DNA from: Acidobacteriota bacterium
GTDB taxonomy: Bacteria; Acidobacteriota; Polarisedimenticolia; Gp22-AA2
Length of the DNA: 64,000 bases
Reading direction: 5' to 3'
Assembly: GCA_018606725.1 (NCBI GenBank)
Contig: JAGYID010000001.1
Span: 52,803-116,802, forward strand
Shown here: positions 1 to 64,000 of the stretch, piece after piece
Position numbering within the stretch: position 1 is the first letter of the stretch
Layout: each line of letters opens with the position of its first letter
Notes under the pieces: model-generated
Databases searched by the model: none
What the model saw: the letters and a program-made list of their open reading frames with translations, nothing else
What the model was told of the DNA's origin: nothing
Translations under genes and position numbers: made by a program

Positions 1-104
1 GTTCCGAGTTGGGGATCTCCCGTATACGCCGGGAATACCGGCCCGTCAAGAGGCGCCTGGATGTCAGGTTGCTGACGGCGCAACTCCGCGGCCGGCGGCG
101 GCGA

Positions 105-133
105 TTGACAGGCATGGGGGCCTCCGCTACGAT
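105..133 (+). promoter_or_regulatory. Near-consensus sigma-70 promoter (TTGACA-N17-TACGAT) upstream of the partner-switching operon
   Basis: Read directly from the sequence: ttgaca at 105-110, a 17-nt spacer, tacgat at 128-133. The 11-mer GACTTCGACAC follows at 138-148. Confidence 0.5.
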
Positions 134-154
134 GAGTGACTTCGACACCTGAGG

Positions 155-685
155 ATGGCAGCCGTCCGGGGTCACGGGACCCGACCGCGGGCACCGGCTT
201 CGTCGTCCGGAAAGCCCGGGGACGTGGGCAGGAACGTGAAGCTCAGGCTGGCCAGCCGGATCGGCTACGTCGACCTCGTGCATGAAATGGCCGAGAGCCT
301 GGCGCGGGAGGCGCGCTTCACCAAGCCGGAAGCGCTCAACATCGGGCTGGCGGTGCGCGAGGCCGTCATCAACGCGATGAAACACGGCAACGGGCTTGAC
401 GCCGCCAAGATGGTCGACGTCGAATTCCGGAGAAATGCCAGCACCTTCCGGGTGCTGGTGAAAGATCAGGGGCCGGGGTTTGATGAAGCGAGGATGTCGG
501 ACCCGTGCGAAGGAGCGAACGTCCTGCGCACGAGCGGCCGGGGGATCCTATTCATGAAGCATTTCGTCGACAGGGTTGCCTTCCAGCGCCGCCGGGGGAA
601 GGGGACCGTGGTCGTGCTCGAGAAACGACTCGACAATGGCGGCAGGAACGGCCGGAGCGCGGCCATCACTGGGAGGAGACGATGA
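155..685 (+). CDS. Anti-sigma regulatory factor of the RsbW/SpoIIAB type (Ser/Thr kinase, HATPase_c)
   Basis: The translated ORF shows a GHKL ATPase-like region (VREAVINAMKHGN...DQGPGFD). Its stop overlaps the start of the downstream STAS gene as ATGA at 682-685. The real start may lie downstream of 155, because the SD-like gagg directly abuts that ATG. Confidence 0.65.
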   Translation: MAAVRGHGTRPRAPASSSGKPGDVGRNVKLRLASRIGYVDLVHEMAESLAREARFTKPEALNIGLAVREAVINAMKHGNGLDAAKMVDVEFRRNASTFRVLVKDQGPGFDEARMSDPCEGANVLRTSGRGILFMKHFVDRVAFQRRRGKGTVVVLEKRLDNGGRNGRSAAITGRRR

Positions 686-1017
686 AGGCGAACGCGAGAC
701 ATCACGGGAAAGTGACGGTCGTCGACCTTTCCGGCAAGATCACCATCGGCGAGGGCGATTTGAAGCTCCGCCAGGCTGTCGGCGGGCTGCTCGACGAAGG
801 TCGCAAAAACGTCCTGCTCAACCTGGGCGGGGTGTCGTACATGGACAGCGCCGGGATCGGCGAACTCGTCGCCTGCTACAAGCGGGCCACCGAGAAGGGG
901 GCGTCCCTCAAGCTCCTGAATCCCAGCGGCAAGGTGCAGGACCTGCTGGTTCTCACCAAACTTCAGGAAATCTTCGACATCTACCGCGACGAGCGGGAGG
1001 CGCTCGCCAGCTTCTAG
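682..1017 (+). CDS. Anti-sigma factor antagonist (STAS domain, SpoIIAA/RsbV-like)
   Basis: The product begins MKANARHHGKVTVVDLSGKITIGEG...YMDSAGIGELV, a typical STAS/SpoIIAA pattern. An SD gggaggag lies upstream of the ATG at 682. Translationally coupled to the upstream kinase. Confidence 0.8.
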   Translation: MKANARHHGKVTVVDLSGKITIGEGDLKLRQAVGGLLDEGRKNVLLNLGGVSYMDSAGIGELVACYKRATEKGASLKLLNPSGKVQDLLVLTKLQEIFDIYRDEREALASF

Positions 1018-1118
1018 CCCGGATTTCTCACCGGGGTTCGTCGCGAGACCGCGAGGACGCCCGTCAGGGCGGCCAGATCCGCGGTCGCAGCAGAAGACCG
1101 GTGAGAAATCCGGGCTAG
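1014..1118. repeat. Perfect 21-bp inverted repeat (ctagcccggatttctcaccgg / ccggtgagaaatccgggctag) around a 63-nt spacer
   Basis: Arms at 1014-1034 and 1098-1118 are exact reverse complements. The spacer holds a nested inverted repeat (gaccgcg at 1046-1052, cgcggtc at 1083-1089). The element begins at the stop codon of the STAS gene. Confidence 0.8.
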
Positions 1119-1283
1119 GTTGCCATCCGGGTTTCAGCCGGGCGTGTCGATCTTGACGGGGCCGGGCGAACGGGAGTATGAATGCGGGCAGACGGGACCC
1201 GTCCCGATACGGCCCAGGTCATTCTCGTTCTCGCCGGAGCATCGACGCCGGCCTCGCGGGTCCCGCCGGGGGGAGGCATCACC

Positions 1284-1652
1284 ATGACCGGACCGATGTG
1301 GCTCAAGCGCCGCCGGGCGTGTCAGATCGAGACCCGCATGCTCGGAGACTGGAAGGTTCTCGAGGTGTGCGGCAGGTTCGTGGCCGGTGCGCCGGAGAAG
1401 AAGTTCCACGAAGCGATCGACAGGGTCCTGAGCAACGGTGCGAAGCGGGTCATCGTCGACCTCACGGGCTCGCTCCTCGACGACGAGTCGGTCGCGCAGG
1501 CGGTGCCGGCGGCGTACCATCGGGCCCGGGCGCAAGGTGTGGACCTGCGCTTCGTCGTCTCACCGGGGCGCGCCGGCGGTTACTACCACATGGCCGGGCT
1601 CGAAATGACCATCCCGACGTTCCAGAGGCTGAACGGCGCCATCGAGATGTAG
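1284..1652 (+). CDS. Second anti-sigma factor antagonist (STAS domain)
   Basis: The product reads ...MLGDWKVLEVCGRFVAGAPEKKFHEAIDRVLSNGAKRVIVDLTGSLLDDESV..., a STAS fold pattern. Start is uncertain, with candidate ATGs at 1284, 1296 and 1335. Confidence 0.6.
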   Translation: MTGPMWLKRRRACQIETRMLGDWKVLEVCGRFVAGAPEKKFHEAIDRVLSNGAKRVIVDLTGSLLDDESVAQAVPAAYHRARAQGVDLRFVVSPGRAGGYYHMAGLEMTIPTFQRLNGAIEM

Positions 1653-1659
1653 GCGAACC

Positions 1660-4299
1660 TCAGCCGCCGTCCCGCTCCCGGATCATCCGTCCCAATTCTG
1701 CGAGGAGATTGAGCGCCTGCAGCGGCGTCATCTGGTCGACCGCGGCGCCGCGCAGCGCCTCGACGATCGGGTCCTCGGGCGGCGGGAACAGTCCGAGCTG
1801 GCGCGTCGTCCCGGCGGCGCCCGTTTCCGCGTCCGATCCGGCGGCCAGCTTCGGCCGCCCGTCCCGCGACAGCTCCTCGCGCTCGAGATTCCCCAGGACC
1901 TCGCGCGCCCGCTCGATGACGCGCTGCGGCAGGCCGGCGAGACGGGCCACCTGGATGCCGTAGGAGCGATCGGCCGCCCCCTCCAGCACCTTGCGAAGGA
2001 ACACGATGGTGTCGTTCCACTCCCGCACCGCCATGGTCAGGTTGTGCACGCGCGGCTTCAGGATCGCCAGCTCGGTCAGCTCGTGGTAATGGGTGGCGAA
2101 CAGGGTGCGCGCGGCGACCGCCGGCTGGTCGTGCAGGTACTCGGCGACCGCCCACGCGAGCGACAGCCCGTCGAAGGTCGAGGTTCCGCGTCCGACTTCA
2201 TCGAGCAGGATGAGCGAGCGCGGCGTGGCGTTATTCAGAATGTTGGCCGTCTCGATCATCTCGACCAGGAACGTGCTCTGGCCGCGCGCCAGGTTGTCGG
2301 CGGCGCCGACCCGGCTGAAGATTCGATCGACGAGGCCGATCTGCGCTTCGGCGGCCGGCACGAATGAGCCGGCCTGGGCCATCAGCGCGGTCAGGGCCAC
2401 CTGCCGCAGGTAAGTCGACTTGCCGCCCATGTTCGGTCCCGTGATGATGAGAATCTGCCGCTCCGCCGGGTCCAGCAGGCAGTCATTCGGCACGAACCGC
2501 TCGTCTTGCAGCAGCCGTTCGACGACCGGGTGCCGGCCCTCCGCGAGACGCAGGGAGAGGGTCTCGTCCACGCGCGGCCGCGCGTAGCCGCCCTGCGCGG
2601 CGGCCTCGGCGAGCGACGCCAGGGCATCGAGCCGCGCCAGGGCGCCGGCCGTGGCCCGCAACCGGACGGCGGCGTCCACCACGCCCGAGCGCAGCGCCGT
2701 GAACAGCTCGTATTCCAGAGCCGCCACTCGCTCATCGGCGGTGACCACCTTGGCCTCGTACTCCTTCAGCTCGGGCGTGATGTAGCGCTCCGCCCCGACC
2801 AGCGTCTGCTTGCGCTCGTAGTCGGACGGGACCAGGTGCCGGTTGGCATGGCTGACCTCGAGGTAGTACCCGAACACCCGGTTGTAGCGCACCTTGAGCG
2901 AGCCGATCCCGGTGCGCTGCCGCTCGCGGGTCTCGACCCCCGCGAGGTAGGCGCGGCCGTCGCGCCGGATGGCGCGCAGCGCGTCCAGGTCGGCGTCGAA
3001 GCCGTCCCTGATCAGGCCGCCCTCCTTCAGGGCGGCGGGCGGGTCGTCGTGCACGGCCTGCGCCAGCCGATCGTGCAGGTCGCCGAGCGCATCGATGCCG
3101 AGGATGAGGCGGCTCAGCGACGGCGCGGTCAGGGCAACGCCCAGCGCCGCGATCGACGGCAGGATTCCCAGCGAATCGCGCAGCGCCACGAGGTCGCGCG
3201 CGTTGGCGGTGCCCATCGAGCAGCGCGCCAGGAGTCGCTCGAGGTCGGCGATGCGCGCCAGCATCGCCCGCAGGGCGGCGCGCTCGGTCGGACGCTCGAG
3301 CAGAAACTGCACCGAATCGAGCCGGTCCTCGATCGCCGCGACCGAGCGCAGCGGCCGCAGCAGCCAGTCGCGCAGCATCCGCCCGCCCATGGCGGTGCCG
3401 GTGCGGTCGAGGACCTCGAGGAGGGTGCCGTCCCGCCCGCCGTCGCGGGCGTTCTCGACGACCTCGAGGGTGCGCCGGGTGACGGCATCGAGGATCAGGA
3501 CGGCCTCGTCGGCGTGCCAGACGGGCCGGACGAGGTGGCGCAGATCGGCCTTGTGCGATTCGCGCAGGTAATGGACCAGCCCGCCGGCCGCGCCCACGGC
3601 GAGGTCCCGGCCGGACAGCCCGTACCCTTCGAGGCTGGCGACGCCGAATTGGCGCAGGAGAGTCCGCGCCGCGGTCTCGGGGGCGAGGGTCCACGGCGGC
3701 GCGGCGCTGACGAGGATCCCCTCGAGCGCCGTCGCCGGCAACAGCTCGCCGGCCGGCGTCCCTTCGGGGAGCAGGATCTCGCGCGGGCCGAACGACGCGA
3801 CCTGTTCGGCGAGCGACTCCCGCGCACCCGACCCACGGTGCTCCGAGAGACGGAGGTCGCCGGTCGACAGATCGAGATAGGCGCAGCCGAAGCCGTCGCC
3901 TCCGGGAAGGATGGCGGCGATGAAGTTCGGCTCGGAGGCGCGCAACTGCGCCGGGTCGGTGACCGTGCCGGGTGAGACGACCCGGGTGACGGCGCGCTTG
4001 ACGATGCCCTTCGCCAGGCGCGGGTCCTCCACCTGCTCGCAGATGGCGACGCGAAACCCCTGCCGGATGAGCCGGGCGATATACGACTCGGCGGCGTGGT
4101 GCGGCACGCCGCACATCGGCGCTTCGGTTTTCGTGCCGCGTCCGCGCGCTGTCAGGGTCAGGGACAGGGCCCGCGACGCCGCCAGGGCGTCGTCGTAGAA
4201 CATCTCGTAGAAGTCCCCGAGGCGGAACATGAGGATGGCATCCGGGTGCCGCGCCTTGATGTCCCGGTACTGCCGCAACATCGGGGTGAGCGTATCCAT
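1660..4299 (-). CDS. mutS: DNA mismatch repair protein MutS
   Basis: N-terminus MDTLTPMLRQYRDIKARHPDAILMFRLGDFYEMFYDDA; Walker A ITGPNMGGKSTYLRQ; C-terminus ...LGRMIRERDGG. ATG at 4299 confirmed by reverse complement (cat at 4297-4299). The ORF track extends this to 5007 with a non-MutS N-terminal tail. Confidence 0.92.
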   Translation of the reverse strand: MDTLTPMLRQYRDIKARHPDAILMFRLGDFYEMFYDDALAASRALSLTLTARGRGTKTEAPMCGVPHHAAESYIARLIRQGFRVAICEQVEDPRLAKGIVKRAVTRVVSPGTVTDPAQLRASEPNFIAAILPGGDGFGCAYLDLSTGDLRLSEHRGSGARESLAEQVASFGPREILLPEGTPAGELLPATALEGILVSAAPPWTLAPETAARTLLRQFGVASLEGYGLSGRDLAVGAAGGLVHYLRESHKADLRHLVRPVWHADEAVLILDAVTRRTLEVVENARDGGRDGTLLEVLDRTGTAMGGRMLRDWLLRPLRSVAAIEDRLDSVQFLLERPTERAALRAMLARIADLERLLARCSMGTANARDLVALRDSLGILPSIAALGVALTAPSLSRLILGIDALGDLHDRLAQAVHDDPPAALKEGGLIRDGFDADLDALRAIRRDGRAYLAGVETRERQRTGIGSLKVRYNRVFGYYLEVSHANRHLVPSDYERKQTLVGAERYITPELKEYEAKVVTADERVAALEYELFTALRSGVVDAAVRLRATAGALARLDALASLAEAAAQGGYARPRVDETLSLRLAEGRHPVVERLLQDERFVPNDCLLDPAERQILIITGPNMGGKSTYLRQVALTALMAQAGSFVPAAEAQIGLVDRIFSRVGAADNLARGQSTFLVEMIETANILNNATPRSLILLDEVGRGTSTFDGLSLAWAVAEYLHDQPAVAARTLFATHYHELTELAILKPRVHNLTMAVREWNDTIVFLRKVLEGAADRSYGIQVARLAGLPQRVIERAREVLGNLEREELSRDGRPKLAAGSDAETGAAGTTRQLGLFPPPEDPIVEALRGAAVDQMTPLQALNLLAELGRMIRERDGG

Positions 4300-4410
4300 C
4301 GCCTCGGATCCGGTCGGGCGTTCCTTGACAAGAGAAGGGCTCGCTATTATAAACGCGACGCCGCGCCAGCCCCGCATCCCCGCGGGCCGCGGCCCGGGAG
4401 CCCGCGCCAC

Positions 4411-4791
4411 ATGAGCAGCGATCCGCTGTCGGTCGACGACCAGCCCGCCGGCGCCGACGACCTGGACGAGGAAGACCGGCTGATGCTCGTCCTGTCGTAT
4501 CTGTGGGTCCTGGCGCTGGTGCCGTTCATGGTGTCGCGCAGCGCCTTCGTCCGCTGGCACGCCAAGCAGGGGCTCATCCTGTGCGGCATCACCTGCCTGG
4601 CGTCGCTCGGGGTGATCTTCCTCGGCGCCATCCTCGCGACGCTGTCGAAGATCTTCGCCTGGCTGTTCGCCTTCCTGCTGATCAATCTGGTGCTGCTTTA
4701 CATGGCGCTGGCCCTGGTCTGCATGATCAAGGCGATTCGCGGCGAGCGCTGGACCATTCCGTTCCTCGGCGATCTGGTGGAAAAAATCTGA
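4411..4791 (+). CDS. Small integral membrane protein (DUF4870-like, three predicted TM helices)
   Basis: ATG at 4411. The product is hydrophobic (LSYLWVLALVPFMVS...GLILCGITCLASLGVIFLGAIL...FLLINLVLLYMALALVCMI). It lies on the opposite strand from the spurious MutS upstream extension. Confidence 0.6.
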   Translation: MSSDPLSVDDQPAGADDLDEEDRLMLVLSYLWVLALVPFMVSRSAFVRWHAKQGLILCGITCLASLGVIFLGAILATLSKIFAWLFAFLLINLVLLYMALALVCMIKAIRGERWTIPFLGDLVEKI

Positions 4792-4798
4792 GGCGTCC

Positions 4799-5419
4799 GT
4801 GAGCGAGGCCATCCAGGAGGCGATCCGCGCCCACCCGCTGGCTGCGCCCTTCATCGTGTTCCTGCTGGCGTGGCTGGAGTACGTCTTCCCGCCGGTGCCG
4901 GGCGACTCGACGATGCTGTTCGGCTGTTTCCTGGCCGGCGCGGGGCTGCTGCCGCCCGTGACGGTGTCGGCCGCCGCCCTGCTCGGCAGCGTCCTGGGGG
5001 CGATCACCGCCTACGGGGCAGGTCGGCGGCTGGGGCGATCCTATTTCTTCCTGCGAACCGCCTGGGCGCGTCAGGAGCTGGAACGGCTCGAGCGCGGCTT
5101 CACGCGCTACGGCGCGCGGCTGCTGGCGATCAACCGCTTCCTGCCAGGCGTCCGCGGGTTCTTCCTCTACGCCGCCGGGATCGGCCGCCTCGGTTGGCGG
5201 CCGGTGTTGGTCTATTCGACGCTGAGCAACGTCCTGTGGGTCGCCCTGATCGTCTGGGCCGGCAACAGCCTCGGGGAATCGTGGGAGCAGGTCAGCGTCA
5301 TGTTCCGTCGCTACGTGTGGGGGATTGCGATCGTCATGACGATCTATGTCGGCTGGACGGTGGTCCGGATGCGGCGCCGGCGGCGGCTCGAAGCGGCCGG
5401 CGGCAGGACTACTTCCTGA
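4799..5419 (+). CDS. DedA / VTT-domain family membrane protein
   Basis: DedA-like motifs are present (LEYVFPPVPGDSTMLFGCFLAG...RLLAINRFLPGVRGFFLYAAG). Confidence 0.75.
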   Translation: MSEAIQEAIRAHPLAAPFIVFLLAWLEYVFPPVPGDSTMLFGCFLAGAGLLPPVTVSAAALLGSVLGAITAYGAGRRLGRSYFFLRTAWARQELERLERGFTRYGARLLAINRFLPGVRGFFLYAAGIGRLGWRPVLVYSTLSNVLWVALIVWAGNSLGESWEQVSVMFRRYVWGIAIVMTIYVGWTVVRMRRRRRLEAAGGRTTS

Positions 5420-6692
5420 GGCGGGCCTGCAGACGGCGCAGCTCCTCGCGCCGATCGGGCTGCTGCGGCTTGAGGGCGAGCGAGCGGCGCAGGTACTCCA
5501 CGGCGGTCTTCGGGTCGTTCTTTTCCTCGTAGGCTTGGGCCAGCGCGTTGTAGAGCGCGGCCGAGGGCTTGCCGGCGCGCTCGGCCCTCTTGAACGCGTC
5601 GATCGCCTGGTCGAATTTCCCCTGCAGCGCGTAGGCCGTCCCGAGATCGAACAGCGCCAGACGGTTGTCCGGCTGCAGCGCCAGGGCCTCCTCGAACGCC
5701 CGCACCGCTTCAGCGTATTTCCCCTGACGGGCGCGCAACCCGCCGAGGCTGATGCGGAACTCGGGGTTCTTCGGCGCCAGCCCGATTGCGGTGGTGAACG
5801 ACAGGGTCGCCTCGTCCAGGCGACCCTCGCGCATGTAGACCTGCCCGAGCCAGTCGTGGTGCACCGCGGAGTCCTTCTTCTTCTCCAGGCTGGCTTCCAG
5901 CAGCCGCTGCAGCTTGGTGATCCTGGCGGCGTCGGCCGACGCCTGGTACATCACATACAGGCGGCTCATCGGCGCCAGCGACGTCGGGTCCAGGTAGAGC
6001 GCGTTGAGATACTCCTCCTCCGCCTGCGGCCGCTTTCCCTCGGCCTCCAGGACCATGCCCATGGCGGCGTGGAACAGGGACTCCTTCGGATCGCGGCCGA
6101 GCGATGTCTCCGCCAGCCGGCGGGCCGACGCGGGGAACTGCCGGTTCAGATAGTCGGTCACGGCGTTGAACACGACCTGGGGCCCGACGTTGCCGAGGCT
6201 GACGCCGTCGTCGGCGATACCGTGGGTCAGCAGATCCGCCGAAACCGCCTGCGTGAACTGGCGCGCCGCCGCCGGGTCCAGGATCTGATCGGCGTTCAGG
6301 CGCTCCGCCCCCTCCAGCACCGCCGCGCGGATCCTCTCCTGGATGTAGATCGTCGACTCGCGGCCGCTGCGGTCGTGATGAAAAGTCAGCACGTCGCCCG
6401 GCGAGGCGCGCGCCGTGACCTTGACCGGCAGCTTGAAGGAGGCCTTGTCGCGCGTCAGGATCTGCACCGCCTCGTCGAAGACGATCGGCCGGCTGTCGTA
6501 GCGATAGACGCGCTGGGCGAACGGCACGCGCAGATGCAACCCGGGCTGGAGGGGCGTGACCGACCCGCCGTACGACTCGCGCACCGCGAACTGTCCGGAC
6601 GGGATCACGACGACGAACGCGGCCGCGAGGAGGACGAGGGCGAGGAGCGCGAGCCACGGACGCCGACGCAGCATGATGGCGGGGTTCTCCAT
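5409..6692 (-). CDS. SPFH/band-7 domain protein with C-terminal TPR repeats, membrane-anchored
   Basis: N-terminal TM segment followed by an HflC/K-like region (QFAVRESYGGSV..PGLHLRVPFAQRVYRYDSRPIVFDE..ILTRD). The C-terminus carries multiple TPR-like repeats (AEAVRAFEEALALQPDN, GKFDQAIDAFKRA). Confidence 0.7.
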   Translation of the reverse strand: MENPAIMLRRRPWLALLALVLLAAAFVVVIPSGQFAVRESYGGSVTPLQPGLHLRVPFAQRVYRYDSRPIVFDEAVQILTRDKASFKLPVKVTARASPGDVLTFHHDRSGRESTIYIQERIRAAVLEGAERLNADQILDPAAARQFTQAVSADLLTHGIADDGVSLGNVGPQVVFNAVTDYLNRQFPASARRLAETSLGRDPKESLFHAAMGMVLEAEGKRPQAEEEYLNALYLDPTSLAPMSRLYVMYQASADAARITKLQRLLEASLEKKKDSAVHHDWLGQVYMREGRLDEATLSFTTAIGLAPKNPEFRISLGGLRARQGKYAEAVRAFEEALALQPDNRLALFDLGTAYALQGKFDQAIDAFKRAERAGKPSAALYNALAQAYEEKNDPKTAVEYLRRSLALKPQQPDRREELRRLQARLRK

Positions 6693-6863
6693 CCGGTCCG
6701 GCCGGCGATTCAGGGGAAAGCCGCTACCGGCGCGGGACGCGGAGTCTAGCGCAGCCCCCCGCGGGTGTCAACGAGATGGGGGAGATGGCGGGCGACGGCG
6801 GGGCGCCCGGCGTTCGTGTAGGATCCGCGACCGGCGGAGGACGCCGTAGGCGACTGCGGAGAG

Positions 6864-7580
6864 ATGGCGATGCGGGCAGGTCGGCGAAGTGAAGGGCGGG
6901 GGGCGGGGCGCGTTCCGGTGCTGTCGATGCTCGCTGCCGCAATGCTGCTGCTGGTCGCGTCCCGCGCCATGGCGGGGCGGGATGACCCGTCGGGCGGGGC
7001 GGTGGAAGAAGCGCGCCGGGTCGAAGCCGCGCTCCAGGGGGTGCGCGGGCTGGTGGCCGCATTCACCCAGACGGTCGAGTCGCCCGGCCTGCCGTCCCCC
7101 CAGGTGGAGACCGGCACGCTCTATTTGCTGCGACCCGGGCGGATGCGCTGGGAGTATTCCCGGCCGGCCGGCAAACTGGCGATCGCCGACGGCGACAGGA
7201 CCTGGCTGTATCTTCCGGAGGATCGCCAGGTGCTGGTCGCTCCGCTCACCGGCGCGGACGGCGATCGCGGCATGTCGATCCTGCTGCGCGAGCGCATCGA
7301 TCTGCTGCAGCAGTTCGCGATCACCTGGGCGCCGCCTGGAGAGAAGGGGGCCGTCCGGGCACTGCAACTGATCCCGCGCTCACCGCGCGACGAGTACCGC
7401 TCCCTGCTGCTGACTCCGGGACCGGACCACCTGGTCCGCGCCCTCACCATCGTCGACGCGCTCGGCGGGCGGGTCACCTACCGGTTCGAGGAAGTGCGCC
7501 CGGTCGCGTCCCTGGAGGCCGGGTTGTTTCGCTTCACGCCGCCGCCCGGCATCGAGGTGCAGGAGCTGCGTCGCCGCTGA
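6864..7580 (+). CDS. lolA: Outer-membrane lipoprotein carrier protein LolA-like
   Basis: Signal peptide followed by LolA-like motifs (AAFTQTVESPGL...TGTLYLLRPGRMRWEY...DRTWLYLPE...FRFTPPPGIEV). Confidence 0.65.
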   Translation: MAMRAGRRSEGRGAGRVPVLSMLAAAMLLLVASRAMAGRDDPSGGAVEEARRVEAALQGVRGLVAAFTQTVESPGLPSPQVETGTLYLLRPGRMRWEYSRPAGKLAIADGDRTWLYLPEDRQVLVAPLTGADGDRGMSILLRERIDLLQQFAITWAPPGEKGAVRALQLIPRSPRDEYRSLLLTPGPDHLVRALTIVDALGGRVTYRFEEVRPVASLEAGLFRFTPPPGIEVQELRRR

Positions 7581-7589
7581 GCCGCGGCG

Positions 7590-7619
7590 TTGCAATGCTT
7601 TCGACGCCGGTGCTAAGAT
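7590..7619 (+). promoter_or_regulatory. Sigma-70-like promoter (TTGCAA-N18-TAAGAT) upstream of yajQ
   Basis: Read directly: ttgcaa at 7590-7595 and taagat at 7614-7619. An SD ggagg lies at 7642-7646 ahead of the GTG at 7652. Confidence 0.4.
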
Positions 7620-7651
7620 GTGCGGCCCTATCATCCCGCCCGGAGGCGACG

Positions 7652-8143
7652 GTGGCGTCCGAGTGTTCCTTCGACATCGTCTCCAAGATCGAGCTGCAGG
7701 AGGTGGACAACGCCGTCCAGCAGGCGCTCAAGGAGATCCGCCAGCGGTATGACTTTCGCGGCAGCATCGCCGACATCAGGCGGGAGGACACGACTCTCCA
7801 CCTGACGGCGGACGACGATTACAAGCTTCGGGCGGTCAACGAGATCCTGATGCAGAAGCTTGCGAACCGCAGCGTGCCGCTCAAGGGGCTCACCTTCAAG
7901 GATCCGGAGACGGCCACCATGGGCAGCCTGCGGCAACAGGTTCTTCTGCAGCAGGGGATCCCCCAGGACGAGGCCAAGGAGATCGTCAAGATTCTCAAGT
8001 CCAGCAGTCTCAAGGTGCAGGCCTCGATCCAGGGGGATCAGGTCCGCGTCAAGGGGAAGAGCAAGGACATCCTGCAGGAGGCGATCCGAATCCTGCGCAA
8101 CAGTCCCCTGAAGATCGACATGCAGTTCACCAACTACCGCTGA
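7652..8143 (+). CDS. yajQ: YajQ family (UPF0234) nucleotide / cyclic-di-GMP-binding protein
   Basis: SFDIVSKIELQEVDNAVQQALKEIRQRYDFRGS...LKVQASIQGDQVRVKGKSKD is a YajQ hallmark. A GTG start at 7652 preceded by an SD is proposed; the ORF track begins upstream at 7595. Confidence 0.8.
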   Translation: MASECSFDIVSKIELQEVDNAVQQALKEIRQRYDFRGSIADIRREDTTLHLTADDDYKLRAVNEILMQKLANRSVPLKGLTFKDPETATMGSLRQQVLLQQGIPQDEAKEIVKILKSSSLKVQASIQGDQVRVKGKSKDILQEAIRILRNSPLKIDMQFTNYR

Positions 8144-8150
8144 GGGCGGC

Positions 8151-8879
8151 ATGACGCAGGCTGGCAGGACGGTGCAGGCGCGCGCTGGATGGGCAGTGCT
8201 GGCCTGCGCCTGCGCAGCGGCGCTGGCAGGCGCGCCGGGGGCACGCGCCGATGAGGCACGCGCGGTCACCGTGCGCGGCTCGATCAGTGACGAGACCGGC
8301 GCGCCGATCCCGGGGAACGCCGTACGGCTGCTGAAGAGCCGGAAGATCCTGAACCTCGGGGGCCACAAGTCGAGCGACCAGAGCATCGAGGAGGTGCGCG
8401 CCGCCACCGACGAGCACGGCTTCTTCGAGTTCCAGGTGCCCGTCGACGCCGATTTCCCCTATTACTATCTGCGCTTCTACGATCCGCAGACCTTCGACGC
8501 GATCAAGTACCGCCTGCCGGAGGATCGTGACGTCAGCCGCCAGGTGCGCAAGGGGAGGACGGTGCAGGCCGCGGTGATCTTGAAGACCGACGAACGCTGG
8601 CCGCAGGTGAAAGCGCTGCTCGATCATGTCGGCCCGGGGAGCCAGGTCGGCCAGGTGCTGCGCTCGCTCGGCCTGCCCTCCAGCCGCGCGGCGCAGGGGG
8701 ACGGCCGGGAGCTGTGGACCTACGGGACGGCCGGAGTCGCCTACCTGGTGGCGGGGGCCAAGGTCCTCGAGACCCGCACCTTTGCGCCGTCGAGCGCGGC
8801 GGCCAGCGCCGCGAACGCGCCCGCCGGGGGGGCCGGCGCGGACGAGCCGGTGCCGGCGACGCGGGTGGACGAGCCATGA
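8151..8879 (+). CDS. Secreted hypothetical protein with a carboxypeptidase-regulatory-like N-terminal domain
   Basis: Signal peptide (AVLACACAAALAGAPGARA) followed by VRGSISDETGAPIPGNAVRLL, a CarbopepD_reg-like pattern. The stop overlaps the next start as ATGA. Confidence 0.5.
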   Translation: MTQAGRTVQARAGWAVLACACAAALAGAPGARADEARAVTVRGSISDETGAPIPGNAVRLLKSRKILNLGGHKSSDQSIEEVRAATDEHGFFEFQVPVDADFPYYYLRFYDPQTFDAIKYRLPEDRDVSRQVRKGRTVQAAVILKTDERWPQVKALLDHVGPGSQVGQVLRSLGLPSSRAAQGDGRELWTYGTAGVAYLVAGAKVLETRTFAPSSAAASAANAPAGGAGADEPVPATRVDEP

Positions 8880-9934
8880 GCGACCTCGCCCCCGGCCTGA
8901 AGACCGCCGCGCCGCGGCCGCGGCCGCCGGCGCGGGCTGGCAGGCGGACCGCTCTGCCGGCCGGCCTGCCGGCGGTGATCGCGCTGGTGGCCGACAAGCT
9001 GGACCAGGTCGAGCAGGAGTGCCGCCGCAACCTGCGCTCCGACGTCGGGGTGATCGATGAGGCGGGCCGCTACATCGCCGACGGCGGGGGCAAGCGGGTA
9101 CGCCCGATCCTGCTGCTGCTGTCGTCCCAGCTCTGCGGCTACCGCGGCGACCGCGACGTCCTGTTCGCGTCGGTGTTCGAGTTCATCCACACCGCCACGC
9201 TGGTGCACGATGACATCATCGATGAAGCCGATCTGCGCCGCGGGCGCGGCTCGCTCAATTCCCGCTGGGGCAACGGCCTGACCGTCCTGCTCGGCGATTA
9301 TCTCTACATCAAGTCGATGAACATGGCGCTCGAGGCCGATGACATCGAAATCATCAGGATCCTGGCGGGCATCACCCTGAAGATGATCGAGGGGGAGCTG
9401 ATCGCGCACCGCCGCCGCTGGGACATCGACATCAACGAGCGGGAGCATCTGGAGATCATCCGTCGCAAGACCGCCTGCCTGTTCTCGGGTTGCAGCCAGG
9501 TGGCGGCGGTCCTGTCGGCCGCCGGCCCGGAGAAGGTCCAGGCTCTCACCGATTACGGCCTGAACCTAGGGATGGCATTCCAGCTGATCGACGACCTGCT
9601 CGACTTCACCGCCGACGAACGGGTCCTTGGCAAGCCGGTCGCCTCGGACCTCAAGGAAGGGAAGCTGACCCTGCCGCTGATCTATCTCCTGGAGCGGGGC
9701 GATCCGACCGAGCGGGCCATGGTCCAGACGGTCCTCGAAGAGCGCGATTTCCGCACCGTCGGACGTGACGAGATCGTGGTGCTGCTGCGCCAGGCCGGGA
9801 CGCTGGAGCGGACCCGGGACTTGGCGCTGTCCTACGCCCGCCACGCGCGCGAGTCGCTCGACCTGTTCGATGACTGCCCGGCGAAAGAAGCCCTGCAGGC
9901 CCTTCCCGATTTCGTCGTCTCGCGCGAGTACTGA
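8876..9934 (+). CDS. ispB: Polyprenyl diphosphate synthase (octaprenyl/heptaprenyl type)
   Basis: Both trans-prenyltransferase DDxxD motifs are present (TLVHDDIIDEAD and FQLIDDLLDF), along with GKRVRPIL. ATG at 8876. Confidence 0.85.
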   Translation: MSDLAPGLKTAAPRPRPPARAGRRTALPAGLPAVIALVADKLDQVEQECRRNLRSDVGVIDEAGRYIADGGGKRVRPILLLLSSQLCGYRGDRDVLFASVFEFIHTATLVHDDIIDEADLRRGRGSLNSRWGNGLTVLLGDYLYIKSMNMALEADDIEIIRILAGITLKMIEGELIAHRRRWDIDINEREHLEIIRRKTACLFSGCSQVAAVLSAAGPEKVQALTDYGLNLGMAFQLIDDLLDFTADERVLGKPVASDLKEGKLTLPLIYLLERGDPTERAMVQTVLEERDFRTVGRDEIVVLLRQAGTLERTRDLALSYARHARESLDLFDDCPAKEALQALPDFVVSREY

Positions 9935-10121
9935 CACCCGCGCCATCCGCCAAATCCCGCCGCCGGATTTATTTCCACAGGATTTCCACAGTGCACGGCA
10001 CCGCTAGGTATAGAAATTCGTTGGAGCGGTGCCACAACCTATTGGTTCCCCGGCGTCATGACCGTCCGCCGCTGTGCTAAGATTCACGGCTACGACGGCG
10101 CGGTTCCGTCTTCGGAGACGC

Positions 10122-13100
10122 ATGGCCCGCTACCTCAGGCTCGACCGGATGCAGATCATCGGTTTCAAGTCCTTCTACGGCCGGACCGATTTCGAGTTCC
10201 CCGAGGGGATCACCGCCGTCGTCGGACCGAATGGCTGCGGCAAGAGCAACATCGGTGACGCCATTTCCTGGGTGCTCGGCGAGCAGCGTGTCAGCCTCCT
10301 GCGCAGCGACCGGATGGAGGACATGATCTTCAATGGCAGCGAGGCGCGCCGGCCGCTCGGCATGGCCGAGGTGTCACTGACCTTCAGGAACGTCGCCGCC
10401 TCGCGGGTCAACGGGAACGGCCACGGCGGCAACGGGAGCACGATCGCGTCGGCCGGCGTCAACGGCAGCGATCACGCGCTGGCCATCCCGCTGGCCGCGG
10501 AAATCGACATGGCCGTGATCGAGGCCGCGCCGGGCGGAGTCGCGGCGATCGGGAGCGCGACGGACGAGGCCGAAGCCGGTGGAGCCGAGGCCGACGATGT
10601 CGCGCCGGTGGAGTCGCCGGCAGGGCCGGAGCCGGATGGCCCGCTGTTCACCGAGCTGCCCGACGAGGTCGTTGTGACCCGACGGCTGTACCGGTCGGGG
10701 GAGAGCGAGTACAGCCTCAACGGACGCCGCTGTCGTCTGCGGGACATCCAAGATCTCCTTGCGCGCACCGACATCGGCACCCGCCTCTATTCGACGATCG
10801 AGCAGGGGAAGATCGATCAGGTGCTGGTCGCCAAGCCGAAGGAGCGGCGGGCGATGTTCGAGGAGGCGGCCGGCATTCTCGGTTACAAGTCGAAGCGGCG
10901 CCAGGCCGAGCAGAAGCTCGAGGCGGCGCAGGCGAACCTGTTGCGCATCGGCGACATCGTCGCCGAGGTCGACAAGCAGATCGGCTCGCTCAAGCGCCAG
11001 GCCGCCAAGGCGCGCCGCTACCGCCGGCTGCTGGAGGATCTGCGCGAGCGGCGCCGCGCCATCCTGCACCGCCGGTTGCTGCTGTGCGACGGCGATCGAC
11101 GGACCACCGCCGAAGCGCTGCGGACGCTGCGCGAGGAGGACGCGGCAGCGGCCGCCCGGCTCGCCGGCGAAGAGGCCGACCTCGAGACCGTGCGCCTGAA
11201 GCTGGAGGAGAGCGAAGCGGCGGCCCGCGAGCGCCAGGCCGAGATCCACGCCCTCGATCTGGACATCGACCGGCTGCAGGAGAGGATCCGCAACGCCCGC
11301 CAGCAGGGGGGCGACCTGACGGCCCGGATCGACGAGCTCGAATCCGAGGCCGCGGCGCTGGCGAACCGGGCGGCGGACCTGGAAACCCGCCGCACGGCGC
11401 TGCAGGCGGAGCGCGGCGACTCGGCGCGACGGCTTCAGGAAGGCGATGCGGCGGCGCGGGCGATCCAGGCGGCCCAGGACGAGGCGGCGGCGGAGATCGC
11501 CCGGCGGGAGGCGGCGCTCGAGAGCCAGCGGACCGCCCTGATGACCCGCATCGAGCGCTTCACCGGTCTCACGCAGCGACTGGCGTCGGCGGCCGAACAG
11601 GCGCGGGGCGCGGCCGAGGCGCTCGACAGGATCGAGCGCGAATCGGCCGATCTCGCCGGGCAGGCCGGACGGATCGACACGGGGCTCGCCGAACTGGAGC
11701 GCGACGTCGAAGCGGCCCGCCTGCGGGCGGCCGAGGCGGCGGGAGCGCGCGACCTGGTTTCGGCCGCGGCGGCCGAAGCCGAGCCACGGCTGTCGGAGGC
11801 CGAGCGGGCCGCCGAAGAGATGAAAGGCCGGGCCGCGGCGCTGGCGGAGCGGCTGGTGACGCTGCGCGAGATGGAGCGACAGCACGCCGGCTTCGCCGAG
11901 GGGGTGCGTGAGATCCTCGACGGCGCCGCCGGATGCGCGGCGCAGGGTGTCGTCGGAGAGGGGCTCAGCGTCGAGCGGGGGCTGGAGCAGGCGGCGGAAG
12001 CCGCCCTCGCCGGATTGCTCGAGGCGGTCCTGGTCGCGGGGCCCGACGAGGCGGCGCGCGGCATCCGCCACCTGCGCAGCACGGCGCGCGGCCGGGTCTC
12101 GTTCGTCAGCGCCGGCGCAGCCTCCGAGTGCGCGCCGATGGCCCTGCCGGAAGAGCTGGCGCGCCAGCCGGGGTTGATCGGCTCCCTGGCGGACCGGATC
12201 GGCGGCCCGCAGCCGGGTCCGGTGGCGGCCATCCTGAAGCGCAGCCTCCTCGTCGAGACGCTCGAGCTGGCGCTCGATCTGCATCGCTCGCATCCCGGCT
12301 TCGTCTACATCACGCCGCAGGGCGACGTGGTGCAGCCCGATGGCGTTGTCACAGGAGGCGACGGCCGCGTCCTGCAGCACGGCATCCTGGCGCGGCGCGC
12401 CGAGTTGGAGGATGTGGGGCGCCAGGCGGCGGAGGCGGTGGCGCTGCGTGACGCCGCCGAGGCCCGCCTGCCGTCCCTGCGCGACGCGCTGCTCGCCGGC
12501 CGGGAGAGCCTGCGGGCGGCCGAGGCGCTGGTGGTGGAGTGCGACCGGGCCGGATTCGAGCGCGAGCTGCAGCTGCAGAACCTGCGCGGCGAGCGAGCCC
12601 GCATCGAGCGGGCCCTGCCGCTCCTGCGCGCCGAACGGGAGCGCCTGGCGCGCGCCGCGGAGACCGGAACGGCCGAGGCGGCGGCGCTCCGGGAGGAGGC
12701 CGCCGGCGTCGAGGCCGGGCGCCGCGGGCTGGAGACCGACATCCAGGAGGCCGCCGCGGCGATCGCGTCGCGGCGCGCCGATCTCGAGCGGGTGCGACAG
12801 CAGGCGGCCGAGGCGATGGCCCGCCTCGCCGCGGAGCGCGAGAAGTCCCTCGCGGGCGAACGCGAGCTGGCCGAGCTGGAGCGCTCCCAGGCGGACATGC
12901 GCGCCACCGCCGAGCGACGCCGGGTCGAGAAGGACGAGTGCGCCGCCAGGCAGGCGGCGCTGCACGAGCAGGAAGGCGCCGACGGCCTGCAGCTCGAGGC
13001 GGCGCTCGGCAGACGCGCCGAGGCGGCGGCGCGCGACGAGGCGGCGCACGCCGGGCTGGCGTACGACCGCAGCCTGCTGCACGCCCGCGGGCAGGCGGTC

Positions 13101-13919
13101 AAGGCGGCGCGCGCCGAGCACGAGGAGCGCCGGACGCGCGTCCAGGAGATGGAGCTGCACCTGGCGCGGCTCGACGCGGACCTCGATCACATGGCGGCCA
13201 CCTGCCGTGACGACCTGGCGATCGGCCTCGAGGAGCTGCGCGCGGCCGCGGCGCCGGAGGACCCGCGGCCGCTCGAGGAGTGCGAGGCGGAGATCGAGTC
13301 GCTCAAGACCCAGGTCGAGGCGGTGGGACCGGTCAACCTGATGGCGATCGAGCAGTGCGCCGAGCTGGAGGAGCGCTTCACCTTCCTGACGTCGCAGAAG
13401 AAGGATCTGGAGGACTCGATCGAGGCGCTGCGCGACACCATCCGCCGGATCAACCGCCAGTCGCGCGATCGGTTCCTCGAAGCGTTCCACGCCGTCCAGG
13501 GGCACTTCCAGGAGTCGTTCCGGACGCTGTTCGGCGGCGGCAAGGCGGAATTGCGGCTTCAGGAAGAGGAGTCCGACGTGCTGGAGGCCGGCATCGAGAT
13601 CGTCGCCCAGCCCCCGGGCAAGCGGCTGCAGAAGATCGCGCTCCTGTCGGGAGGCGAGAAGGCCCTCACCGCGGTGGCGCTGCTGTTCGCCCTGTTCCGC
13701 TACCGGCCGTCGCCGTTCTGCGTCCTCGACGAGGTCGACGCGCCGCTCGACGAGGCGAACGTCGAACGTTTCACCCGGCTGCTGAAGGCGCTGCGCGAGG
13801 ACACCCAGTTCATCCTGATCACCCACAACCGCAAGAGCATGGAGGCGGCGGATCTCCTCTACGGGGTCACCATGGAGGAGCCCGGTGTCTCGAAGGTCCT
13901 GCCGCTCCGTTTCGAGTGA
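10122..13919 (+). CDS. smc: Chromosome segregation protein SMC
   Basis: Start MARYLRLDRMQIIGFKSFYGRTDFEFPEGITAVVGPNGCGKSN (Walker A). Long coiled coils, then a C-terminal signature and Walker B (LSGGEKALTAVALLFALFRYRPSPFCVLDEVDAPLD). ATG at 10122. Confidence 0.92.
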   Translation: MARYLRLDRMQIIGFKSFYGRTDFEFPEGITAVVGPNGCGKSNIGDAISWVLGEQRVSLLRSDRMEDMIFNGSEARRPLGMAEVSLTFRNVAASRVNGNGHGGNGSTIASAGVNGSDHALAIPLAAEIDMAVIEAAPGGVAAIGSATDEAEAGGAEADDVAPVESPAGPEPDGPLFTELPDEVVVTRRLYRSGESEYSLNGRRCRLRDIQDLLARTDIGTRLYSTIEQGKIDQVLVAKPKERRAMFEEAAGILGYKSKRRQAEQKLEAAQANLLRIGDIVAEVDKQIGSLKRQAAKARRYRRLLEDLRERRRAILHRRLLLCDGDRRTTAEALRTLREEDAAAAARLAGEEADLETVRLKLEESEAAARERQAEIHALDLDIDRLQERIRNARQQGGDLTARIDELESEAAALANRAADLETRRTALQAERGDSARRLQEGDAAARAIQAAQDEAAAEIARREAALESQRTALMTRIERFTGLTQRLASAAEQARGAAEALDRIERESADLAGQAGRIDTGLAELERDVEAARLRAAEAAGARDLVSAAAAEAEPRLSEAERAAEEMKGRAAALAERLVTLREMERQHAGFAEGVREILDGAAGCAAQGVVGEGLSVERGLEQAAEAALAGLLEAVLVAGPDEAARGIRHLRSTARGRVSFVSAGAASECAPMALPEELARQPGLIGSLADRIGGPQPGPVAAILKRSLLVETLELALDLHRSHPGFVYITPQGDVVQPDGVVTGGDGRVLQHGILARRAELEDVGRQAAEAVALRDAAEARLPSLRDALLAGRESLRAAEALVVECDRAGFERELQLQNLRGERARIERALPLLRAERERLARAAETGTAEAAALREEAAGVEAGRRGLETDIQEAAAAIASRRADLERVRQQAAEAMARLAAEREKSLAGERELAELERSQADMRATAERRRVEKDECAARQAALHEQEGADGLQLEAALGRRAEAAARDEAAHAGLAYDRSLLHARGQAVKAARAEHEERRTRVQEMELHLARLDADLDHMAATCRDDLAIGLEELRAAAAPEDPRPLEECEAEIESLKTQVEAVGPVNLMAIEQCAELEERFTFLTSQKKDLEDSIEALRDTIRRINRQSRDRFLEAFHAVQGHFQESFRTLFGGGKAELRLQEEESDVLEAGIEIVAQPPGKRLQKIALLSGGEKALTAVALLFALFRYRPSPFCVLDEVDAPLDEANVERFTRLLKALREDTQFILITHNRKSMEAADLLYGVTMEEPGVSKVLPLRFE

Positions 13920-14203
13920 GGCCCGCCCTAGGAGCCGGTCCGAGTATTGGGCTGGGCCGCGTTCCGGACGCCGTGGGGCCGGATGCGAGGCGTCCGCGAC
14001 GCAGGCGACGCGGTGGCATCGGCGAGGAGCGGCAACGACGCAGACGGCCCCACGCCGCCGGAACCCGGAGGGCGCATGGGGATTGCGGCCGCAGCCGGCG
14101 TCGCTCGTCGTCGATGACCGACCAAGGTCATTGTCCTCCTCGCTCCTTGTCTGCGACCCGCAAGCCCCATGCGCGCGGCCCGGCCGAATACCCGGACAGG
14201 CTC

Positions 14204-14677
14204 CTAGCGCAGCGTCTTGCGGAAGACCCTCTGATCCTTGAGGTGGCGGTAGTCGAGCCGCTCGTAAAACAGATGCGCCCGGGTCCGGTGCACCCGCGAG
14301 CGGACGACGACGGCGTCGAGCCCGCAGGCCGCGGCCCAGCGCTCCGCCTCGGCGACCAGCGCCCGGCCGAGGCCGCCGCCGCGCACGCGCTCGTCGACCA
14401 CCAGGCCGACGATTTCGGCGACTGTGTCGCTCTCGACGCAGCGCTTCACCGAGATCTGGATGTAGCCGACGACCTCCGCGCCGCCGGTGTCGGCGACGAA
14501 TACGGCATGCTCCGGATGCCCGAGAATCGACTGCAGCCGGGCGTCCAGTTGCTCCGTCGTCGATGGGTAGCCAAGCGCGGTCGACAACTCCGCCAGCGCC
14601 GCCGCGTCCCCCGCCTCCGCCCGCCGGATCTGGGGTGCCAGGGCGGCGGGGAACTTAGATTCGCGCGGCTCGCTCAT
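14204..14677 (-). CDS. GNAT family N-acetyltransferase
   Basis: The product MSEPRESKF...VGLVVDERVRGGGLGRALVAEAERWAA contains an acetyl-CoA-binding motif. ATG confirmed at 14677. Confidence 0.75.
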   Translation of the reverse strand: MSEPRESKFPAALAPQIRRAEAGDAAALAELSTALGYPSTTEQLDARLQSILGHPEHAVFVADTGGAEVVGYIQISVKRCVESDTVAEIVGLVVDERVRGGGLGRALVAEAERWAAACGLDAVVVRSRVHRTRAHLFYERLDYRHLKDQRVFRKTLR

Positions 14678-14969
14678 GCCCGTCATTCTATCTGAGCCGA
14701 CCCGACGCCGAGGGCGCGCTGGGGCGAGATGAAAGCACAGCGTTGACGGGCGGCCCGGAGTGGGGGTGGCGGGGCCATCGCGGACCGCGCCCGCAAGCCG
14801 CCGCTCTTCGGCGGCCGGGCGTGGGAGCGAGGAGCGGCGCCGCGCCTGTCGGCGCTCTCCAGCCGATCCGGGCGCGGCGACCGCGTGCCGCGCCAACCCC
14901 ACTCCGGGCCGCCCCCGCGCGCCGCGGATCTTTGCGTCTGGCGCCGGCGCGCCGGTGGGGCGCGCGGCG

Positions 14970-14998
14970 TTGACACCCCCGCCCCCCTTGTGTAGAGT
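14970..14998 (+). promoter_or_regulatory. Consensus sigma-70 promoter (TTGACA-N17-TAGAGT) upstream of the amino-acid permease
   Basis: Read directly: ttgaca at 14970-14975, a 17-nt spacer, tagagt at 14993-14998. The 11-mer GACTTCGACAC follows at 15004-15014. Confidence 0.55.
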
Positions 14999-15046
14999 GC
15001 GGCGACTTCGACACTTGCCTGGCGCGCAATCCAAGGTGGCCGAGCG

Positions 15047-16854
<1,808 letters not shown>

Positions 16855-16882
<28 letters not shown>

Positions 16883-17628
16883 ACGGCGTTCACCGCCCGC
16901 TCGCGGCCGGCTTCCTGGTGGCCTGCGCCGCGCTCGCCGGCTGCGACGTGCGGATCCCCGAGGAGAAGCGGTCGCGCGCCGCCGGCTCGCCCGCTCCCAC
17001 CGCTCCCGGTCCGGTTCCGACTCCATCCGAGACGACCAGTCCGCCGGCACCGGCGCCGGCGACCGAGACGACGCCGTCGCCGAGCCTGGAGGCGGTCCCG
17101 TACGGGGCCGGCAAGGTGCTCCTGCCGGGGACGATCTGCGGCCCGATCGCCTGGGACGGGATCGTGCCGGGCGTCACCAAAGACGGAGATCTGATGACGC
17201 TGTTCGGACCGGGGCTGCTCGACAAGACGGCGGGCGAGGGCGGGGCGCGCCTGTATACCGACCGGGGCGGCACGATGACGGCGTGGCTCGTGCTCAGGCC
17301 GGACAGGGTGGTGGCGGAGATCGACCTGCGCCGCGGCTTCGCGCCCCCGGCGGGCGCCGCCCCGGAGGCGCGGCGCTGGATGACCTCGCCGCGGATCCGG
17401 CCCGACATCCCGGTGTACGGCCACGATGTCCGATTCGGGGCCGAGCCGCCGGCGATTCTCAAGGTCGCCGGAGCGCCGCGTCGCCAGGCGGAATCGGACG
17501 GCGGCAAGGTCGAGATCTGGACCTACGCGGGCGGCGGCCAGCCCGGTGCCTGCGAGCCCGGACCGGAGGTTCTGTTCCGCTTCGAGGACGGCCGCCTGGC
17601 GCGCGTGACCTACCGCGCCGGGCGGTAG
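16855..17628 (+). CDS. Predicted lipoprotein of unknown function
   Basis: Frame 1 shows RRLNGVHRPLAAGFLVACAALAGCD, a lipobox-type signal (LAGC). It is followed by a Pro/Thr-rich linker and a globular region. The start (GTG at 16855) is inferred and overlaps the permease 3' end. The 5' part of ORF 15301..17628 is an out-of-frame artefact. Confidence 0.45.
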
Positions 17629-19385
17629 CCGGGACCGCGCAAGATGCGGCCGGGCAGGTACTCGGTGACGCGTCCTTCGTCGACGACCGGGCGGCCGTTG
17701 ACGAAGACGTAGACGATCCCCTCCGAGAACTGGTGCGGCGCCTCGAAGGTGGCGCGATCGATCACCTTCGCGGGGTCGAAGGCGGTCACGTCGGCGTAGG
17801 CGCCCGGGCGTAGCATGCCGCGGTCGGTCAGCCCCAGTCGTTGCGCCGGCAGCGAGGTCATCTTCCGGATCGCGTCCTCCAACCTGAGAACTTTGTCGTC
17901 GCGGACGTACTTGCCGAGCACGCGCGGAAAGGTCCCGTAGGCGCGCGGGTGGGTCATCTCGGCCCCCAGCACGCCATCCGGGCGCAGGCCCGGCGCGTCG
18001 CAGTTGAAGGCGACGAACGGCGCCGCCGCGGCGGCCCGCACGTCGTCCTCTGACATCAGGAAGTAGATCGCGTCGACCGAACCGTTCTCCTCCACCAGGA
18101 GATCGAACAGGGCGTCGATCGGATCGACGCCGCGCAGGGCGGCGATCTCGGACAGGCGCTTGCCCTGGTACTTCTTGTTGGCCGCCGACGGCAGGCCGGC
18201 GACCAGGACGCCCTCGGGCCCGCCCGAGTTGCGCAGCGGATTGTCCCAGGCGAACGTCATGTGCTCCATCTCGGCGTGGATCTTGGCGCGCTCGATCGGA
18301 TCCTTAAGCCGGGCGATCAGCCCCTTGACCCCGCCCTCCGAGGCGGTCGGCGGCAGGCTGGCGGCGAGACCGGTGGCGGCGGCCGGGTAGGGATAGATGT
18401 CGGCGGTCAGGTCAATACCGCGCGCGCGCGCCGCCTCGATCGCCCGGAGGGCATCGCCCATGCGCCCCCAGTTCTGCCGCCCCGCCGCCTTCAGGTGCCA
18501 GATCTCGACCGGCAGGGAGGCCTGCTCGCCGATCGTCGCCGCCTCGGCGAGCGATTCGAGGAGACCGTCCGACTCGTTGCGGATGTGCGAGGCGTAAAAG
18601 CCGCCGTACGACGCGGCGACCTTGGCCAGCTCGATCAGCTCGGCGGTGTCGGCGAACGCCGCCGGCGGGTACATCAGCGATGACGACAGCCCGAAGGCGC
18701 CCTGCTCCATGGCGCGCGCCACGTGGCGCTTCATCGCCGTCAGCTCCTCCGGAGTCGGGCGGCGGTTCTCCCCCTTGAGCACCGCCATCCGCACCTGCGT
18801 CGCGCCGACCAGGTGCGCGAAGTTGATCGCGGTTCCCTTGACCTTGAGCCGCCGCACGTAGCCGTCCAAGTCGCGCCAGTCGATGTCGATCCGGTACGGG
18901 GCCAGGTCGGGCGTGACTTCGCTGATGGTGTAGGCGGTCATCGGGGCCACCGAGCCGCCCTCGCCGGTCAGCTCGGTGGTGATCCCCTGGGTGACCTTGC
19001 TGCGCACGTGCGGGTCGGCCAGCACGGTGAACTCCGACTGCCCGAGCATGTCGATGAACCCCGGCGCCACCACCAGGCCGCGCGCGTCGATGACCCGCCG
19101 GGCGTGCGCCTCGCCGAGGTCGCCGATGGCGGCGATCCGCTCGCCGCGGATGGCGAGGTCGGCGAGGCGCCAGGGGTTGCCGGCGCCATCGACGATGCGA
19201 CCGCCCTTGAAGATGACGTCGTAGTTTTCGGCGTCGCTTGCCGCGGCGGCTCCGGCGGGAGTCGCGGTCGCGCGAGCGGGTGTTGCGGTCGCGGGGGCCG
19301 CGGCGCGGGTTGCGGCTCCCGAAGCGAAGCAGCCCGCGGCGCAGACGGCGATCGCAAGACGGCGAAGAGCGGCGCCTGGGGTCAC
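17610..19385 (-). CDS. D-aminoacylase / N-acyl-D-amino-acid deacylase (amidohydrolase superfamily), secreted
   Basis: Signal peptide followed by an amidohydrolase metal-binding HxH-type region. The family resemblance (DVIFKGGRIVDG...VVAPGFIDMLGQSEF) is to D-aminoacylases. Its start overlaps the upstream M16 gene. Confidence 0.75.
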   Translation of the reverse strand: MTPGAALRRLAIAVCAAGCFASGAATRAAAPATATPARATATPAGAAAASDAENYDVIFKGGRIVDGAGNPWRLADLAIRGERIAAIGDLGEAHARRVIDARGLVVAPGFIDMLGQSEFTVLADPHVRSKVTQGITTELTGEGGSVAPMTAYTISEVTPDLAPYRIDIDWRDLDGYVRRLKVKGTAINFAHLVGATQVRMAVLKGENRRPTPEELTAMKRHVARAMEQGAFGLSSSLMYPPAAFADTAELIELAKVAASYGGFYASHIRNESDGLLESLAEAATIGEQASLPVEIWHLKAAGRQNWGRMGDALRAIEAARARGIDLTADIYPYPAAATGLAASLPPTASEGGVKGLIARLKDPIERAKIHAEMEHMTFAWDNPLRNSGGPEGVLVAGLPSAANKKYQGKRLSEIAALRGVDPIDALFDLLVEENGSVDAIYFLMSEDDVRAAAAAPFVAFNCDAPGLRPDGVLGAEMTHPRAYGTFPRVLGKYVRDDKVLRLEDAIRKMTSLPAQRLGLTDRGMLRPGAYADVTAFDPAKVIDRATFEAPHQFSEGIVYVFVNGRPVVDEGRVTEYLPGRILRGPGYRPAR

Positions 19386-20689
19386 GCCAGTTCCTCCTCC
19401 TTGAGATCGGGCCCGGCGACCACGAGGACGCAGCGGTCGAGGTTCAGGTATTTCTCCGCCAGGGCGTGCACGTCGGCCCGGGTCACCCCGGCGATCAGCG
19501 CCGGCAGGCGCCCGGGGTAGTCGATGCCGAGCCCGTAGAACTCGCAGTCGGCCAGGAACGACGCCGCATCGGGGTTGGTCTCGAGGTGTCGTGAGACTGA
19601 GGCCGCCAGGGCTTGCTTCGAGTCGGCGATTTCCTTCGGCGTGAAACCGCGGGCGACCGCGGTGGCGAGGGTGCGGCGCATCAGGTCGACGGCGCGGCGG
19701 GTCTCCGCCATGGTGACGCCGGCGCGGGCGACAATCGCCCCGGCGGCCCGGCCGGCGCTGACGCGCGAATAGGCGTAGTAGGCGAGCCCGGCCTTCTCGC
19801 GCACGGTGGCGCCCAGCCGCCCCCCGAGGCTGAATTCGCCGAGGGCGCTGCTGAGGACCATGGCGGCCGGCATTTCATCCGAGGTGCGGCGCATCGCCGG
19901 AAACCCGAAACCGATGTCCGCCTGGGTCTTCCCCGCGATCGGGCGGACGCGTGCGAGACGGCCAGGCAGCGCCGGCGGATCCGGGACGTCGGCACGGCCG
20001 GCGCCCGCGGTCGCGCTGGTCCAGGAGCCGAACCGCTCGGCGATCGCGTCGAAGGCGCGGTCCGGCTCGACGTCTCCGGCCACCACGACGACGGCGCCGG
20101 CCGGCGCGACGCGGCGCGCGTGGAAAGCGACCAGCTCGCCGCGGCCGATCCGGCCGGCGCTCTCCCGGTCCCCGAGCGCCGAGGCATGGTACGGGTGTCC
20201 GGGCGGATACAGGAGGGCGGCGAGCGTCTCCTCGGCCACCTGGCGCGTATCCTGGTCGCGCTCTGCGATCGCCGTCAGCAGCTGCGCCCGCTCGCGCTCG
20301 ACCTCGGCCTCGGGGAAGGCCGGCTCGCGGACGATCGATCGCAGCAGATCGAGGACGTCCGGCAGGTGCCGGGCCAGCAGGCGCGTTTCCATCTCGAGCG
20401 CGTCCCGCCGGCTGCGGGTCACGCACGAGGCGCCGATGAAGTCGAACCGCTCGGCGATTTCCGACGCGCCCAGGCTCCCGCAACCGCGGTCGATGGTCGC
20501 GGCCGTCATCTCGGAGGTGCCGGCGCGATCGGGGGGATCGAAGGCCGCGCCGGCCTCGAAGGTCAGGCGCAGCGTGATCGACGGGGACGCCGGGTTGCGG
20601 CGGACGACGACGACCAGGCCGTTGGGGAGCAACGTGCGGCGGGGCAGGGTCCCCATGGCACCCGGCGCGGTGGCGGCGGCGCGGCTCAC
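19382..20689 (-). CDS. M16 (pitrilysin/insulinase) family peptidase subunit, probably non-catalytic (no HxxEH)
   Basis: M16 fold pattern (LPNGLVVVVRRNPASPSITLRLTFEAGAA...) without the inverted zinc motif. 4-nt overlaps with both neighbouring genes. Confidence 0.7.
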   Translation of the reverse strand: MSRAAATAPGAMGTLPRRTLLPNGLVVVVRRNPASPSITLRLTFEAGAAFDPPDRAGTSEMTAATIDRGCGSLGASEIAERFDFIGASCVTRSRRDALEMETRLLARHLPDVLDLLRSIVREPAFPEAEVERERAQLLTAIAERDQDTRQVAEETLAALLYPPGHPYHASALGDRESAGRIGRGELVAFHARRVAPAGAVVVVAGDVEPDRAFDAIAERFGSWTSATAGAGRADVPDPPALPGRLARVRPIAGKTQADIGFGFPAMRRTSDEMPAAMVLSSALGEFSLGGRLGATVREKAGLAYYAYSRVSAGRAAGAIVARAGVTMAETRRAVDLMRRTLATAVARGFTPKEIADSKQALAASVSRHLETNPDAASFLADCEFYGLGIDYPGRLPALIAGVTRADVHALAEKYLNLDRCVLVVAGPDLKEEELA

Positions 20690-22053
20690 GTCGTCCTCTC
20701 CGCCGGCCCGTTCGCCGGCGCGTCATCCGCGGGGAGCAGGTGACCGACCGTGCGTCGCAGCGCGGACAGCCGCTGGCGCGCCAGCCGCGTCACGTCGGCC
20801 GCCTGCACGGCGAGCACGCGCTCCGGCAGGCCGAGCAGCAGCCGGTGATCGGCGACGGTTTCGAAGAAACCGATCTGGTGCGCGACGTCGGTGACGCTCT
20901 CGCAGTCGAGCGCGTAGCGGGCCAGGAACTGGTTGCGGGCGCGCTCCAGGTCGCGCTCCCCGACGTCGCCGCGCGCCAGCCGCTCGATCTCGGCGAGCAG
21001 GGCGGCCTCGACGCGCTGCGGTTCGACCCCCTCGCGGGCGGTGGCGGTCACCCGGTAAAGAAAAGGATAGGCGGTCGGGAGCAGCGTCGAAGCCACCTCG
21101 CTCGCCAGATCCCCCTCGACGAGGGCCCGGTACAGGCGCGACGACTTGCTGGGGCCGCGGCCGCGGCCCCCCGCCCAGATGTTGACCGACGGGCCGCCGA
21201 GCAGCACGCCGTCGAGCACCAGCAGCGCCGGGAACTCCTGGTCGGTCGCCGCCGGAGACGGCCAGGCGATGTCCAGGTAGACGGCCCCGGAGGGGCGGCG
21301 CACCACGACCCGGCGCTCGCCGGACTGTTCGGGCTCGACGGTGCGGATCGCCGGGATCGGCGCTCCCCGGCGGATCGGTCCGAACCATCGCCGCACCATG
21401 CGCAGCGCCTCGGCGGCGCGGAAGTCGCCCGCCAGCGCCAGGACGGCGTTGTTGGGGACGTAGTAGGCGCGGTAGTGGCGGTACAGATCGTCGCGGTCGA
21501 TCGCCTGCAGGTCGGACAGATAGCCGATCGTCGGCCAGCGGTACGGGTGGGCCTGCAGCGCCGTGCCGGTGACTTCCTTGTCGAGGAAGGATCGGGGATC
21601 GTTCTCGCCGCCCTGCAGCTCGGAGATGACCACGGTGCGCTCCCGCTCGACCTCGGTCTTCGGGTACAGGCACTCGCTCATGCGGGAGGCCTCGAGGCGG
21701 ATCATCGCCTCCATCGCCGCTTTCTGCACCGTCTCGAAATAGGTGGTGACGTCGAGGTAGGTGTAGCCGTTCCAGGTGCCGCCGGCGAGCTCGACGCGGC
21801 GCGTCACCTCGCTTTTCGGGATCGTCCGGGTCCCCTTGAAGTTCATGTGCTCGACCCAGTGCGTGATGCCGGTGAAACCGGGCCGCTCGTCGCGCGACCC
21901 GACCCTGTACCAGCACCAGATCGACACCAGCGGCGCCTGCGGCATCTCCCGCAGCAGCACCGTCAGCCCGTTGGGCAGCCGGACGCGCCGCACGCCGGAG
22001 AGGGAGGCGCCCGTCGCCCGCGACGTGACGCGGCGGCGGTTGGCCGGGCTCAT
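20686..22053 (-). CDS. M16 family zinc peptidase, catalytic subunit (HxxEH)
   Basis: MSPANRRR...LPNGLTVLLREMPQAPLVSIWCWYRVGSRDERPGFTGITHWVEHMNFKGT carries the HWVEH inverted zinc-binding motif. ATG at 22053 overlaps the MFS stop (ATGA). The 888-aa ORF in the track is a frame fusion. Confidence 0.8.
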   Translation of the reverse strand: MSPANRRRVTSRATGASLSGVRRVRLPNGLTVLLREMPQAPLVSIWCWYRVGSRDERPGFTGITHWVEHMNFKGTRTIPKSEVTRRVELAGGTWNGYTYLDVTTYFETVQKAAMEAMIRLEASRMSECLYPKTEVERERTVVISELQGGENDPRSFLDKEVTGTALQAHPYRWPTIGYLSDLQAIDRDDLYRHYRAYYVPNNAVLALAGDFRAAEALRMVRRWFGPIRRGAPIPAIRTVEPEQSGERRVVVRRPSGAVYLDIAWPSPAATDQEFPALLVLDGVLLGGPSVNIWAGGRGRGPSKSSRLYRALVEGDLASEVASTLLPTAYPFLYRVTATAREGVEPQRVEAALLAEIERLARGDVGERDLERARNQFLARYALDCESVTDVAHQIGFFETVADHRLLLGLPERVLAVQAADVTRLARQRLSALRRTVGHLLPADDAPANGPAERTT

Positions 22054-23441
22054 GCCGGCTCCCCGGGACCGGCGGGCGCGCGCGCGGCGGCGCGCGCCGG
22101 CCAGGGGTGGCGCGCCAGGAAAGCGACCTGGACGGTCAGGACGGCATAGATCAGGCCGCCGACCAGGAACGAAGCGCGCACGTCGAGCGAGGTCAGCGCC
22201 CCGCTCAGGATTGGCCCCATCGAGCCGCCGAGCATGGCGGCACTCGACAGGATGCTGTAGGCGGTCGCCCGCACCGAGGCGGGGATGACGCCGCCGCCGA
22301 TGGTGTAACCGAGCGTCGCGGCGCCGCCGACGGCCAGCCCGAGGAGGACGCGCAGAAGCAGGAACGGCGGCAGGGTGTGACAGAGGCCCATCGGCGCGAT
22401 CGCCAGCGCGCCGATCGCCAGGGACACCAAGAGCATATTCGCCGGCGGAACCCGGTGCGCCAGGCGACCCAGGAGGAACGCCGAGGCGGCGCTGGCCAGC
22501 GCCCCGGCCGAGACGACGACTCCCGTTGCGGCCTCGGCGCCGCCGGCGCCGAGCGTCAGGTGGCCGAGGTACAGCGGCACGCTCAGGAACATGGAGCGAT
22601 CGACCAGATTGATCAGAAACATCAGAGGCAGCAACGGCAGGAACATCGGCAGCAACAGGATCTGGCGCATCGACATCGGCCGCTCCGACGGGCGCGGCAG
22701 CACGGCCCGTACGCCGGCGGTCACCGGCCCCTCCTGGGTGACCACGAGCGAGCCGTCGTCGCGCTCGACCGCCTCCTTCGTGTCGCGGTACAGGAGGATC
22801 ACGAACAGCAGCGCCCCGGCGCACAAGGCGAAGGTGAGGATGAAGCTGCGCCGGATGCCGAATGCATCCGCCAAAATCCCCCCGACGAACGGGCCGATCG
22901 CGGTGCTCAGGATCTGGGTGGCCTGCAGGCGGCCGACGGCGCGCCCGATGTGATCCTGGGGACAGCCGTGGGTGACCAGGGCGATCGACATCGTCCCGAA
23001 GCCCGAGAAGATGCCGAGCAGGATGCGCAGCCCCAGGACCTGCCAGATGTTGGTGGCGAAGTACATCAATCCCCAGTGGAGCATCATGGCGACGAGCACC
23101 CGCTGCACCATGATCCGCATGCCGACCCGATCGGCGAGCCGGCCCCACACCGGGCCCAGCATCGAGGCGACGAGCGGGCTGACGGTCAGCAGCACACCCG
23201 ACCAGAGCGCGATGGCGGCCGGCTTCCGGACCCCGAGCGATTCCACGTAGAAGGGGAGGAACGGCGTGACCAGCGTGAAGCCGAGGAACACCATGCCCGC
23301 GGCGACGATCACCGCCAGCTCGTTGCGCCGCCACTGCTCGCGGGGCAGCCACCGGCGGCGCGCGCCGCCTGTTGAGGAGACTCCGGTCAAGGGATGTCCA
23401 TGGACGCGGTCCCGGTGCGTTCCGGGGTCGCCCGTCGGCAC
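22050..23441 (-). CDS. MFS transporter
   Basis: About 12 TM segments. MFS motif GRLADRVGMR between TM2 and TM3. Start is uncertain (GTG at 23441 or a downstream TTG). Confidence 0.7.
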   Translation of the reverse strand: MPTGDPGTHRDRVHGHPLTGVSSTGGARRRWLPREQWRRNELAVIVAAGMVFLGFTLVTPFLPFYVESLGVRKPAAIALWSGVLLTVSPLVASMLGPVWGRLADRVGMRIMVQRVLVAMMLHWGLMYFATNIWQVLGLRILLGIFSGFGTMSIALVTHGCPQDHIGRAVGRLQATQILSTAIGPFVGGILADAFGIRRSFILTFALCAGALLFVILLYRDTKEAVERDDGSLVVTQEGPVTAGVRAVLPRPSERPMSMRQILLLPMFLPLLPLMFLINLVDRSMFLSVPLYLGHLTLGAGGAEAATGVVVSAGALASAASAFLLGRLAHRVPPANMLLVSLAIGALAIAPMGLCHTLPPFLLLRVLLGLAVGGAATLGYTIGGGVIPASVRATAYSILSSAAMLGGSMGPILSGALTSLDVRASFLVGGLIYAVLTVQVAFLARHPWPARAAARAPAGPGEPA

Positions 23442-23531
23442 GGGACCATGATGTTATTACAGCGCCGGGGTCACGTACAATGCGCGGTCGGTGCGAGCGC
23501 CTGCGCTGCGCCGGCGGACCGGAGGGTGAGG

Positions 23532-24611
23532 GTGGTGGGAGGAGGAGCGGAGCGGCGGCCCGTCGGCGGCTACGTGCCGCTGGTCGAGGCCTGGCGGGGC
23601 GACATGGTGGAATCGGTCCACTTCGGGGCGATCGCCGTGGTCGACCCGGAGGGCGGCCTGCGGCACCACGCCGGCGACCCCGAGACGCCGATCTACCTGC
23701 GCTCGATCGCCAAACCGGCGCAGGCGCTGCCGCTGTTGATGTCGGGCGCGGCCGGGCGCTTCGGCCTCACCGCCGCGGAACTCGCGGTGATCATCGGATC
23801 GCACAACGGCGAGACCGTGCACCTCGAAGCGGTGCGCTCGATCCTGGGGAAGATCGGTCTGGGAGAGGACGCGCTGCTGTGCGGCGCGCACGCGCCGTAC
23901 CACAAGCCGACGGCGAACGATCTCCGCCGCCGGGGCATCGCCCCGTCGGTCCTTCACAACAACTGCTCCGGCAAGCACGCCGGCATGCTGGCCCTGGCGA
24001 TCCACCTGGGCGCGCCGACCGGCACGTACCTCGAGCCTGACCACCCGGTGCAGGTGCGGATTCGCGCGGCCATCGAGATGCTCGCCGGGTTGCCGCCGGG
24101 AGGGGCGCGCCTGGCAACTGATGGCTGTTCGGCCCCGACTTTCGGCATGCCGCTGCGTGCGGCGGCGCTCCTGTATGCCCGGCTCGTCGCGGCGGCGGGC
24201 GGCGCGCTCCTGGACCCGGGCGCGCGCGGCGCGGCCGCCACAGCCGAGCTGGCGTCGGCCGCGCGGCGGGCCATCGAAGCGATGCGCCGCCACCCGGAGA
24301 TGATCGCCGGCGACGACCGGCTGTGCACCGCCTTGATCCGCCTCGGTCGCCACGGCCTGGTCGCCAAGATTGGTGCCGAGGGGGTCTACGGGCTGGGCTT
24401 CGCGTCGGACGGTAAGCCGCTCGGCTTGGCGCTCAAGATCGCCGACGGGGAGGGGCACCGGTCCCGGACCACCGCAGTGGTCGAGGCGCTGCGCCAGCTC
24501 GGCGTCCTCGAAGAGGACGAGGCGCGCAGGATCGCCGGGCAGTTCGTGGGTGACCTGCGTAATCGCCGCGGCCTGGTGGTGGGCCGGGTGCAGCCGGTCT
24601 TCGTGCTATAA
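23532..24611 (+). CDS. Asparaginase II family protein (PF06089-like)
   Basis: MVESVHFGAIAVVDPEGG...RSIAKPAQALPLL...DGCSAPTFGMPL matches asparaginase II. A GTG start at 23532 with SD ggaggg is proposed; the ORF track begins at 23394, which would overlap the divergent MFS gene. Confidence 0.65.
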   Translation: MVGGGAERRPVGGYVPLVEAWRGDMVESVHFGAIAVVDPEGGLRHHAGDPETPIYLRSIAKPAQALPLLMSGAAGRFGLTAAELAVIIGSHNGETVHLEAVRSILGKIGLGEDALLCGAHAPYHKPTANDLRRRGIAPSVLHNNCSGKHAGMLALAIHLGAPTGTYLEPDHPVQVRIRAAIEMLAGLPPGGARLATDGCSAPTFGMPLRAAALLYARLVAAAGGALLDPGARGAAATAELASAARRAIEAMRRHPEMIAGDDRLCTALIRLGRHGLVAKIGAEGVYGLGFASDGKPLGLALKIADGEGHRSRTTAVVEALRQLGVLEEDEARRIAGQFVGDLRNRRGLVVGRVQPVFVL

Positions 24612-24670
24612 TTCACGGCCTCAATGACATCGCCAAGGCCACACCGATCCCTGCCAGGCACCGGACGATC

Positions 24671-24994
24671 ATGAATTCACTCGTCCACGTGGATGACAGC
24701 AACTTCGACGCCGAGGTCCTCGGGTCCAGCCTGCCAGTGTTGCTCGATTTCTCCGCCGAGTGGTGCGGGCCGTGCAAGCGGCTCGAGCCGGTCGTCGAGG
24801 AGGTGGCGGGCGAATATCAGGGCCGCCTCAAGGTCGCGCATCTGGACATCGATCGTGCCCAGGCGACGGCGGTGAAGTACGGCATCATGTCGGTCCCGAC
24901 CATCCTGTTCTTCAAGGAAGGGAAGGTTCGCGACCAGGTTCTGGGGTACGTCCCCAAGGAGAAGCTGGTCGAGAAGATCAGCCTCCTCCTGTAA
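24671..24994 (+). CDS. trxA: Thioredoxin
   Basis: WCGPCK active site. 107 aa. Classic TrxA length and pattern. Confidence 0.92.
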   Translation: MNSLVHVDDSNFDAEVLGSSLPVLLDFSAEWCGPCKRLEPVVEEVAGEYQGRLKVAHLDIDRAQATAVKYGIMSVPTILFFKEGKVRDQVLGYVPKEKLVEKISLLL

Positions 24995-25006
24995 CGGCGC
25001 CCTCCC

Positions 25007-25618
25007 TTGACGTCATCCGCTCCGCTCCGCATCGCTCCTCGCCACGGCCACCCGGTGGCCAAGTGCACCGCCCTCGTCGTCGCTCTCGCCGGAGTGGTTG
25101 CTCTGCTTGCCGGGGCGCCGCAGGGCCTGGCGCAACGCAAGCCCGGCATCGAGCCTTCGATCGGGATCAAGGTCGGCAACATAGCGGCTGACATCGCGTT
25201 GAAGGACCTCAATGACAAGCCTTTCAGCTTGAAGGACCAGCGGGGGCGTGCCGTCGTGCAGGTCGTCTTCTGGGCCACCTGGTGCGTGCCGTGCCTGCAA
25301 GAGATCCCGACCCTGCGCAATGCCTACGACAAGTTCCGGGACCGCGGCTTCGAGATCTACGGTGTCGTCATCAATATGAACCAGGATCCGAAGATGGTGC
25401 GGACGATCGCCGGAGAGATGAGAGTGAATTATCCAATCCTCTGGGACGAAAAGGACGCGGCCCGCGCCCGTTACCGGGTCGACTCGATCCCGCAGAATTT
25501 TCTGGTCGGCAAGGACGGCGTCATCCGCTACACCGGCATCGAGCTGCCCGGTGACTACGAGGCGCTCGTCGACAGCCTGCTCAACGAGAAGGTCGCCACA
25601 CCGCCAACCGGACGTTGA
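25007..25618 (+). CDS. TlpA-like thiol:disulfide oxidoreductase (redoxin), secreted
   Basis: Signal peptide followed by a WATWCVPC active site and a redoxin fold pattern. Confidence 0.8.
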   Translation: MTSSAPLRIAPRHGHPVAKCTALVVALAGVVALLAGAPQGLAQRKPGIEPSIGIKVGNIAADIALKDLNDKPFSLKDQRGRAVVQVVFWATWCVPCLQEIPTLRNAYDKFRDRGFEIYGVVINMNQDPKMVRTIAGEMRVNYPILWDEKDAARARYRVDSIPQNFLVGKDGVIRYTGIELPGDYEALVDSLLNEKVATPPTGR

Positions 25619-25795
25619 CGCCGGCGGCGATCCCCTCCGCCCCAACCCACCGGACGCCGTGCCCCGGGCGACCGGGCCATTCTGCTGTCGGCGAAGGCCG
25701 CGCCATCCCGTCGCCCGGGAGACCGCGCCGGGGGCCCCGCCGGCCGGCATCGCATTGACGATGGCAGATCCGGAGACTAAGATGACCCCGATGAG

Positions 25796-27115
25796 GTGCG
25801 CCGTTTGCGGGCTCTGCAACCGATAAGACGCGAGAAGGCGATCCTCGTCGGCCTCTGCAGCCGCCGGGGCAACCGCAGCGAAGTCGAGGAGCATCTCGAG
25901 GAACTGGGACGCCTCGCCGAGACCGCGGGAGCCGAGGTCGTCGGCACGGTCCTGCAGGATCGCGGCCCCGCCCACCCCGCCACCCTGGTACGCCAGGGCA
26001 AGGTGCAGGAGCTGGCGACGCTGGCGCAGGAGCACCGGGCCAACCTGGCGGTCTTCGACGAAGATCTGTCGCCGGCCCAGGTCAGGAATCTCGAGAAGGC
26101 GGTGTCAGTCAAGATCCTCGACCGTTCGGGGCTGATCCTCGATATCTTCGCCCGGCGCGCCCGGAGTCGCGAGGCGCGCACCCAGGTCGAGCTGGCCCAG
26201 TTACGCTACCTGCTGCCCCGGCTGACGCGGCAGTGGGGTCACCTGTCGCGGCAGGAAGGCGGCATCGGTCAGCGCGGCGTCGGCGAAACCCAGCTCGAAA
26301 TCGACCGCCGATTGATCCGGCGCCGGATCGCGCGTCTCGCCACCGATCTGAAGACCATCGAGACGGATCGGCAGGAACGGCGCAAGCGCCGCTCCGGAGA
26401 GCGTCGCGTCGCCCTGGTCGGGTACACCAACGCCGGCAAGTCGACGATCATGAATCTGCTGACCGGTGCCGGCACGCTCGTGGAGGATCGCCTGTTCGCG
26501 ACCCTCGATTCACTGGTGCGCCGCAGCGACCGCGCCGGGCGGCCGCCGTTCCTGGTCGTCGACACGGTCGGGTTCATCCGCAAGCTGCCGCACCACCTGG
26601 TCGCCTCGTTCCGTAGCACCCTCGAGGAGGCGGCGAGCGCCGACCTGCTGGTCGAGGTCGTGGACGCCTCGTCGCCGGCGCTCGACGACCACCGGCGGCG
26701 CGTGCAGGCGACGCTGGAGGATCTCAATCTCGCGGACCGGCCGCGCCTGGTCGTGTTCAACAAGATCGATGCGGTCGCGCCGGGCACGCTCGACAGCCTG
26801 CAGGCGGATCATCCGGAGGCCGTGTTCATCACCGCCCTCGACCCGACCACGGCCGAACCGCTGGCGGAGAAGCTCCTGGCCGCCCTCGGGGAGCCGCTGG
26901 TGGAGCAGACGATGTTGATCCCGGCGGACCGCAGTCACCTGCTGGCGCGTTTCGCGCGGGTCGTGCAGGTGTTGCGCAGCGCCTGGCTTGACGGGCATCT
27001 CGAGGTGCGCCTGCGCGGACGTCGCCGCGACCTGGCGGATCTGGCGCTGCAGGCGGCCGCCACCTCCGCCGCTGCGGAGCCGGATCTGGAAGGGGCGCTG
27101 CGGGGGAACGCATGA
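25796..27115 (+). CDS. hflX: GTPase HflX
   Basis: HflX N-domain (EKAILVGL...), G-domain [20 protein letters not shown]. Confidence 0.85.
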
Positions 27116-28320
27116 GGAGACGGCCGGTGAGGGAAGGACGCGGCCGCGGCCAGACGAAGGTCCGGGTCGGTGTCATTTTCGGCGGGCGCTCGGTGGAACA
27201 CGAGGTGTCGCTGCGTTCGGCGCGCGCCGTCATGGAGGCGCTCGATCCGCAGCGCTACGAGGTCGTCCCGATCGGCATCACCAAGAAGGGGCGCTGGGTG
27301 CTGGGAGGCACGCCTCACGCGCTGCCGGCCGACCCGTCGACCCGCCGGCTCGTGCCGCTGCGCGATGGCGGCGGCATTCCGGCGGGTCCGCTCGCCAGGC
27401 TGACCACCTGGGTCCCCGGCGGTCCGGCGCGGGCCGGCGGCCGGCTGTCAGGGACGCGCCGCGGCGGCCCGGGCGCGATCGACGTCGTCTTTCCGGTCGT
27501 GCACGGCACCGGCGGCGAAGACGGCGCGCTGCAGGGTCTTCTGGAGCTGGCCGACATTCCCTACGTCGGCGCCGGCGTGCTCGGCTCGGCGCTGGGCATG
27601 GACAAGGCGGCAATGAAGTCGATGTTCCGCGACGCCGGATTGCCGATCGTCGACTACCGGGTGGTCCTCCGCGGCGACCTCGAAGCCGGCCCGGAGAGCG
27701 TCGCCTCGCACCTCGAGGACGCGCTCGGGTACCCGTGCTTCGTCAAGCCGGCCAACGGCGGCAGTTCGGTCGGCGTCAGCAAGGCCAAGGACCGCCGGAG
27801 TCTTGCCGACGGGCTGCGCCTGGCGGCGCGCTACGACCGCAAGATTGTCGTCGAGCGGGGGATCGAGGCGCGCGAGATCGAGTGCAGCGTTCTCGGCAAT
27901 GATGATCCGCAGGCTTCGGTTCCGGGCGAGATCGTCCCGGCGCACGAATTCTACGATTACGAGGCGAAGTATCTCGACTCCGGGTCGCGGCTGATCATCC
28001 CGGCGGCGCTGAGCCCGGCCCAGGAGCGCCTGGTACGGGACCTGGCGGTGCGTGCCTTCAAGGCTCTCGACCTGGCGGGCATGGCGCGGGTAGACTTCTT
28101 CCTCGACCGGAACACGGAGGCGGTCTTCGTCAACGAGCTCAACACCATCCCCGGCTTCACCCAGATCAGCATGTACGCCAAGATGTGGGAGGCGACCGGG
28201 CTGTCGTTTTCGAGGCTCGTGGACCGGCTCATCGAACTGGCGTTCGAGCGCCACGCGGAGAAGAAGACGCTGATCACGACATATCGTCCCGGGCCGAATG
28301 GCGCCGGCCACGGGCGCTGA
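27112..28320 (+). CDS. ddl: D-alanine--D-alanine ligase
   Basis: [21 protein letters not shown]...[40 protein letters not shown], an ATP-grasp C-terminus. Start overlaps the hflX stop (ATGA). Confidence 0.85.
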
Positions 28321-28328
28321 GTGCGACG

Positions 28329-28919
28329 ATGCTCGATTCCAATGTCCTCGTCCTGAATCGGTTGTTTCAGGCGATCCAGGTCACCACCGTCCGCAAGGCC
28401 TTCTGCCTGCTGTACAAGGGTCAGGTGCGTGCGGTCGCTCCCGACTACCGCACCTATGACTGGGAGGACTGGGTCGACATCCCGCCGCAACCCGAAGACG
28501 AGGCGATCGTCACGCCGACCCTGCGGGTCCGCATCCCGCGGGTCATCCTGCTGCTGGAATACGATCGGCTGCCGCGCCACGACGTGCGTTTCACCCGGAA
28601 GAACATTTTCTATCGCGACCGCAACCGCTGCCAGTATTGCGGTCAGAAGTTCCAGACGCGCGACCTCAACCTGGACCATGTGGTGCCGCTGTCGCGCGGC
28701 GGCAAGTCGACGTGGGAAAACGTCGTGTGTTGCTGCGTGAGGTGCAACTCGCGCAAGGGGGGACACATGCCGGATGAGGCCGGCATGCATCTCATTCGCC
28801 TGCCGGCGCGCCCGCGCTGGCATCCGCTGGTCAAGATCTCGTTCACCTCCGGGCGCTACCAGGCCTGGAGGAACTTCCTGGATCTCGCCTACTGGAACGC
28901 CGAGCTGCACGAGGACTAG
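28329..28919 (+). CDS. HNH endonuclease family protein
   Basis: CQYCGQ...LNLDHVVPLSRGGKSTWENVVCCCVRCNSRKG forms an HNH/zinc-finger motif. ATG at 28329. Confidence 0.75.
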   Translation: MLDSNVLVLNRLFQAIQVTTVRKAFCLLYKGQVRAVAPDYRTYDWEDWVDIPPQPEDEAIVTPTLRVRIPRVILLLEYDRLPRHDVRFTRKNIFYRDRNRCQYCGQKFQTRDLNLDHVVPLSRGGKSTWENVVCCCVRCNSRKGGHMPDEAGMHLIRLPARPRWHPLVKISFTSGRYQAWRNFLDLAYWNAELHED

Positions 28920-28953
28920 AGTCCTCGCAGGCCTCGCAGAGGGAACGCCCCAC

Positions 28954-29691
28954 GTGTCCTACTACCCCCCGCAACAGAGCCATCAGGTCGGTCTCGGCGG
29001 CCGCATCACGCCCGGCGTCAAGGGCCTGCTGATCGCCAACGTCGGGGTGTTCATCTTCCAGGTGCTGGCGATGCGTCTCGCCGACTCGCCGATCGAGCCG
29101 ATCTTCTGGCTGCGGCCGGAGGACGCCGTCGGGAAGCTTCTGCGGCCGCATGACCCGGACGGGGGCGTGATGCTGTGGCAGCTCGTCACCTACATGTTCC
29201 TCCATTCGACCTACTGGCTCGGCCATCTGCTGCTCAACATGCTCATGTTGTGGATGTTCGGCACCGAGGTGGAGCGCGCCTGGGGGACCCGCCGGTTCAT
29301 CCGCTACTACTTCATCTGCGGGATCGGCGCCGCGATCACGACCTGCCTGACCTTCTGGGACAGCAAGACGATCGGCGCCTCCGGCGCCGTGTTCGGGGTC
29401 ATGCTGGCCTACGCCATGATGTTCCCGAACCGGGTCATCTATCTCTGGTATCTGTTCCCGATGCAGGCGCGCTCCTTCATCCTGATCTGCACCGGGATCG
29501 AGTTGTTCTCGCTGTTCGGGCTCCAGGACGGGGTCGCCCATATCGCCCATCTGGGGGGGATGCTTTTCGGCTACTTGTACCTGAAGCGCGCCTGGCGCAT
29601 TGGCCCGTTCGTGGGCGAGCTCCGCTGGCGCCTGCGCCGCCGGCGCTTCAAAGTGCTACCCCGCGACGACGATCGTTATCCGTTTCACTGA
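28954..29691 (+). CDS. Rhomboid family intramembrane serine protease
   Basis: Catalytic GASGAVFG and the downstream AHLGGMLFG are present in multiple TM helices. A GTG start at 28954 is inferred; the ORF track begins at 28774 in the HNH-overlapping region. Confidence 0.75.
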   Translation: MSYYPPQQSHQVGLGGRITPGVKGLLIANVGVFIFQVLAMRLADSPIEPIFWLRPEDAVGKLLRPHDPDGGVMLWQLVTYMFLHSTYWLGHLLLNMLMLWMFGTEVERAWGTRRFIRYYFICGIGAAITTCLTFWDSKTIGASGAVFGVMLAYAMMFPNRVIYLWYLFPMQARSFILICTGIELFSLFGLQDGVAHIAHLGGMLFGYLYLKRAWRIGPFVGELRWRLRRRRFKVLPRDDDRYPFH

Positions 29692-29729
29692 CACGATTGG
29701 CAGGTCCGGCGGTGAGTCCTGACGCGCTG

Positions 29730-30677
29730 TCAGTTGCAAATCTGCGCGAGGGCCGCATTCGCGGTCAGTTCGCCGAAATGCGGTGGCGTCGACGAAGGGA
29801 GGTCGACGCTCTTGATCAGGTTGGTCGCGCCGTTGGTGAAGCGGTAAATCAACAAGTTCGTTCCGTCACTGTCGGGGGCGATAATGACGATCCGCGCGCA
29901 ACCCCGCTGCGATCCCACGCCCCAAACGGTGGCCTTTTTGCTGTTGTTGTTGGGATGTACCGGACTATCCGATACGCTGTCCACCACAGCGGAGCCCGGA
30001 TCGCGCAGCCGGTCGGGGGTTGCAGGCCTCGCCCCGCCCCCCCGAAGAGCGGTCACATCAGCCGGAGCACCACGATCATCCGCTTCCAGGGAAGGTCTCC
30101 ACGCACCCGGCAACAGCATGGCCTTCGGGGCCGCAATCAGGCGTCCGGCGCCGAGCTCCAGGGGCGCGGCCATATATTTTGAGTCGCTGAGCCAGAACAC
30201 CCAGGCGCCGCTCCGACTGTTGGCGATGCGCGGTTCGATATCATCGCCGCGCCCGAAACTGAGGTAATGCATATTGGTCCAGACGCCCCCCTCGAAGCGA
30301 CTGCAGGTGATTTTCTGGTACACGCCATCCCAGCGTGACCAGACCAGGGCGACTGCACGACCGCGATGGTCGATGCTCAGTCGCGGGGTTCGATCGGGGG
30401 CGGCGTCTTCCGTTCCGGCGACGATACCGCTGACCGAGCCGGCGGCGTCGGTCAGGTCGTAGGCGAGATGCCACGAGGGTTCTGCGTCCGAATCCTTCAT
30501 GTAGCGGGTGCGCACTTCCCATACCCGCAGAACGGCGCCGGAAGGAAGCGTCAGCGAATCGCCCATCAGTCCCGGGACAGTCGGAGCGGCCCGCAGAACG
30601 GCCGCGGGGATCGCCGACAGCCAGGCAACCGCCGCCCATCCCAGAATTCGCCCGACGCGCTGCCGCATGAGTCTCAT
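29730..30677 (-). CDS. Secreted hypothetical protein
   Basis: N-terminal signal peptide (GWAAVAWLSAIPAAVLRAAP). No recognisable domain. Lies immediately downstream of the TPR/XRE pair. Confidence 0.5.
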   Translation of the reverse strand: MRLMRQRVGRILGWAAVAWLSAIPAAVLRAAPTVPGLMGDSLTLPSGAVLRVWEVRTRYMKDSDAEPSWHLAYDLTDAAGSVSGIVAGTEDAAPDRTPRLSIDHRGRAVALVWSRWDGVYQKITCSRFEGGVWTNMHYLSFGRGDDIEPRIANSRSGAWVFWLSDSKYMAAPLELGAGRLIAAPKAMLLPGAWRPSLEADDRGAPADVTALRGGGARPATPDRLRDPGSAVVDSVSDSPVHPNNNSKKATVWGVGSQRGCARIVIIAPDSDGTNLLIYRFTNGATNLIKSVDLPSSTPPHFGELTANAALAQICN

Positions 30678-30679
30678 CC

Positions 30680-31600
30680 TCAGAATGTATTCTTGAGATT
30701 GATGATGTTGCTAACGTCGAAGGTGCGCAGAAACTGCCTCAACACCGCGAGTTGCGGGTACAACTCCTGCAGCTTGCCGAAATAGTAGTCGCTCTTGTCG
30801 TCCTCGCCCTGGAGCAGGCAAATTTCGCCAAGCAGGTAGTAGCAGTTCTTGACGATGTCGTTGTAGCCCTTCTCGGTCGCCATGGTGAGCGCGCGCTCGC
30901 CGTATTCCCGGGCGGGCTCCAACTCCTTGAGCTGCATGTAACCAAAGCATAAATCCTGGCAGCACTCGACGACGCACCGGGCGTTTTCGTTGCCTTCGGC
31001 GATTTGCATCGACTCCAGTATGATCGTGATCCCCTGCCGGTACTGCTTCTTCAGGAGCAGACAGTAACCGACGTTCTCGCGGACATAGTCGATTTCGGGA
31101 GCGGTGCCGATCCCCGCCTCCTCCCCGAGCCGCATTCCCTCCTTGTACTCGCGCATCGCGTCATCCGGGTAGCTCATGTCCCGGAGAATGTTGCCGAGCA
31201 GGTTGTGGCACGTCGCCCTCCAGGCGACATTGTCGACCAACTCGGTTGCACGCATGGCTTTCCTGGCATAGAACAGCGCCTTGGTCAGCTTGTTCTGGCG
31301 GCGCAGCGCGCTGGCCAGGTTGTAGGACGCGGCGAAGACGATACGTGGATTGCGAGCTTTCAGGAGAATTGCGCGCAAGCCCTCCTCCGCTTGCGCGATC
31401 TCGCCGGCCATCAGGTGACTGGTGCTGATGTTGCAGACGGCGCGGAAGATCAAGGTCTCATCCTGGAGTTCCTCGCCGATCCTGCGGGTCTCCTGAAAAA
31501 GTTCCAATGAACGGCGAAGCTCGCCCCGACGTTCGAGCTGTTCCGCCTGCTCGGCGAGCTGGTTGTAGCGCGCGACGGCGTCGTTGTCGGGAGCGCTCAA
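30680..31600 (-). CDS. TPR-repeat protein (Rap/NprR-like all-TPR architecture)
   Basis: Multiple TPR-like helical repeats throughout. Lower GC than the flanks. 4-nt overlap with the upstream XRE gene. Confidence 0.65.
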   Translation of the reverse strand: MSAPDNDAVARYNQLAEQAEQLERRGELRRSLELFQETRRIGEELQDETLIFRAVCNISTSHLMAGEIAQAEEGLRAILLKARNPRIVFAASYNLASALRRQNKLTKALFYARKAMRATELVDNVAWRATCHNLLGNILRDMSYPDDAMREYKEGMRLGEEAGIGTAPEIDYVRENVGYCLLLKKQYRQGITIILESMQIAEGNENARCVVECCQDLCFGYMQLKELEPAREYGERALTMATEKGYNDIVKNCYYLLGEICLLQGEDDKSDYYFGKLQELYPQLAVLRQFLRTFDVSNIINLKNTF

Positions 31601-31959
31601 TTGCCCCTCTTCAGCCGGTCCTCGATCTGTAGCTTGAACTGCACAAACTCCTGGACCTCCTCCTGGGCGCGTGGGGTCAGCCTCTGGTACTGGCGCATCA
31701 GCTCGTGGTCCCGCTCGCGCGCCTGGCTCGCCAGGTCCTCCTGGAAGAAGTCCGCGATGTTCATCTCGAAGATCGACAGAATCTTGAACAGCGTTTCGAG
31801 ACTGACCTTGTATTCGCCGTTCTCCATCCGGCAGAGATCGGATTGCTGAATGCCGATCCGGCTGGCGAGGTCGGCCTGGGTCAAGGCCCGGTCCTTGCGG
31901 AGTGTACGGATCCTGGAGCCGACCAGCAGAGACTGCTTTTTGAATTTTGACGTCATCAT
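31597..31959 (-). CDS. XRE-family helix-turn-helix transcriptional regulator
   Basis: SRIRTLRKDRALTQADLASRIGIQQSDLCRMENGEY is a Cro/C1-type HTH. Confidence 0.75.
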   Translation of the reverse strand: MMTSKFKKQSLLVGSRIRTLRKDRALTQADLASRIGIQQSDLCRMENGEYKVSLETLFKILSIFEMNIADFFQEDLASQARERDHELMRQYQRLTPRAQEEVQEFVQFKLQIEDRLKRGN

Positions 31960-32038
31960 TGATGATTTTCCGTGTCGATTCCCTAAAGTACCTGTAAAAT
32001 CAGGCAGTTCAGGCTAATGTTTCAGAAGCAAATACATC

Positions 32039-32067
32039 TTGACACGCTTGCCGAGCGACCATATACT
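32039..32067 (+). promoter_or_regulatory. Consensus sigma-70 promoter (TTGACA-N17-TATACT) about 290 nt upstream of the sigma factor gene
   Basis: Read directly: ttgaca at 32039-32044 and tatact at 32062-32067. The leader is AT-rich. Confidence 0.5.
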
Positions 32068-32355
32068 TGCGTCGTCAGCTCACACAGCCAGTCGTGTCGC
32101 CGCGTCAATTTCTTGATGATGCCATCGAGACTCGAGACGCAGGAACCTCGCGTCGGTTTTTCTCGCAGCGGGAAAGATCGGGACGTGAACGTGTGTCTCA
32201 TCGTCACTGCTGTTCACCGACGGAGAGTCTGGCAGTCTCTCGATCCCTGACTACAAAAATTTGACGTAAATCTATGGCGTTACGGTATTGAAGTCAAGGA
32301 GAAAGTCGTCAAGCCAACCCCCGGGGCATGACGGGATGAGGAGAAGGACGAACTG

Positions 32356-33276
32356 ATGGCGAATCGCTCGTTTGAAAGAAGCTCCTGTATCTCGAAGTAT
32401 CTGCAGGAAATCAGCGAATTTCCATTGCTGAGCAAGGAAGAAGAACACGCGATAGCCACCAAGATGCAGGAAACCCAGGCGCAGGGAGGCTCCTACCACG
32501 ACCTGGTGCAGTCCAACCTGAGCTTTGTCGTCAAGATCGCCAGCGAATACAAGAACATGGGGCTGCCCTTCGAAGACCTGCTCAATGAAGGGAACATCGG
32601 CCTGATTGAGGCGGCCCACCACTTCGACCCCCATCGCGGCACCAAGTTCATCACCTACGCCATCTGGTGGATCCGCAAGTCGATCCTCAAGGCCCTGTCG
32701 CAGCACGCCGCCATGGTGCGCGTCCCCAACTACCAGATGAAAAAGGTGCGCAACGTCCGCAATACCGAGCGGATGCTGGCGCGCGAGCTCGGGCGCGAGG
32801 CCGATCGCGAGGAGATCTCCAAGGAATTGCGGGTCACGATCGCCAAGATCGACGAAATCCTGCAAATCAAGATGAGGGAGATGTCGCTGGACGACAAGGT
32901 CGGCAAGGAGAAGGACACGCCGATCTCGGACTACCTGGTGGATGGCCGTTCGACCAATCCGCTGGACGAATTGATCAAGAACGAGAACCAGACGGTCATC
33001 CGGCTCGCGCTCCGCAGCCTCAGCGACCAGGAGCAGACGGTCGTCATCAACCGCTTCGGCCTCGAGGGCGGCCGCGTCTTCACGCTGAAGGAGATCGGCG
33101 AAAAGCTGGGCGTGTCCCGCGAGCGCGTGCGCCAGATCGAAAACCAGGCGAAGAAGCGGCTCCGCAAGCTCATCGCCCGCGAGCATCGCAACGAGGCCGC
33201 CCGCAAGAAGGTCGGCGCCGGCCCGGAGTCGGCGATGGGCGTCCGCATCAGACCCAACGGTTCGATGTCCCACTGA
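32356..33276 (+). CDS. RNA polymerase sigma factor, sigma-70 family (group 2/3-like, no region 1.1)
   Basis: Region 2 (YAIWWIRKSILKAL) and region 4.2 (LKEIGEKLGVSRERVRQIENQAKKRL). Confidence 0.8.
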   Translation: MANRSFERSSCISKYLQEISEFPLLSKEEEHAIATKMQETQAQGGSYHDLVQSNLSFVVKIASEYKNMGLPFEDLLNEGNIGLIEAAHHFDPHRGTKFITYAIWWIRKSILKALSQHAAMVRVPNYQMKKVRNVRNTERMLARELGREADREEISKELRVTIAKIDEILQIKMREMSLDDKVGKEKDTPISDYLVDGRSTNPLDELIKNENQTVIRLALRSLSDQEQTVVINRFGLEGGRVFTLKEIGEKLGVSRERVRQIENQAKKRLRKLIAREHRNEAARKKVGAGPESAMGVRIRPNGSMSH

Positions 33277-33440
33277 GGGCCGGGGGCGCGACGCCCCGGC
33301 TTCATCCCGGTGACGGCCGGCGTGCCAGCGCGTCGCGCCGGCCAGCAACGCGGCCGCGCGCGCGCCCGCGACATTGAAATGCCGCGGAACGGTGTGCTAT
33401 CGTCTGCCGCGGATCACCGCACTGGACGGGGCACCGAGCG

Positions 33441-33719
33441 ATGCGCCTGACGCGCGATCAAGTCGAGCAGATCTCTCAGCGAATCGTGTACGGACTCATC
33501 CGTGACGGGCACGTCGCCACCGACCGCCCCGAGGCGGTCATCGACCGGATCGCGCAGATTTTCACCGACGACCTGGCGGCCGAGGACAAGCTCAACGACG
33601 AAGCGCACGAGCTGCTGAAGAATTACTCGGATGAGATTGCCCGCGGAGCGGTCAACTACCAGGAGCTGTTCCGCAAGGTCAAGGCGAAGCTGGCGCGCGA
33701 TCGCAAGATGGTCATCTGA
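33441..33719 (+). CDS. DUF507 family protein
   Basis: 92-aa acidic/basic helical protein matching the DUF507 pattern. Paired with a paralog that starts 1 nt inside its stop. Confidence 0.55.
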
Positions 33720-34003
33720 TGCGCCTGAGCCACGAACGCTGCGTCCACCTGTCCCACCTCTTCGTTAACGATCTCGAGGATGACGACACGGTCGAGTTTC
33801 TGCGGGACACCAATGACATCCGCCTGAAGGTGTTGCAGATCCTCGAGGGGGAAATGGTGCGTGAGGAGGAGATGGAGGAATCGATCCGGCGCCGGATCGC
33901 CACCCAGCGCAGGGATTTGCCGGAAGGCAGCGCCGAGTGGGATCTCCTGTTCCGCAAGTACTACGACGACGAGATGAAGAAGATCAAGAGGGTCCGTCAG
34001 TAG
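33719..34003 (+). CDS. DUF507 family protein (paralog)
   Basis: 94 aa. Translationally coupled (TGATG junction at 33717-33721). Confidence 0.55.
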
Positions 34004-34025
34004 GGCGGCCCCCTCCCGCCCAGCC

Positions 34026-35963
34026 ATGCCGATTCCCCGCCAAATCGTCGCCGGCACCGCTGGCCACATCGACCACGGCAAGAGCCATCTCGTCCGCGCT
34101 CTGACCGGCACCGACCCCGACCGTCTTAAGGAGGAGAAGGAACGGGGCATCACCATCGACATCGGGTTTGCGCATCTGGAGCTGCCCGGCGGCCTCCGGG
34201 TCGGGTTCGTTGACGTCCCCGGGCACGAGCGTTTCATCAAGAACATGCTGGCGGGCGTCGGCGGCATCGATCTGGTGCTGCTGGTCATCGCCGCCGACGA
34301 ATCGATCAAGCCCCAGACACGCGAGCACTTCGACATCTGCGGGCTGCTGCGCATTCCGCGCGGCATCATCACGCTGACCAAGACCGATCTCGTCGAGCCG
34401 GATCTCCTCGATCTCGTCCGGCTGGAAGTGCGTGATTTCGTCGCCGGCTCCTTCCTGGAGTCGGCGCCGGTCGTGGCGGTCAGCAGCAGGACCGGTGAGG
34501 GCCTCGAGGAGCTGAAGGCAGCCATCGCGCGGGTCGCCGCCGATATCGCGCCGCGCCCGCAGCGTGGCCTCCTGCGCCTGCCGGTCGACCGTTCCTTCAG
34601 CATCAAGGGGTTCGGTAGCGTCGTCACAGGCACGCTGAACGCAGGGACCATCCGGGTTGGAGACGAAGTCGCCGTCCTGCCGCGGGGCGTGACCACGCGG
34701 GTGCGCGGCCTCGAAGTGTTCAATCGTCCCACCGAGGTCGCCCTGCCCGGTCAGCGGACGGCCGTCAATCTGCAGGGGATCGAGGCCGGCGCGGTTCAGC
34801 GCGGTGACCTGTTGAGCGCTCCCGGAGTCCTCGAACCGTCGCATCTGCTCGACGTCGAGCTGGAGATACTGGCCGGTGCGCCGGCGCCCCTGCTCGATCT
34901 TGCGCGGGTGCGGTTCCACCATGGAACGCTCGAGGCGATGGCGCGCGTCAAGCTCCTCGGGGAGAAGGCGGTACCGCCCGGCCGCCGCGCCTTCGCCCAG
35001 CTGCGGCTGGAGACCGCCGTCTGCGCCCTGCCCGGCGACCGTTGCGTGATCCGCCGCTACTCACCGTCCCTGACGATCGGCGGCGCGGTCGTCCTGCACA
35101 ACCGGCCGGTGAAGCTGAGGACGTCCGCGCCCGGCGCCCGCGAGCGGTTCGAGCGGCTGGCGCAGGAGGCTCCGGAGACGCGGCTTTCCGTCCTGGTCGA
35201 AGAGGGGGGTGAAGCCGGGATCGATGCCCCGGCGCTGCGCACCCGGACCGGTCTCTCCTTCGAAGAGCAGGTGGAAATCCTGGACGCCATCGTGCGCGAC
35301 GGTCGCCTCGTCCGCCTGCCGACCCAGCCGCCGCGGTATGTGACCGGCTCGATCTACCGGACCCTCTCTGACCGCGTCCTGACCGAGATCGACGCGTTCC
35401 ACAAGAAAGAGCCGCTCCTGGAGGGGCTCCCGAAGGAGGAGTTGCGGACCAGGTTGTTCGCCGGCAGCCACCCGGACGTCTTCCGCTGTCTGCTCGCCGA
35501 CCTCGCGGCGCGCGGCGTGCTGCGAACCGACCGGGATCGGATCGCCCGATCGGCGCACCGGATTGACTTGACGCCGGCCGAGGCCTCTCTCATGGAGACC
35601 ATCGAGCAGCGCTTCGAGACCGCGGGGTCAAACCCGCCCGACCCGGAGGAGGTCCTGAATTCGTTCCGCGCCGGGCGGGCGCAGGCCGCGCGCCTGTTCC
35701 ATCTGTTGATCGGCCGCGGCCGGCTGGTCCGCATTCCGGACGGCAAGATCTTCCACGTCCGGGCCCTGGAAGACCTGAAGCGCCGCCTGTGGGAGCAGCG
35801 GGCCAGGAATCCGGTCATCGACATCGCCGAGTTCAAGGACCTGAGCGGCACGAGCCGCAAGAACGCCATCCCGCTCCTCGAGCACTTCGACCAGTTGCAG
35901 GTGACCCGGCGGGAGGGCAACCGCCGTGTCATATTGCCCCCTCCCCCCCCCGGGCACCCCTGA
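34026..35963 (+). CDS. selB: Selenocysteine-specific translation elongation factor SelB
   Basis: G-domain [18 protein letters not shown], followed by a long winged-helix C-terminal extension typical of bacterial SelB. Confidence 0.85.
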
Positions 35964-35964
35964 A

Positions 35965-35993
35965 TTGACAGGCCCACGGCCGGAGTCTAAGAT
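35965..35993 (+). promoter_or_regulatory. Consensus sigma-70 promoter (TTGACA-N17-TAAGAT) upstream of tatA
   Basis: Read directly: ttgaca at 35965-35970 and taagat at 35988-35993. SD aggtga lies ahead of the ATG at 36014. Confidence 0.5.
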
Positions 35994-36013
35994 GAACTCG
36001 AGGTGAAACGCCC

Positions 36014-36187
36014 ATGGGTTCGATCGGCATTCCAGAGCTGTTACTGATCTTCGTGATTCTCCTCCTGATATTTGGTGGCAAGCGGATCCCCGAGCTGGCT
36101 CGCGGCCTCGGCGCCGGCATCCGCAACTTCAAGGATGCCCTGCACGGCGATTCATCGCAGGGAGACCAGAAGAACAAGGAGAAGTAG
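36014..36187 (+). CDS. tatA: Sec-independent protein translocase TatA/E
   Basis: MGSIGIPELLLIFVILLLIFGGKRIPELARGLGAGIRNFKDAL... is a classic TatA. It is 57 aa and is absent from the ORF track, which has a 60-aa minimum. Confidence 0.85.
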   Translation: MGSIGIPELLLIFVILLLIFGGKRIPELARGLGAGIRNFKDALHGDSSQGDQKNKEK

Positions 36188-36193
36188 CCCAGC

Positions 36194-37954
36194 CTGCAGC
36201 CACCGACACCCCCTCTCAAAGTCCCCGACGAGATCGCCTTCCAGAGGGCCGCGGTCGAACGCCTCAAGAAGGAGATCCGCGGTGTCGACCGGAACGGCCG
36301 CCGGCGCTATATCCGCGATTTTCACGACGAGTTCTCCCGCTTCGAATCGGTCTCCTCGCTCGACGACCTCAGCATCGCCTGCTACAAGGCGGATCTCGTC
36401 TACATCGGTGACTACCATGCCCTGCCGGCCGCCCAGGAGTTCGCCGCCTGGCTGCTGCGCGACGTCGCCGCGCGCTCGCGCGAGGTGGTGCTCTGCCTGG
36501 AAATGGTCTACGCCCGCAACCAGAAGGTCCTCGAACGTTACATGCGGAACGAGCTGGACGAATCCGAGTTCCTCAAGGCGATCCGCTACGAGCTCGATTG
36601 GGGCTACGAGTGGCAGTCATTCCGGCGGTTGTTCGACGCGGCCCGGACGCTGGGGTTGCCGGTGTACGGCATCGACTCGGAGCCGCGCAGCGGCTTCCGG
36701 TACATCGCCCGGCGCGACGCCCACGCGGCGGCCCGCATCGCCGACATCGTGGAAGCCCGTCCGGGCGCCAAGGTCGTGACCGTCGTGGGGGAATCGCATC
36801 TGGCGCGCACCCATCTGCCACGACGGGTCACCGATCTGCTCAAGAAGAAAGGGATCGAGAAACGTCCGGTCATCGTGCTGCAGAACCAGGAAGAGATCTA
36901 CTGGCAGCTCGCGGAGAAGGGCTTGCGGGATGTCGATGTGGTGAGCCTCGGCCCCGGTCGCTTCTGCCACTTCAACGCCAGCCCGATCGCCAAGTACGAG
37001 GCCTACCGGCAGACGATCGAGGCCTGGGACCGCGAGCCTGATGACGACCAGGGGCTCGACCTCACCTCGACCGTCTACAGCATCATCGACACCATCCTGC
37101 GCTTCCTCGGCATCGACAAGTACACCGAGGTCATCGAGCGGCCCGGGCGCGGACACGATTACCTGGTCGACCTCTACCCGGAGGTCTACACCGCCTCGGA
37201 GCACAAAGATCTGAAGAAACTGCTGAAGTCGCACGAGTTCGGGGCCGAGGAGATCGACGAGATCCTGGGGCACGTCTCCGAGCGCGGCTCATGCTACATC
37301 CCGCGCATCAACGGCATCGTCATCGGACAGTTCAACATGGTGCACGCCGGCGAGGAGGCGGCCCATTTTGTCAATCTGATCCTGAAGGGGGAGATCTACC
37401 AGCAGGCGCCGCGCGAGATGCTGCAGCACGACCTGTTCTACACCGGCACCCTGGAGGAGGCGATCGGTTTCTTCGGGTCGAAGCTGATCGATCCGAGCCG
37501 CAACCATTTCTTCGAGACGGAGTTCTATCAGTACTACCGCAAGGACCGCGCGGTGATCGAGGCCGAGACTCCTTACAGCTACGAGGACTTCAACGCGATC
37601 ATCAATTTCATCCTGCTGCACAAGAAGTTCGAGCAGTCGTACGACCAGTATGAGGAGGTTCCGCAGGAGATCCTGGACGGCATCCGCTCCGAGCCGCGGC
37701 GCGCCAATATCCTGATCCACGAGCTGGGGTATTTCCTGGGGCAGCAGATCTACGATGCCTATCGGGCGGGGAGCCTCGACCGGCGGACCATCGCGTCCCT
37801 GTTCCGCCGGTCGTTCAGGGAGAGCGGCAGCGCCCTGCGGGCCTACCTCGATCTCACCGAGAAGGTGCGGCCGGCGGCGCAGGAGCCGGCCGGTGGTCCA
37901 GCGCCGGCCCCTCCGGCCGGGCCCGGCGGTAAAGAATCCCCGTCGACGAGCTGA
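36194..37954 (+). CDS. ChaN/Tiki-like (PF04187-type) protein with a long C-terminal extension; start codon unresolved
   Basis: ChaN-like motifs ADLVYIGDYHALP...VVLCLEMVYARNQ and VVGESHLA. The domain begins upstream of the first canonical start (GTG at 36485). The frame is open back to the TAG at 36185-36187, which is tatA's stop in the same frame, with no ATG/GTG/TTG in between. Confidence 0.5.
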   Translation: MQPPTPPLKVPDEIAFQRAAVERLKKEIRGVDRNGRRRYIRDFHDEFSRFESVSSLDDLSIACYKADLVYIGDYHALPAAQEFAAWLLRDVAARSREVVLCLEMVYARNQKVLERYMRNELDESEFLKAIRYELDWGYEWQSFRRLFDAARTLGLPVYGIDSEPRSGFRYIARRDAHAAARIADIVEARPGAKVVTVVGESHLARTHLPRRVTDLLKKKGIEKRPVIVLQNQEEIYWQLAEKGLRDVDVVSLGPGRFCHFNASPIAKYEAYRQTIEAWDREPDDDQGLDLTSTVYSIIDTILRFLGIDKYTEVIERPGRGHDYLVDLYPEVYTASEHKDLKKLLKSHEFGAEEIDEILGHVSERGSCYIPRINGIVIGQFNMVHAGEEAAHFVNLILKGEIYQQAPREMLQHDLFYTGTLEEAIGFFGSKLIDPSRNHFFETEFYQYYRKDRAVIEAETPYSYEDFNAIINFILLHKKFEQSYDQYEEVPQEILDGIRSEPRRANILIHELGYFLGQQIYDAYRAGSLDRRTIASLFRRSFRESGSALRAYLDLTEKVRPAAQEPAGGPAPAPPAGPGGKESPSTS

Positions 37955-38810
37955 AGGTGTAGGCCGCCGGGATAGGCTCGAGATAGCCGAGCCGCGTCAG
38001 CGCCTGCAGGGTCTCCACGGCCACCGTTTCGGACCATCCGCAGGCGCTGGCGACGTCCTCGGCGACCAGGCTCGAACGCGGCTCGCCGGTCAGCCGCGCC
38101 AGCAGGTCGCGGCAGCGACCGTGCAGGTCGAGGCGGTCCCGCCCGGCGCACAGATCGCGCACCGCGGCGGCCGCCAGCACGGCGGCGCAGCGGCCCAGCA
38201 TCGGCTCGGCGCACTCCAGGAACAGGTCGAAGCGATCGAACCGGTCGGCATGGGCGCAGGTCGCCCCGCTGCAGCGGCGGCCGCGCGACGCCGTCAGGAT
38301 GAGGTCGATCGCCACGTGCTCGATCAGGTGCGCCAGCGCCAGCCCGTCCCCACCGTCCCCCTTGACCGGGCCGGCGGCCGCGTCCGGGATCGCCGCCGAC
38401 GCGATCGCCTCCCCGTCGGCCGCGCCCGTTCCGGCGAGGGCATCGAAGATCCCGAGTCCGCCGGCGCAGCGATGTTCGGGGAGACGGGGACAGAGCCGCA
38501 GGAGCGCCTCGCGCTCAGCTGCGGCGAGGAGCGGCGTCCGCGCGCGCAGGCCGGCGCCGATCTCCAGCGTGACCCGGATGCGGATGACGCCGGGGATGAA
38601 CCGCTCGTTGAACCGGCTGGCCTCGGGGAACTGGCCATGCTGCAGCTGAACGATGCGGATCGAGTCCGGCGGAACATGCGCTTCGGCGCGCTCGGGCGCG
38701 TCGGCACCGCCCCGCCGACGGGTGTGTTTGCTGCGCATCTTGTCGCGGAAACGTCGCAGTAGATCGTCCGACAACAACTCCTCCCGCGGAGGTTGACGGC
38801 GGTGCTTCAA
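37854..38810 (-). CDS. Hypothetical protein (strand and frame uncertain)
   Basis: Either this ORF or its antisense partner (37755..38762 +) may be real. Third-position GC sampling was ambiguous. No recognisable domain. Confidence 0.3.
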   Translation of the reverse strand: MKHRRQPPREELLSDDLLRRFRDKMRSKHTRRRGGADAPERAEAHVPPDSIRIVQLQHGQFPEASRFNERFIPGVIRIRVTLEIGAGLRARTPLLAAAEREALLRLCPRLPEHRCAGGLGIFDALAGTGAADGEAIASAAIPDAAAGPVKGDGGDGLALAHLIEHVAIDLILTASRGRRCSGATCAHADRFDRFDLFLECAEPMLGRCAAVLAAAAVRDLCAGRDRLDLHGRCRDLLARLTGEPRSSLVAEDVASACGWSETVAVETLQALTRLGYLEPIPAAYTFSSSTGILYRRARPEGPALDHRPAPAPPAAPSR

Positions 38811-39010
38811 CGCTCCGTGCGAAGAACCTCCTCGTCCAGGGTCCCCTGCAGGATGACCCGATACTCGCCGGTGTTCTGATCGACCATCTCGACCTGCGCC
38901 GCGGCATTCACGGAGTGGATCAGCAGGTCGCCGAGCTTGGAGCCGAGCGTCGCCGGTGACGTGGGCGAGCTCTCCAACGTCGCGAGATCAGTGATGCGAA
39001 ATCGACTCAT
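38807..39010 (-). CDS. Small hypothetical protein (67 aa), paralog of the adjacent gene
   Basis: ATG at 39010 with an SD gggaga 7 nt upstream. Shares the pattern R-F-x-(I/V)-T-x-...-P-T-S-x-A-x-L-x-x-K-L-...-TGEYR-(I/V)-(I/V)-LQGT-(I/L)-D-x-E with the neighbouring gene. Confidence 0.5.
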   Translation of the reverse strand: MSRFRITDLATLESSPTSPATLGSKLGDLLIHSVNAAAQVEMVDQNTGEYRVILQGTLDEEVLRTER

Positions 39011-39048
39011 GCGCCAGTCTCCCGTCCGGCGCCGGAGGGGCTACGCCC

Positions 39049-39255
39049 TCAGGCGCCCTCAAAAGGGATCTTCTCCGTGTCGATGGTGCCCTGCACGACG
39101 ATGCGGTACTCGCCGGTCGTCGGATTGATCGACTCGACCTTGAGCCGCGCCGACGTCGAGCTGATCAGCATCTCGCTGAGCTTGGTGCGCAGCGCCGCGG
39201 CCGAGGTCGGGGCCTTCTCCAGCAGCGGAAAGTGAGTGACCTGAAAACGCGCCAT
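39049..39255 (-). CDS. Small hypothetical protein (68 aa), tandem paralog
   Basis: MARFQVTHFPLLEKAPTSAAALRTKLSEMLISSTSARLKVESINPTTGEYRIVVQGTIDTEKIPFEGA. ATG at 39255 with an SD ggaggcc. Confidence 0.55.
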   Translation of the reverse strand: MARFQVTHFPLLEKAPTSAAALRTKLSEMLISSTSARLKVESINPTTGEYRIVVQGTIDTEKIPFEGA

Positions 39256-39674
39256 CGTGTGGCCTCCTGATGGAGCCGTCGGCGGTGGCCCCTGTGACGA
39301 GCGGTGCAGCCGCCGGCTCGTGCGTGCAGCCGACCGAGCGGCGGTAAGCGGGCAACGGGACGTGCAGTGCAAGGTGCGCGAGGTCTCTCTGGATCTCATC
39401 CACCAGCTCGTTCAGGACCTCGGCCCCGATCTCGCCGGCGCGCGGAACCTCGGCCGCGCCCGGGTCGCCGGCGAACCCGTTCTGCGCCAGCAGGGCGGTT
39501 TCGTCGGCCCCGACGGCGGTGGGCGGCGGCGAGGGCGCGGCGAGAGGCGCCGGGGGCCGGCTCGGACGCGGCAATGTCTCCCTGGCGCCGGCCGTCCGAT
39601 CGGGCAGGGACGGCAGGGGAATGCGGGTCCAGGCGGTCCCGGCCGGCGTCGCCGTCCGGCGGCCTGACTTCGCT

Positions 39675-40613
39675 TCACGACCCATCGCTGCTCCTGCGGC
39701 GCGGCGTCGCCGGACCCGGGGCCGGGATCGAGGACGCATCCGCCCCCGCGTCAAATTCCGGGGCGGGCCCGGCGCCGGGCTTGGGACGAGCGGCGCCAAA
39801 GGTCCAGAACGAGCCGCTCACCAGTCGCGGCTGGAGGCCGGCCGGCACGGAACCGATCGGCCTGGCCGCCGTCACGGATGCGGTCGGCCGGGCCGCCGGG
39901 GCAGCCCCGGTCGGTCGAGCGGCCGGTGCGGGAACCGGCGCATGCTCGGCCTGCGGCGGAACGGTCGGCCGTGCGGCCGGTGGCGCAGCGGGTGTGCGTG
40001 CTGCCGGCGCGGCCGCGATCGGCTGGGCCGCCGGAGCAGCCGCCATCGGACCGGTCGCCGGCTCCTCGTCGGTGTGTTGCTCGCGCAGATCGAGGATGGT
40101 GTCGGCGACCGAGATCATCCGGCTGCCGGTGGTCCGGGAGTTGAACCCCATCCACGACACCAGACCGGCGTCGTCGACGAAGGGATCGCGATCGAGTTGT
40201 CGGGCGGGAGCCTCATCCTGGGCCTCGGCCGCCTCCTCGTCCTCGGTTGCGGCCGGTTTCGCCGCGGGTGAGGCGGTCAGCTGGCTCTGCGGCCGGCGCA
40301 ACGGCCGGCGGACGTGCTCCTGCGACGACGCCGGCTCGGCCGCCGGCGCGGAACGCTTGGCGCGGGCCGACTTCCTGGTCGCGGCCGGGGGCGCGGCGAC
40401 GGGCGCCGGAGGCGGCGCCTGCTCGTCGAGCGCCTGCGACTCCATCGCCACCGCCACGATGCGCCGGGCAAGCGGCAGCGGGATCTCCGTCTCCTCGGAC
40501 AGCAACTCGGGCCCGGCGCGGGCGATCGCGTCGTTGGTGTCGAAGCCGCACTGCAGCAGACCGTCCATCACTTCGCGGCCGAACAGCTGGATCAGCAACG
40601 TCAGGTCGTGCAT
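39675..40613 (-). CDS. Hypothetical protein: small N-terminal helical domain plus a long Pro/Ala-rich disordered tail
   Basis: N-terminal MHDLTLLIQLFGREVMDGLLQCGFDTNDAIARAGPELL is HhH-like. The remainder is PA-rich low complexity. Sits directly downstream of parA. Confidence 0.45.
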   Translation of the reverse strand: MHDLTLLIQLFGREVMDGLLQCGFDTNDAIARAGPELLSEETEIPLPLARRIVAVAMESQALDEQAPPPAPVAAPPAATRKSARAKRSAPAAEPASSQEHVRRPLRRPQSQLTASPAAKPAATEDEEAAEAQDEAPARQLDRDPFVDDAGLVSWMGFNSRTTGSRMISVADTILDLREQHTDEEPATGPMAAAPAAQPIAAAPAARTPAAPPAARPTVPPQAEHAPVPAPAARPTGAAPAARPTASVTAARPIGSVPAGLQPRLVSGSFWTFGAARPKPGAGPAPEFDAGADASSIPAPGPATPRRRSSDGS

Positions 40614-40674
40614 CGCGCGCTCTCCTTCGTCCCGGGCCTCAGCCTTGCTCGTTCCACCTCGCGCGCCGGGGTCG

Positions 40675-41430
40675 TCAGTGCTCCCCGACCACCTCGCGCG
40701 CCAGGGCCATGTAATCCCTGCAGCCGGTCGCGTCCGGATCGTAGTCGACGATCGGCACGCCGTAGCTGGTCGCCTCCTTGAGCTTCACGTTGGTGTGGAT
40801 GACCGTCCCGAACAGCGCCTCGCCGAAATAGCCGCTGAGATCGCGGAGGATCTCGCGCGAAAACGCCGTGCGCCGGTCGTACAGCGTCGCCAGGGCGCGC
40901 ACCTTCGGGGACCGGCCGCCGTCGGCGGGCACGTCCTGGATCAGCGCCATCAGCTGGCTGACGCCGTACAGCGCGAAGAACCCGGTGTCCACCGTGATGA
41001 TCGTCTCGTCGGCGGCCCGCAGGGCGTTGGCGGTCAGCAGGCCGCCGGTCGGCGGGCAGTCGATCAGCACGAACTCGTAAGCCTCGCTCAAACCGGCCAA
41101 CGCCCGCCGCAGCGTCTCTTCCCCGTGCGGCAGGGCATGCAGCCGCTGCTCGGCCATCAGCAGCCGCGGGTTCGACCGGGCCAGGTCGAAGTTCTCCGCC
41201 ACCGGGTGGATGACCTCCAGCAGATCGGCCCCGCTCATCAGCGCCTCGCAGACACCCGGGCACTCGAGGTCCGGCTTGCCGCGGCTGAGCCCGAGCGACG
41301 CGTGCGCCTGCGGATCGAGATCGACGAGCAGCGTCCGCATCCCGATCTTCGCCAGGCAGGCGCCCAGGTTGATGGCGGTGGTCGTCTTGCCCGAGCCGCC
41401 CTTCTGGTTGGCGATGGCGATCACGCGCAT
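40675..41430 (-). CDS. parA: ParA/Soj-family partitioning ATPase (small, type Ib-like)
   Basis: Deviant Walker A, IANQKGGSGKTTTAINLG. ATG at 41430. 251 aa. Confidence 0.85.
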   Translation of the reverse strand: MRVIAIANQKGGSGKTTTAINLGACLAKIGMRTLLVDLDPQAHASLGLSRGKPDLECPGVCEALMSGADLLEVIHPVAENFDLARSNPRLLMAEQRLHALPHGEETLRRALAGLSEAYEFVLIDCPPTGGLLTANALRAADETIITVDTGFFALYGVSQLMALIQDVPADGGRSPKVRALATLYDRRTAFSREILRDLSGYFGEALFGTVIHTNVKLKEATSYGVPIVDYDPDATGCRDYMALAREVVGEH

Positions 41431-42326
41431 CCCGACCCCCGATCGCCGAGGCCGCCGGCGCTCCGCCCGTTCTGCCGCTCGCGGATGTCCAGCAACAGAG
41501 ATCGCCCGATCCCCCGGAAGCACGCCGCGGCCGGGGAGGCCGGCTGGTTCAGCAGGATCGGCAGGCGGGCCGCGATGGAGGCGCCGATCCGCTGGTCGTC
41601 GAGGACGTGCCCGAGGTAATGCAGCGATCGCGCGAGATAGCGCTGGCTGACCTGCTCGAGCCGGCCGAACACCTCGAACCCCTCCACCGGACTGCCCACC
41701 CGGTTCACCACGACCGACAGCCTGGCGCCCGGGTTGTTGCGCGCGACGTTCTTGATCACCGCGTAGCCATCGGTCATCGATGTCAGGTCGGGGGTGACGA
41801 CGACCAGGATATCCGAAAGGGCATACAGGAACGTCGTCGTGGCGCGGCCGATGCCGGCGCCGGTGTCCACCAGGACGATGTCGGCCCGGCCGTCGGGGTC
41901 GTCGAGCGCCGCGACCAGCCTGGACAGCCGGTTCGGGTGCAGGTCGGCCATGTCGGCGCGACCCGAGCCGCCGGCCGCGAGCCGCATGCCGACCGGCCCG
42001 ACTTCGGAGACCTCGCTGAGCCGGGCCCCGGATTCGATGACCTCCATGATCGTGCGGGACGGCTGGATGCCCAGCAGCAGGTGCAGGTTGGCGAGACCCA
42101 TGTCGGCATCGATCGCCAGCACGCGCGTCCCGACGCTGGCGAGATAGACCGCGAGATTGCTGGTGAGCACCGATTTGCCGGTGCCGCCCTTGCCGCTGGT
42201 GATGCAGAAAACAGCCGCCCGGGGTCCACCGGGGCCGGCGGTCTCGGGCCGGTCCGACGCAGCCCGCCCCGCGACCGGCGGCTGCGCGCCGATGTCATAC
42301 AAGCCGCGCCCGAGGCGGCGCTTCAC
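41421..42326 (-). CDS. MinD/FlhG/ParA-superfamily P-loop ATPase with an N-terminal LGRGL peptide
   Basis: Deviant Walker A, ITSGKGGTGKSVLTSNLA. The N-terminus is MKRRLGRGLYDIGAQ. 10-nt overlap with parA. Confidence 0.8.
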   Translation of the reverse strand: MKRRLGRGLYDIGAQPPVAGRAASDRPETAGPGGPRAAVFCITSGKGGTGKSVLTSNLAVYLASVGTRVLAIDADMGLANLHLLLGIQPSRTIMEVIESGARLSEVSEVGPVGMRLAAGGSGRADMADLHPNRLSRLVAALDDPDGRADIVLVDTGAGIGRATTTFLYALSDILVVVTPDLTSMTDGYAVIKNVARNNPGARLSVVVNRVGSPVEGFEVFGRLEQVSQRYLARSLHYLGHVLDDQRIGASIAARLPILLNQPASPAAACFRGIGRSLLLDIRERQNGRSAGGLGDRGSGCA

Positions 42327-42336
42327 GATGAGCGTC

Positions 42337-43278
42337 TCAGGAGGTTCTCCTGTCGCGTTCGCGTCTCTGCCGGTCGAACCGTTCGAACTCGTCCAGCTCT
42401 TCCGCCGACAGCGGCTCGAAGGGATTATCCGGGCCGGTCGGGGCCATCACCAGCCTGTCGATCTCGAGGTCGAGGCCCCCGCCGGAAACCGGGTCGCCAG
42501 GCAGGGGCTCGTCGGCCAGCGGGAACTCGGGGACCGGCTCGAGAAGATCGGGCGGCGCCGGGAGCGGCGCTGCGACATCGCGCGGCATCGCCTCGCGCAT
42601 GGCGGCGACGCGGGCCGCGACGCGCCGCGATGGCAGCCGGAACACCTCCATCGCAGGCCGTACGGTGACGGCCTCTTCCCCCTTGAAGCGAACGAGCTGT
42701 ACCAGATAGGGGGTGACCTCGACGGCCAGCAGGTCGAGGCGTCGCAGGAAGGGGAACGAGTACGACTCCGCCAGGAGCAGCGACCGGACATTTCGTTCGG
42801 GGCTCAGCCCCTGGGAGGCGTAGGCGCGCGCCAGGATGTCGTACTGATCGCCGGCCCAGAGGGACTGGTCGAGGAGGCGGCGCAGGGCCCCTTCCGGTTC
42901 ATTGTCCGCGAGGGTTATGACCGCCAGCTGGCCCGCCCGGTCGACGGCCAGGACGTCGAGCGTACCGGCCGGACCGGTCTTCAGATCGGCATCGAGCACC
43001 CGAATCCCCACCTCGATGACCGAAGGATCACCGAGAAGGAGCGCTTTGAGTCGGCCCGAATCGCCGACGGGGTCGGTCGCGATGCGTGATGGCACCGCTC
43101 GCCTCGACGCTCTCTTGAAGAACCGCAGGGCAGCCCGGCCACGGCCGGACCGGAAGCGGCAGACTGGTGATGGACTCGCTACGGCTGAATGACGATGCAC
43201 CCGGCTGCCGCGCGGCCTAACCAATGGACCGACAACGGCTTCGGTCGACGCGCATGGTATTCGAGCCGGAGAAGCCAA
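42337..43278 (-). CDS. Hypothetical protein with a C-terminal acidic tail
   Basis: A central region (VLDADLKTGPAGTLDVLAVDRAGQLAVITLADNE) weakly resembles a PD-(D/E)xK / NucS-like strand pattern but lacks the lysine. The N-terminal extent is uncertain. Confidence 0.4.
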   Translation of the reverse strand: MASPARIPCASTEAVVGPLVRPRGSRVHRHSAVASPSPVCRFRSGRGRAALRFFKRASRRAVPSRIATDPVGDSGRLKALLLGDPSVIEVGIRVLDADLKTGPAGTLDVLAVDRAGQLAVITLADNEPEGALRRLLDQSLWAGDQYDILARAYASQGLSPERNVRSLLLAESYSFPFLRRLDLLAVEVTPYLVQLVRFKGEEAVTVRPAMEVFRLPSRRVAARVAAMREAMPRDVAAPLPAPPDLLEPVPEFPLADEPLPGDPVSGGGLDLEIDRLVMAPTGPDNPFEPLSAEELDEFERFDRQRRERDRRTS

Positions 43279-43327
43279 GTCAAGTTCTCAGAGCGGGGAC
43301 GCGCTCCCGGCCGGATAGTGGAATAGA

Positions 43328-44929
43328 ATGGTCGCCTCCAATCGCGACAGGGTCCCGGCCCGCCCGGTCACGCACCTTCAGGAGAGTGCGTCGATGGCGC
43401 CGCGAAGACTATCCACGAAAGCCCCGGCGACAAGAGCCCCGGGTAACGGGCGGTCGCGAACCGCCGGCCGGGCCCATACCCCCAGACCCACTGGCAAGCG
43501 GCCAAGCGCCGCATCCCGGCCGGGGGAGACCGCCTACCTGCGAATCCTCCGTCAGGTCAGCGAGGCCGCGAACGATGCCACCGGCATCGAGGCGCCGTTG
43601 CGGGTCGCCCTCGACGAAGTCTGCGCCCTGACCGGCTGGCCGGTCGGCCACGTCTTCTTCAAGGCCGAAGATCGCGACGAGATGGTCCCCGCCCCGCTAT
43701 GGCACATGGACGACGCGACCCGCTACGAAACCTTCCGGCGGGTGACCATGGCCACCCCGATGCCGCGGGGGAGCGGTCTGCCCGGCCGCGTCCTCGCAAG
43801 CGGCGAGCCGGTCTGGATCGCCGACATCACCCGCGACCGCAACTTCCCGCGCAACACCATCGCCGAGCCGTTGCACTTGAAGGCGGCATTCGGGTTCCCC
43901 GTGCGCGTCGGCCGCGAGGTCGCCGCCATGCTGGAGTTCTTCAGCCCCGAGCGGGCCGAGCCGCAGCCGGCGTTCCTCGAGGTCATGGACCAGCTCGGCA
44001 CGCTGCTGGGCCGCGCCATCGAGCGGGTGCGGGCGGAGGAGGCGTTCGGCAAGCTGGCGCGCGCCGTGTCCGAAAAGAGCGGCGACGAGTTTTTCGCCTC
44101 GCTGGCCCGGCAGCTGGTGAGCACCCTCGGGGCCGAGCTCGCCTTCATCGGCGAGGTGTCCGAGGACGGCCGCAGCGTCACCGCGGTCGCCGGCTGCGAC
44201 CGGGGCGGCCCGATGAAGGACTTCACCTACAGCCTGGAAGGGACGCCCTGCGAGGACGTCATCATGAAGCAGTTCTGCTCGTACGAGCGCGGCGTCCAGG
44301 AGAAGTTCCCGCGCGACACGATGCTTGCGGACAAGCGGATCGAAAGCTACGTCGGCACGCCGTTGATGGACGCCGACGGCAAGACGCTGGGCCTGCTGGT
44401 GGTGCTGTGGAAGACGCCGCCGGCCAACATCCGCATCGCCGAGTCGATGGTGCAGGTGTTCGCGGTGCGCGCCTCGACCGAGCTGGAGCGCAAGCGCTGT
44501 GAGGGCTCGCTGCAGAAGTTCTCGGCCCTGCCGGAGGTCACGCCGCACCCGATGGTGGAATTCGCCGCCGACGGTACGCTGCGCTTCGTCAACGACGCGG
44601 CCAAGAAGCTGATGGCGTCGCTCGGCAAGACCGACCCGTGGGACATCCTGCCGGCCGACACCGTGAACATCGTCCGGAAGTGCCTCGCCACCGGCAAGAA
44701 CGGCCTGATCTTCGACACCGTCGAGGGCGAGCACCGCACCATCTCCTGGTCGTTCATCCCGATCCTCCCCGGCGGCACCGTCTTCGCCCACGCCTTCGAG
44801 CTCAGCCTGTTCATGGCTCTGCAGGACGAATTGCGTCGCATGCGCCGGCCGTCGGGCCTCCGCCCCCCGTCCGGCCGCCTGAGGGACGCCCTCGACAAGG
44901 TCGACGTCCCCGGCGGCAAGGTGCACTGA
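43328..44929 (+). CDS. Sensor protein with GAF - GAF - PAS domains and no output domain
   Basis: Two GAF-like blocks and a PAS-like C-terminus. An alternative start at 43394 (MAPRRL) is possible. Confidence 0.65.
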   Translation: MVASNRDRVPARPVTHLQESASMAPRRLSTKAPATRAPGNGRSRTAGRAHTPRPTGKRPSAASRPGETAYLRILRQVSEAANDATGIEAPLRVALDEVCALTGWPVGHVFFKAEDRDEMVPAPLWHMDDATRYETFRRVTMATPMPRGSGLPGRVLASGEPVWIADITRDRNFPRNTIAEPLHLKAAFGFPVRVGREVAAMLEFFSPERAEPQPAFLEVMDQLGTLLGRAIERVRAEEAFGKLARAVSEKSGDEFFASLARQLVSTLGAELAFIGEVSEDGRSVTAVAGCDRGGPMKDFTYSLEGTPCEDVIMKQFCSYERGVQEKFPRDTMLADKRIESYVGTPLMDADGKTLGLLVVLWKTPPANIRIAESMVQVFAVRASTELERKRCEGSLQKFSALPEVTPHPMVEFAADGTLRFVNDAAKKLMASLGKTDPWDILPADTVNIVRKCLATGKNGLIFDTVEGEHRTISWSFIPILPGGTVFAHAFELSLFMALQDELRRMRRPSGLRPPSGRLRDALDKVDVPGGKVH

Positions 44930-44939
44930 CCTCCGGCGA

Positions 44940-46322
44940 TCACCCTTCCTGAGCCCGTGCCGCCGACCGCCCGAACTCGATCGGAATTCCGTAGTGACGC
45001 ATGCGCCGGTACAATTTCGGACGGCTCCAGCCGATAAAGCGTGACGCCCGCGTCTTGTCGCCCTCGAAGTTGTGCAGCGCTTTCTCGATCATCATCTGCT
45101 CGCCACCCTTGCCGGCCCCAAGGTACGTCGGGGACTCCTCGGTGATCATCACGTGGCGGACCCGGTCGGGCAGGGCGCTGGCGTCGATGACCTGGTCATC
45201 GCCGAGGGCGACGGCTCGCTGCGTTACGTTTTCCAGTTCGCGGATGTTTCCCGGCCACTCGTAGGACATCAGCAACTCGAGCGTTCCCGGAGAGACATGC
45301 TTTCGAGGCAATCCGGTCTCCACGGCGATCCGTTCGAGGAAGTGTTCGACGAGAGCGGGGATGTCCTCCTTGCGCTGACGCAACGGCGGCAGGTCGATGG
45401 CGATGACGTTGATGCGATAGAACAGGTCGTCTCGGAACGACCCTTCCCTGATCAACCCCCGCAGGCTGCGGTTGGTCGCCGAGATGATCCGGACGTCCAC
45501 GCGGATGGTGTCCTTGCCCCCGACCGGGCGGACCTCCCGCTCCTGCAAGGCCCGCAGCAGCTTGCTCTGCATCCGGACGCTCATGTCGCCGATCTCGTCC
45601 AGGAACAGTGTGCCGCCATCGGCCAGCTCGAGGATACCCTTGCGGTCGCGGTCGGCGCCCGTGAAGGCGCCCCGCACGTGGCCAAACAGCTCCGACTCGA
45701 GGAGACTCTCCGACAGGGCGGAGCAATTCTCCGAGAAAAAACGCCGCTGTTGGCGCCCGGACATCCGGTGGATGGCGCGGGCGACCAACTCCTTGCCGGT
45801 GCCGCTCTCGCCTTGAATGAGGACCGGCAGCGAACAGCCAGCCGCCTTCAGAATCAGGTCGTGAACCCGTCGCATCGCCTCGGTGGCGCCGATGATGCCA
45901 TCTGAGCGTCCGCCGGGGAGATCCGGGACCATCGGCGAACCGGCGCCCCGGGCGTCCGCTTTCCATGCCTCACGGTCGACGAGGGCGTACGGGATCGTCT
46001 TGCTGAGCGACACGATGAGTCGCTTGGTCGCCTCCTCGAGCATCTGGAGATCGGACAGGTCCATCACGCTTTGCACCGATTCGGGCCGTTCGCTCAACGT
46101 ACGGGCCCGGCCCCCCATCTTGCGGAGGTCGGCCAGCCACCCTTCCAGATCGATCCTCCCACACGCGTCAGCGGGCATCCTGTTGGTCCATCCTCCTTCC
46201 GGGTCTGGGGTGTCCTGACTGTTGCCGCGATCTCGATACATGCCAAGCCTGTGGTCAGAGGCTTTCACTGTCCCACAACAGAGCAACGGTGATACCAACG
46301 CGGGCGCAGGTGGCACCATCAC
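44940..46322 (-). CDS. Sigma-54-dependent transcriptional activator (NtrC family AAA+ EBP with Fis-type HTH), no receiver domain
   Basis: GESGTGKELVARAIH, the GAFTGA loop, ESELFGH, and a C-terminal HTH. Confidence 0.85.
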   Translation of the reverse strand: MMVPPAPALVSPLLCCGTVKASDHRLGMYRDRGNSQDTPDPEGGWTNRMPADACGRIDLEGWLADLRKMGGRARTLSERPESVQSVMDLSDLQMLEEATKRLIVSLSKTIPYALVDREAWKADARGAGSPMVPDLPGGRSDGIIGATEAMRRVHDLILKAAGCSLPVLIQGESGTGKELVARAIHRMSGRQQRRFFSENCSALSESLLESELFGHVRGAFTGADRDRKGILELADGGTLFLDEIGDMSVRMQSKLLRALQEREVRPVGGKDTIRVDVRIISATNRSLRGLIREGSFRDDLFYRINVIAIDLPPLRQRKEDIPALVEHFLERIAVETGLPRKHVSPGTLELLMSYEWPGNIRELENVTQRAVALGDDQVIDASALPDRVRHVMITEESPTYLGAGKGGEQMMIEKALHNFEGDKTRASRFIGWSRPKLYRRMRHYGIPIEFGRSAARAQEG

Positions 46323-46544
46323 GATGCCGACGCGGGGAAGTTGTTCGACCGGCGAGAGATAGAGGCGTCTGCGAGGTGAATGACACGGATTGTCAGCGGG
46401 ATCGATAGGTAGGATCTGTCCTACTGTGAAAATCCAGCCTTGTCCGTGTCACACAGTATCACACGGTTCCGGGCGAGCCATGGCCCGAAGGCCGCTCTGC
46501 GGAAGGGTTTCCGGCGGTCCTGGCATGCCGGTCCGCGGGGCGTC

Positions 46545-51662
<5,118 letters not shown>

Positions 51663-51746
51663 GAAGTTAGGGAGCGCCAGTGGGGAAGGTCAAGCTCTTT
51701 GAGTAGCAATTCCTACACGATTACGCTTGCTGACTTGGTAAATGAC

Positions 51747-51770
51747 AAAGGGGGCCCGAAGGCCCCCTTG
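51747..51770 (-). terminator. Rho-independent terminator for the repeat-peptide gene
   Basis: On the minus strand, a hairpin GGGGGCC-ttcg-GGCCCCC is followed by TTTGTCATTT. It lies about 30 nt past the stop at 51799. Confidence 0.5.
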
Positions 51771-51798
51771 GGTTCTGAGCTGCAAAGAATATGGAGGT

Positions 51799-52134
51799 CT
51801 ACTTGCCGCCCCAGATGGCCGAGTCCTTGCCGCCCCAGATAGCTGAGTCCTTGCCGCCCCAGATGGCTGAGTCCTTGCCGCCCCAGATGGCTGAGTCCTT
51901 GCCGCCCCAGATGGCTGAGTCCTTGCCGCCCCAGATGGCCGAGTCCTTGCCGCCCCAGATGGCCGAGTCCTTGCCGCCCCAGATGGCCGAGTACATAGAC
52001 AGCACGCGGGCGTATAGGCTCTCGCTCCGCGAGTGGGAGGCGCCGACGAGAGGTGCGGCCTGAACCAGAGACTGGCCGAGGGTCATTGCGATGATGACTG
52101 CCAGGACTGCGACGACTTTGCCCGAGTTCCTCAT
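51799..52134 (-). CDS. Small secreted protein with eight tandem SAIWGGKD octapeptide repeats
   Basis: MRNSGKVVAVLAVIIAMTLGQSLVQAAPLVGAS is a signal peptide. The protein then ends with eight SAIWGGKD repeats, the last lacking its D. The repeat DNA units differ only at synonymous sites. SD gaggggg lies 6 nt upstream of the ATG at 52134. Confidence 0.6.
   Translation of the reverse strand: MRNSGKVVAVLAVIIAMTLGQSLVQAAPLVGASHSRSESLYARVLSMYSAIWGGKDSAIWGGKDSAIWGGKDSAIWGGKDSAIWGGKDSAIWGGKDSAIWGGKDSAIWGGK
51802..51993. repeat. Eight tandem 24-bp direct repeats (coding, within the repeat-peptide gene)
   Basis: The cttgccgccccagatggc[c/t]gagtc units are variants GGCC, GGCT and AGCT, all synonymous on the coding (minus) strand. 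Confidence 0.9.
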
Positions 52135-52179
52135 GTCCATCCCCCTCAAGTGTTCCCGTTTGACTGCGCCGGTCGAAAT

Positions 52180-52196
52180 TGCAGCGTCGATGCCAA
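52180..52196 (-). promoter_or_regulatory. Candidate sigma-54 promoter (TGGCAT-N5-CTGCA, GG-N10-GC) upstream of the repeat-peptide gene
   Basis: The minus strand reads TTGGCATCGACGCTGCA about 45 nt upstream of the ATG at 52134. This matches the -24 GG / -12 GC spacing of sigma-54 promoters. Confidence 0.4.
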
Positions 52197-52522
52197 ACTT
52201 GTTTGCACATGGTGGATGGATCGGTCTAAGTGATTGATAAATAAAATGCGTAAAACGACTCTGGCTATCGATTCAGGCTGGATGTTGGCTGTGCCACCCC
52301 GGGCGGCGAGTCTCATGAGCGTTTGTGGTGAACGACTGTAAGTATATTAATGTCTTCTTGTTACGTCGTGTTTTCCAGACAAAATTCAGGATTTCGTCTA
52401 GTGAGACTAGCGTCAAGTCGTTGTTAAATATTGATTTGCTCATTACAGCGTGTTTTGAGTATCACGCAAAACATCAGTGAGACTCTACTCGCGATACCAA
52501 ATTGAGATTGTCGTGAGGTCTG

Positions 52523-57892
<5,370 letters not shown>

Positions 57893-58079
57893 CGCGGCGA
57901 GCGCCAGGTCGGCGGGGGCGGCCTACCCTGTACGCCTCACACCCCACATCGGCCGGAAGGTGGATCGGCCATCACGCCGGGCCCCTCCCGCCGAGCTTGG
58001 CGGGAAAGTACTACTAATCTATTGAGGGTGCAAGGTTTTCTGCGCCGGAGATCGAGGCGAGGGATCGGCGCAGCGCCGG

Positions 58080-60605
58080 TTAATTGACGGGGACGTGCCG
58101 GCGGCGGGTGTAGGGCTGGTATCCGTCCTCGTCCTTGCGGGGTGCCGCCGAGCCTGGCTTTGACTCGTTCATGCGGGTGTCGGCGACGCCGATCAGGGCA
58201 TCGATGGTGCGGCCGTCCTCGGGGAAGGAAGCCGAGCCGGAAGACGCGCTGACGCGAATCTGCCGGCCGCCATGCACCGCGAACTTGTGGTTCTCGATCG
58301 CCCGGTGGATGCGGGCCTGCAGCTTCTCGATCTCCAGCTTGCCGACCCCGGGGACGATGACGATGAACTCATCGCCGGCGTAGCGCACGCAGGTGTCGCA
58401 GCCCCGCAGCTGGCTGCGGACGGCCCGCGCCAGGCCGCGCAGGATCCGGTCGCCGGCGGCATGGCCGTACTGGTCGTTAATCTCGTGGAAGCCATTGACG
58501 TCCAGCTCGATGATGCTCAACGGCACCTGCTGGCGGATCGCCCGGCTCAGCTCCTCTTCGAACGACACAAACAGGTAACGGGCGTTCGGCAGATGGGTGA
58601 TCGGATCGGTCAGGGTCGTCTTCTGCGACGCGCCGTACTGCAGGGCGTTCTTGATCGCCGTGGCGACATGACGGGAGACGATGCTGATGACTCTGAGGTG
58701 ATCGTCGTGGTACGGCTGATCGACCCGATCATAAAGGGTCAGCACGCCCAGCAGCATGTCGCCGTCCAGCAGCGGGGCGGCGATGGAATTCTCCAGTTTC
58801 TCGACGGCTCCAGACGCCAGCAGTTCCTCCAGGTCGGAGCGCACTCCTTCGCGGCGGACCGGCTCCTCGTGGGCGCAACCGGTGATCGGCATGCGGTGGA
58901 TGGCGGCCCAGCCGCTCATGCGCTCGCCGAGGGGGATCTGCAGATCCTTGAGCCGTCCAGCCTGACGGCCGCTGATGAAACGGGCCTTCAGCGCCTTCGC
59001 CTCCTTGTCGTACAGATACAGAATCAGGCAGCGGTAGTGGAGCAGGCCGGCGATCTTGCTCGACACGAAGCCGAGGACCTCGTCCAGGTTCAGGCTGCGG
59101 GCGCTGCTCTGGGCGATCTCGTACAGGGCGTACAGCTCCTCGTGCGCCGCCGAGATGTGGTCCATGATCGATGAGCGCATCGCGTTGGTGTCGCGGCTGG
59201 TCTTCTCGGCGGGACGGCGCGACAGGCGCTTGTCCGGGGCGCCGACGGTCTCTCGCGTCCGGTTGACCTCGTTGGCGAGCCGCTCGAGCCGATCGAGGTT
59301 GCCGACCAGCGCCTGGACGACCTTCGGGTCGTACGAGGTGCCGGCCTCGTCCTTGATGTACGCCAGCGCCTCCTCCTTGGTGAGTGGCTTGCGGTACGGG
59401 CGGTCCGAGGTCAGGGCGTCAAAACAGTCGGCGACCGACAGGACGCGGGCCGCCATCGGGATTTCCTCCCCTTTCAGGCGGTCCGGGTAGCCGGTGCCGT
59501 CCCATTTCTCGTGGTGCGACCGGACCACGGCGGTCAGCGGGAACGGGAAGTTGACGGTCTCGAGGATCTCCGCGCCGATGCGGGGGTGGATCATCATCTT
59601 CTCGAATTCCTCGCGGCTGAGCTTCCCCGGCTTGCAGAGGATGTGCTCGGGGACCGCGAGCTTGCCGATGTCGTGCAGCAGGGCGCCTGCCTTCAGCGCC
59701 TCCAGCTCCGCCTGTGACAGTCCGAGCATCCGGCCGATCTCGACCGCGAAGGTCTGGACCCGCCGGATGTGGCGCTGGGTGGTGCGGTCCTTGGCGTCGA
59801 TCGCCAGCGCCAGCGCCTCGACGACGTTCAGGTAGATGTCGGCCAACTCCTGATGGTGCTTCTGCTCCTGGCCGACCTTCTCGGCGTACAGACGCAGAGC
59901 GAAAAACAGGACGTAGAACGGCGGCACCGACAGCACCAGTGCGAGGACCCCGAAGCGCTGCACTCCGAGCGACAGGGTGGCGGCCAGGAACGATCCCGCC
60001 AGGTAGGCTGGGCAGGTCCACAATGTGTTGGCGGTCCAGTTGCGCAGGAACGGCACGCCCTCGGTGAAGCTGATGGCGCCGGCGACCAGGGCGGTGTTGA
60101 CCACGAAGAATGCCAGCGTCGCCAGCAGCAGGGGGGCCCACTCCTGCGCCGGGTCGAAGGCCCCTGGCGTGCCGCCGGCCAGGGAGAAGACCACGCCGGC
60201 GCAGACGGACGACATCACGAGCTCGGCGGCATTGAAGGCGATGCGGTACAGCGGCGGGGTCTCGGCGCGTCGCAGCACCGAGGCAGCGGCCCCGGCGAGC
60301 ATCGCCGCGACCCCGGCCGCCGGCGTCCCGAGCACAATGAGGGTCGTGAACACGAAGGCGAAGGCGATGGAGATGTTGCCGAAAATCAGGAGCGGAATCC
60401 TGAACGGCGCCGACAGGACCGCGGCGGCGCAGGCGATCAGGAAGAAGCCGCGCGACACGGGGGTCTGCCCGAGCCACCAGGCGAGGGCCAGGGCGACGCT
60501 CCCCGCCGCATAGATGGAGGCGACGTAGGTCCGCGCCGGCACGTTCAGCGACTTCAGAAGCCCTCCCCCCGGCCCGCCGCCGCGGGCGCACGTCTCCCTG
60601 GGCAA
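58080..60605 (-). CDS. Membrane-integral sensor with HD-GYP phosphodiesterase, GAF, and a GGDEF-like domain bearing a degenerate AGDEF motif
   Basis: About 7 N-terminal TM helices. HD-GYP (HDIGKLAV...HHEKWDGTGYP). GAF. The C-terminal diguanylate-cyclase fold reads RYAGDEF instead of GG(D/E)EF. Confidence 0.8.
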   Translation of the reverse strand: MPRETCARGGGPGGGLLKSLNVPARTYVASIYAAGSVALALAWWLGQTPVSRGFFLIACAAAVLSAPFRIPLLIFGNISIAFAFVFTTLIVLGTPAAGVAAMLAGAAASVLRRAETPPLYRIAFNAAELVMSSVCAGVVFSLAGGTPGAFDPAQEWAPLLLATLAFFVVNTALVAGAISFTEGVPFLRNWTANTLWTCPAYLAGSFLAATLSLGVQRFGVLALVLSVPPFYVLFFALRLYAEKVGQEQKHHQELADIYLNVVEALALAIDAKDRTTQRHIRRVQTFAVEIGRMLGLSQAELEALKAGALLHDIGKLAVPEHILCKPGKLSREEFEKMMIHPRIGAEILETVNFPFPLTAVVRSHHEKWDGTGYPDRLKGEEIPMAARVLSVADCFDALTSDRPYRKPLTKEEALAYIKDEAGTSYDPKVVQALVGNLDRLERLANEVNRTRETVGAPDKRLSRRPAEKTSRDTNAMRSSIMDHISAAHEELYALYEIAQSSARSLNLDEVLGFVSSKIAGLLHYRCLILYLYDKEAKALKARFISGRQAGRLKDLQIPLGERMSGWAAIHRMPITGCAHEEPVRREGVRSDLEELLASGAVEKLENSIAAPLLDGDMLLGVLTLYDRVDQPYHDDHLRVISIVSRHVATAIKNALQYGASQKTTLTDPITHLPNARYLFVSFEEELSRAIRQQVPLSIIELDVNGFHEINDQYGHAAGDRILRGLARAVRSQLRGCDTCVRYAGDEFIVIVPGVGKLEIEKLQARIHRAIENHKFAVHGGRQIRVSASSGSASFPEDGRTIDALIGVADTRMNESKPGSAAPRKDEDGYQPYTRRRHVPVN

Positions 60606-60730
60606 AGTGGTTGAAACCCCTCAAAATATGGGGCGTCCAGCAGGGGTGAATCCATTTCAATTTTGGCATTCCGGCGCCTGTGTCGGCCGAGTGACTTGAC
60701 GGCAGGCGGCCAGCGCGTGAGGATCGGGCC

Positions 60731-63685
60731 GTGGCATCCAGAGGCAAATCGAAGAAGGGACCGGCCCCGCCGCCGCAGACCCGGGACGGAAGGCGGCAGC
60801 GCCGCCCGCGCTGGGGCATCGCGGCGGTCGCCGCCTTCGTCCTGGTCGGGCTCGCCCTCCTGGTCCCTTGGTGCTCGGTCAAGGTCGGCGAGGCCGACCG
60901 CGTCTTCCGGCGCAACGCCTGGGGCGGCGTCGAGCGGCTGGGCCCCGGACGTCACATCGTCCTGCCACTCCTGCAGCGCCTCGCCGCCTTTCCCACCGGA
61001 CCGCTGAAGGCCGGGGGGTCCGTGGCGCTGCGCTCGCGCGAAGGGGTCAATTTCGAGATCCCGTTCGACGTGGCGGCCGAGATCGCCGATGACAATCTGA
61101 TGCGCCTCCTCGGGGACGCCGCCGGCGGCCCGGGCGATGTCATGCGTGCCGCCGCCGCGCAGGCGCTGTCGGCGTGGGGCGCCGACGCCTCCGGCGAGAC
61201 GATCGTCCTGTTGCAGGGGGCCGACGCCGCCGAGCGGGCGGTCCGGACCGGCCTCGAGTCGTTCGGGTTCGATGCGGTCGGTCTGCGCCCGGGCCGGGTG
61301 CGCGGTCCGGCGGATGTCATCGCCTCGATCACGTCGCGCGCGCTGCGCGATCGCCTGAACGACACGCGGACGCGGATCGCCCTCATCGGCCTTGACGGCG
61401 CCGATTGGCAGATCGTCGACCCGCTGATCGCCAAGGGGCAGCTGCCGACCCTGGCGCGGCTCAAAGCGCGCGGCGCCTGGGGCAACATGCGGACCATGAC
61501 GCCGACGCTGTCGCCGCTGCTGTGGACGACGGTGGCCACCGGCAAGACACCGGAGCAGCACGGCATCGTCGATTTCCTGGTGCATGACCCGCAGACCGGT
61601 CGGAACCTGCCGGTCTCCAGCCGGTCCCGCAAGACCAAGGCGCTCTGGAACATGTTCAGCGACGCCGGCATGACCTCGGTCTTCATCGCCTGGTGGGGGA
61701 CCTGGCCGGCCGAGGCGGTCGACGGCACGATGGTCACCGACCGGGTCGCCTACAGCTTGTTCGGCTACGAGGCGGGAGAGAGGGATCTCGTCGCCGCCAC
61801 CTACCCGGAGGAGTACCTCCGGCAAATCCGACCGAAGCTGACGAGCGACGCCGCGGTGACGCTCGCGGAGGTGCGCCGCTTCGCCGACGTGACGCCCGGG
61901 GAGTTCCGGCAGATGCGCGACCAGATCCGCGACAACCCGCAGATCGCCTATCGCCAGCCGGTGAACCACCTCACCAAGATCCTCGCCAGCGCCAGGTCGT
62001 ATCAGGCGATCGCCCTCGACATCCTCGCTCGCGGTCAACCGCGGGTGTACTCCATCTACTACCAGGGAATCGACGAGGTCTGCCACCGCTTCGCGCACGA
62101 CATGCCGCCGCAGATGACGATGGTGTCCGACGAGGACTACGCGAAGTACCGGGATGTCGTGTTCGCCTATTACCGCTATCAGGACGCGCTCCTGGGCGAG
62201 CTCCTGGGCCGCCTGTCGCCCGACACGACTGTCGTGCTGCTGTCGGACCACGGCTTCGAGAACGGCAGCAGCCGGCCGAAGAAGGACCCGCCCTACATCG
62301 AGGGGAAGCCCGGGCTGTGGCACCGGAAATACGGCATCCTGCTGCTGGCCGGCCCCGGCATCCGGCCGGGCCCGCTCGACACGCACGGGCTGCTCGACGT
62401 GGCGCCCACCGTGCTGTACCTGGCCGGGCTGCCGAAGGCCGAGGACATGCCGGGGCAGGTCATCCGCGAGGCGATCGATCCGCGCTTCGCGGCGCGTTTC
62501 CCCGTCCAGACGATCGCTTCGTACGAGCAGGTCGGTCGTCCGCTCGAGGACGTTCGCATCGCGCCGGCGGCCGCCGCCGAGATCGATCAGGAGATGCTGG
62601 AGAAGCTCCGGTCGCTCGGTTACATCGGCGCGGAGGCGCTGGCGAGCGGGCCGGCGCCGTCCGACACGGCGGGCGGCGCGCCGGGCCCTGGCGGCGCCGC
62701 GGGAGCGGGAGACACCCTGCTCACCGGCTACCTGAACGAGGCCGGCGTCTACCTCGAGAAGAAGGAGTACGCGAGCGCCGAGGCGACCGTCGCCCGCGCC
62801 CTGAAGGGGCAGCCCGACTACCTGCCGGGGCTGATGCTGGCGGCGAAGATCGCCGCGGCGCAGAAGAAGTACGGCGCGGCCATCGACTATGCCCGCAAGG
62901 CGATCGCCAGCGACCCGGAGGAGGACCCGGCGGTCTACGTCGAGCTGGGTCGGATCTACGCCGACAGCGGCCGCGCCGACGAGGGGCTGGCGTTCTTCAA
63001 TGACCTGCTGCGCAGCCACCCGGCCATGGCCGAGCTGCACGGGGCCCTCGGCAGCCTCCTACTCGAACAGGGCAAGACGCAGGCGGCCGAGGCGGAGCTG
63101 CTCGAAGCGCTGCGGATCAACCCGGCGCTCACCGACCCGCTGACCCAGCTGCACACCATCTACAACGGCACCGACCGGGTGCTGACGCTCGAGCCGATCG
63201 TCCGTCGCGGCCTGACGATCAACGAGAAGTCGGTGGTGCACCTGAACTGGCTGGGGCTGATCGAGGAGTGGAAGAAGCACCCGGCCGAGGCCGAGGCGAC
63301 GTACCAGAAGGCGATGCAGTACGACCCCGACTATCCGGCCACGATGGCCAACCTGGGGGCCCTGTACGGCCGGACCGGCCGCCTTCAGCAGGCGGTCGAC
63401 ATCCTCTCGAGGGCGGTCGCCAAGGACCCGGACAACCTGGAGGCTTGGGTCAACCTGGGGGCGGCGCAGGGGAGGATGGGCCGATCGAAGGATGCTGTGG
63501 TGTCACTGGAGACGGCCCGCCGCAAAGGCGTCCGCACCACGACGTTGTTCAACGCGCTGGCGCTCGCCTACTTGCAGGACCGGCAGCGCGACAAGGCGCT
63601 CGAGTACCTGAGACAGTCGCTGGCGATCGATCCGAATCAGCAGGACGCCCGCGAACTGATGGCGGTGGTGTCGAAATCGTCGTGA
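60731..63685 (+). CDS. Membrane-anchored multidomain protein: SPFH-like region - alkaline-phosphatase-superfamily (type I phosphodiesterase / nucleotide pyrophosphatase-like) domain - TPR repeats
   Basis: N-terminal TM helix followed by an HflC-like stretch (VKVGEADRVFRRNAWGGVERLGPGRHIVLPLLQRL). IALIGLDGADW...TPTLSPLLWTTVATGKTPEQHGIVDF and LLSDHGF are AlkP-core motifs. The C-terminal 350 aa are TPR. Confidence 0.7.
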   Translation: MASRGKSKKGPAPPPQTRDGRRQRRPRWGIAAVAAFVLVGLALLVPWCSVKVGEADRVFRRNAWGGVERLGPGRHIVLPLLQRLAAFPTGPLKAGGSVALRSREGVNFEIPFDVAAEIADDNLMRLLGDAAGGPGDVMRAAAAQALSAWGADASGETIVLLQGADAAERAVRTGLESFGFDAVGLRPGRVRGPADVIASITSRALRDRLNDTRTRIALIGLDGADWQIVDPLIAKGQLPTLARLKARGAWGNMRTMTPTLSPLLWTTVATGKTPEQHGIVDFLVHDPQTGRNLPVSSRSRKTKALWNMFSDAGMTSVFIAWWGTWPAEAVDGTMVTDRVAYSLFGYEAGERDLVAATYPEEYLRQIRPKLTSDAAVTLAEVRRFADVTPGEFRQMRDQIRDNPQIAYRQPVNHLTKILASARSYQAIALDILARGQPRVYSIYYQGIDEVCHRFAHDMPPQMTMVSDEDYAKYRDVVFAYYRYQDALLGELLGRLSPDTTVVLLSDHGFENGSSRPKKDPPYIEGKPGLWHRKYGILLLAGPGIRPGPLDTHGLLDVAPTVLYLAGLPKAEDMPGQVIREAIDPRFAARFPVQTIASYEQVGRPLEDVRIAPAAAAEIDQEMLEKLRSLGYIGAEALASGPAPSDTAGGAPGPGGAAGAGDTLLTGYLNEAGVYLEKKEYASAEATVARALKGQPDYLPGLMLAAKIAAAQKKYGAAIDYARKAIASDPEEDPAVYVELGRIYADSGRADEGLAFFNDLLRSHPAMAELHGALGSLLLEQGKTQAAEAELLEALRINPALTDPLTQLHTIYNGTDRVLTLEPIVRRGLTINEKSVVHLNWLGLIEEWKKHPAEAEATYQKAMQYDPDYPATMANLGALYGRTGRLQQAVDILSRAVAKDPDNLEAWVNLGAAQGRMGRSKDAVVSLETARRKGVRTTTLFNALALAYLQDRQRDKALEYLRQSLAIDPNQQDARELMAVVSKSS

Positions 63686-64000
63686 GCAGCTCCTCCGGGG
63701 CGCGCACCTGCCGCGCGTCCACCCCGCGCGGCGTCGTTGAGCTCCGGTCCCGCGCCAGGAGCGACTGCAGGGCGCGGTAGTGGTCGCCGTAGCGATCGAG
63801 CGCTTCGCGAAATTCCGCCGGCCGCAGGCCCGGGTAGATCCCGGCGCGGGCCCTGCCGACATTCCACCCCCAGGCCGCCGCCTCGTAGAAGTGACGCTGA
63901 ATGTCCGGCCGATCGGACGCCGGTCGCGGCAGCGACGTCGCCCCCGCCAGGTGCCGGGCATGGAAATATTCGTGGTCTACAAGCAGCCGCCGCCAGGCGT
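63686..64000 (-). CDS. Partial ORF (3' part; runs off the window end) with an HExxH zinc-metallopeptidase-like motif
   Basis: Minus-strand translation from the window edge gives ...LVDHEYFHARHLAGATSLPRPASDRPDIQRHFYEAAAWGWNVGRARAGIYPGLRPAEFREALDRYGDHY... The frame and stop position are uncertain, and it overlaps the end of the convergent gene. Confidence 0.3.

Follow-up and report, generated by a model that had tools for sequence, protein, structure and literature searches.

A gene for a ChaN/Tiki-like protein located directly downstream of tatA has no canonical start codon at its N-terminus, and it probably begins instead at a CTG codon (positions 36194 to 36196, + strand), with initiation probably coupled to the translation of tatA. 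The stretch of DNA that was analyzed, hereafter the window, spans 64,000 nucleotides and belongs to the MAG of an uncultured Acidobacteriota bacterium (class Polarisedimenticolia). A start at this CTG would give a proposed full coding sequence from 36194 to 37954 on the + strand (586 aa and a TGA stop). Since the gene most likely begins at this rare codon, its shortened database entry (36503 to 37954, + strand; 483 aa, starting at ATG 36503) would lack about 100 residues. The comparisons described below lead us to infer that this CTG is the codon from which translation starts and that coupling to tatA plays a part.

A reading frame without a canonical start codon

The upstream gene, tatA, runs on the + strand from ATG 36014 to a TAG stop at 36185-36187 (36014 to 36187) and encodes a product of 57 aa that matches Pfam PF02416 (TatA_B_E, E=1.1e-19) as well as TIGR01411. 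Its dN/dS between the window and the related locus L001 is 0.08. The ChaN-like frame is the same as that of tatA and stays open from 36188 to a TGA at 37952-37954, a total of 588 codons, confirming that the two genes are in frame across a single TAG as the sequence-only reading had claimed. The same reading had reported that the downstream gene is missing a canonical start, and a codon-by-codon scan of this frame from 36188 to 36484 likewise found no ATG, GTG or TTG, the first being GTG 36485. The only start-type codons of table 11 that precede this GTG in frame are CTG 36194, five ATC codons (36233, 36275, 36311, 36374 and 36404), and CTG 36422, 36452 and 36455. The length of this 99-codon run carries no weight by itself: stretches of 103 and 131 codons devoid of ATG, GTG and TTG occur deeper inside the same gene, and the oddity is the absence of any start codon at the N-terminus. 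An out-of-frame canonical start followed by a frameshift was also considered and rejected, as there is no ATG, GTG or TTG in any of the frames between 36136 and 36281.

The 99 codons in question (36188 to 36484, + strand) are under strong purifying selection and are evidently translated. Between the window and L001, they differ by 20 synonymous and 3 non-synonymous changes (dN/dS 0.04), while the other two frames of the same stretch give dN/dS values of 4.6 and 2.8. Within the first 17 codons of the frame there are 5 synonymous changes and 1 non-synonymous change, which points to translation from approximately 36200 or earlier. The 99 codons also contain the GDYH of the Tiki/ChaN fold, and within the 588-codon frame the match to PF04187 (Cofac_haem_bdg) starts at residue 67. 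GTG 36485 follows 33 codons later, so the ChaN similarity that had been claimed for the region before this GTG holds in a Pfam profile search. With the 588-codon frame as the query, alignments to full-length homologues of ~575 aa reach a coverage of 95-99%, and several tblastn matches begin at residue 1 or 2.

It is very unlikely that the gene is decaying, or that it yields an N-terminally truncated product only, from GTG 36485 or ATG 36503. Gene callers do report short products throughout the lineage of the window: the exact 483-aa product is present in an NCBI-derived collection (P0121), and the corresponding calls in the relatives are 483 aa for L001 (P0001) and 489 aa for L126. However, a truncated product would miss the invariant GDYH along with the initial strand and helices of the ChaN fold, the dN/dS across the 99 upstream codons argues against both decay and truncation, and the 588-codon frame is unbroken in two diverged genomes.

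CTG 36194 in the window lineage

The window lineage (group A) consists of the window, L001 (from a JGI metagenome) and L126 (from the Logan assembly of SRR11714509). The two close relatives were obtained via protein look-ups only, and scans of genome contigs and metagenome contigs found no relative closer than 73%. Taken together, these are three independent assemblies from different pipelines, but they represent just two sequence variants. L001 and L126 share the TAG-CCC-AGC-CTG junction with the window and encode a protein that is ~93% identical, and both carry many synonymous differences relative to the window. The suggestion that the missing start is an artifact of sequencing or assembly, such as a genuine ATG recorded as CTG, is refuted by this shared junction, and its probability is close to nil. 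CTG is indeed one base from ATG, and L002, the closest ATG-start relative, has ATG CAG where the window has CTG CAG, but the CTG is common to all three assemblies and both variants. The expectation that orthologues would show a canonical start at this point is borne out for most of them, which have ATG, but not for the two closest relatives, whose shared CTG indicates a fixed state and not an error. Within the window lineage, conservation of the CTG is not statistically informative, because an entire 33-nt block at the junction is identical in the only two variants.

For a broader comparison, approximately 36 distinct ATG-start loci were set beside 13 CTG loci, 11 of them from a second clade. 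The ATG of most of these 36 loci is found 17-20 codons before a conserved anchor, FQRAxVxRLKKEI, and in L017, L063 and L064 it is found 13 codons before it. CTG 36194 sits 15 codons before this anchor and 6 nt past the tatA stop, and it is the sole near-cognate codon where the homologues carry ATG. Its proposed Shine-Dalgarno (SD) sequence, AAGGAG (36176 to 36181, + strand), is located within the last tatA codons, 12 nt before the CTG. The duplex of AAGGAG with the anti-SD is predicted at -8.5 kcal/mol, compared with a mean of -2.5 in the ATG-start homologues. The 12-nt spacing in the window is probably among the longest that still function and is greater than the 3-10 nt of the second CTG clade. 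AAGGAG occurs too in L048, an ATG-start relative, which means that it was inherited from the tatA C-terminus as opposed to having evolved for the CTG.

Non-canonical initiation, which had been proposed at either CTG or ATC, is thus supported for CTG 36194 specifically, by the upstream SD and by its homologous position. Initiation at another non-canonical codon, whether at ATC 36233 or at the CCC or AGC that follows the stop by start-codon-independent reinitiation, is quite unlikely. ATC is in frame and is a permitted start in table 11, and weak initiation has been detected from many codons (Hecht et al., bioRxiv 10.1101/063800). Nevertheless, ATC 36233 has no upstream SD and encodes the Ile of a conserved EEIAFQ block that is present also in homologues with an upstream ATG, while the codons at 36197-36232 show almost exclusively synonymous changes between the window and L001. 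CCC and AGC, for their part, are not near-cognate.

A second clade with an invariant CTG

Eleven distinct loci that form a second, monophyletic clade likewise lack a canonical start ahead of the conserved N-terminal peptide; in L118 and L121, canonical starts occur only late, 2-6 codons before the anchor. A CTG is invariant across all 11 loci, 13-14 codons before the anchor, and a GGAGG-like SD is found 3-10 nt upstream of it. In 9/11 of these loci, the CTG overlaps the TGA stop of tatA as CTGA, with the two genes in different frames. The base preceding the CTG and the last tatA codon vary at this junction, but the C of the CTG does not. The 10 codons that follow the CTG show a pN/pS of 0.39 in frame vs. 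1.0-1.3 out of frame. Two loci, L054 and L121, are without an intact tatA, yet retain both the SD and the CTG.

Since the window lineage is nested in the ATG clade, the CTG state arose at least twice, and in both origins the tatA stop is no more than 6 nt away. Every CTG locus has a strong SD, and no ATG locus has one. The SD strengths of the 13 CTG loci range from -7.9 to -12.1 kcal/mol, whereas the strongest among the 36 ATG loci does not go beyond -6.6. The two groups are separated completely (Mann-Whitney U=0), a contrast that represents only two or three independent evolutionary events.

Possible readthrough of the tatA stop codon

If ribosomes read through the tatA TAG, in a programmed or a leaky manner, a 646-aa TatA-ChaN-like fusion would result, and it is highly improbable that this is the functional form of the downstream protein in the window lineage. 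The proposal takes its appeal from the arrangement of the locus, in which tatA and the downstream frame are in phase with one TAG between them, as they are in L001 and L126, and from the order of tatA followed by the ChaN-like gene, which is kept throughout the class. The C-terminal tail of TatA is cytoplasmic and the downstream protein is without a signal peptide, so a fusion is topologically possible. However, an in-frame arrangement has a 1-in-3 chance of occurring, and many ATG-start loci are likewise in frame with tatA. The stop of the tatA homologues, whether TAA, TGA or TAG, occupies this very position, which indicates that the tatA stop is ancestral. A stimulatory RNA structure is absent from the junction (fold z=0.77), and TAG is used as a stop by 5/31 high-GC3 ORFs in the window. 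A tRNA search of the window found no tRNA and hence no suppressor tRNA there. In the second CTG clade, the gene persists although tatA is in another frame or missing. Programmed readthrough, as put forward in the sequence-only reading, therefore has no positive support. Both CTG initiation and TAG readthrough would give low expression, and for this reason the two are separated only in part by sequence alone in the window lineage.

Proposed mechanism and known parallels

In the favored reading, the ChaN/Tiki-like gene is intact and is expressed from a transcript that it shares with tatA. A sigma-70-like promoter, TTGACA-17 nt-TAAGAT (35965 to 35993, + strand), lies 5' of tatA with 10/12 matches (shuffled sequences gave a mean of 0.2) and probably drives both genes. 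It is the sole promoter-like site within 35700-38300, and neither a promoter nor a + strand terminator was found between tatA and the ChaN-like gene. The element recurs 5' of tatA in L001, L002 and L126, and the equivalent element in L054, L056, L118 and L121 is TTGACA..TAGACT. The SD of tatA itself, read from the sequence as GAGGTG (36000 to 36005, + strand), is 8 nt 5' of ATG 36014 and is kept in L001 and L126.

On such a transcript, the AAGGAG in the last tatA codons would position the ribosome, and the initiator tRNA would read the near-cognate CTG as fMet to produce the 586-aa cytoplasmic protein. With the CTG just 6 nt past the tatA stop, ribosomes fresh from tatA termination probably contribute to initiation, through translational coupling or termination-reinitiation. 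Expression of the ChaN-like protein would then be low and linked to the translation of tatA. In E. coli, CUG initiates at ~1-2% of AUG (bioRxiv 10.1101/063800). Coupling is favored by NTGA overlaps and +3 spacings (PMC12548453), reinitiation requires distances of less than ~20 nt (PMC10666635), and coupling via NTGA (-4) overlaps or closely spaced stop and start codons has been reviewed (PMC12548453) and addressed experimentally (PMC10666635; PMC6728339). The loci described here have such short stop-start distances within one putative transcription unit: the window has a distance of +6 nt, and the second clade has the -4 overlap CTGA.

The proposed start resembles known bacterial near-cognate CTG/CUG starts (table 11) in that an SD-preceded CTG replaces the ATG of the orthologues and low efficiency is expected. 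Unlike those cases, this CTG is a fixed state conserved throughout a clade, with at least two origins in one gene family; it is also systematically paired with a strong SD that is absent from the ATG orthologues, a pairing known here from sequence. The locus is similar to NTGA-coupled gene pairs as well, given the CTGA overlap with the tatA TGA in the second clade, the +6 nt distance in the window, the predicted co-transcription with tatA and the location of the SD inside the end of the upstream gene. It differs from typical NTGA coupling in that N is C, the weakest of the four. It also differs from obligatory coupling, as L054 and L121 retain the CTG after the loss of tatA, which indicates that coupling is not obligatory in those two loci.

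Features of the predicted protein

The match to PF04187 scores 82.4 bits against a gathering cutoff of 27.7 and is partial: residues 67-164 align to positions 7-105 of the 213-position profile, which is its first half only. An AlphaFold model of the protein (pLDDT 81.6, pTM 0.79) predicts a fold that agrees with ChaN (2G5G) and its relatives, with the ChaN/Tiki-fold domain at approximately residues 50-282 of the 586 aa (36341 to 37039, + strand). The Tiki-type active site of this superfamily is characterized by conserved GxxH ... E ... GxxH(L) motifs. These motifs are present here as G72-D-Y-H75, E103 and G199-E-S-H-L203, all of which are invariant in 27 sequences. The unusual C-terminal extension of about 330 aa noted in the first reading is present, but it is not peculiar to this gene and is highly conserved in every family member. 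It contains an all-helical, family-wide domain at approximately residues 291-565 (37064 to 37888, + strand) with the invariant motifs H384-x-G-E-E-x-x-H391 and H509-E-L-G-Y513.

Neither a signal peptide nor a lipobox was recognized by eye, as N-termini such as MQSPPPQPTSLPIKEEVAFQ contain neither a Cys nor a hydrophobic stretch, and the protein is thus predicted to be cytoplasmic. NCBI names the homologues ChaN-type haem-binding lipoprotein, a type that has a signal peptide with a lipobox cysteine and a periplasmic location, in contrast to the protein predicted here. The PF04187 match and the predicted fold of PDB 2G5G relate the protein to Campylobacter jejuni ChaN and the Tiki/TraB/PrgY/erythromycin-esterase superfamily. 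Unlike C. jejuni ChaN, to which it is only ~17% identical in sequence, it has no signal peptide or lipobox, and it features an N-terminal helical hairpin and the conserved helical C-terminal domain of ~275 residues.

Implications of the proposed CTG start

Naturally fixed CTG starts in bacteria are rare and mostly single-gene cases. The CTG-started ChaN-like gene is a clear and comparatively well-supported instance of this known but rare phenomenon, and the case made from comparative data alone is strong, with two independent ATG to CTG replacements in one gene family. The switch is complete, from ATG without an SD to CTG with a strong one, and both replacements are tight against the tatA stop. 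It is conceivable, if doubtful, that a weak CTG, within 6 nt of the tatA stop or in overlap with it, evolved at least twice under selection as a means of tying a low, fixed dose of the protein to the synthesis of TatA, and that the ChaN-like protein is then Tat-associated. If so, a cytoplasmic protein with a Tiki fold and a zincin-like character could act, for example, as a protease on Tat substrates or on TatA itself. In a rarer variant of this idea, part of the product in the window lineage would be a true TatA fusion formed via TAG readthrough.

A selected role aside, the family would offer a handy natural system for the trade-offs among start-codon strength, SD strength and coupling. It is also relevant to annotation, as standard gene callers shorten every examined CTG-lineage product by ~30-100 residues. 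In the window lineage, the lost residues include part of the catalytic fold, and 483/489 aa are left compared with 586 aa if the start is at CTG, and many database entries of the second clade are 543-aa calls. Two further apparently startless products, P0050 and P0037 (546 and 562 aa), were set aside because their DNA contains an in-frame ATG upstream, which makes them simple gene-caller miscalls.

Absence of a Canonical Start at the N-Terminus

The tatA gene runs on the + strand from ATG 36014 to TAG 36185-36187 and encodes 57 aa (Pfam TatA_B_E, E=1.1e-19; TIGR01411 match). Behind it, on the same strand and in the same frame, 588 ChaN/Tiki-like codons are open from 36188 to TGA 37952-37954. 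A codon scan bears out the sequence-only reading that no canonical start precedes GTG 36485: this GTG is codon 100 and the earliest in-frame ATG, GTG or TTG, preceded among table-11 start-type codons solely by CTG 36194, five ATC and three later CTG. Between 36136 and 36281, all frames are free of ATG, GTG and TTG. The claimed similarity upstream of the GTG also holds in an HMM search, in which PF04187 (ChaN/Tiki, Pfam) scores 82 bits on the 588-codon frame against a cutoff of 27.7 and its match begins at residue 67, 33 codons upstream of GTG 36485. While the start is indeed absent from the N-terminus, a 99-codon stretch free of these codons is not in itself rare, since runs of 103 and 131 codons lie further inside the same GC-rich gene. 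The true anomaly is the missing N-terminal start rather than the length of the run.

Over 1,100 homologues emerged from a protein search. The best come from Acidobacteriota, chiefly Candidatus Polarisedimenticolia, have about 575 aa and cover 95-99% of the frame; these begin with M and a stretch of 12-18 Pro/Ser/Thr-rich residues that leads into the conserved block (E/D)E(I/V)AFQ(R/K)AxVxRLKKEI. The window's own product is listed in an NCBI-derived collection with 483 aa, called from ATG 36503, and the database product of its closest relative (P0001, 93% identity) also has just 483 aa. The contig of P0001 (locus L001, JGI Ga0373623_0001231) carries a sigma factor, two DUF507 genes, selB, tatA and the ChaN-like gene; in both L001 and the related locus L002, selB, tatA and the ChaN-like gene are ordered as in the window, with a sigma-70 factor and the two DUF507 genes ahead of selB. 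The L001 junction is exactly that of the window, AAGGAGAAG-TAG-CCC-AGC-CTG-CAG, and is identical in a third assembly, L126 (Logan, SRR11714509), so sequencing error, one of the explanations first offered, was set aside. Between the window and L001, the 99 startless codons differ by 20 synonymous and 3 non-synonymous changes in the ChaN frame (dN/dS 0.04), against dN/dS of 4.6 and 2.8 for the same bases in the other two frames, and the first 17 codons alone hold 5 synonymous changes and 1 non-synonymous change. These codons are thus translated in both of the diverged genomes, beginning at about 36200 or before. With a dN/dS of 0.04, pseudogenisation was set aside, as was a product shortened to begin at GTG 36485.

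Position of the Start in Related Loci

All 115 related loci were aligned on the conserved N-terminal block FQRAxVxRLKKEI (the anchor). Orthologues, to which the sequence-only reading had looked for start codon and spacing, give a divided answer: an ATG precedes the anchor at each of the 36 other distinct loci of Polarisedimenticolia type, and L001 shares the window's CTG. The ATG mostly lies 17-20 codons before the anchor (13 in L017, L063 and L064). The corresponding distances in the window and L001 are 18 codons for the tatA TAG, which leaves 17 codons open, and 15 for the CTG. L002, the closest ATG-start relative, has ATG-CAG at the site of the window's CTG-CAG. Two further apparently startless products, P0050 (L116 743-812) and P0037 (L117 1480-1501), are called from an internal GTG with an in-frame ATG 23 and 7 codons upstream, respectively, and were rejected as ordinary miscalls. 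Gene calls in this family often misplace the N-terminus, even when a canonical start is present.

A Second CTG Clade

Eleven distinct loci (L056, L057, L060, L061, L118, L122, L123, L124, L125, L054 and L121) are monophyletic in a neighbour-joining tree, which places the window and L001 apart from them, nested inside the ATG clade. Upstream of the conserved N-terminal peptide L-S-R-x-D-S-A-x-x-R-E-E, all 11 lack a canonical start; the only late ones are an ATG in L118, 2 codons ahead of the anchor, and, in L121, a GTG 6 and an ATG 2 codons ahead of it. Each locus carries a CTG upstream of the anchor at a distance of 13 or 14 codons; in all nine loci with tatA, this CTG overlaps the tatA stop as C-TGA, and the two genes are in different frames. 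Although the base preceding this C and the final codon of tatA vary, the C is invariant. Over the ten codons after the CTG, pN/pS is 0.39 in frame vs 1.0-1.3 out of frame. Public gene calls here are too short, many being 543-aa entries from the GTG of A-V-ERLKK. The same CTG solution at the tatA junction has thus evolved at least twice.

L054 and L121 retain GGGGA-N6-CTG-AGC-CGC immediately downstream of the promoter. In L121 (Ga0506506_0003939, ~980-1165), a decayed, frameshifted tatA remnant (ILLSLLVLSFVRLGSGKAS...) separates the CTG from the conserved promoter; L054 (~2280-2320) has lost tatA cleanly, and its CTG occupies the tatA-start position behind a GAGGGGGA Shine-Dalgarno (SD) sequence. 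Since loci without tatA retain both elements, CTG plus SD would be sufficient by itself in at least this lineage.

Start-Codon and Shine-Dalgarno Strength

As a measure of SD strength, the 20 nt ahead of every start were folded against the anti-SD sequence. Duplex energies range from -7.9 to -12.1 kcal/mol at the CTG loci (n=13, mean -10.2) and average -2.5 kcal/mol at the ATG loci (n=36), none of which is stronger than -6.6. The two groups are fully separated (Mann-Whitney U=0), although the evolutionarily independent events behind this contrast number just two or three. A C-rich leader, such as ccggcccgccATG, with no SD sequence precedes the start in every one of the 36 distinct ATG-start homologues (L002-L117), which suggests that most Polarisedimenticolia initiate this gene SD-independently. 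The window's SD, AAGGAG, falls within the final codons of tatA (N-K-E-K-stop) and is separated from the CTG by 12 nt; spacing in the second clade is 3-10 nt. Because the ATG-start locus L048 has the same KEK-stop ending, with its ATG 18 nt past the TAG, the SD of the window's lineage was inherited and came into range as the spacer shrank. Across the family, the weaker start codon is cleanly matched by a stronger SD; this trade-off, together with the repeated evolution of the CTG, takes the case beyond a routine annotation fix.

Transcription and Initiation

The sole promoter-like site, TTGACA-17-TAAGAT (35965-35993, +), lies upstream of tatA and is conserved in related loci. As there is neither a + strand terminator nor room for a promoter between tatA and the ChaN-like gene, the two are predicted to be co-transcribed. 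Programmed readthrough of the tatA TAG, yielding a TatA-ChaN fusion, had also been offered to explain the arrangement. The two frames coincide and a fusion is topologically possible, but an in-frame arrangement is a 1-in-3 event common to many ATG-start loci, and tatA homologues stop at the same position with TAA, TGA or TAG. Moreover, the junction lacks RNA structure (z=0.77), the window contains no tRNA genes, TAG is the stop of 5 of its 31 high-GC3 ORFs, and the second clade is unable to make the fusion. Readthrough in the window's lineage is thus highly improbable.

Non-canonical initiation fits better: CTG 36194 lies near the homologues' ATG position, has a strong SD and recurs in the second clade, and translation quite likely begins there with initiator tRNA. 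The mechanism thereby proposed is rare but known: initiation at a near-cognate CTG that has a strong SD and lies tight against an upstream stop. Since just 6 nt separate the CTG from the tatA stop, ribosomes that have finished tatA probably contribute through coupling, which is supported by NTGA overlaps and +3 spacings (PMC12548453); reinitiation declines within ~20 nt (PMC10666635). Because CUG initiation in E. coli is ~1-2% of AUG (10.1101/063800), low expression linked to tatA would be expected.

Predicted Protein and Neighbourhood

The AlphaFold model of the 586-aa product (pLDDT 81.6, pTM 0.79) has three parts, including an N-terminal helical hairpin and, past a short low-confidence linker, an all-helical domain (~residues 291-565) with invariant H384-x-G-E-E-x-x-H391 and H509-E-L-G-Y. 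The C-terminal extension, at first considered unusual, is a family feature carried by all homologues, including those of Terriglobia at 33-37% identity. As neither a signal peptide nor a lipobox occurs at any N-terminus in the family, a cytoplasmic location is predicted for the protein, and the database name "ChaN family lipoprotein" would be misleading.

Directly upstream of tatA, selB (34026-35963, +) encodes all four SelB domains (selenocysteine-specific elongation factor), and the selB-tatA-ChaN-like order recurs in each of the other related loci for which the flanks were read. At its 3' end, the ChaN-like gene shares 101 nt (37854-37954) with a convergent ORF (37854-38810, -), an overlap also present in L001 and L126 but absent from L002. 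The overlap is confined to the unconserved Pro/Ala-rich tails of both proteins, and the convergent product shares 52% identity with the corresponding L002 protein as far as residue 297 of 318. Two paralogous small ORFs follow (38807-39010 and 39049-39255, both -; 67 and 68 aa) with the pattern M-x-RF-x-[IV]T...TGEYR[IV]...QGT[IL]D; their called genes match no Pfam family. They are syntenic downstream of the ChaN-like gene in L002, L116, L117 and L126, and in L002 ParA/CbiA-like genes come next.

Follow-up and report, generated by a model that had tools for sequence, protein, structure and literature searches.

Small tandem paralogs of an undescribed protein family are encoded beside a putative free-standing homolog of the cyanophycin synthetase N domain

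Partner proteins of ParA/MinD ATPases usually contact these enzymes through a basic N-terminal peptide, as is the case for the cargo adaptors ParB, McdB (with McdA) and PomX (with PomZ). The cyanase domain has a two-helix plus hairpin order and forms intertwined dimers. The described system that comes closest to the locus reported here is the N domain of cyanophycin synthetase (CphA1; PF18921; 7LG5, 7WAC), in which a Cx19HxxEH motif (H57, C59, H79, E82, H83) binds zinc in an inverzincin-like manner (Sharon et al., PMC9262961). The domain acts as a 'cryptic third active site' which cleaves cyanophycin into primers, and substrate binding at this site also uses residues of the M domain (PMC9262961). 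The resemblance concerns the neighbour of two small genes and not the small genes themselves.

The window, i.e., the whole stretch of 64,000 nucleotides that was analysed, comes from an Acidobacteriota bacterium. Two small genes, A and B, lie in it near the end of an eight-gene minus-strand cluster, which consists of the following genes and accompanying elements:

43254..43283, minus strand: promoter match of sigma-70-like type where the eight-gene cluster begins (one match versus 0.2 expected in shuffled sequences)
42337..43278, minus strand: NucS-like gene (PD-(D/E)xK-like, weak), first gene of the operon; NucS E 8.8e-5, PDC-S11 E 9.8e-6
41421..42326, minus strand: FleN/FlhG-like MinD-family ATPase; minD_arch 124.6 bits, closest solved FleN 5J1J at E 2.4e-47
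40675..41523, minus strand: Soj-like ParA ATPase; AAA_31 E 3.2e-45, closest solved ParA 8RAY and Thermus Soj 1WCV
39675..40613, minus strand: 312-aa protein with an HhH-like N-terminal region (weak match to the RadA N-terminus) and a long Pro/Ala-rich low-complexity stretch
39059..39685, minus strand: conserved protein 'p142', 142-143 aa in relatives, present in 19 loci
39049..39255, minus strand: gene A, 68 aa, first copy; Shine-Dalgarno sequence AGGAGG at 39264-39269
38807..39010, minus strand: gene B, 67 aa, second copy; Shine-Dalgarno sequence GGGAG at 39019-39023
38780..38792, minus strand: small hairpin CCTCC-GCG-GGAGG between B and the peptidase-like gene, from a scan for terminator-like elements
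37854..38810, minus strand: putative zinc peptidase resembling the CphA1 N domain, maximal ORF 318 aa; assigned by PF18921, motif and adjacency

Read from the sequence, the distance from the Shine-Dalgarno sequence to the ATG is 8 nt for both small genes (AGGAGG for A, GGGAG for B), and the gap between the two genes is 38 nt. In a gapless alignment the products share 45% identity and 70% similarity (E 8e-22). The preliminary description of two adjacent paralogous genes for 67-68-aa proteins, each with a good Shine-Dalgarno sequence, was thereby reproduced in full: both reading frames, both Shine-Dalgarno sequences and the 45% identity were seen. When A and B were searched separately in a word-indexed search, about 30 near relatives were found for each, with ortholog sets that are not shared. 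Orthologs of A have 65-100% identity to it, and in the tree A groups with the first copies from window-type loci; B has an ortholog set distinct from that of A and falls into a separate clade of second copies. All of the roughly 30 near relatives of A or B are annotated as 'hypothetical protein' and stem from metagenome-assembled genomes (MAGs) of Acidobacteria or Candidatus Polarisedimenticolia.

The family reaches well beyond these relatives. A pattern scan with one genome per species yielded 126 encoding loci in MAGs of at least five phyla. The carriers are uncultured and are assigned to Acidobacteriota, Eisenbacteria, Zixibacteria (Ignavibacteria in the label of some bins), Latescibacterota, Gemmatimonadota and a small number of others. 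With a profile built from 42 diverse members, 537 clusters (90% identity) were recovered, and when 1.8 billion representatives (50% identity) were searched exhaustively with HMMER, 137 of them matched at E <=1e-3; nearly all of the clear matches keep the family length of 64-72 aa. The proteins start with a conserved M-x-[RK]-F motif. S33, T47, G48, Y50 and G56 do not vary in either of the family alignments (A2 and A3), M1 and E49 are invariant in A2 and conserved at >=90% in A3, and E13, P16, S18, P19, L22, V40, N44, R51, L54, T57 and D59 are conserved at >=90% across phyla.

Neither A nor B gave a match in Pfam, NCBIfam, PADLOC models or PDB sequences, in agreement with the earlier remark that they could not be matched to a small-protein family, and a literature search returned no account of this family or of stand-alone homologs of the CphA1 N domain. 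A and B are genuine genes and members of a highly conserved, undescribed 68-residue family. Neither a described family nor a described fold accommodates them, and the module that they form with the neighbouring peptidase-like gene is likewise undescribed. The small-protein family merits a DUF-type family entry even without a function, with the caveat that conserved families without assigned function are common.

The AF2 monomer models (pLDDT 60 and 75) are open and non-globular, and no fold match was found for them. The order of elements is helix-helix-hairpin, or strand-helix-hairpin in the shallower (first) run, with a long beta-hairpin after the helices and a first helical element of 4-9 residues in two models. 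A and B share with MinE (PF03776) the small size, the predicted strand, helix and hairpin and the logic of dimer formation, and a MinD-family ATPase gene is near in the window. However, the resemblance of helix and hairpin is by eye, hhalign against an alignment of E. coli and N. gonorrhoeae MinE gave a probability of 0.2%, and no Pfam match to MinE was obtained at E up to 10 among 128 members. A and B also lack the N-terminal region of about 30 residues for membrane targeting and the MinD-contact helix, starting directly at M-x-[RK]-F, and most loci contain no MinD-like gene, so that a constant co-occurrence with MinD was not found.

Several other known families were considered and rejected. 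ParG and other ribbon-helix-helix proteins gave no Pfam or NCBIfam match, and both the long hairpin and the first helix of 4-9 residues versus an expected 12-15 are at odds with this fold. For dodecin (PF07311) there was no Pfam match, and hhalign against an approximate Halobacterium dodecin query gave a probability of 0.2% over 5 columns. In the comparison of the family profile with the PDB, only designed Kelch-repeat proteins (SAKe) were returned, as a repeat artefact of summed 15-residue hairpin matches. With the gas vesicle proteins GvpA/J/M and the BMC-H shell paralogs, A and B have in common a length of about 70 aa, slow evolution along the entire sequence, one to four tandem paralogs and a core of helix and beta-hairpin, but sequence and profile matches are lacking (no GvpA match in Pfam among 128 members), the hairpin is amphipathic and not hydrophobic, and no gvp or microcompartment genes are present in any annotated locus. 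Flp-pilin-like (G...EY) and GvpA-like ideas were also dismissed for the lack of a hydrophobic segment and of secretion or gvp genes.

For the C-terminal domain of cyanase (PF02560), weak matches recurred. Such Pfam matches were obtained for 9 of 128 members (best E 0.005, far under any curated threshold), hhalign against the verified sequence of E. coli CynS placed residues 23-57, i.e., 35 columns over the hairpin, on residues 113-149 (P 0.003, probability 10%), and the motifs PT[SD]P...R and ...EM[LI]...S appear in the same order by eye. A and B might be very distant, shortened versions of this domain with an enzymatic or small-anion-binding role. However, the hhalign probability dropped from 10% with the single CynS to 0.4% with a profile of 57 metagenomic cyanases, and the lead was rejected as unsupported; a cyanase origin is hardly likely at all. 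Neither a fold match nor an N-terminal HTH-like domain was found. As to the catalytic residues of cyanase, S32 and not the invariant S33 was aligned with Ser122, and Arg96 and Glu99 could be matched by eye, with different spacing.

The near-constant neighbour of the small genes in the core clade is the peptidase-like gene and not the ParA ATPases. In a dedicated search, 85 of 88 loci had a peptidase-like homolog that adjoins the small genes and has the same orientation, and at least one of the three exceptions (L039) stops at a contig end. The small genes come first in 58 distinct cases and the peptidase-like gene in 23. In the window the likely start of the latter is TTG at 38777, which gives a protein of 307 aa, the length of the gene call in a near-identical contig. 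The window protein scores 21.1 bits against PF18921 ('Cyanophycin synthase-like N-terminal domain'), under the gathering cut-off of 27 bits, and the orthologs L081, L087 and L088 reach 38.5, 34.1 and 37.5 bits. Moreover, a profile of 17 family sequences aligns with solved cyanophycin synthetases over their residues 20-211 (E 2.6e-8).

In 17 diverse peptidase-like sequences H113, C115, H161, E164 and H165 are invariant, and so are G182, T184, R193, D195 and E199. The complete motif HxC...HxxEH is found in 77 of 81 distinct sequences. These are the same residues as in the CphA1 N domain, so that the zinc-binding and general-base residues as well as the G and T of the substrate strand are conserved. 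The family differs from the CphA1 N domain by a Cys-to-His spacer of 20-63 residues versus 19, by the additional invariant residues R193, D195 and C200, by a C-terminal half with weak winged-helix-type matches, and by its position beside small-protein genes. A whole cyanophycin synthetase was rejected: the proteins have 220-318 aa without the ATP-grasp (G) and Mur-ligase-like (M) domains, and TIGR02068 matched over 80 residues with 16.8 bits versus a cut-off of 850. Judged by these comparisons, the gene encodes a putative free-standing homolog of the CphA1 N domain, with zinc binding and activity predicted by extrapolation from CphA1; taken alone, it appears to be a new, free-standing variant of a known domain.

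Divergent members of the small-protein family (E about 1e-8 to the family profile) have no peptidase-like neighbour. The fusion protein P0196 is encoded between nadA/nadB and a deacetylase gene, and P0251 is an isolated small-protein gene. The small protein should therefore have some activity alone, and only in the core PTSP/TGEYR clade can one speak of an 'obligate partner'.

With an intact peptidase motif encoded so constantly next to them, A and B could be pure substrates, i.e., pro-proteins or peptide precursors which the neighbour just cleaves, either by removal of the tail or by release of a peptide as in RiPPs and bacteriocins. One to four copies are typical of precursors, and the variability is confined to the last 7-12 residues. 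However, the whole body of about 60 residues (residues 1-59) is conserved and has predicted regular secondary structure, which is not the layout of a leader with a hypervariable core. The variable tails are acidic or aromatic, short and not rich in Cys, Ser or Thr, and an aromatic residue recurs in many of them. No modification enzymes or exporters are encoded near the loci, and the orphan members exist without a peptidase. A RiPP or bacteriocin precursor was rejected for these reasons, and we consider a pure substrate role in general unlikely. The conserved aromatic residue in many tails points to docking rather than removal, and no cleavage site can be named.

A second way to relate the three genes is that A and B are not substrates but accessory or inhibitory subunits, which would gate the active site of the peptidase and replace the contacts of the G and M domains in CphA1, while the real substrate is something different, e.g., a polymer or another protein. 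As the N site of CphA1 uses residues of the M domain, a free N-like domain may need partners. The spacing of the genes is tight, often with translational coupling, and the hairpin in front of the peptidase-like gene pairs its Shine-Dalgarno sequence with an anti-Shine-Dalgarno sequence, which, if functional, suggests a set stoichiometry. However, the normal case is that inhibitors and regulators evolve more rapidly than the enzyme they act on, whereas the conservation of the small proteins is about double that of the peptidase-like protein: between Acidobacteriota and Zixibacteria the identity is about 50% for the small proteins versus about 26% for the peptidase-like partner (44-56% versus 22-31% for Zixibacterial members compared with the window proteins). 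Several retained paralogs would also be unusual for an inhibitor, and we give a purely regulatory role a low probability.

The number of copies was counted in 85 loci. Two tandem copies are present in 66/85, one in 16/85, three in 2/85 and four in 1/85, and Zixibacterial loci contain an additional degenerate paralog of 69-82 aa. In a neighbour-joining tree the clades of copy 1 and copy 2 are separate within Zixibacteria, within Eisenbacteria and within both window-type and second-type Acidobacteriota loci, which indicates that the duplicates are older than the radiation of each lineage and were retained; based on 68 columns, the tree does not distinguish between one primordial duplication and several. 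All of the approximately 20 window-type relatives keep both copies, so that a recent neutral duplication, to which loss of one copy in near relatives would have pointed, does not fit. In addition, natural polypeptides in which two domains of this family are fused occur (P0196 and P0234), a classical sign that the two copies act together. The preliminary description had proposed a heteromeric or dosage-sensitive function. A heteromer agrees with the retained copies, the separate clades and the fusions, but it is not obligatory, since in loci with a single copy a homo-oligomer must be enough.

The ATPases, which had framed the preliminary description, are less tightly linked to the small genes. 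Both carry the deviant Walker A motif KGGxGK[ST] (NQKGGSGKT and SGKGGTGKS) and match the profiles AAA_31 (E 3.2e-45) and CbiA (E 3.5e-15). The Soj-like ParA, with KGGSGKT as Walker A, likely starts at the ATG at 41430 and then has 251 aa as in relatives. The pair is present in about 33 of 89 loci, all of them in Acidobacteriota, whereas ATPases are missing from loci of Eisenbacteria, Zixibacteria, Latescibacterota and Gemmatimonadota in spite of 8-10 kb of flanking sequence. A co-occurrence with the ATPase pair, which the preliminary description had proposed to check, was therefore not borne out for the family as a whole, and the much more constant neighbour, the peptidase-like gene, had been missed. 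The absence of the ATPases outside Acidobacteriota argues that the module is autonomous and that the link to the ATPases is a lineage-specific addition.

Within Acidobacteriota the link appears in three different gene orders, which argue for a functional connection between small genes and ATPases. The window-type order, together with the flanking ChaN-like gene, tatA and selB, is kept in about 20 relatives. The second order is A-B-peptidase-NucS-like-MinD-ParA (e.g., L088, where the NucS-like homolog lies between the peptidase-like gene and MinD), and the third is MinD-ParA-HhH-...-single small gene-peptidase (L057, L058, L060 and L077). Anti-phage defence as the role of the locus was rejected because of this synteny with selB, tatA and the ChaN-like gene across relatives and empty PADLOC searches for A, B and the peptidase-like protein.

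The presence of two small proteins together with two ATPases in a single operon would also fit the idea, implicit in the preliminary description, that A and B are activators or adaptors of the MinE/ParG type, one for each ATPase. The conserved basic residue at position 3 and the strand-helix-hairpin order of the first AF2 run, which is also that of the MinE dimerisation domain, speak for such a role. However, about two thirds of the loci, including all those outside Acidobacteriota, have no ATPase and keep R/K3 too, the third gene order has a single small gene beside both ATPases, and the profile comparisons with MinE and ParG gave the results stated above. Direct ATPase partners of this kind are very unlikely.

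Instead, the peptidase-like protein and not A/B is the best candidate for an ATPase contact, since it has a basic N-terminal extension only in ATPase-linked loci. Window-type loci have the extension motif DELLRRFRDKIRGR, type 3 has SETLRESFQEKMRQKG and type 2 has 'MPRR...'. Most Zixibacterial loci have an in-frame stop no more than 40 codons away from the start of the conserved core of the peptidase-like protein, and for many of them the distance is 8 codons or less. The locus thus shares with ParA/MinD cargo systems a Soj-like ParA in the operon and a basic extension that goes together with the ATPases; as a further likeness, the FleN-like ATPase itself carries an N-terminal RRLGRGL peptide and so begins with the ParB-like LGRGL. 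It differs from these systems in having two distinct ATPases together with NucS-like and HhH-type proteins and a small-protein/peptidase module as the presumed cargo, and no centromere or organelle genes were recognised.

Taking these lines together, A and B may be anciently diverged subunits of one small cytoplasmic protein, which most likely would assemble as an A-B heterodimer and further into a larger oligomer; the open, non-globular monomer models suggest that the small proteins may fold only as oligomers. This oligomer would bind to and work with the product of the next gene, the free-standing C-H-H zinc-peptidase homolog resembling the CphA1 N domain. The variable acidic or aromatic C-terminal tails could dock in the HxxEH cleft of the peptidase or be trimmed by it, and docking or trimming would in turn control assembly or turnover of the oligomer. 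In Acidobacteriota, the peptidase-like protein would have gained its basic N-terminal peptide and the module would have joined an operon with the Soj-like ParA, the FleN-like MinD and accessory proteins of DNA-binding type. There, the complex of A/B and peptidase would probably travel as cargo of the ATPase pair, which positions or partitions it along the nucleoid. As the ATPases are missing in most lineages, the term 'cargo' applies to one phylum only. As a composite of a heteromer, a peptidase-like partner with docked or trimmed tails and ATPase cargo in Acidobacteriota, this reading is quite possible and we favour it tentatively.

If it is true, it describes a new and widely distributed module of three genes, two for small subunits and one for a free-standing peptidase of the CphA1 N type, in carriers from uncultured phyla. 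It would also place the N domain of cyanophycin synthetase for the first time in a context outside that enzyme and bear on the origin of the 'cryptic third active site'. For Acidobacteriota, a new cargo with two ATPases would be an unusual arrangement among ParA/MinD positioning systems. The pairing of small genes and peptidase offers a directly testable biochemical hypothesis. A bolder version, in which A and B are the building blocks of an unseen self-assembling cytoplasmic structure (a lattice, a filament or a small compartment) of the FCB group and Acidobacteriota, nucleated or matured by the CphA1-N-type zinc peptidase and in Acidobacteriota segregated over the nucleoid by the Soj-like and FleN-like ATPases, is speculative and improbable. 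In that version the stand-alone peptidase could plausibly also be the ancestor of the primer-making N domain of cyanophycin synthetase.

Automatic clustering of the ORFs around the small genes was noisy (alternative-frame ORFs at about 70% GC) and was used for the counts of ATPases, NucS-like gene and p142 only. The NucS-like gene is found in 22 loci and accompanies both ATPases in both gene orders. The position of the 312-aa HhH-like protein is conserved in window-type and type-3 loci. The p142 ORF of the window has no stop at the start of A and continues through A in another frame.

The FleN/MinD-like ATPase upstream of genes A and B opens with a short ParB-like peptide, which is also present in the MinD-family ATPases of two related loci, L004 and L088.

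42288-42326, minus strand: ParB-like N-terminal peptide of the FleN/MinD-like ATPase in the window
L004, ~6680-6720: the corresponding peptide of the MinD-family ATPase in a relative
L088, ~12330-12370: the corresponding peptide in a second relative

The opening peptides are MKRRLGRGLYDIG in the window, RRLGRGLHDLG in L004 and SLGRGMSDLIG in L088. An N-terminal LGRGL-type motif is shared by ParB and these ATPases. In ParB this motif is the region which contacts ParA, and therefore one ATPase of the pair may regulate the other.

Some Acidobacteriota genomes carry two modules (L006 and L021 from the same MAG, QHXX01; also L016/L045 and L014/L046). In these genomes the first locus has two small-gene copies and is linked to the ATPases, and the second combines a single-copy small gene with its own peptidase-like gene; no ATPase genes were detected at this single-copy locus. 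The module was also found in Zixibacteria.

L081, 5554-8213: Zixibacteria module
L087, 5347-10207: Zixibacteria module in a different genome

Besides the peptidase-like gene and two small genes, both contain a degenerate paralog of 82 aa and encode a ~62-aa protein, which is very basic and has an aromatic-rich C terminus (WWFG, CWRFE). In both genomes a succinate dehydrogenase operon adjoins the module in divergent orientation.

Within the window, further features lie downstream of gene B and upstream of A.

38780-38792, minus strand: 5-bp hairpin CCTCC-GCG-GGAGG between B and the peptidase-like gene
37854-37954: 3'-end overlap (~100 nt) of the ChaN-like and peptidase-like genes
39059-39685, minus strand: gene 'p142', upstream of A

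In the hairpin the Shine-Dalgarno sequence of the peptidase-like gene is base-paired with an anti-SD, which could hold the peptidase level lower than those of A and B. At its other end the peptidase-like gene (37854..38810, minus) is convergent with the ChaN-like gene (36485..37954, plus).

The window copy of 'p142' has no stop codon at or near the ATG of A, where its orthologs terminate, and its frame, which differs from that of A, continues for 65 codons over this gene. The read-through may be a real C-terminal extension, the result of a lost stop, or merely stop-poor high-GC sequence. In the near-identical contig L089 'p142' was left uncalled by the gene caller. In the 178-aa database protein P0194, residues 1-52 of a member of the small family are followed directly by a peptidase-like sequence of reduced length; P0194 either is a true fusion created by deletion or stems from an error in assembly or gene calling.

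The locus is flanked by selB.

34026-35963, plus strand: selB, selenocysteine-specific elongation factor
33719-34003, plus strand: DUF507 gene, the other copy being the gene just upstream

Since selB lies beside the locus, the organism probably makes selenoproteins. Small paralogs occur in tandem a second time beside selB, as the two DUF507 proteins (92-94 aa); this pair is kept in relatives, e.g., at 15530-16092 of the related locus L001.

Follow-up and report, generated by a model that had tools for sequence, protein, structure and literature searches.

A candidate peptide gene lies between two kinase-activator fusion genes

The window, by which we mean the entire 64-kb stretch of DNA that was analyzed, contains on its minus strand an ORF for a peptide of 111 residues flanked by the genes for two large regulators, K1 and K2 (Table 1). 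The encoded peptide consists of MRNSGKVVAVLAVIIAMTLGQSLVQAAPLVGASHSRSESLYARVLSMY followed by seven copies of the octapeptide SAIWGGKD and a final SAIWGGK. The initial annotation had described a signal peptide followed by eight perfect tandem copies of SAIWGGKD; this order of elements is reproduced from the sequence, but the eighth copy lacks its final aspartate, leaving seven full copies and one truncated copy. TRF reports 8.0 copies of a 24-bp unit with a 97% match, and the units begin TCGGCC (three copies), TCAGCC (three copies), TCAGCT (one copy), and again TCGGCC (one copy). Only two sites vary among the units, both of them third codon positions when read in frame with SAIWGGKD, consistent with the original description of the differences as synonymous. 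Both sites are nonsynonymous in the other minus-strand frame and one is nonsynonymous in the plus-strand frame, and two other frames are also open across the repeat. By itself the synonymous-only pattern is weak evidence (about 0.1 by chance, with two sites and near-identical units), and the near-identity of the units in the window mainly shows recent expansion. The 111-aa peptide has no match in Pfam or NCBIfam, including the LTXXQ domain of ZraP/CpxP-type proteins.

Table 1 Features of the peptide gene, its control region, and its neighbors, with positions in the window.
Feature	Position	Strand	Basis
AIWG-repeat pre-pro-peptide gene (111 aa)	51799..52134	(-)	ORF; identical NCBI protein P0001; family of 87 clusters
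Eight tandem 24-bp units encoding SAIWGGK(D)	51802..51992	(-)	TRF, sequence
Predicted Sec-type signal peptide, residues 1-26; cleavage VQA/AP, before family-invariant AAP	52057..52134	(-)	
Conserved amphipathic pro-region helix, residues 38-52 (ESLYARVLSMYSAIW)	51979..52023	(-)	AF2, alignments A3 and A4
Shine-Dalgarno-like GAGGGGG, 6 nt before ATG at 52134	52141..52147	(-)	Sequence
Sigma-54 -24/-12 element TGGCATCGACGCTGCA, 45 nt before ATG	52180..52195	(-)	
IHF-like box TATCAATCACTTA (fits WATCAANNNNTTR), about 44 nt upstream of -24 element	52227..52239	(-)	
AGTCTCA enhancer-like site 1, -288 from promoter	52478..52484	(-)	
AGTCTCA enhancer-like site 2, -212 from promoter	52402..52408	(-)	
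AGTCTCA enhancer-like site 3, inverted, -120 from promoter	52309..52315	(+)	
Intrinsic-terminator-like hairpin past peptide stop; 9 bp, 7 G-C pairs, UUCG loop	51748..51769	(-)	
Sigma-70-like promoter for K2, TTGACC-N18-TAACTT	51664..51693	(-)	Inferred from cross-locus conservation
K1: Ser/Thr kinase - STAND (AAA_16) - TPR - GAF - sigma-54 AAA+ - HTH_8, 1789 aa	52523..57892	(-)	
K2: Ser/Thr kinase - STAND (AAA_16) - TPR - GAF - sigma-54 AAA+ - HTH_8, 1705 aa	46545..51662	(-)	
EBP3: stand-alone sigma-54 activator	44940..46322	(-)	Pfam
Membrane (~6 TM) HD-GYP - GAF - GGDEF protein, usually upstream of K1	58080..60605	(-)	Pfam, TM scan
Band_7 - Phosphodiest - TPR protein with a single TM helix; divergent, commonly borders the cassette	60731..63685	(+)	Pfam
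GAF-GAF-PAS protein, convergent with EBP3, variable accessory gene	43328..44929	(+)	Pfam

Pfam bears out the earlier assignment of K1 and K2 as paralogous fusions, each with Pkinase, AAA_16, TPR, GAF, Sigma54_activat, and HTH_8 domains, and of a third, stand-alone activator (EBP3) nearby. All three proteins match Sigma54_activat (PF00158) at 230-241 bits and HTH_8, with intact GAFTGA and Walker A (GESGTGK/GDSGTGK) motifs. The kinase domains of K1 and K2 score 150-153 bits (PF00069). HNDIKPQN and DFG are kept in the K1 kinase of all six orthologs examined. K2 carries HGDLKPEN/DLG in the window, and its kinase activity is less certain because the catalytic-loop pattern is missing in some K2 orthologs. 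For the AAA_16 domain (PF13191), where the cutoff is 32.6, K1 reaches 93.3 bits and K2 40.1 bits, TPR_12 (above cutoff) and TPR_2 are matched in K1/K2, and a TM scan finds no TM helix in either protein, which predicts that both are cytoplasmic. The HTH of EBP3 is nearly identical to that of K2, while that of K1 differs from both. EBP3 is about 70% identical across loci, and K1 orthologs, the named ones coming from Ca. Polarisedimenticolia, Acidobacteriota, and Thermoanaerobaculia MAGs, show 44-59% identity. Gene callers systematically truncate K2. Its true start is probably the ATG at 51656, and its first 1200 codons make use of rare codons. Alignments of EBP3 with its orthologs begin only at residue 39-49, which puts the probable true start of EBP3 near 46178.

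The kinase/activator architecture has 460 homologs at E ≤ 1e-50. In their C-terminal third, K1 and K2 can be aligned with NifA along the GAF and AAA+ domains, with GAFTGA and HTH_8 present, and the GAF-AAA+ part of K1 matches NifA (PDB 9qq6) with E = 9e-80. However, K1 and K2 score 356-402 bits against TIGR01817, under the NifA equivalog cutoff of 529, they carry about 1250 aa of N-terminal kinase, STAND NTPase, and TPR, and nif genes are absent nearby.

Beyond the regulators, the gene for the HD-GYP/GGDEF membrane protein is found in the window and in loci L004, L006, L008, L132, L135-L139, L147, and L149, and is absent in L131. The Band_7-Phosphodiest-TPR protein, with a TM helix at residues 26-55 after a basic N terminus, is predicted to face the periplasm, and its gene is kept in L004, L006, L008, and L132. 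An ortholog of the GAF-GAF-PAS protein occurs only in L004/L005. The window as a whole has a high GC content and is rich in kinase and EBP genes, which first suggested a myxobacterial origin, but this was rejected because the named K1 orthologs put the lineage within Acidobacteriota. Rfam and tRNA scans of the 64 kb returned nothing. An anti-phage defense system was considered and rejected, as PADLOC matches only generic kinase and RtcR-type AAA+ domains.

The peptide belongs to a rare family with an AIWG core

The family of the window peptide comprises 87 clusters at 90% identity, all of 59-141 aa and most of 65-110 aa, and an exhaustive profile scan found 60 representatives, all small, among 1.84 billion proteins. 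The family is unannotated, having been overlooked by gene callers and domain databases, and is defined by the present analysis. A literature search for AIWGG, GAIWG, or SAIWG strings, or for the Pfam architecture of K1/K2, gave nothing relevant, and a three-copy AIWG DNA pattern compared with genome contigs gave no family member among the at least 120 loci listed.

Members share a signal peptide ending in AAP (86 of 87), an amphipathic helix, and one to eight G-A-I-W-G units with free spacers between them. The core is occupied at 200-238 of 238 positions, whereas the spacers range from 0 to 33 residues and the unit-to-unit period is irregular, from 5 to 38 residues. Copy number varies even between close relatives, with the window peptide at the maximum; its nearest relative has four copies of GAIWGPN and others have one to six copies with different spacers. 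Formally, then, the octapeptide singled out by the initial annotation is not conserved in number or sequence, its lysine being unconserved across the family, and only the G-A-I-W-G core is kept. A terminal C-x2-5-C loop is present in 47 of the 87 members, and GGH and GGK occur as other tail types. Single-copy members have a variable P/S/T/G linker followed by a short conserved C-terminal motif, and the ancestral-looking form would be one C-terminal AIWG copy followed by the two-cysteine loop.

This comparison bears on whether the ORF is functional at all. If it were not, the repeat would be replication-slippage DNA that happens to be open, which would be consistent with units that are 97% identical and with the two other frames open across them. 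However, the 87 diverged relatives keep the signal peptide, AAP motif, helix, and AIWG core while their DNA, spacers, and copy numbers differ, and the promoter, ribosome-binding site, and terminator described below are conserved as well. The pattern supports the proposal that the ORF is under selection as a protein, and the family comparison effectively refutes slippage, to which we assign almost no probability.

Inspection of the sequence predicts Sec export from classical n, h, and c regions and an AxA/AP site: the n-region reads MRNSGK, the hydrophobic stretch at residues 5-30 has a mean Kyte-Doolittle score of 2.09, and AF2 places a helix at residues 3-25. A lipoprotein was rejected, as there is no lipobox, the signal peptide in the window contains no cysteine, and the LALC of relatives has leucine at -1. 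The pro-region helix has the family consensus GLFD.FL.(L/I)FG, and AF2 places it at residues 41-51 in a single-copy member, similar to its position in the window peptide. AF2 models the AIWG repeats as coil at pLDDT 55-65. An RTX-like calcium-binding or other solenoid fold was rejected because of the irregular periods and an AF2 coil at pLDDT about 60-65.

The helix raises the alternative of a membrane-active effector peptide of the surfactant, antimicrobial, or envelope-stress type, in which the helix and an interfacial tryptophan would insert into membranes or hydrophobic surfaces. The segment GLFD.FL.(L/I)FGAIWG is strongly amphipathic and rich in glycine and aromatic residues, and we take it to resemble GLFD-type amphibian peptides and viral fusion/stem peptides, the literature on which is the only place where FGAI(W/Y)G-type strings were found. 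A C-terminal cysteine loop is also frequent in secreted defense peptides. However, the likeness to amphibian and viral peptides is compositional and not homology, the repeat units are net neutral (with a K and D pair in the window), the cassette has no immunity or export gene, and its one envelope-related member is the HD-GYP/GGDEF membrane protein. On balance, we consider a membrane-active role improbable.

The control region is conserved across loci

Upstream of the peptide gene, TTGGCATCGACGCTGCA is the sole match to TGGCAY-N5-YTGCW in 64 kb, where 0.08 would be expected, and TGGCAT-N4-G-YTGCW is present in 18 of 18 loci with distinct peptides, TGGCAT and TGC being invariant and the spacer variable. 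The sigma-54 element noticed in the initial annotation therefore stands, its -24 GG and -12 GC being spaced as in the canonical TGGCAC-N5-TTGCW, and across loci it lies 37-122 nt from the start codon. GGAGG-like runs occur in other loci at the position that matches the Shine-Dalgarno-like sequence of the window. A (T/A)TCAA box is found at the same distance as the IHF-like box in 9 of 10 loci (8 distinct sequences), two of which have the strict IHF consensus, and IHF may bind there. Within the cassette, no further AIWG gene and no further sigma-54 promoter were found.

Candidate activator sites lie farther upstream. AGTCTCA occurs seven times in the window, three of them inside the 388-bp spacer upstream of the peptide gene. 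In seven upstream regions, GTCTCA is present 21 times against 1.2 expected, with a maximum of 6 in 2000 shuffles, and AGTCTCA is present in all 15 upstream regions compared, between -97 and -301, with clusters around -270, -255, -205, and -115. Together, these comparisons make it well supported that expression of the candidate peptide gene would be sigma-54 dependent and activator controlled.

Downstream, a GC hairpin follows the peptide stop codon in 10 of 10 loci. The proposed "clean" intrinsic terminator is upheld as to its 9-bp GC hairpin but not as to its being clean, since the T tract in the window is interrupted (TTTGTCATTT). Beyond the hairpin, CTTGMC-N17/18-TAnnTT is found in 10 of 10 loci, always 7-8 nt before the start of K2, although a stricter sigma-70 scan did not call this K2 promoter. 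With 7 nt between the end of the -10 box and the ATG at 51656, the K2 mRNA is probably leaderless.

The peptide gene is linked to K1 and K2 but to no processing enzyme

Wherever the flanking DNA suffices, in loci with about 18 distinct peptides, the order is always K1-peptide-K2. In the reverse direction, 9 of 9 K1-ortholog loci with enough downstream DNA have the peptide and its promoter, and 8 of 8 then have K2. In contrast, more distant solo paralogs of K1 (≤35% identity over the N-terminal 1250 aa) lack the peptide, the promoter, and K2. The suspected co-occurrence of the repeat peptide with STK-EBP fusion genes is thus seen in every locus open to this comparison. Neither the window nor the about 18 related neighborhoods has a linked gene for a transporter, immunity protein, assembly factor, processing protease, or modifying enzyme. 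The cassette is self-contained and regulatory, with the small, putatively secreted peptide as its sole non-regulatory product.

This gene content also bears on a multi-core RiPP precursor, in which the tryptophan, or tryptophan and lysine, would be modified by enzymes encoded elsewhere, for example by radical-SAM cross-linking of tryptophan as in streptide or WGK-type peptides. The short repeated cores with an invariant tryptophan would suit such a precursor, and the W-G-G-K of the window presumably resembles Lys-Trp cross-link substrates. K1 and K2 further resemble TIGR03903 (TOMM kinase/cyclase) and PknK/MalT-like proteins in placing a Hanks kinase at the N terminus, ahead of an AAA_16 NTPase and a TPR sensor, and TIGR03903 proteins also adjoin small peptide precursor genes. 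However, the kinase-AAA_16-TPR proteins match TIGR03903 below threshold, at 154-180 bits and far under the cutoff of 706, their output is GAF and sigma-54 AAA+ rather than a cyclase, and TOMM machinery is absent. The about 18 conserved neighborhoods contain no radical-SAM enzyme, P450, cyclodehydratase, peptidase, or ABC exporter, the lysine varies across the family, and a Sec signal peptide would take the substrate away from cytoplasmic enzymes. A RiPP precursor is, in our assessment, very unlikely.

The peptide may be a processed signal

In overall organization, this conserved and undescribed cassette of uncultured soil Acidobacteriota looks like a peptide-signaling module. Among the closest known parallels are the RRNPP(A)/arbitrium systems of Bacillota and phages, such as Rap-Phr, PlcR-PapR, NprR-NprX, and AimR-AimP. 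As in those systems, a small propeptide gene with a predicted Sec-type signal adjoins a gene for a cytoplasmic TPR regulator, and the only linked genes are regulators. The RRNPP signature consists of a propeptide of 10-100 aa, Sec export, and a receptor of 250-500 aa with cytoplasmic TPRs encoded by a neighboring gene (PMC10075063). By our count four of its five elements are found here, with Sec export predicted from sequence features: the propeptide is small (59-141 aa in the family, 111 aa in the window), the TPR receptor would be cytoplasmic, and the genes are direct neighbors in all loci, whereas K1 (1789 aa) and K2 (1705 aa) are far from a receptor of about 250-500 aa. Propeptides with tandemly duplicated pheromone units have also been documented (PMC11343458). 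The cassette differs in that its candidate receptors are kinase-STAND-TPR-GAF-sigma-54 activators of about 1700 aa with no homology to RRNPP receptors, that two such paralogs flank the peptide gene and a third activator is present, that the output is a sigma-54 promoter, that the host is a diderm acidobacterium, and that the peptide core is near-invariant.

Comparative sequence evidence indicates that the peptide gene is a monocistronic unit, with the sigma-54 promoter, IHF-like box, AGTCTCA sites, Shine-Dalgarno sequence, and hairpin terminator all its own. From their domain content and adjacency, K1, K2, and/or EBP3 could bind the AGTCTCA sites, with GAF, STAND-TPR, or kinase modules sensing a signal before ATP-driven opening of the sigma-54 promoter. 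Sec export and cleavage at AxA/AP would then yield a pro-peptide made of the amphipathic helix and the AIWG units, which in half of the family would end in a disulfide-closed C-x2-5-C loop. We hypothesize that the AIWG units are the active entity, an extracytoplasmic signal released singly or in multiples, of which the eight copies in the window would be a dosage-amplified variant. Such a signal would feed back on the cassette, either by re-import and binding to the TPR sensor that K1 or K2 has in the cytoplasm, as in RRNPP systems, or by way of the GAF domains and the HD-GYP/GGDEF membrane protein conserved alongside.

A multi-core precursor or released-signal function is plausible from the short conserved C-terminal motif behind a variable linker in single-copy members, from the predicted coil of the repeats, and from the purely regulatory nature of the linked genes, including the TPR sensors and intact activator motifs of cytoplasmic K1 and K2. 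Multi-copy secreted precursors such as yeast alpha-factor, plant CLE/CEP multi-domain precursors, cyanobactin PatE, and fungal dikaritins likewise have a signal or leader, tandem short cores, variable spacers, and copy numbers that vary between relatives. In contrast to these, the cassette has no linked protease or modifying enzyme and the spacers have no obvious common cleavage site, and the peptide has a conserved pro-region helix, a bacterial host, and sigma-54 control. Other observations also speak against a processed signal. No import system is linked to the cassette any more than a processing protease is, K1 and K2 have no periplasmic domain, and the AIWG core is near-invariant, whereas peptide pheromones usually diversify alongside their receptors. 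The pro-region helix is conserved as strongly as AIWG, which would be unusual for a discarded pro-region, and a disulfide loop fits extracytoplasmic life better than cytoplasmic re-import.

The main rival, and a serious one, is a small repeat protein that stays intact in the periplasm or on the surface. Its AIWG units would serve as a multivalent module for binding or assembly, directed at envelope polymers, a partner protein, or the protein itself, and the cassette would have this protein as its dedicated effector. The conserved pro-region helix, the disulfide loop in 47 of 87 members, and the lack of a linked protease gene are in keeping with an intact product, and the co-conserved HD-GYP/GGDEF and Band_7-Phosphodiest-TPR proteins could be partners. 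Feedback like that in ZraP-ZraSR or CpxP-CpxAR would also be possible. In those systems a small periplasmic protein is both the main target and a feedback modulator of the adjacent regulator, and zraP is sigma-54 dependent. The cassette resembles them in having a small protein, predicted to be exported, with a dedicated promoter run by a neighboring activator, which for zraP includes sigma-54 and an upstream activator site. However, its peptide has no LTXXQ similarity and is a repeat of a short motif instead of a helical bundle, and its regulators are cytoplasmic kinase-STAND-EBP fusions, whereas ZraSR and CpxAR each consist of a response regulator and a histidine kinase in the membrane.

The use of AIWG in other proteins points in the same direction. 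Secreted S8 peptidases of Acidobacteriota and Armatimonadota carry C-terminal tails of 5-14 tandem (S/T/N)AIWG(S/T) hexapeptides, which are absent from Pfam and NCBIfam descriptions. These tails have the identical A-I-W-G core in tandem, on secreted proteins and partly in the same phylum, and suggest that intact proteins may use AIWG for binding or assembly, counting against a released signal. However, they sit on a protease of 450 aa, have a regular 6-residue period, and end in a conserved ...xGE(N/K). They give no match to the family HMM and no detectable homology to the family, and they are unlinked to kinase-EBP genes. Irregular periods and copy numbers from one to eight also make a defined fold unlikely, in line with the low-pLDDT coil, and the peptide matches no known domain. 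We regard an intact repeat protein as rather unlikely, though only somewhat less likely than a processed signal. By analogy, the whole is best explained by a processed signal comparable to RRNPP propeptides, a reading that we hold tentatively and at somewhat less than even probability.

Implications

Cell-cell signaling by ribosomal peptides that are read by TPR receptors in the cytoplasm is generally seen as a specialty of Bacillota and their phages. Acidobacteriota are among the most abundant soil bacteria, and to our knowledge hardly any of their signaling biology has been described. It is possible, though doubtful, that the cassette constitutes an autoinducer circuit of a diderm, in which AIWG peptides would be sensed, directly or through the HD-GYP/GGDEF protein, by K1/K2, which would at once activate the precursor gene and act as protein kinases on other targets. 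If so, the circuit would work like RRNPP systems with components unrelated to theirs, and would be the first of its kind beyond Bacillota.

The cassette is also a compact and testable system, with a control region of 388 bp, three candidates for its activator, and a single small, putatively secreted product. E. coli, itself a sigma-54 host, would be suitable for its reconstruction. Whatever the role of the peptide, the cassette brings a Hanks kinase, a STAND switch, a GAF sensor, and sigma-54 activation together within one polypeptide, for which one target promoter can be identified. The widespread but unstudied kinase-STAND-EBP architecture thereby becomes tractable.

The AIWG peptide and its family

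The 111-residue product of the peptide gene (see table) consists of MRNSGKVVAVLAVIIAMTLGQSLVQAAPLVGASHSRSESLYARVLSMY followed by seven SAIWGGKD units and a terminal SAIWGGK, so that of the eight perfect repeats described in the initial annotation the last is truncated. Tandem Repeats Finder reports a 24-bp unit in 8.0 copies with 97% match at 51802-51992, with differences between units limited to TCG/TCA and GCC/GCT, both at third codon positions in the peptide frame. The differences are therefore synonymous, as proposed, but as evidence of selection they carry little, because with only two variable sites the array mostly shows recent expansion of the repeats.

The peptide has no match in Pfam, NCBIfam or PADLOC. 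A sequence search found five relatives, a profile search expanded these to 87 clusters at 90% identity, every one 59-141 aa, and only 60 members, again all small, emerged when 1.84 billion representative proteins were scanned exhaustively with an HMM. Judged by these searches, the AIWG peptide is a member of a real, unannotated family. Its members share a predicted Sec-type signal peptide that ends in a near-invariant AAP (86 of 87), followed by ~10 variable residues and an amphipathic helix with the consensus GLFD.FL.(L/I)FG. Each carries one to eight copies of G-A-I-W-G, with a period of 5 to 38 residues from one unit to the next; over 238 units, the commonest residue at each position occurs 200 (G), 230 (A), 213 (I), 238 (W) and 207 (G) times. 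Exactly two cysteines follow the last unit in 47 of the 87 members, as C-x2-5-C at the extreme C terminus, and members without this motif mostly end in GGH or GGK/KP. The most divergent members have a single unit and comprise a signal peptide, the helix, a P/S/T/G-rich linker and S-T-D-G-A-I-W-G-(G)-C...C.

No other family member has as many copies as the window peptide, which is without the Cys loop. The nearest relative of this peptide, P0002 (best local alignment: 74% identity, 69% of the query), carries four GAIWGPN units instead, and it is therefore the AIWG core that is conserved among relatives and not the octapeptide itself. AlphaFold2 predicts helices only at the signal peptide and pro-region, with the repeats as coil at a pLDDT of ~55-65. 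At the locus of another relative, P0004 (L003, 707-760), the open reading frame ends in ...AIWGGKP-TAG and is followed by an in-frame third unit, AIWGGNTPGGGNH-TAA; this TAG is either a recent nonsense mutation that shortened a three-copy gene or a candidate for read-through.

Control of the peptide gene

A scan of the 64-kb window for TGGCAY-N5-YTGCW, with 0.08 matches expected, found one, TGGCATCGACGCTGCA at 52180-52195. In 18 of 18 loci with distinct peptides, TGGCAT-N4-G-(T/C)TGC(T/A) lies 37-122 nt upstream of the start codon, with TGGCAT and TGC invariant and four spacer positions free to vary, the footprint that would be expected of a functional -24/-12 promoter. The sigma-54-type element noticed initially is thus both unique in the window and conserved. 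In the intergenic spacer, the top enriched word is GTCTCA/TGAGAC, with 21 copies over seven regions, where chance predicts 1.2 and none of 2000 shuffles exceeded 6. AGTCTCA is present in 15 of 15 full-length upstream regions, where it clusters near -270, -255, -205 and -115 relative to the promoter, in some copies as a palindrome, and the adjacent activators presumably act on the peptide gene by binding it. A (T/A)TCAA box ~44 nt upstream of the -24 element is recognisable in 9 of 10 aligned loci, among which L004 and the window fit the strict IHF consensus.

A GGAGG-like Shine-Dalgarno sequence precedes the peptide ATG, and a GC-rich hairpin lies 3' of the stop codon in 10 of 10 loci. In the window this hairpin has 9 bp (51748-51769), but the T tract is imperfect, and the intrinsic terminator is less clean than initially described; otherwise, apart from the truncated repeat, that description of the locus was correct. 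Sequence evidence offers good support for the peptide gene as a monocistronic, sigma-54-dependent, enhancer-controlled unit, whose product is predicted to be exported.

Directly after the hairpin, a conserved CTTGMC-N17/18-TAnnTT (compared at 51654-51693 and its equivalents in L001-L008 and L130-L132) places the end of its -10 box 7-8 nt upstream of the K2 start codon, which suggests that K2 has its own putative sigma-70-type promoter and a leaderless mRNA. A stricter promoter scan did not call this promoter. For K2, the orthologues fit a start at the ATG at 51656, and the listed TTG at 51662 is probably incorrect.

Linkage of K1, the peptide and K2

In every flanked contig with a family member, both short contigs and the long contigs L004, L006, L008, L130, L131 and L132, the order is constant: the end of the K1 orthologue, a 360-410-bp AT-rich spacer, the peptide gene, the hairpin and the start of the K2 orthologue. 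In five loci gene callers kept only the GAF-EBP part of K2, although the full 1709-1730-aa open reading frame is intact and aligns end to end. In the reverse direction, JGI metagenomes were searched with an alignment of the N-terminal 1250 aa of K1. Where a K1 orthologue (40-53% identity in this region) was followed by sufficient DNA, the peptide and promoter element were present in 9 of 9 loci, with K2 next in 8 of 8 of these; in a tenth locus the contig end interrupts the peptide. No peptide, K2 or sigma-54 element was found at kinase-EBP loci with ≤35% identity in the same region (L154, L155 and L157, plus L133 and L134 from a separate contig look-up). The pairing with kinase-EBP genes seen in the window therefore extends to its relatives.

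K1 is joined in most loci, though not in L131, by the HD-GYP-GAF-GGDEF and Band_7-Phosphodiest-TPR genes, and EBP3 lies downstream of K2 in the closer clade. Because these accessory genes vary, the minimal conserved core is K1, the peptide and K2. A different context for the K1-type architecture is seen in L133 (8001-14206), where a solo K1-like paralogue (40% identical), without peptide or K2, is convergent with a radical-SAM/SPASM gene and glycosyltransferases.

Features of the cassette in the window, and S8 subtilase genes with AIWG tails among the genome-scan matches listed (at least ~15 loci in addition to those given)
Feature	Position	Strand	Description
AIWG-repeat peptide	51799..52134	minus	111 aa
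K1	52523..57892		1789 aa; Pkinase, AAA_16, TPR, GAF, Sigma54_activat, HTH_8
K2	46545..51662	minus	1705 aa; Pkinase, AAA_16, TPR, GAF, Sigma54_activat, HTH_8
EBP3	44940..46322		stand-alone sigma-54 activator
HD-GYP-GAF-GGDEF protein	58080..60605		~six N-terminal TM helices
Band_7-Phosphodiest-TPR protein	60731..63685		one TM helix after basic N-terminus
S8 subtilase, L033	5690-7492	minus	
S8 subtilase, L053	2844-4763	minus	
S8 subtilase, L085	677-2479	plus	
S8 subtilase, L120	1469-3289	plus	
S8 subtilase, L129	6091-7914	minus	

Properties of the regulators

The domains and sizes of the two flanking kinase-EBP fusions, and the adjacent stand-alone activator, agree with the initial annotation. 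GAFTGA and Walker A motifs are intact in K1, K2 and EBP3, K1 can be aligned to NifA (PDB 9qq6, E = 9e-80) over its GAF-AAA+ part, and a scan of K1 and K2 found no transmembrane helix. K1 and K2 are old paralogues, sharing 41% identity in the GAF-EBP part and 33% in the kinase, with the STAND-TPR part barely alignable. Comparison of the C-terminal Fis-type HTHs shows that those of K2 (46545-46730) and EBP3 (44940-45120) are near-identical (RYIGWNRQKLYRRMK and RFIGWSRPKLYRRMR) and kept in all loci, while that of K1 (52523-52700) differs (LGISRATLFRKLK). The cassette thus brings together at least two DNA-binding specificities, with K2 and EBP3 probably competing for or sharing one type of site and K1 probably recognising another. 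EBP3, ~70% identical between loci, is the best-conserved gene of the cassette; its ~90-residue N-terminal region has no recognisable domain. Its listed GTG start lies 39-48 codons upstream of where the orthologue alignment begins, and translation probably starts at the Met near 46178.

The N-terminal ~3.6 kb of K2, encoding the kinase-STAND-TPR part (window 48000-51662, L004 10285-13900, L006 10408-14000, L008 10365-14000 and L131 10423-14000), has a GC3 of 0.50-0.66, compared with ~0.9 in K1 and neighbouring genes. Summed over the five loci, CTA occurs 107 times in this region versus 2 in K1, TTA 45 versus 1, TCA 83 versus 2, ATA 53 versus 2 and ATT 93 versus 3. The open reading frames are intact, though cut by gene callers, and the K2 proteins of these five lineages are only 40-44% identical. 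The bias has thus been kept over long evolutionary time, which argues against recent transfer, and it may throttle translation. The K2 kinase may also be drifting towards a pseudokinase in some lineages: a pattern search for the catalytic loop H-x-D-[IL]-K-P-x-N found no match in the full-length orthologues of L006 (10408-15537) and L008 (10365-15536), and DLG replaces DFG in the window, while K1 retains HNDIKPQN and DFG in all six orthologues examined.

The kinase-STAND-TPR-GAF-EBP architecture was found in 460 proteins at E ≤ 1e-50, automatically annotated as 'Nif-specific regulatory protein' or 'sigma 54-interacting transcriptional regulator', and only one orthologous pair is tied to the AIWG peptide. 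Among K1 orthologues with a source name, the sources are a Candidatus Polarisedimenticol... MAG (55% identity) and, at 52%, an 'Acidobacteriota bacterium'; one 48% match is labelled Ca. Cryosericum, and more distant homologues come from Thermoanaerobaculia. The host lineage is thus most probably an uncultured class of Acidobacteriota and not a myxobacterium, and the architecture is common in that lineage. The window (68% GC) encodes MutS, SMC, HflX, Ddl, SelB and LolA and is therefore chromosomal, with LolA pointing to a diderm host. Its MutS (1660-5007, minus strand) has a ~240-residue N-terminal extension ahead of domain I, and a second low-GC patch (31000-33400; 0.56-0.60 versus ~0.70) holds a 306-aa sigma-70-family gene (32356-33276) with regions 1.2, 2, 3 and 4.

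Possible roles of the peptide

We tentatively favour the reading that the peptide is a signalling pro-peptide, because only regulators are linked to its gene and these neighbours are cytoplasmic and contain TPRs, because what is conserved is a very short C-terminal motif preceded by a linker that varies, and because the number of copies and the spacers differ freely between members, which is also true of multi-copy precursors of pheromones or hormones. A peptide gene beside a cytoplasmic TPR regulator is the arrangement that defines the RRNPP quorum-sensing systems of Bacillota, in which tandemly duplicated pheromone propeptides are documented (PMC11343458). Of five RRNPP signature features the cassette shows four, Sec export of the propeptide among them as a prediction, the exception being receptor size (PMC10075063), but it has no homology to these systems and its host is a diderm. 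The relation is best regarded as analogy, not membership.

The chief alternative, possible but on the unlikely side, is that the peptide acts as an intact periplasmic repeat protein, both effector and feedback modulator. Such a role would resemble that of the sigma-54-dependent ZraP, effector and feedback modulator for ZraSR. This alternative is strengthened by S8 subtilases of Acidobacteriota (Terriglobia, Bryobacterales) and Armatimonadota (Chthonomonadaceae) which, among the genome-scan matches listed, have C termini with 5-14 tandem (S/T/N)AIWG(S/T) hexapeptides and show that AIWG is able to function inside intact secreted proteins. More fully, the tail unit is (S/T/N)-A-I-W-G-(S/T/D/R/Q), followed by a conserved ...x-G-E/D-(N/K) C terminus; no Pfam or NCBIfam model covers it, and it appears to be an undescribed repeat domain. 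Unlike the peptide family, however, the tails have a regular six-residue period, and homology between the two is not detectable. A membrane-active peptide or a RiPP precursor is also possible, with less support. None of the loci examined has a linked gene for a modifying enzyme, a protease, an exporter or immunity.

Our searches found no domain model for the peptide, no published match to the AIWG motif and no account of the cassette. Each underlying principle is known: the sigma-54 enhancer, the secreted peptide in multiple copies, and the peptide gene next to a TPR regulator. What is new is the peptide family itself, the strictness with which it is paired with two kinase-STAND-GAF-EBP paralogues, and its presence in Acidobacteriota. 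It is possible, if on the unlikely side, that the cassette is a peptide autoinducer circuit of a truly new kind, in a diderm phylum.
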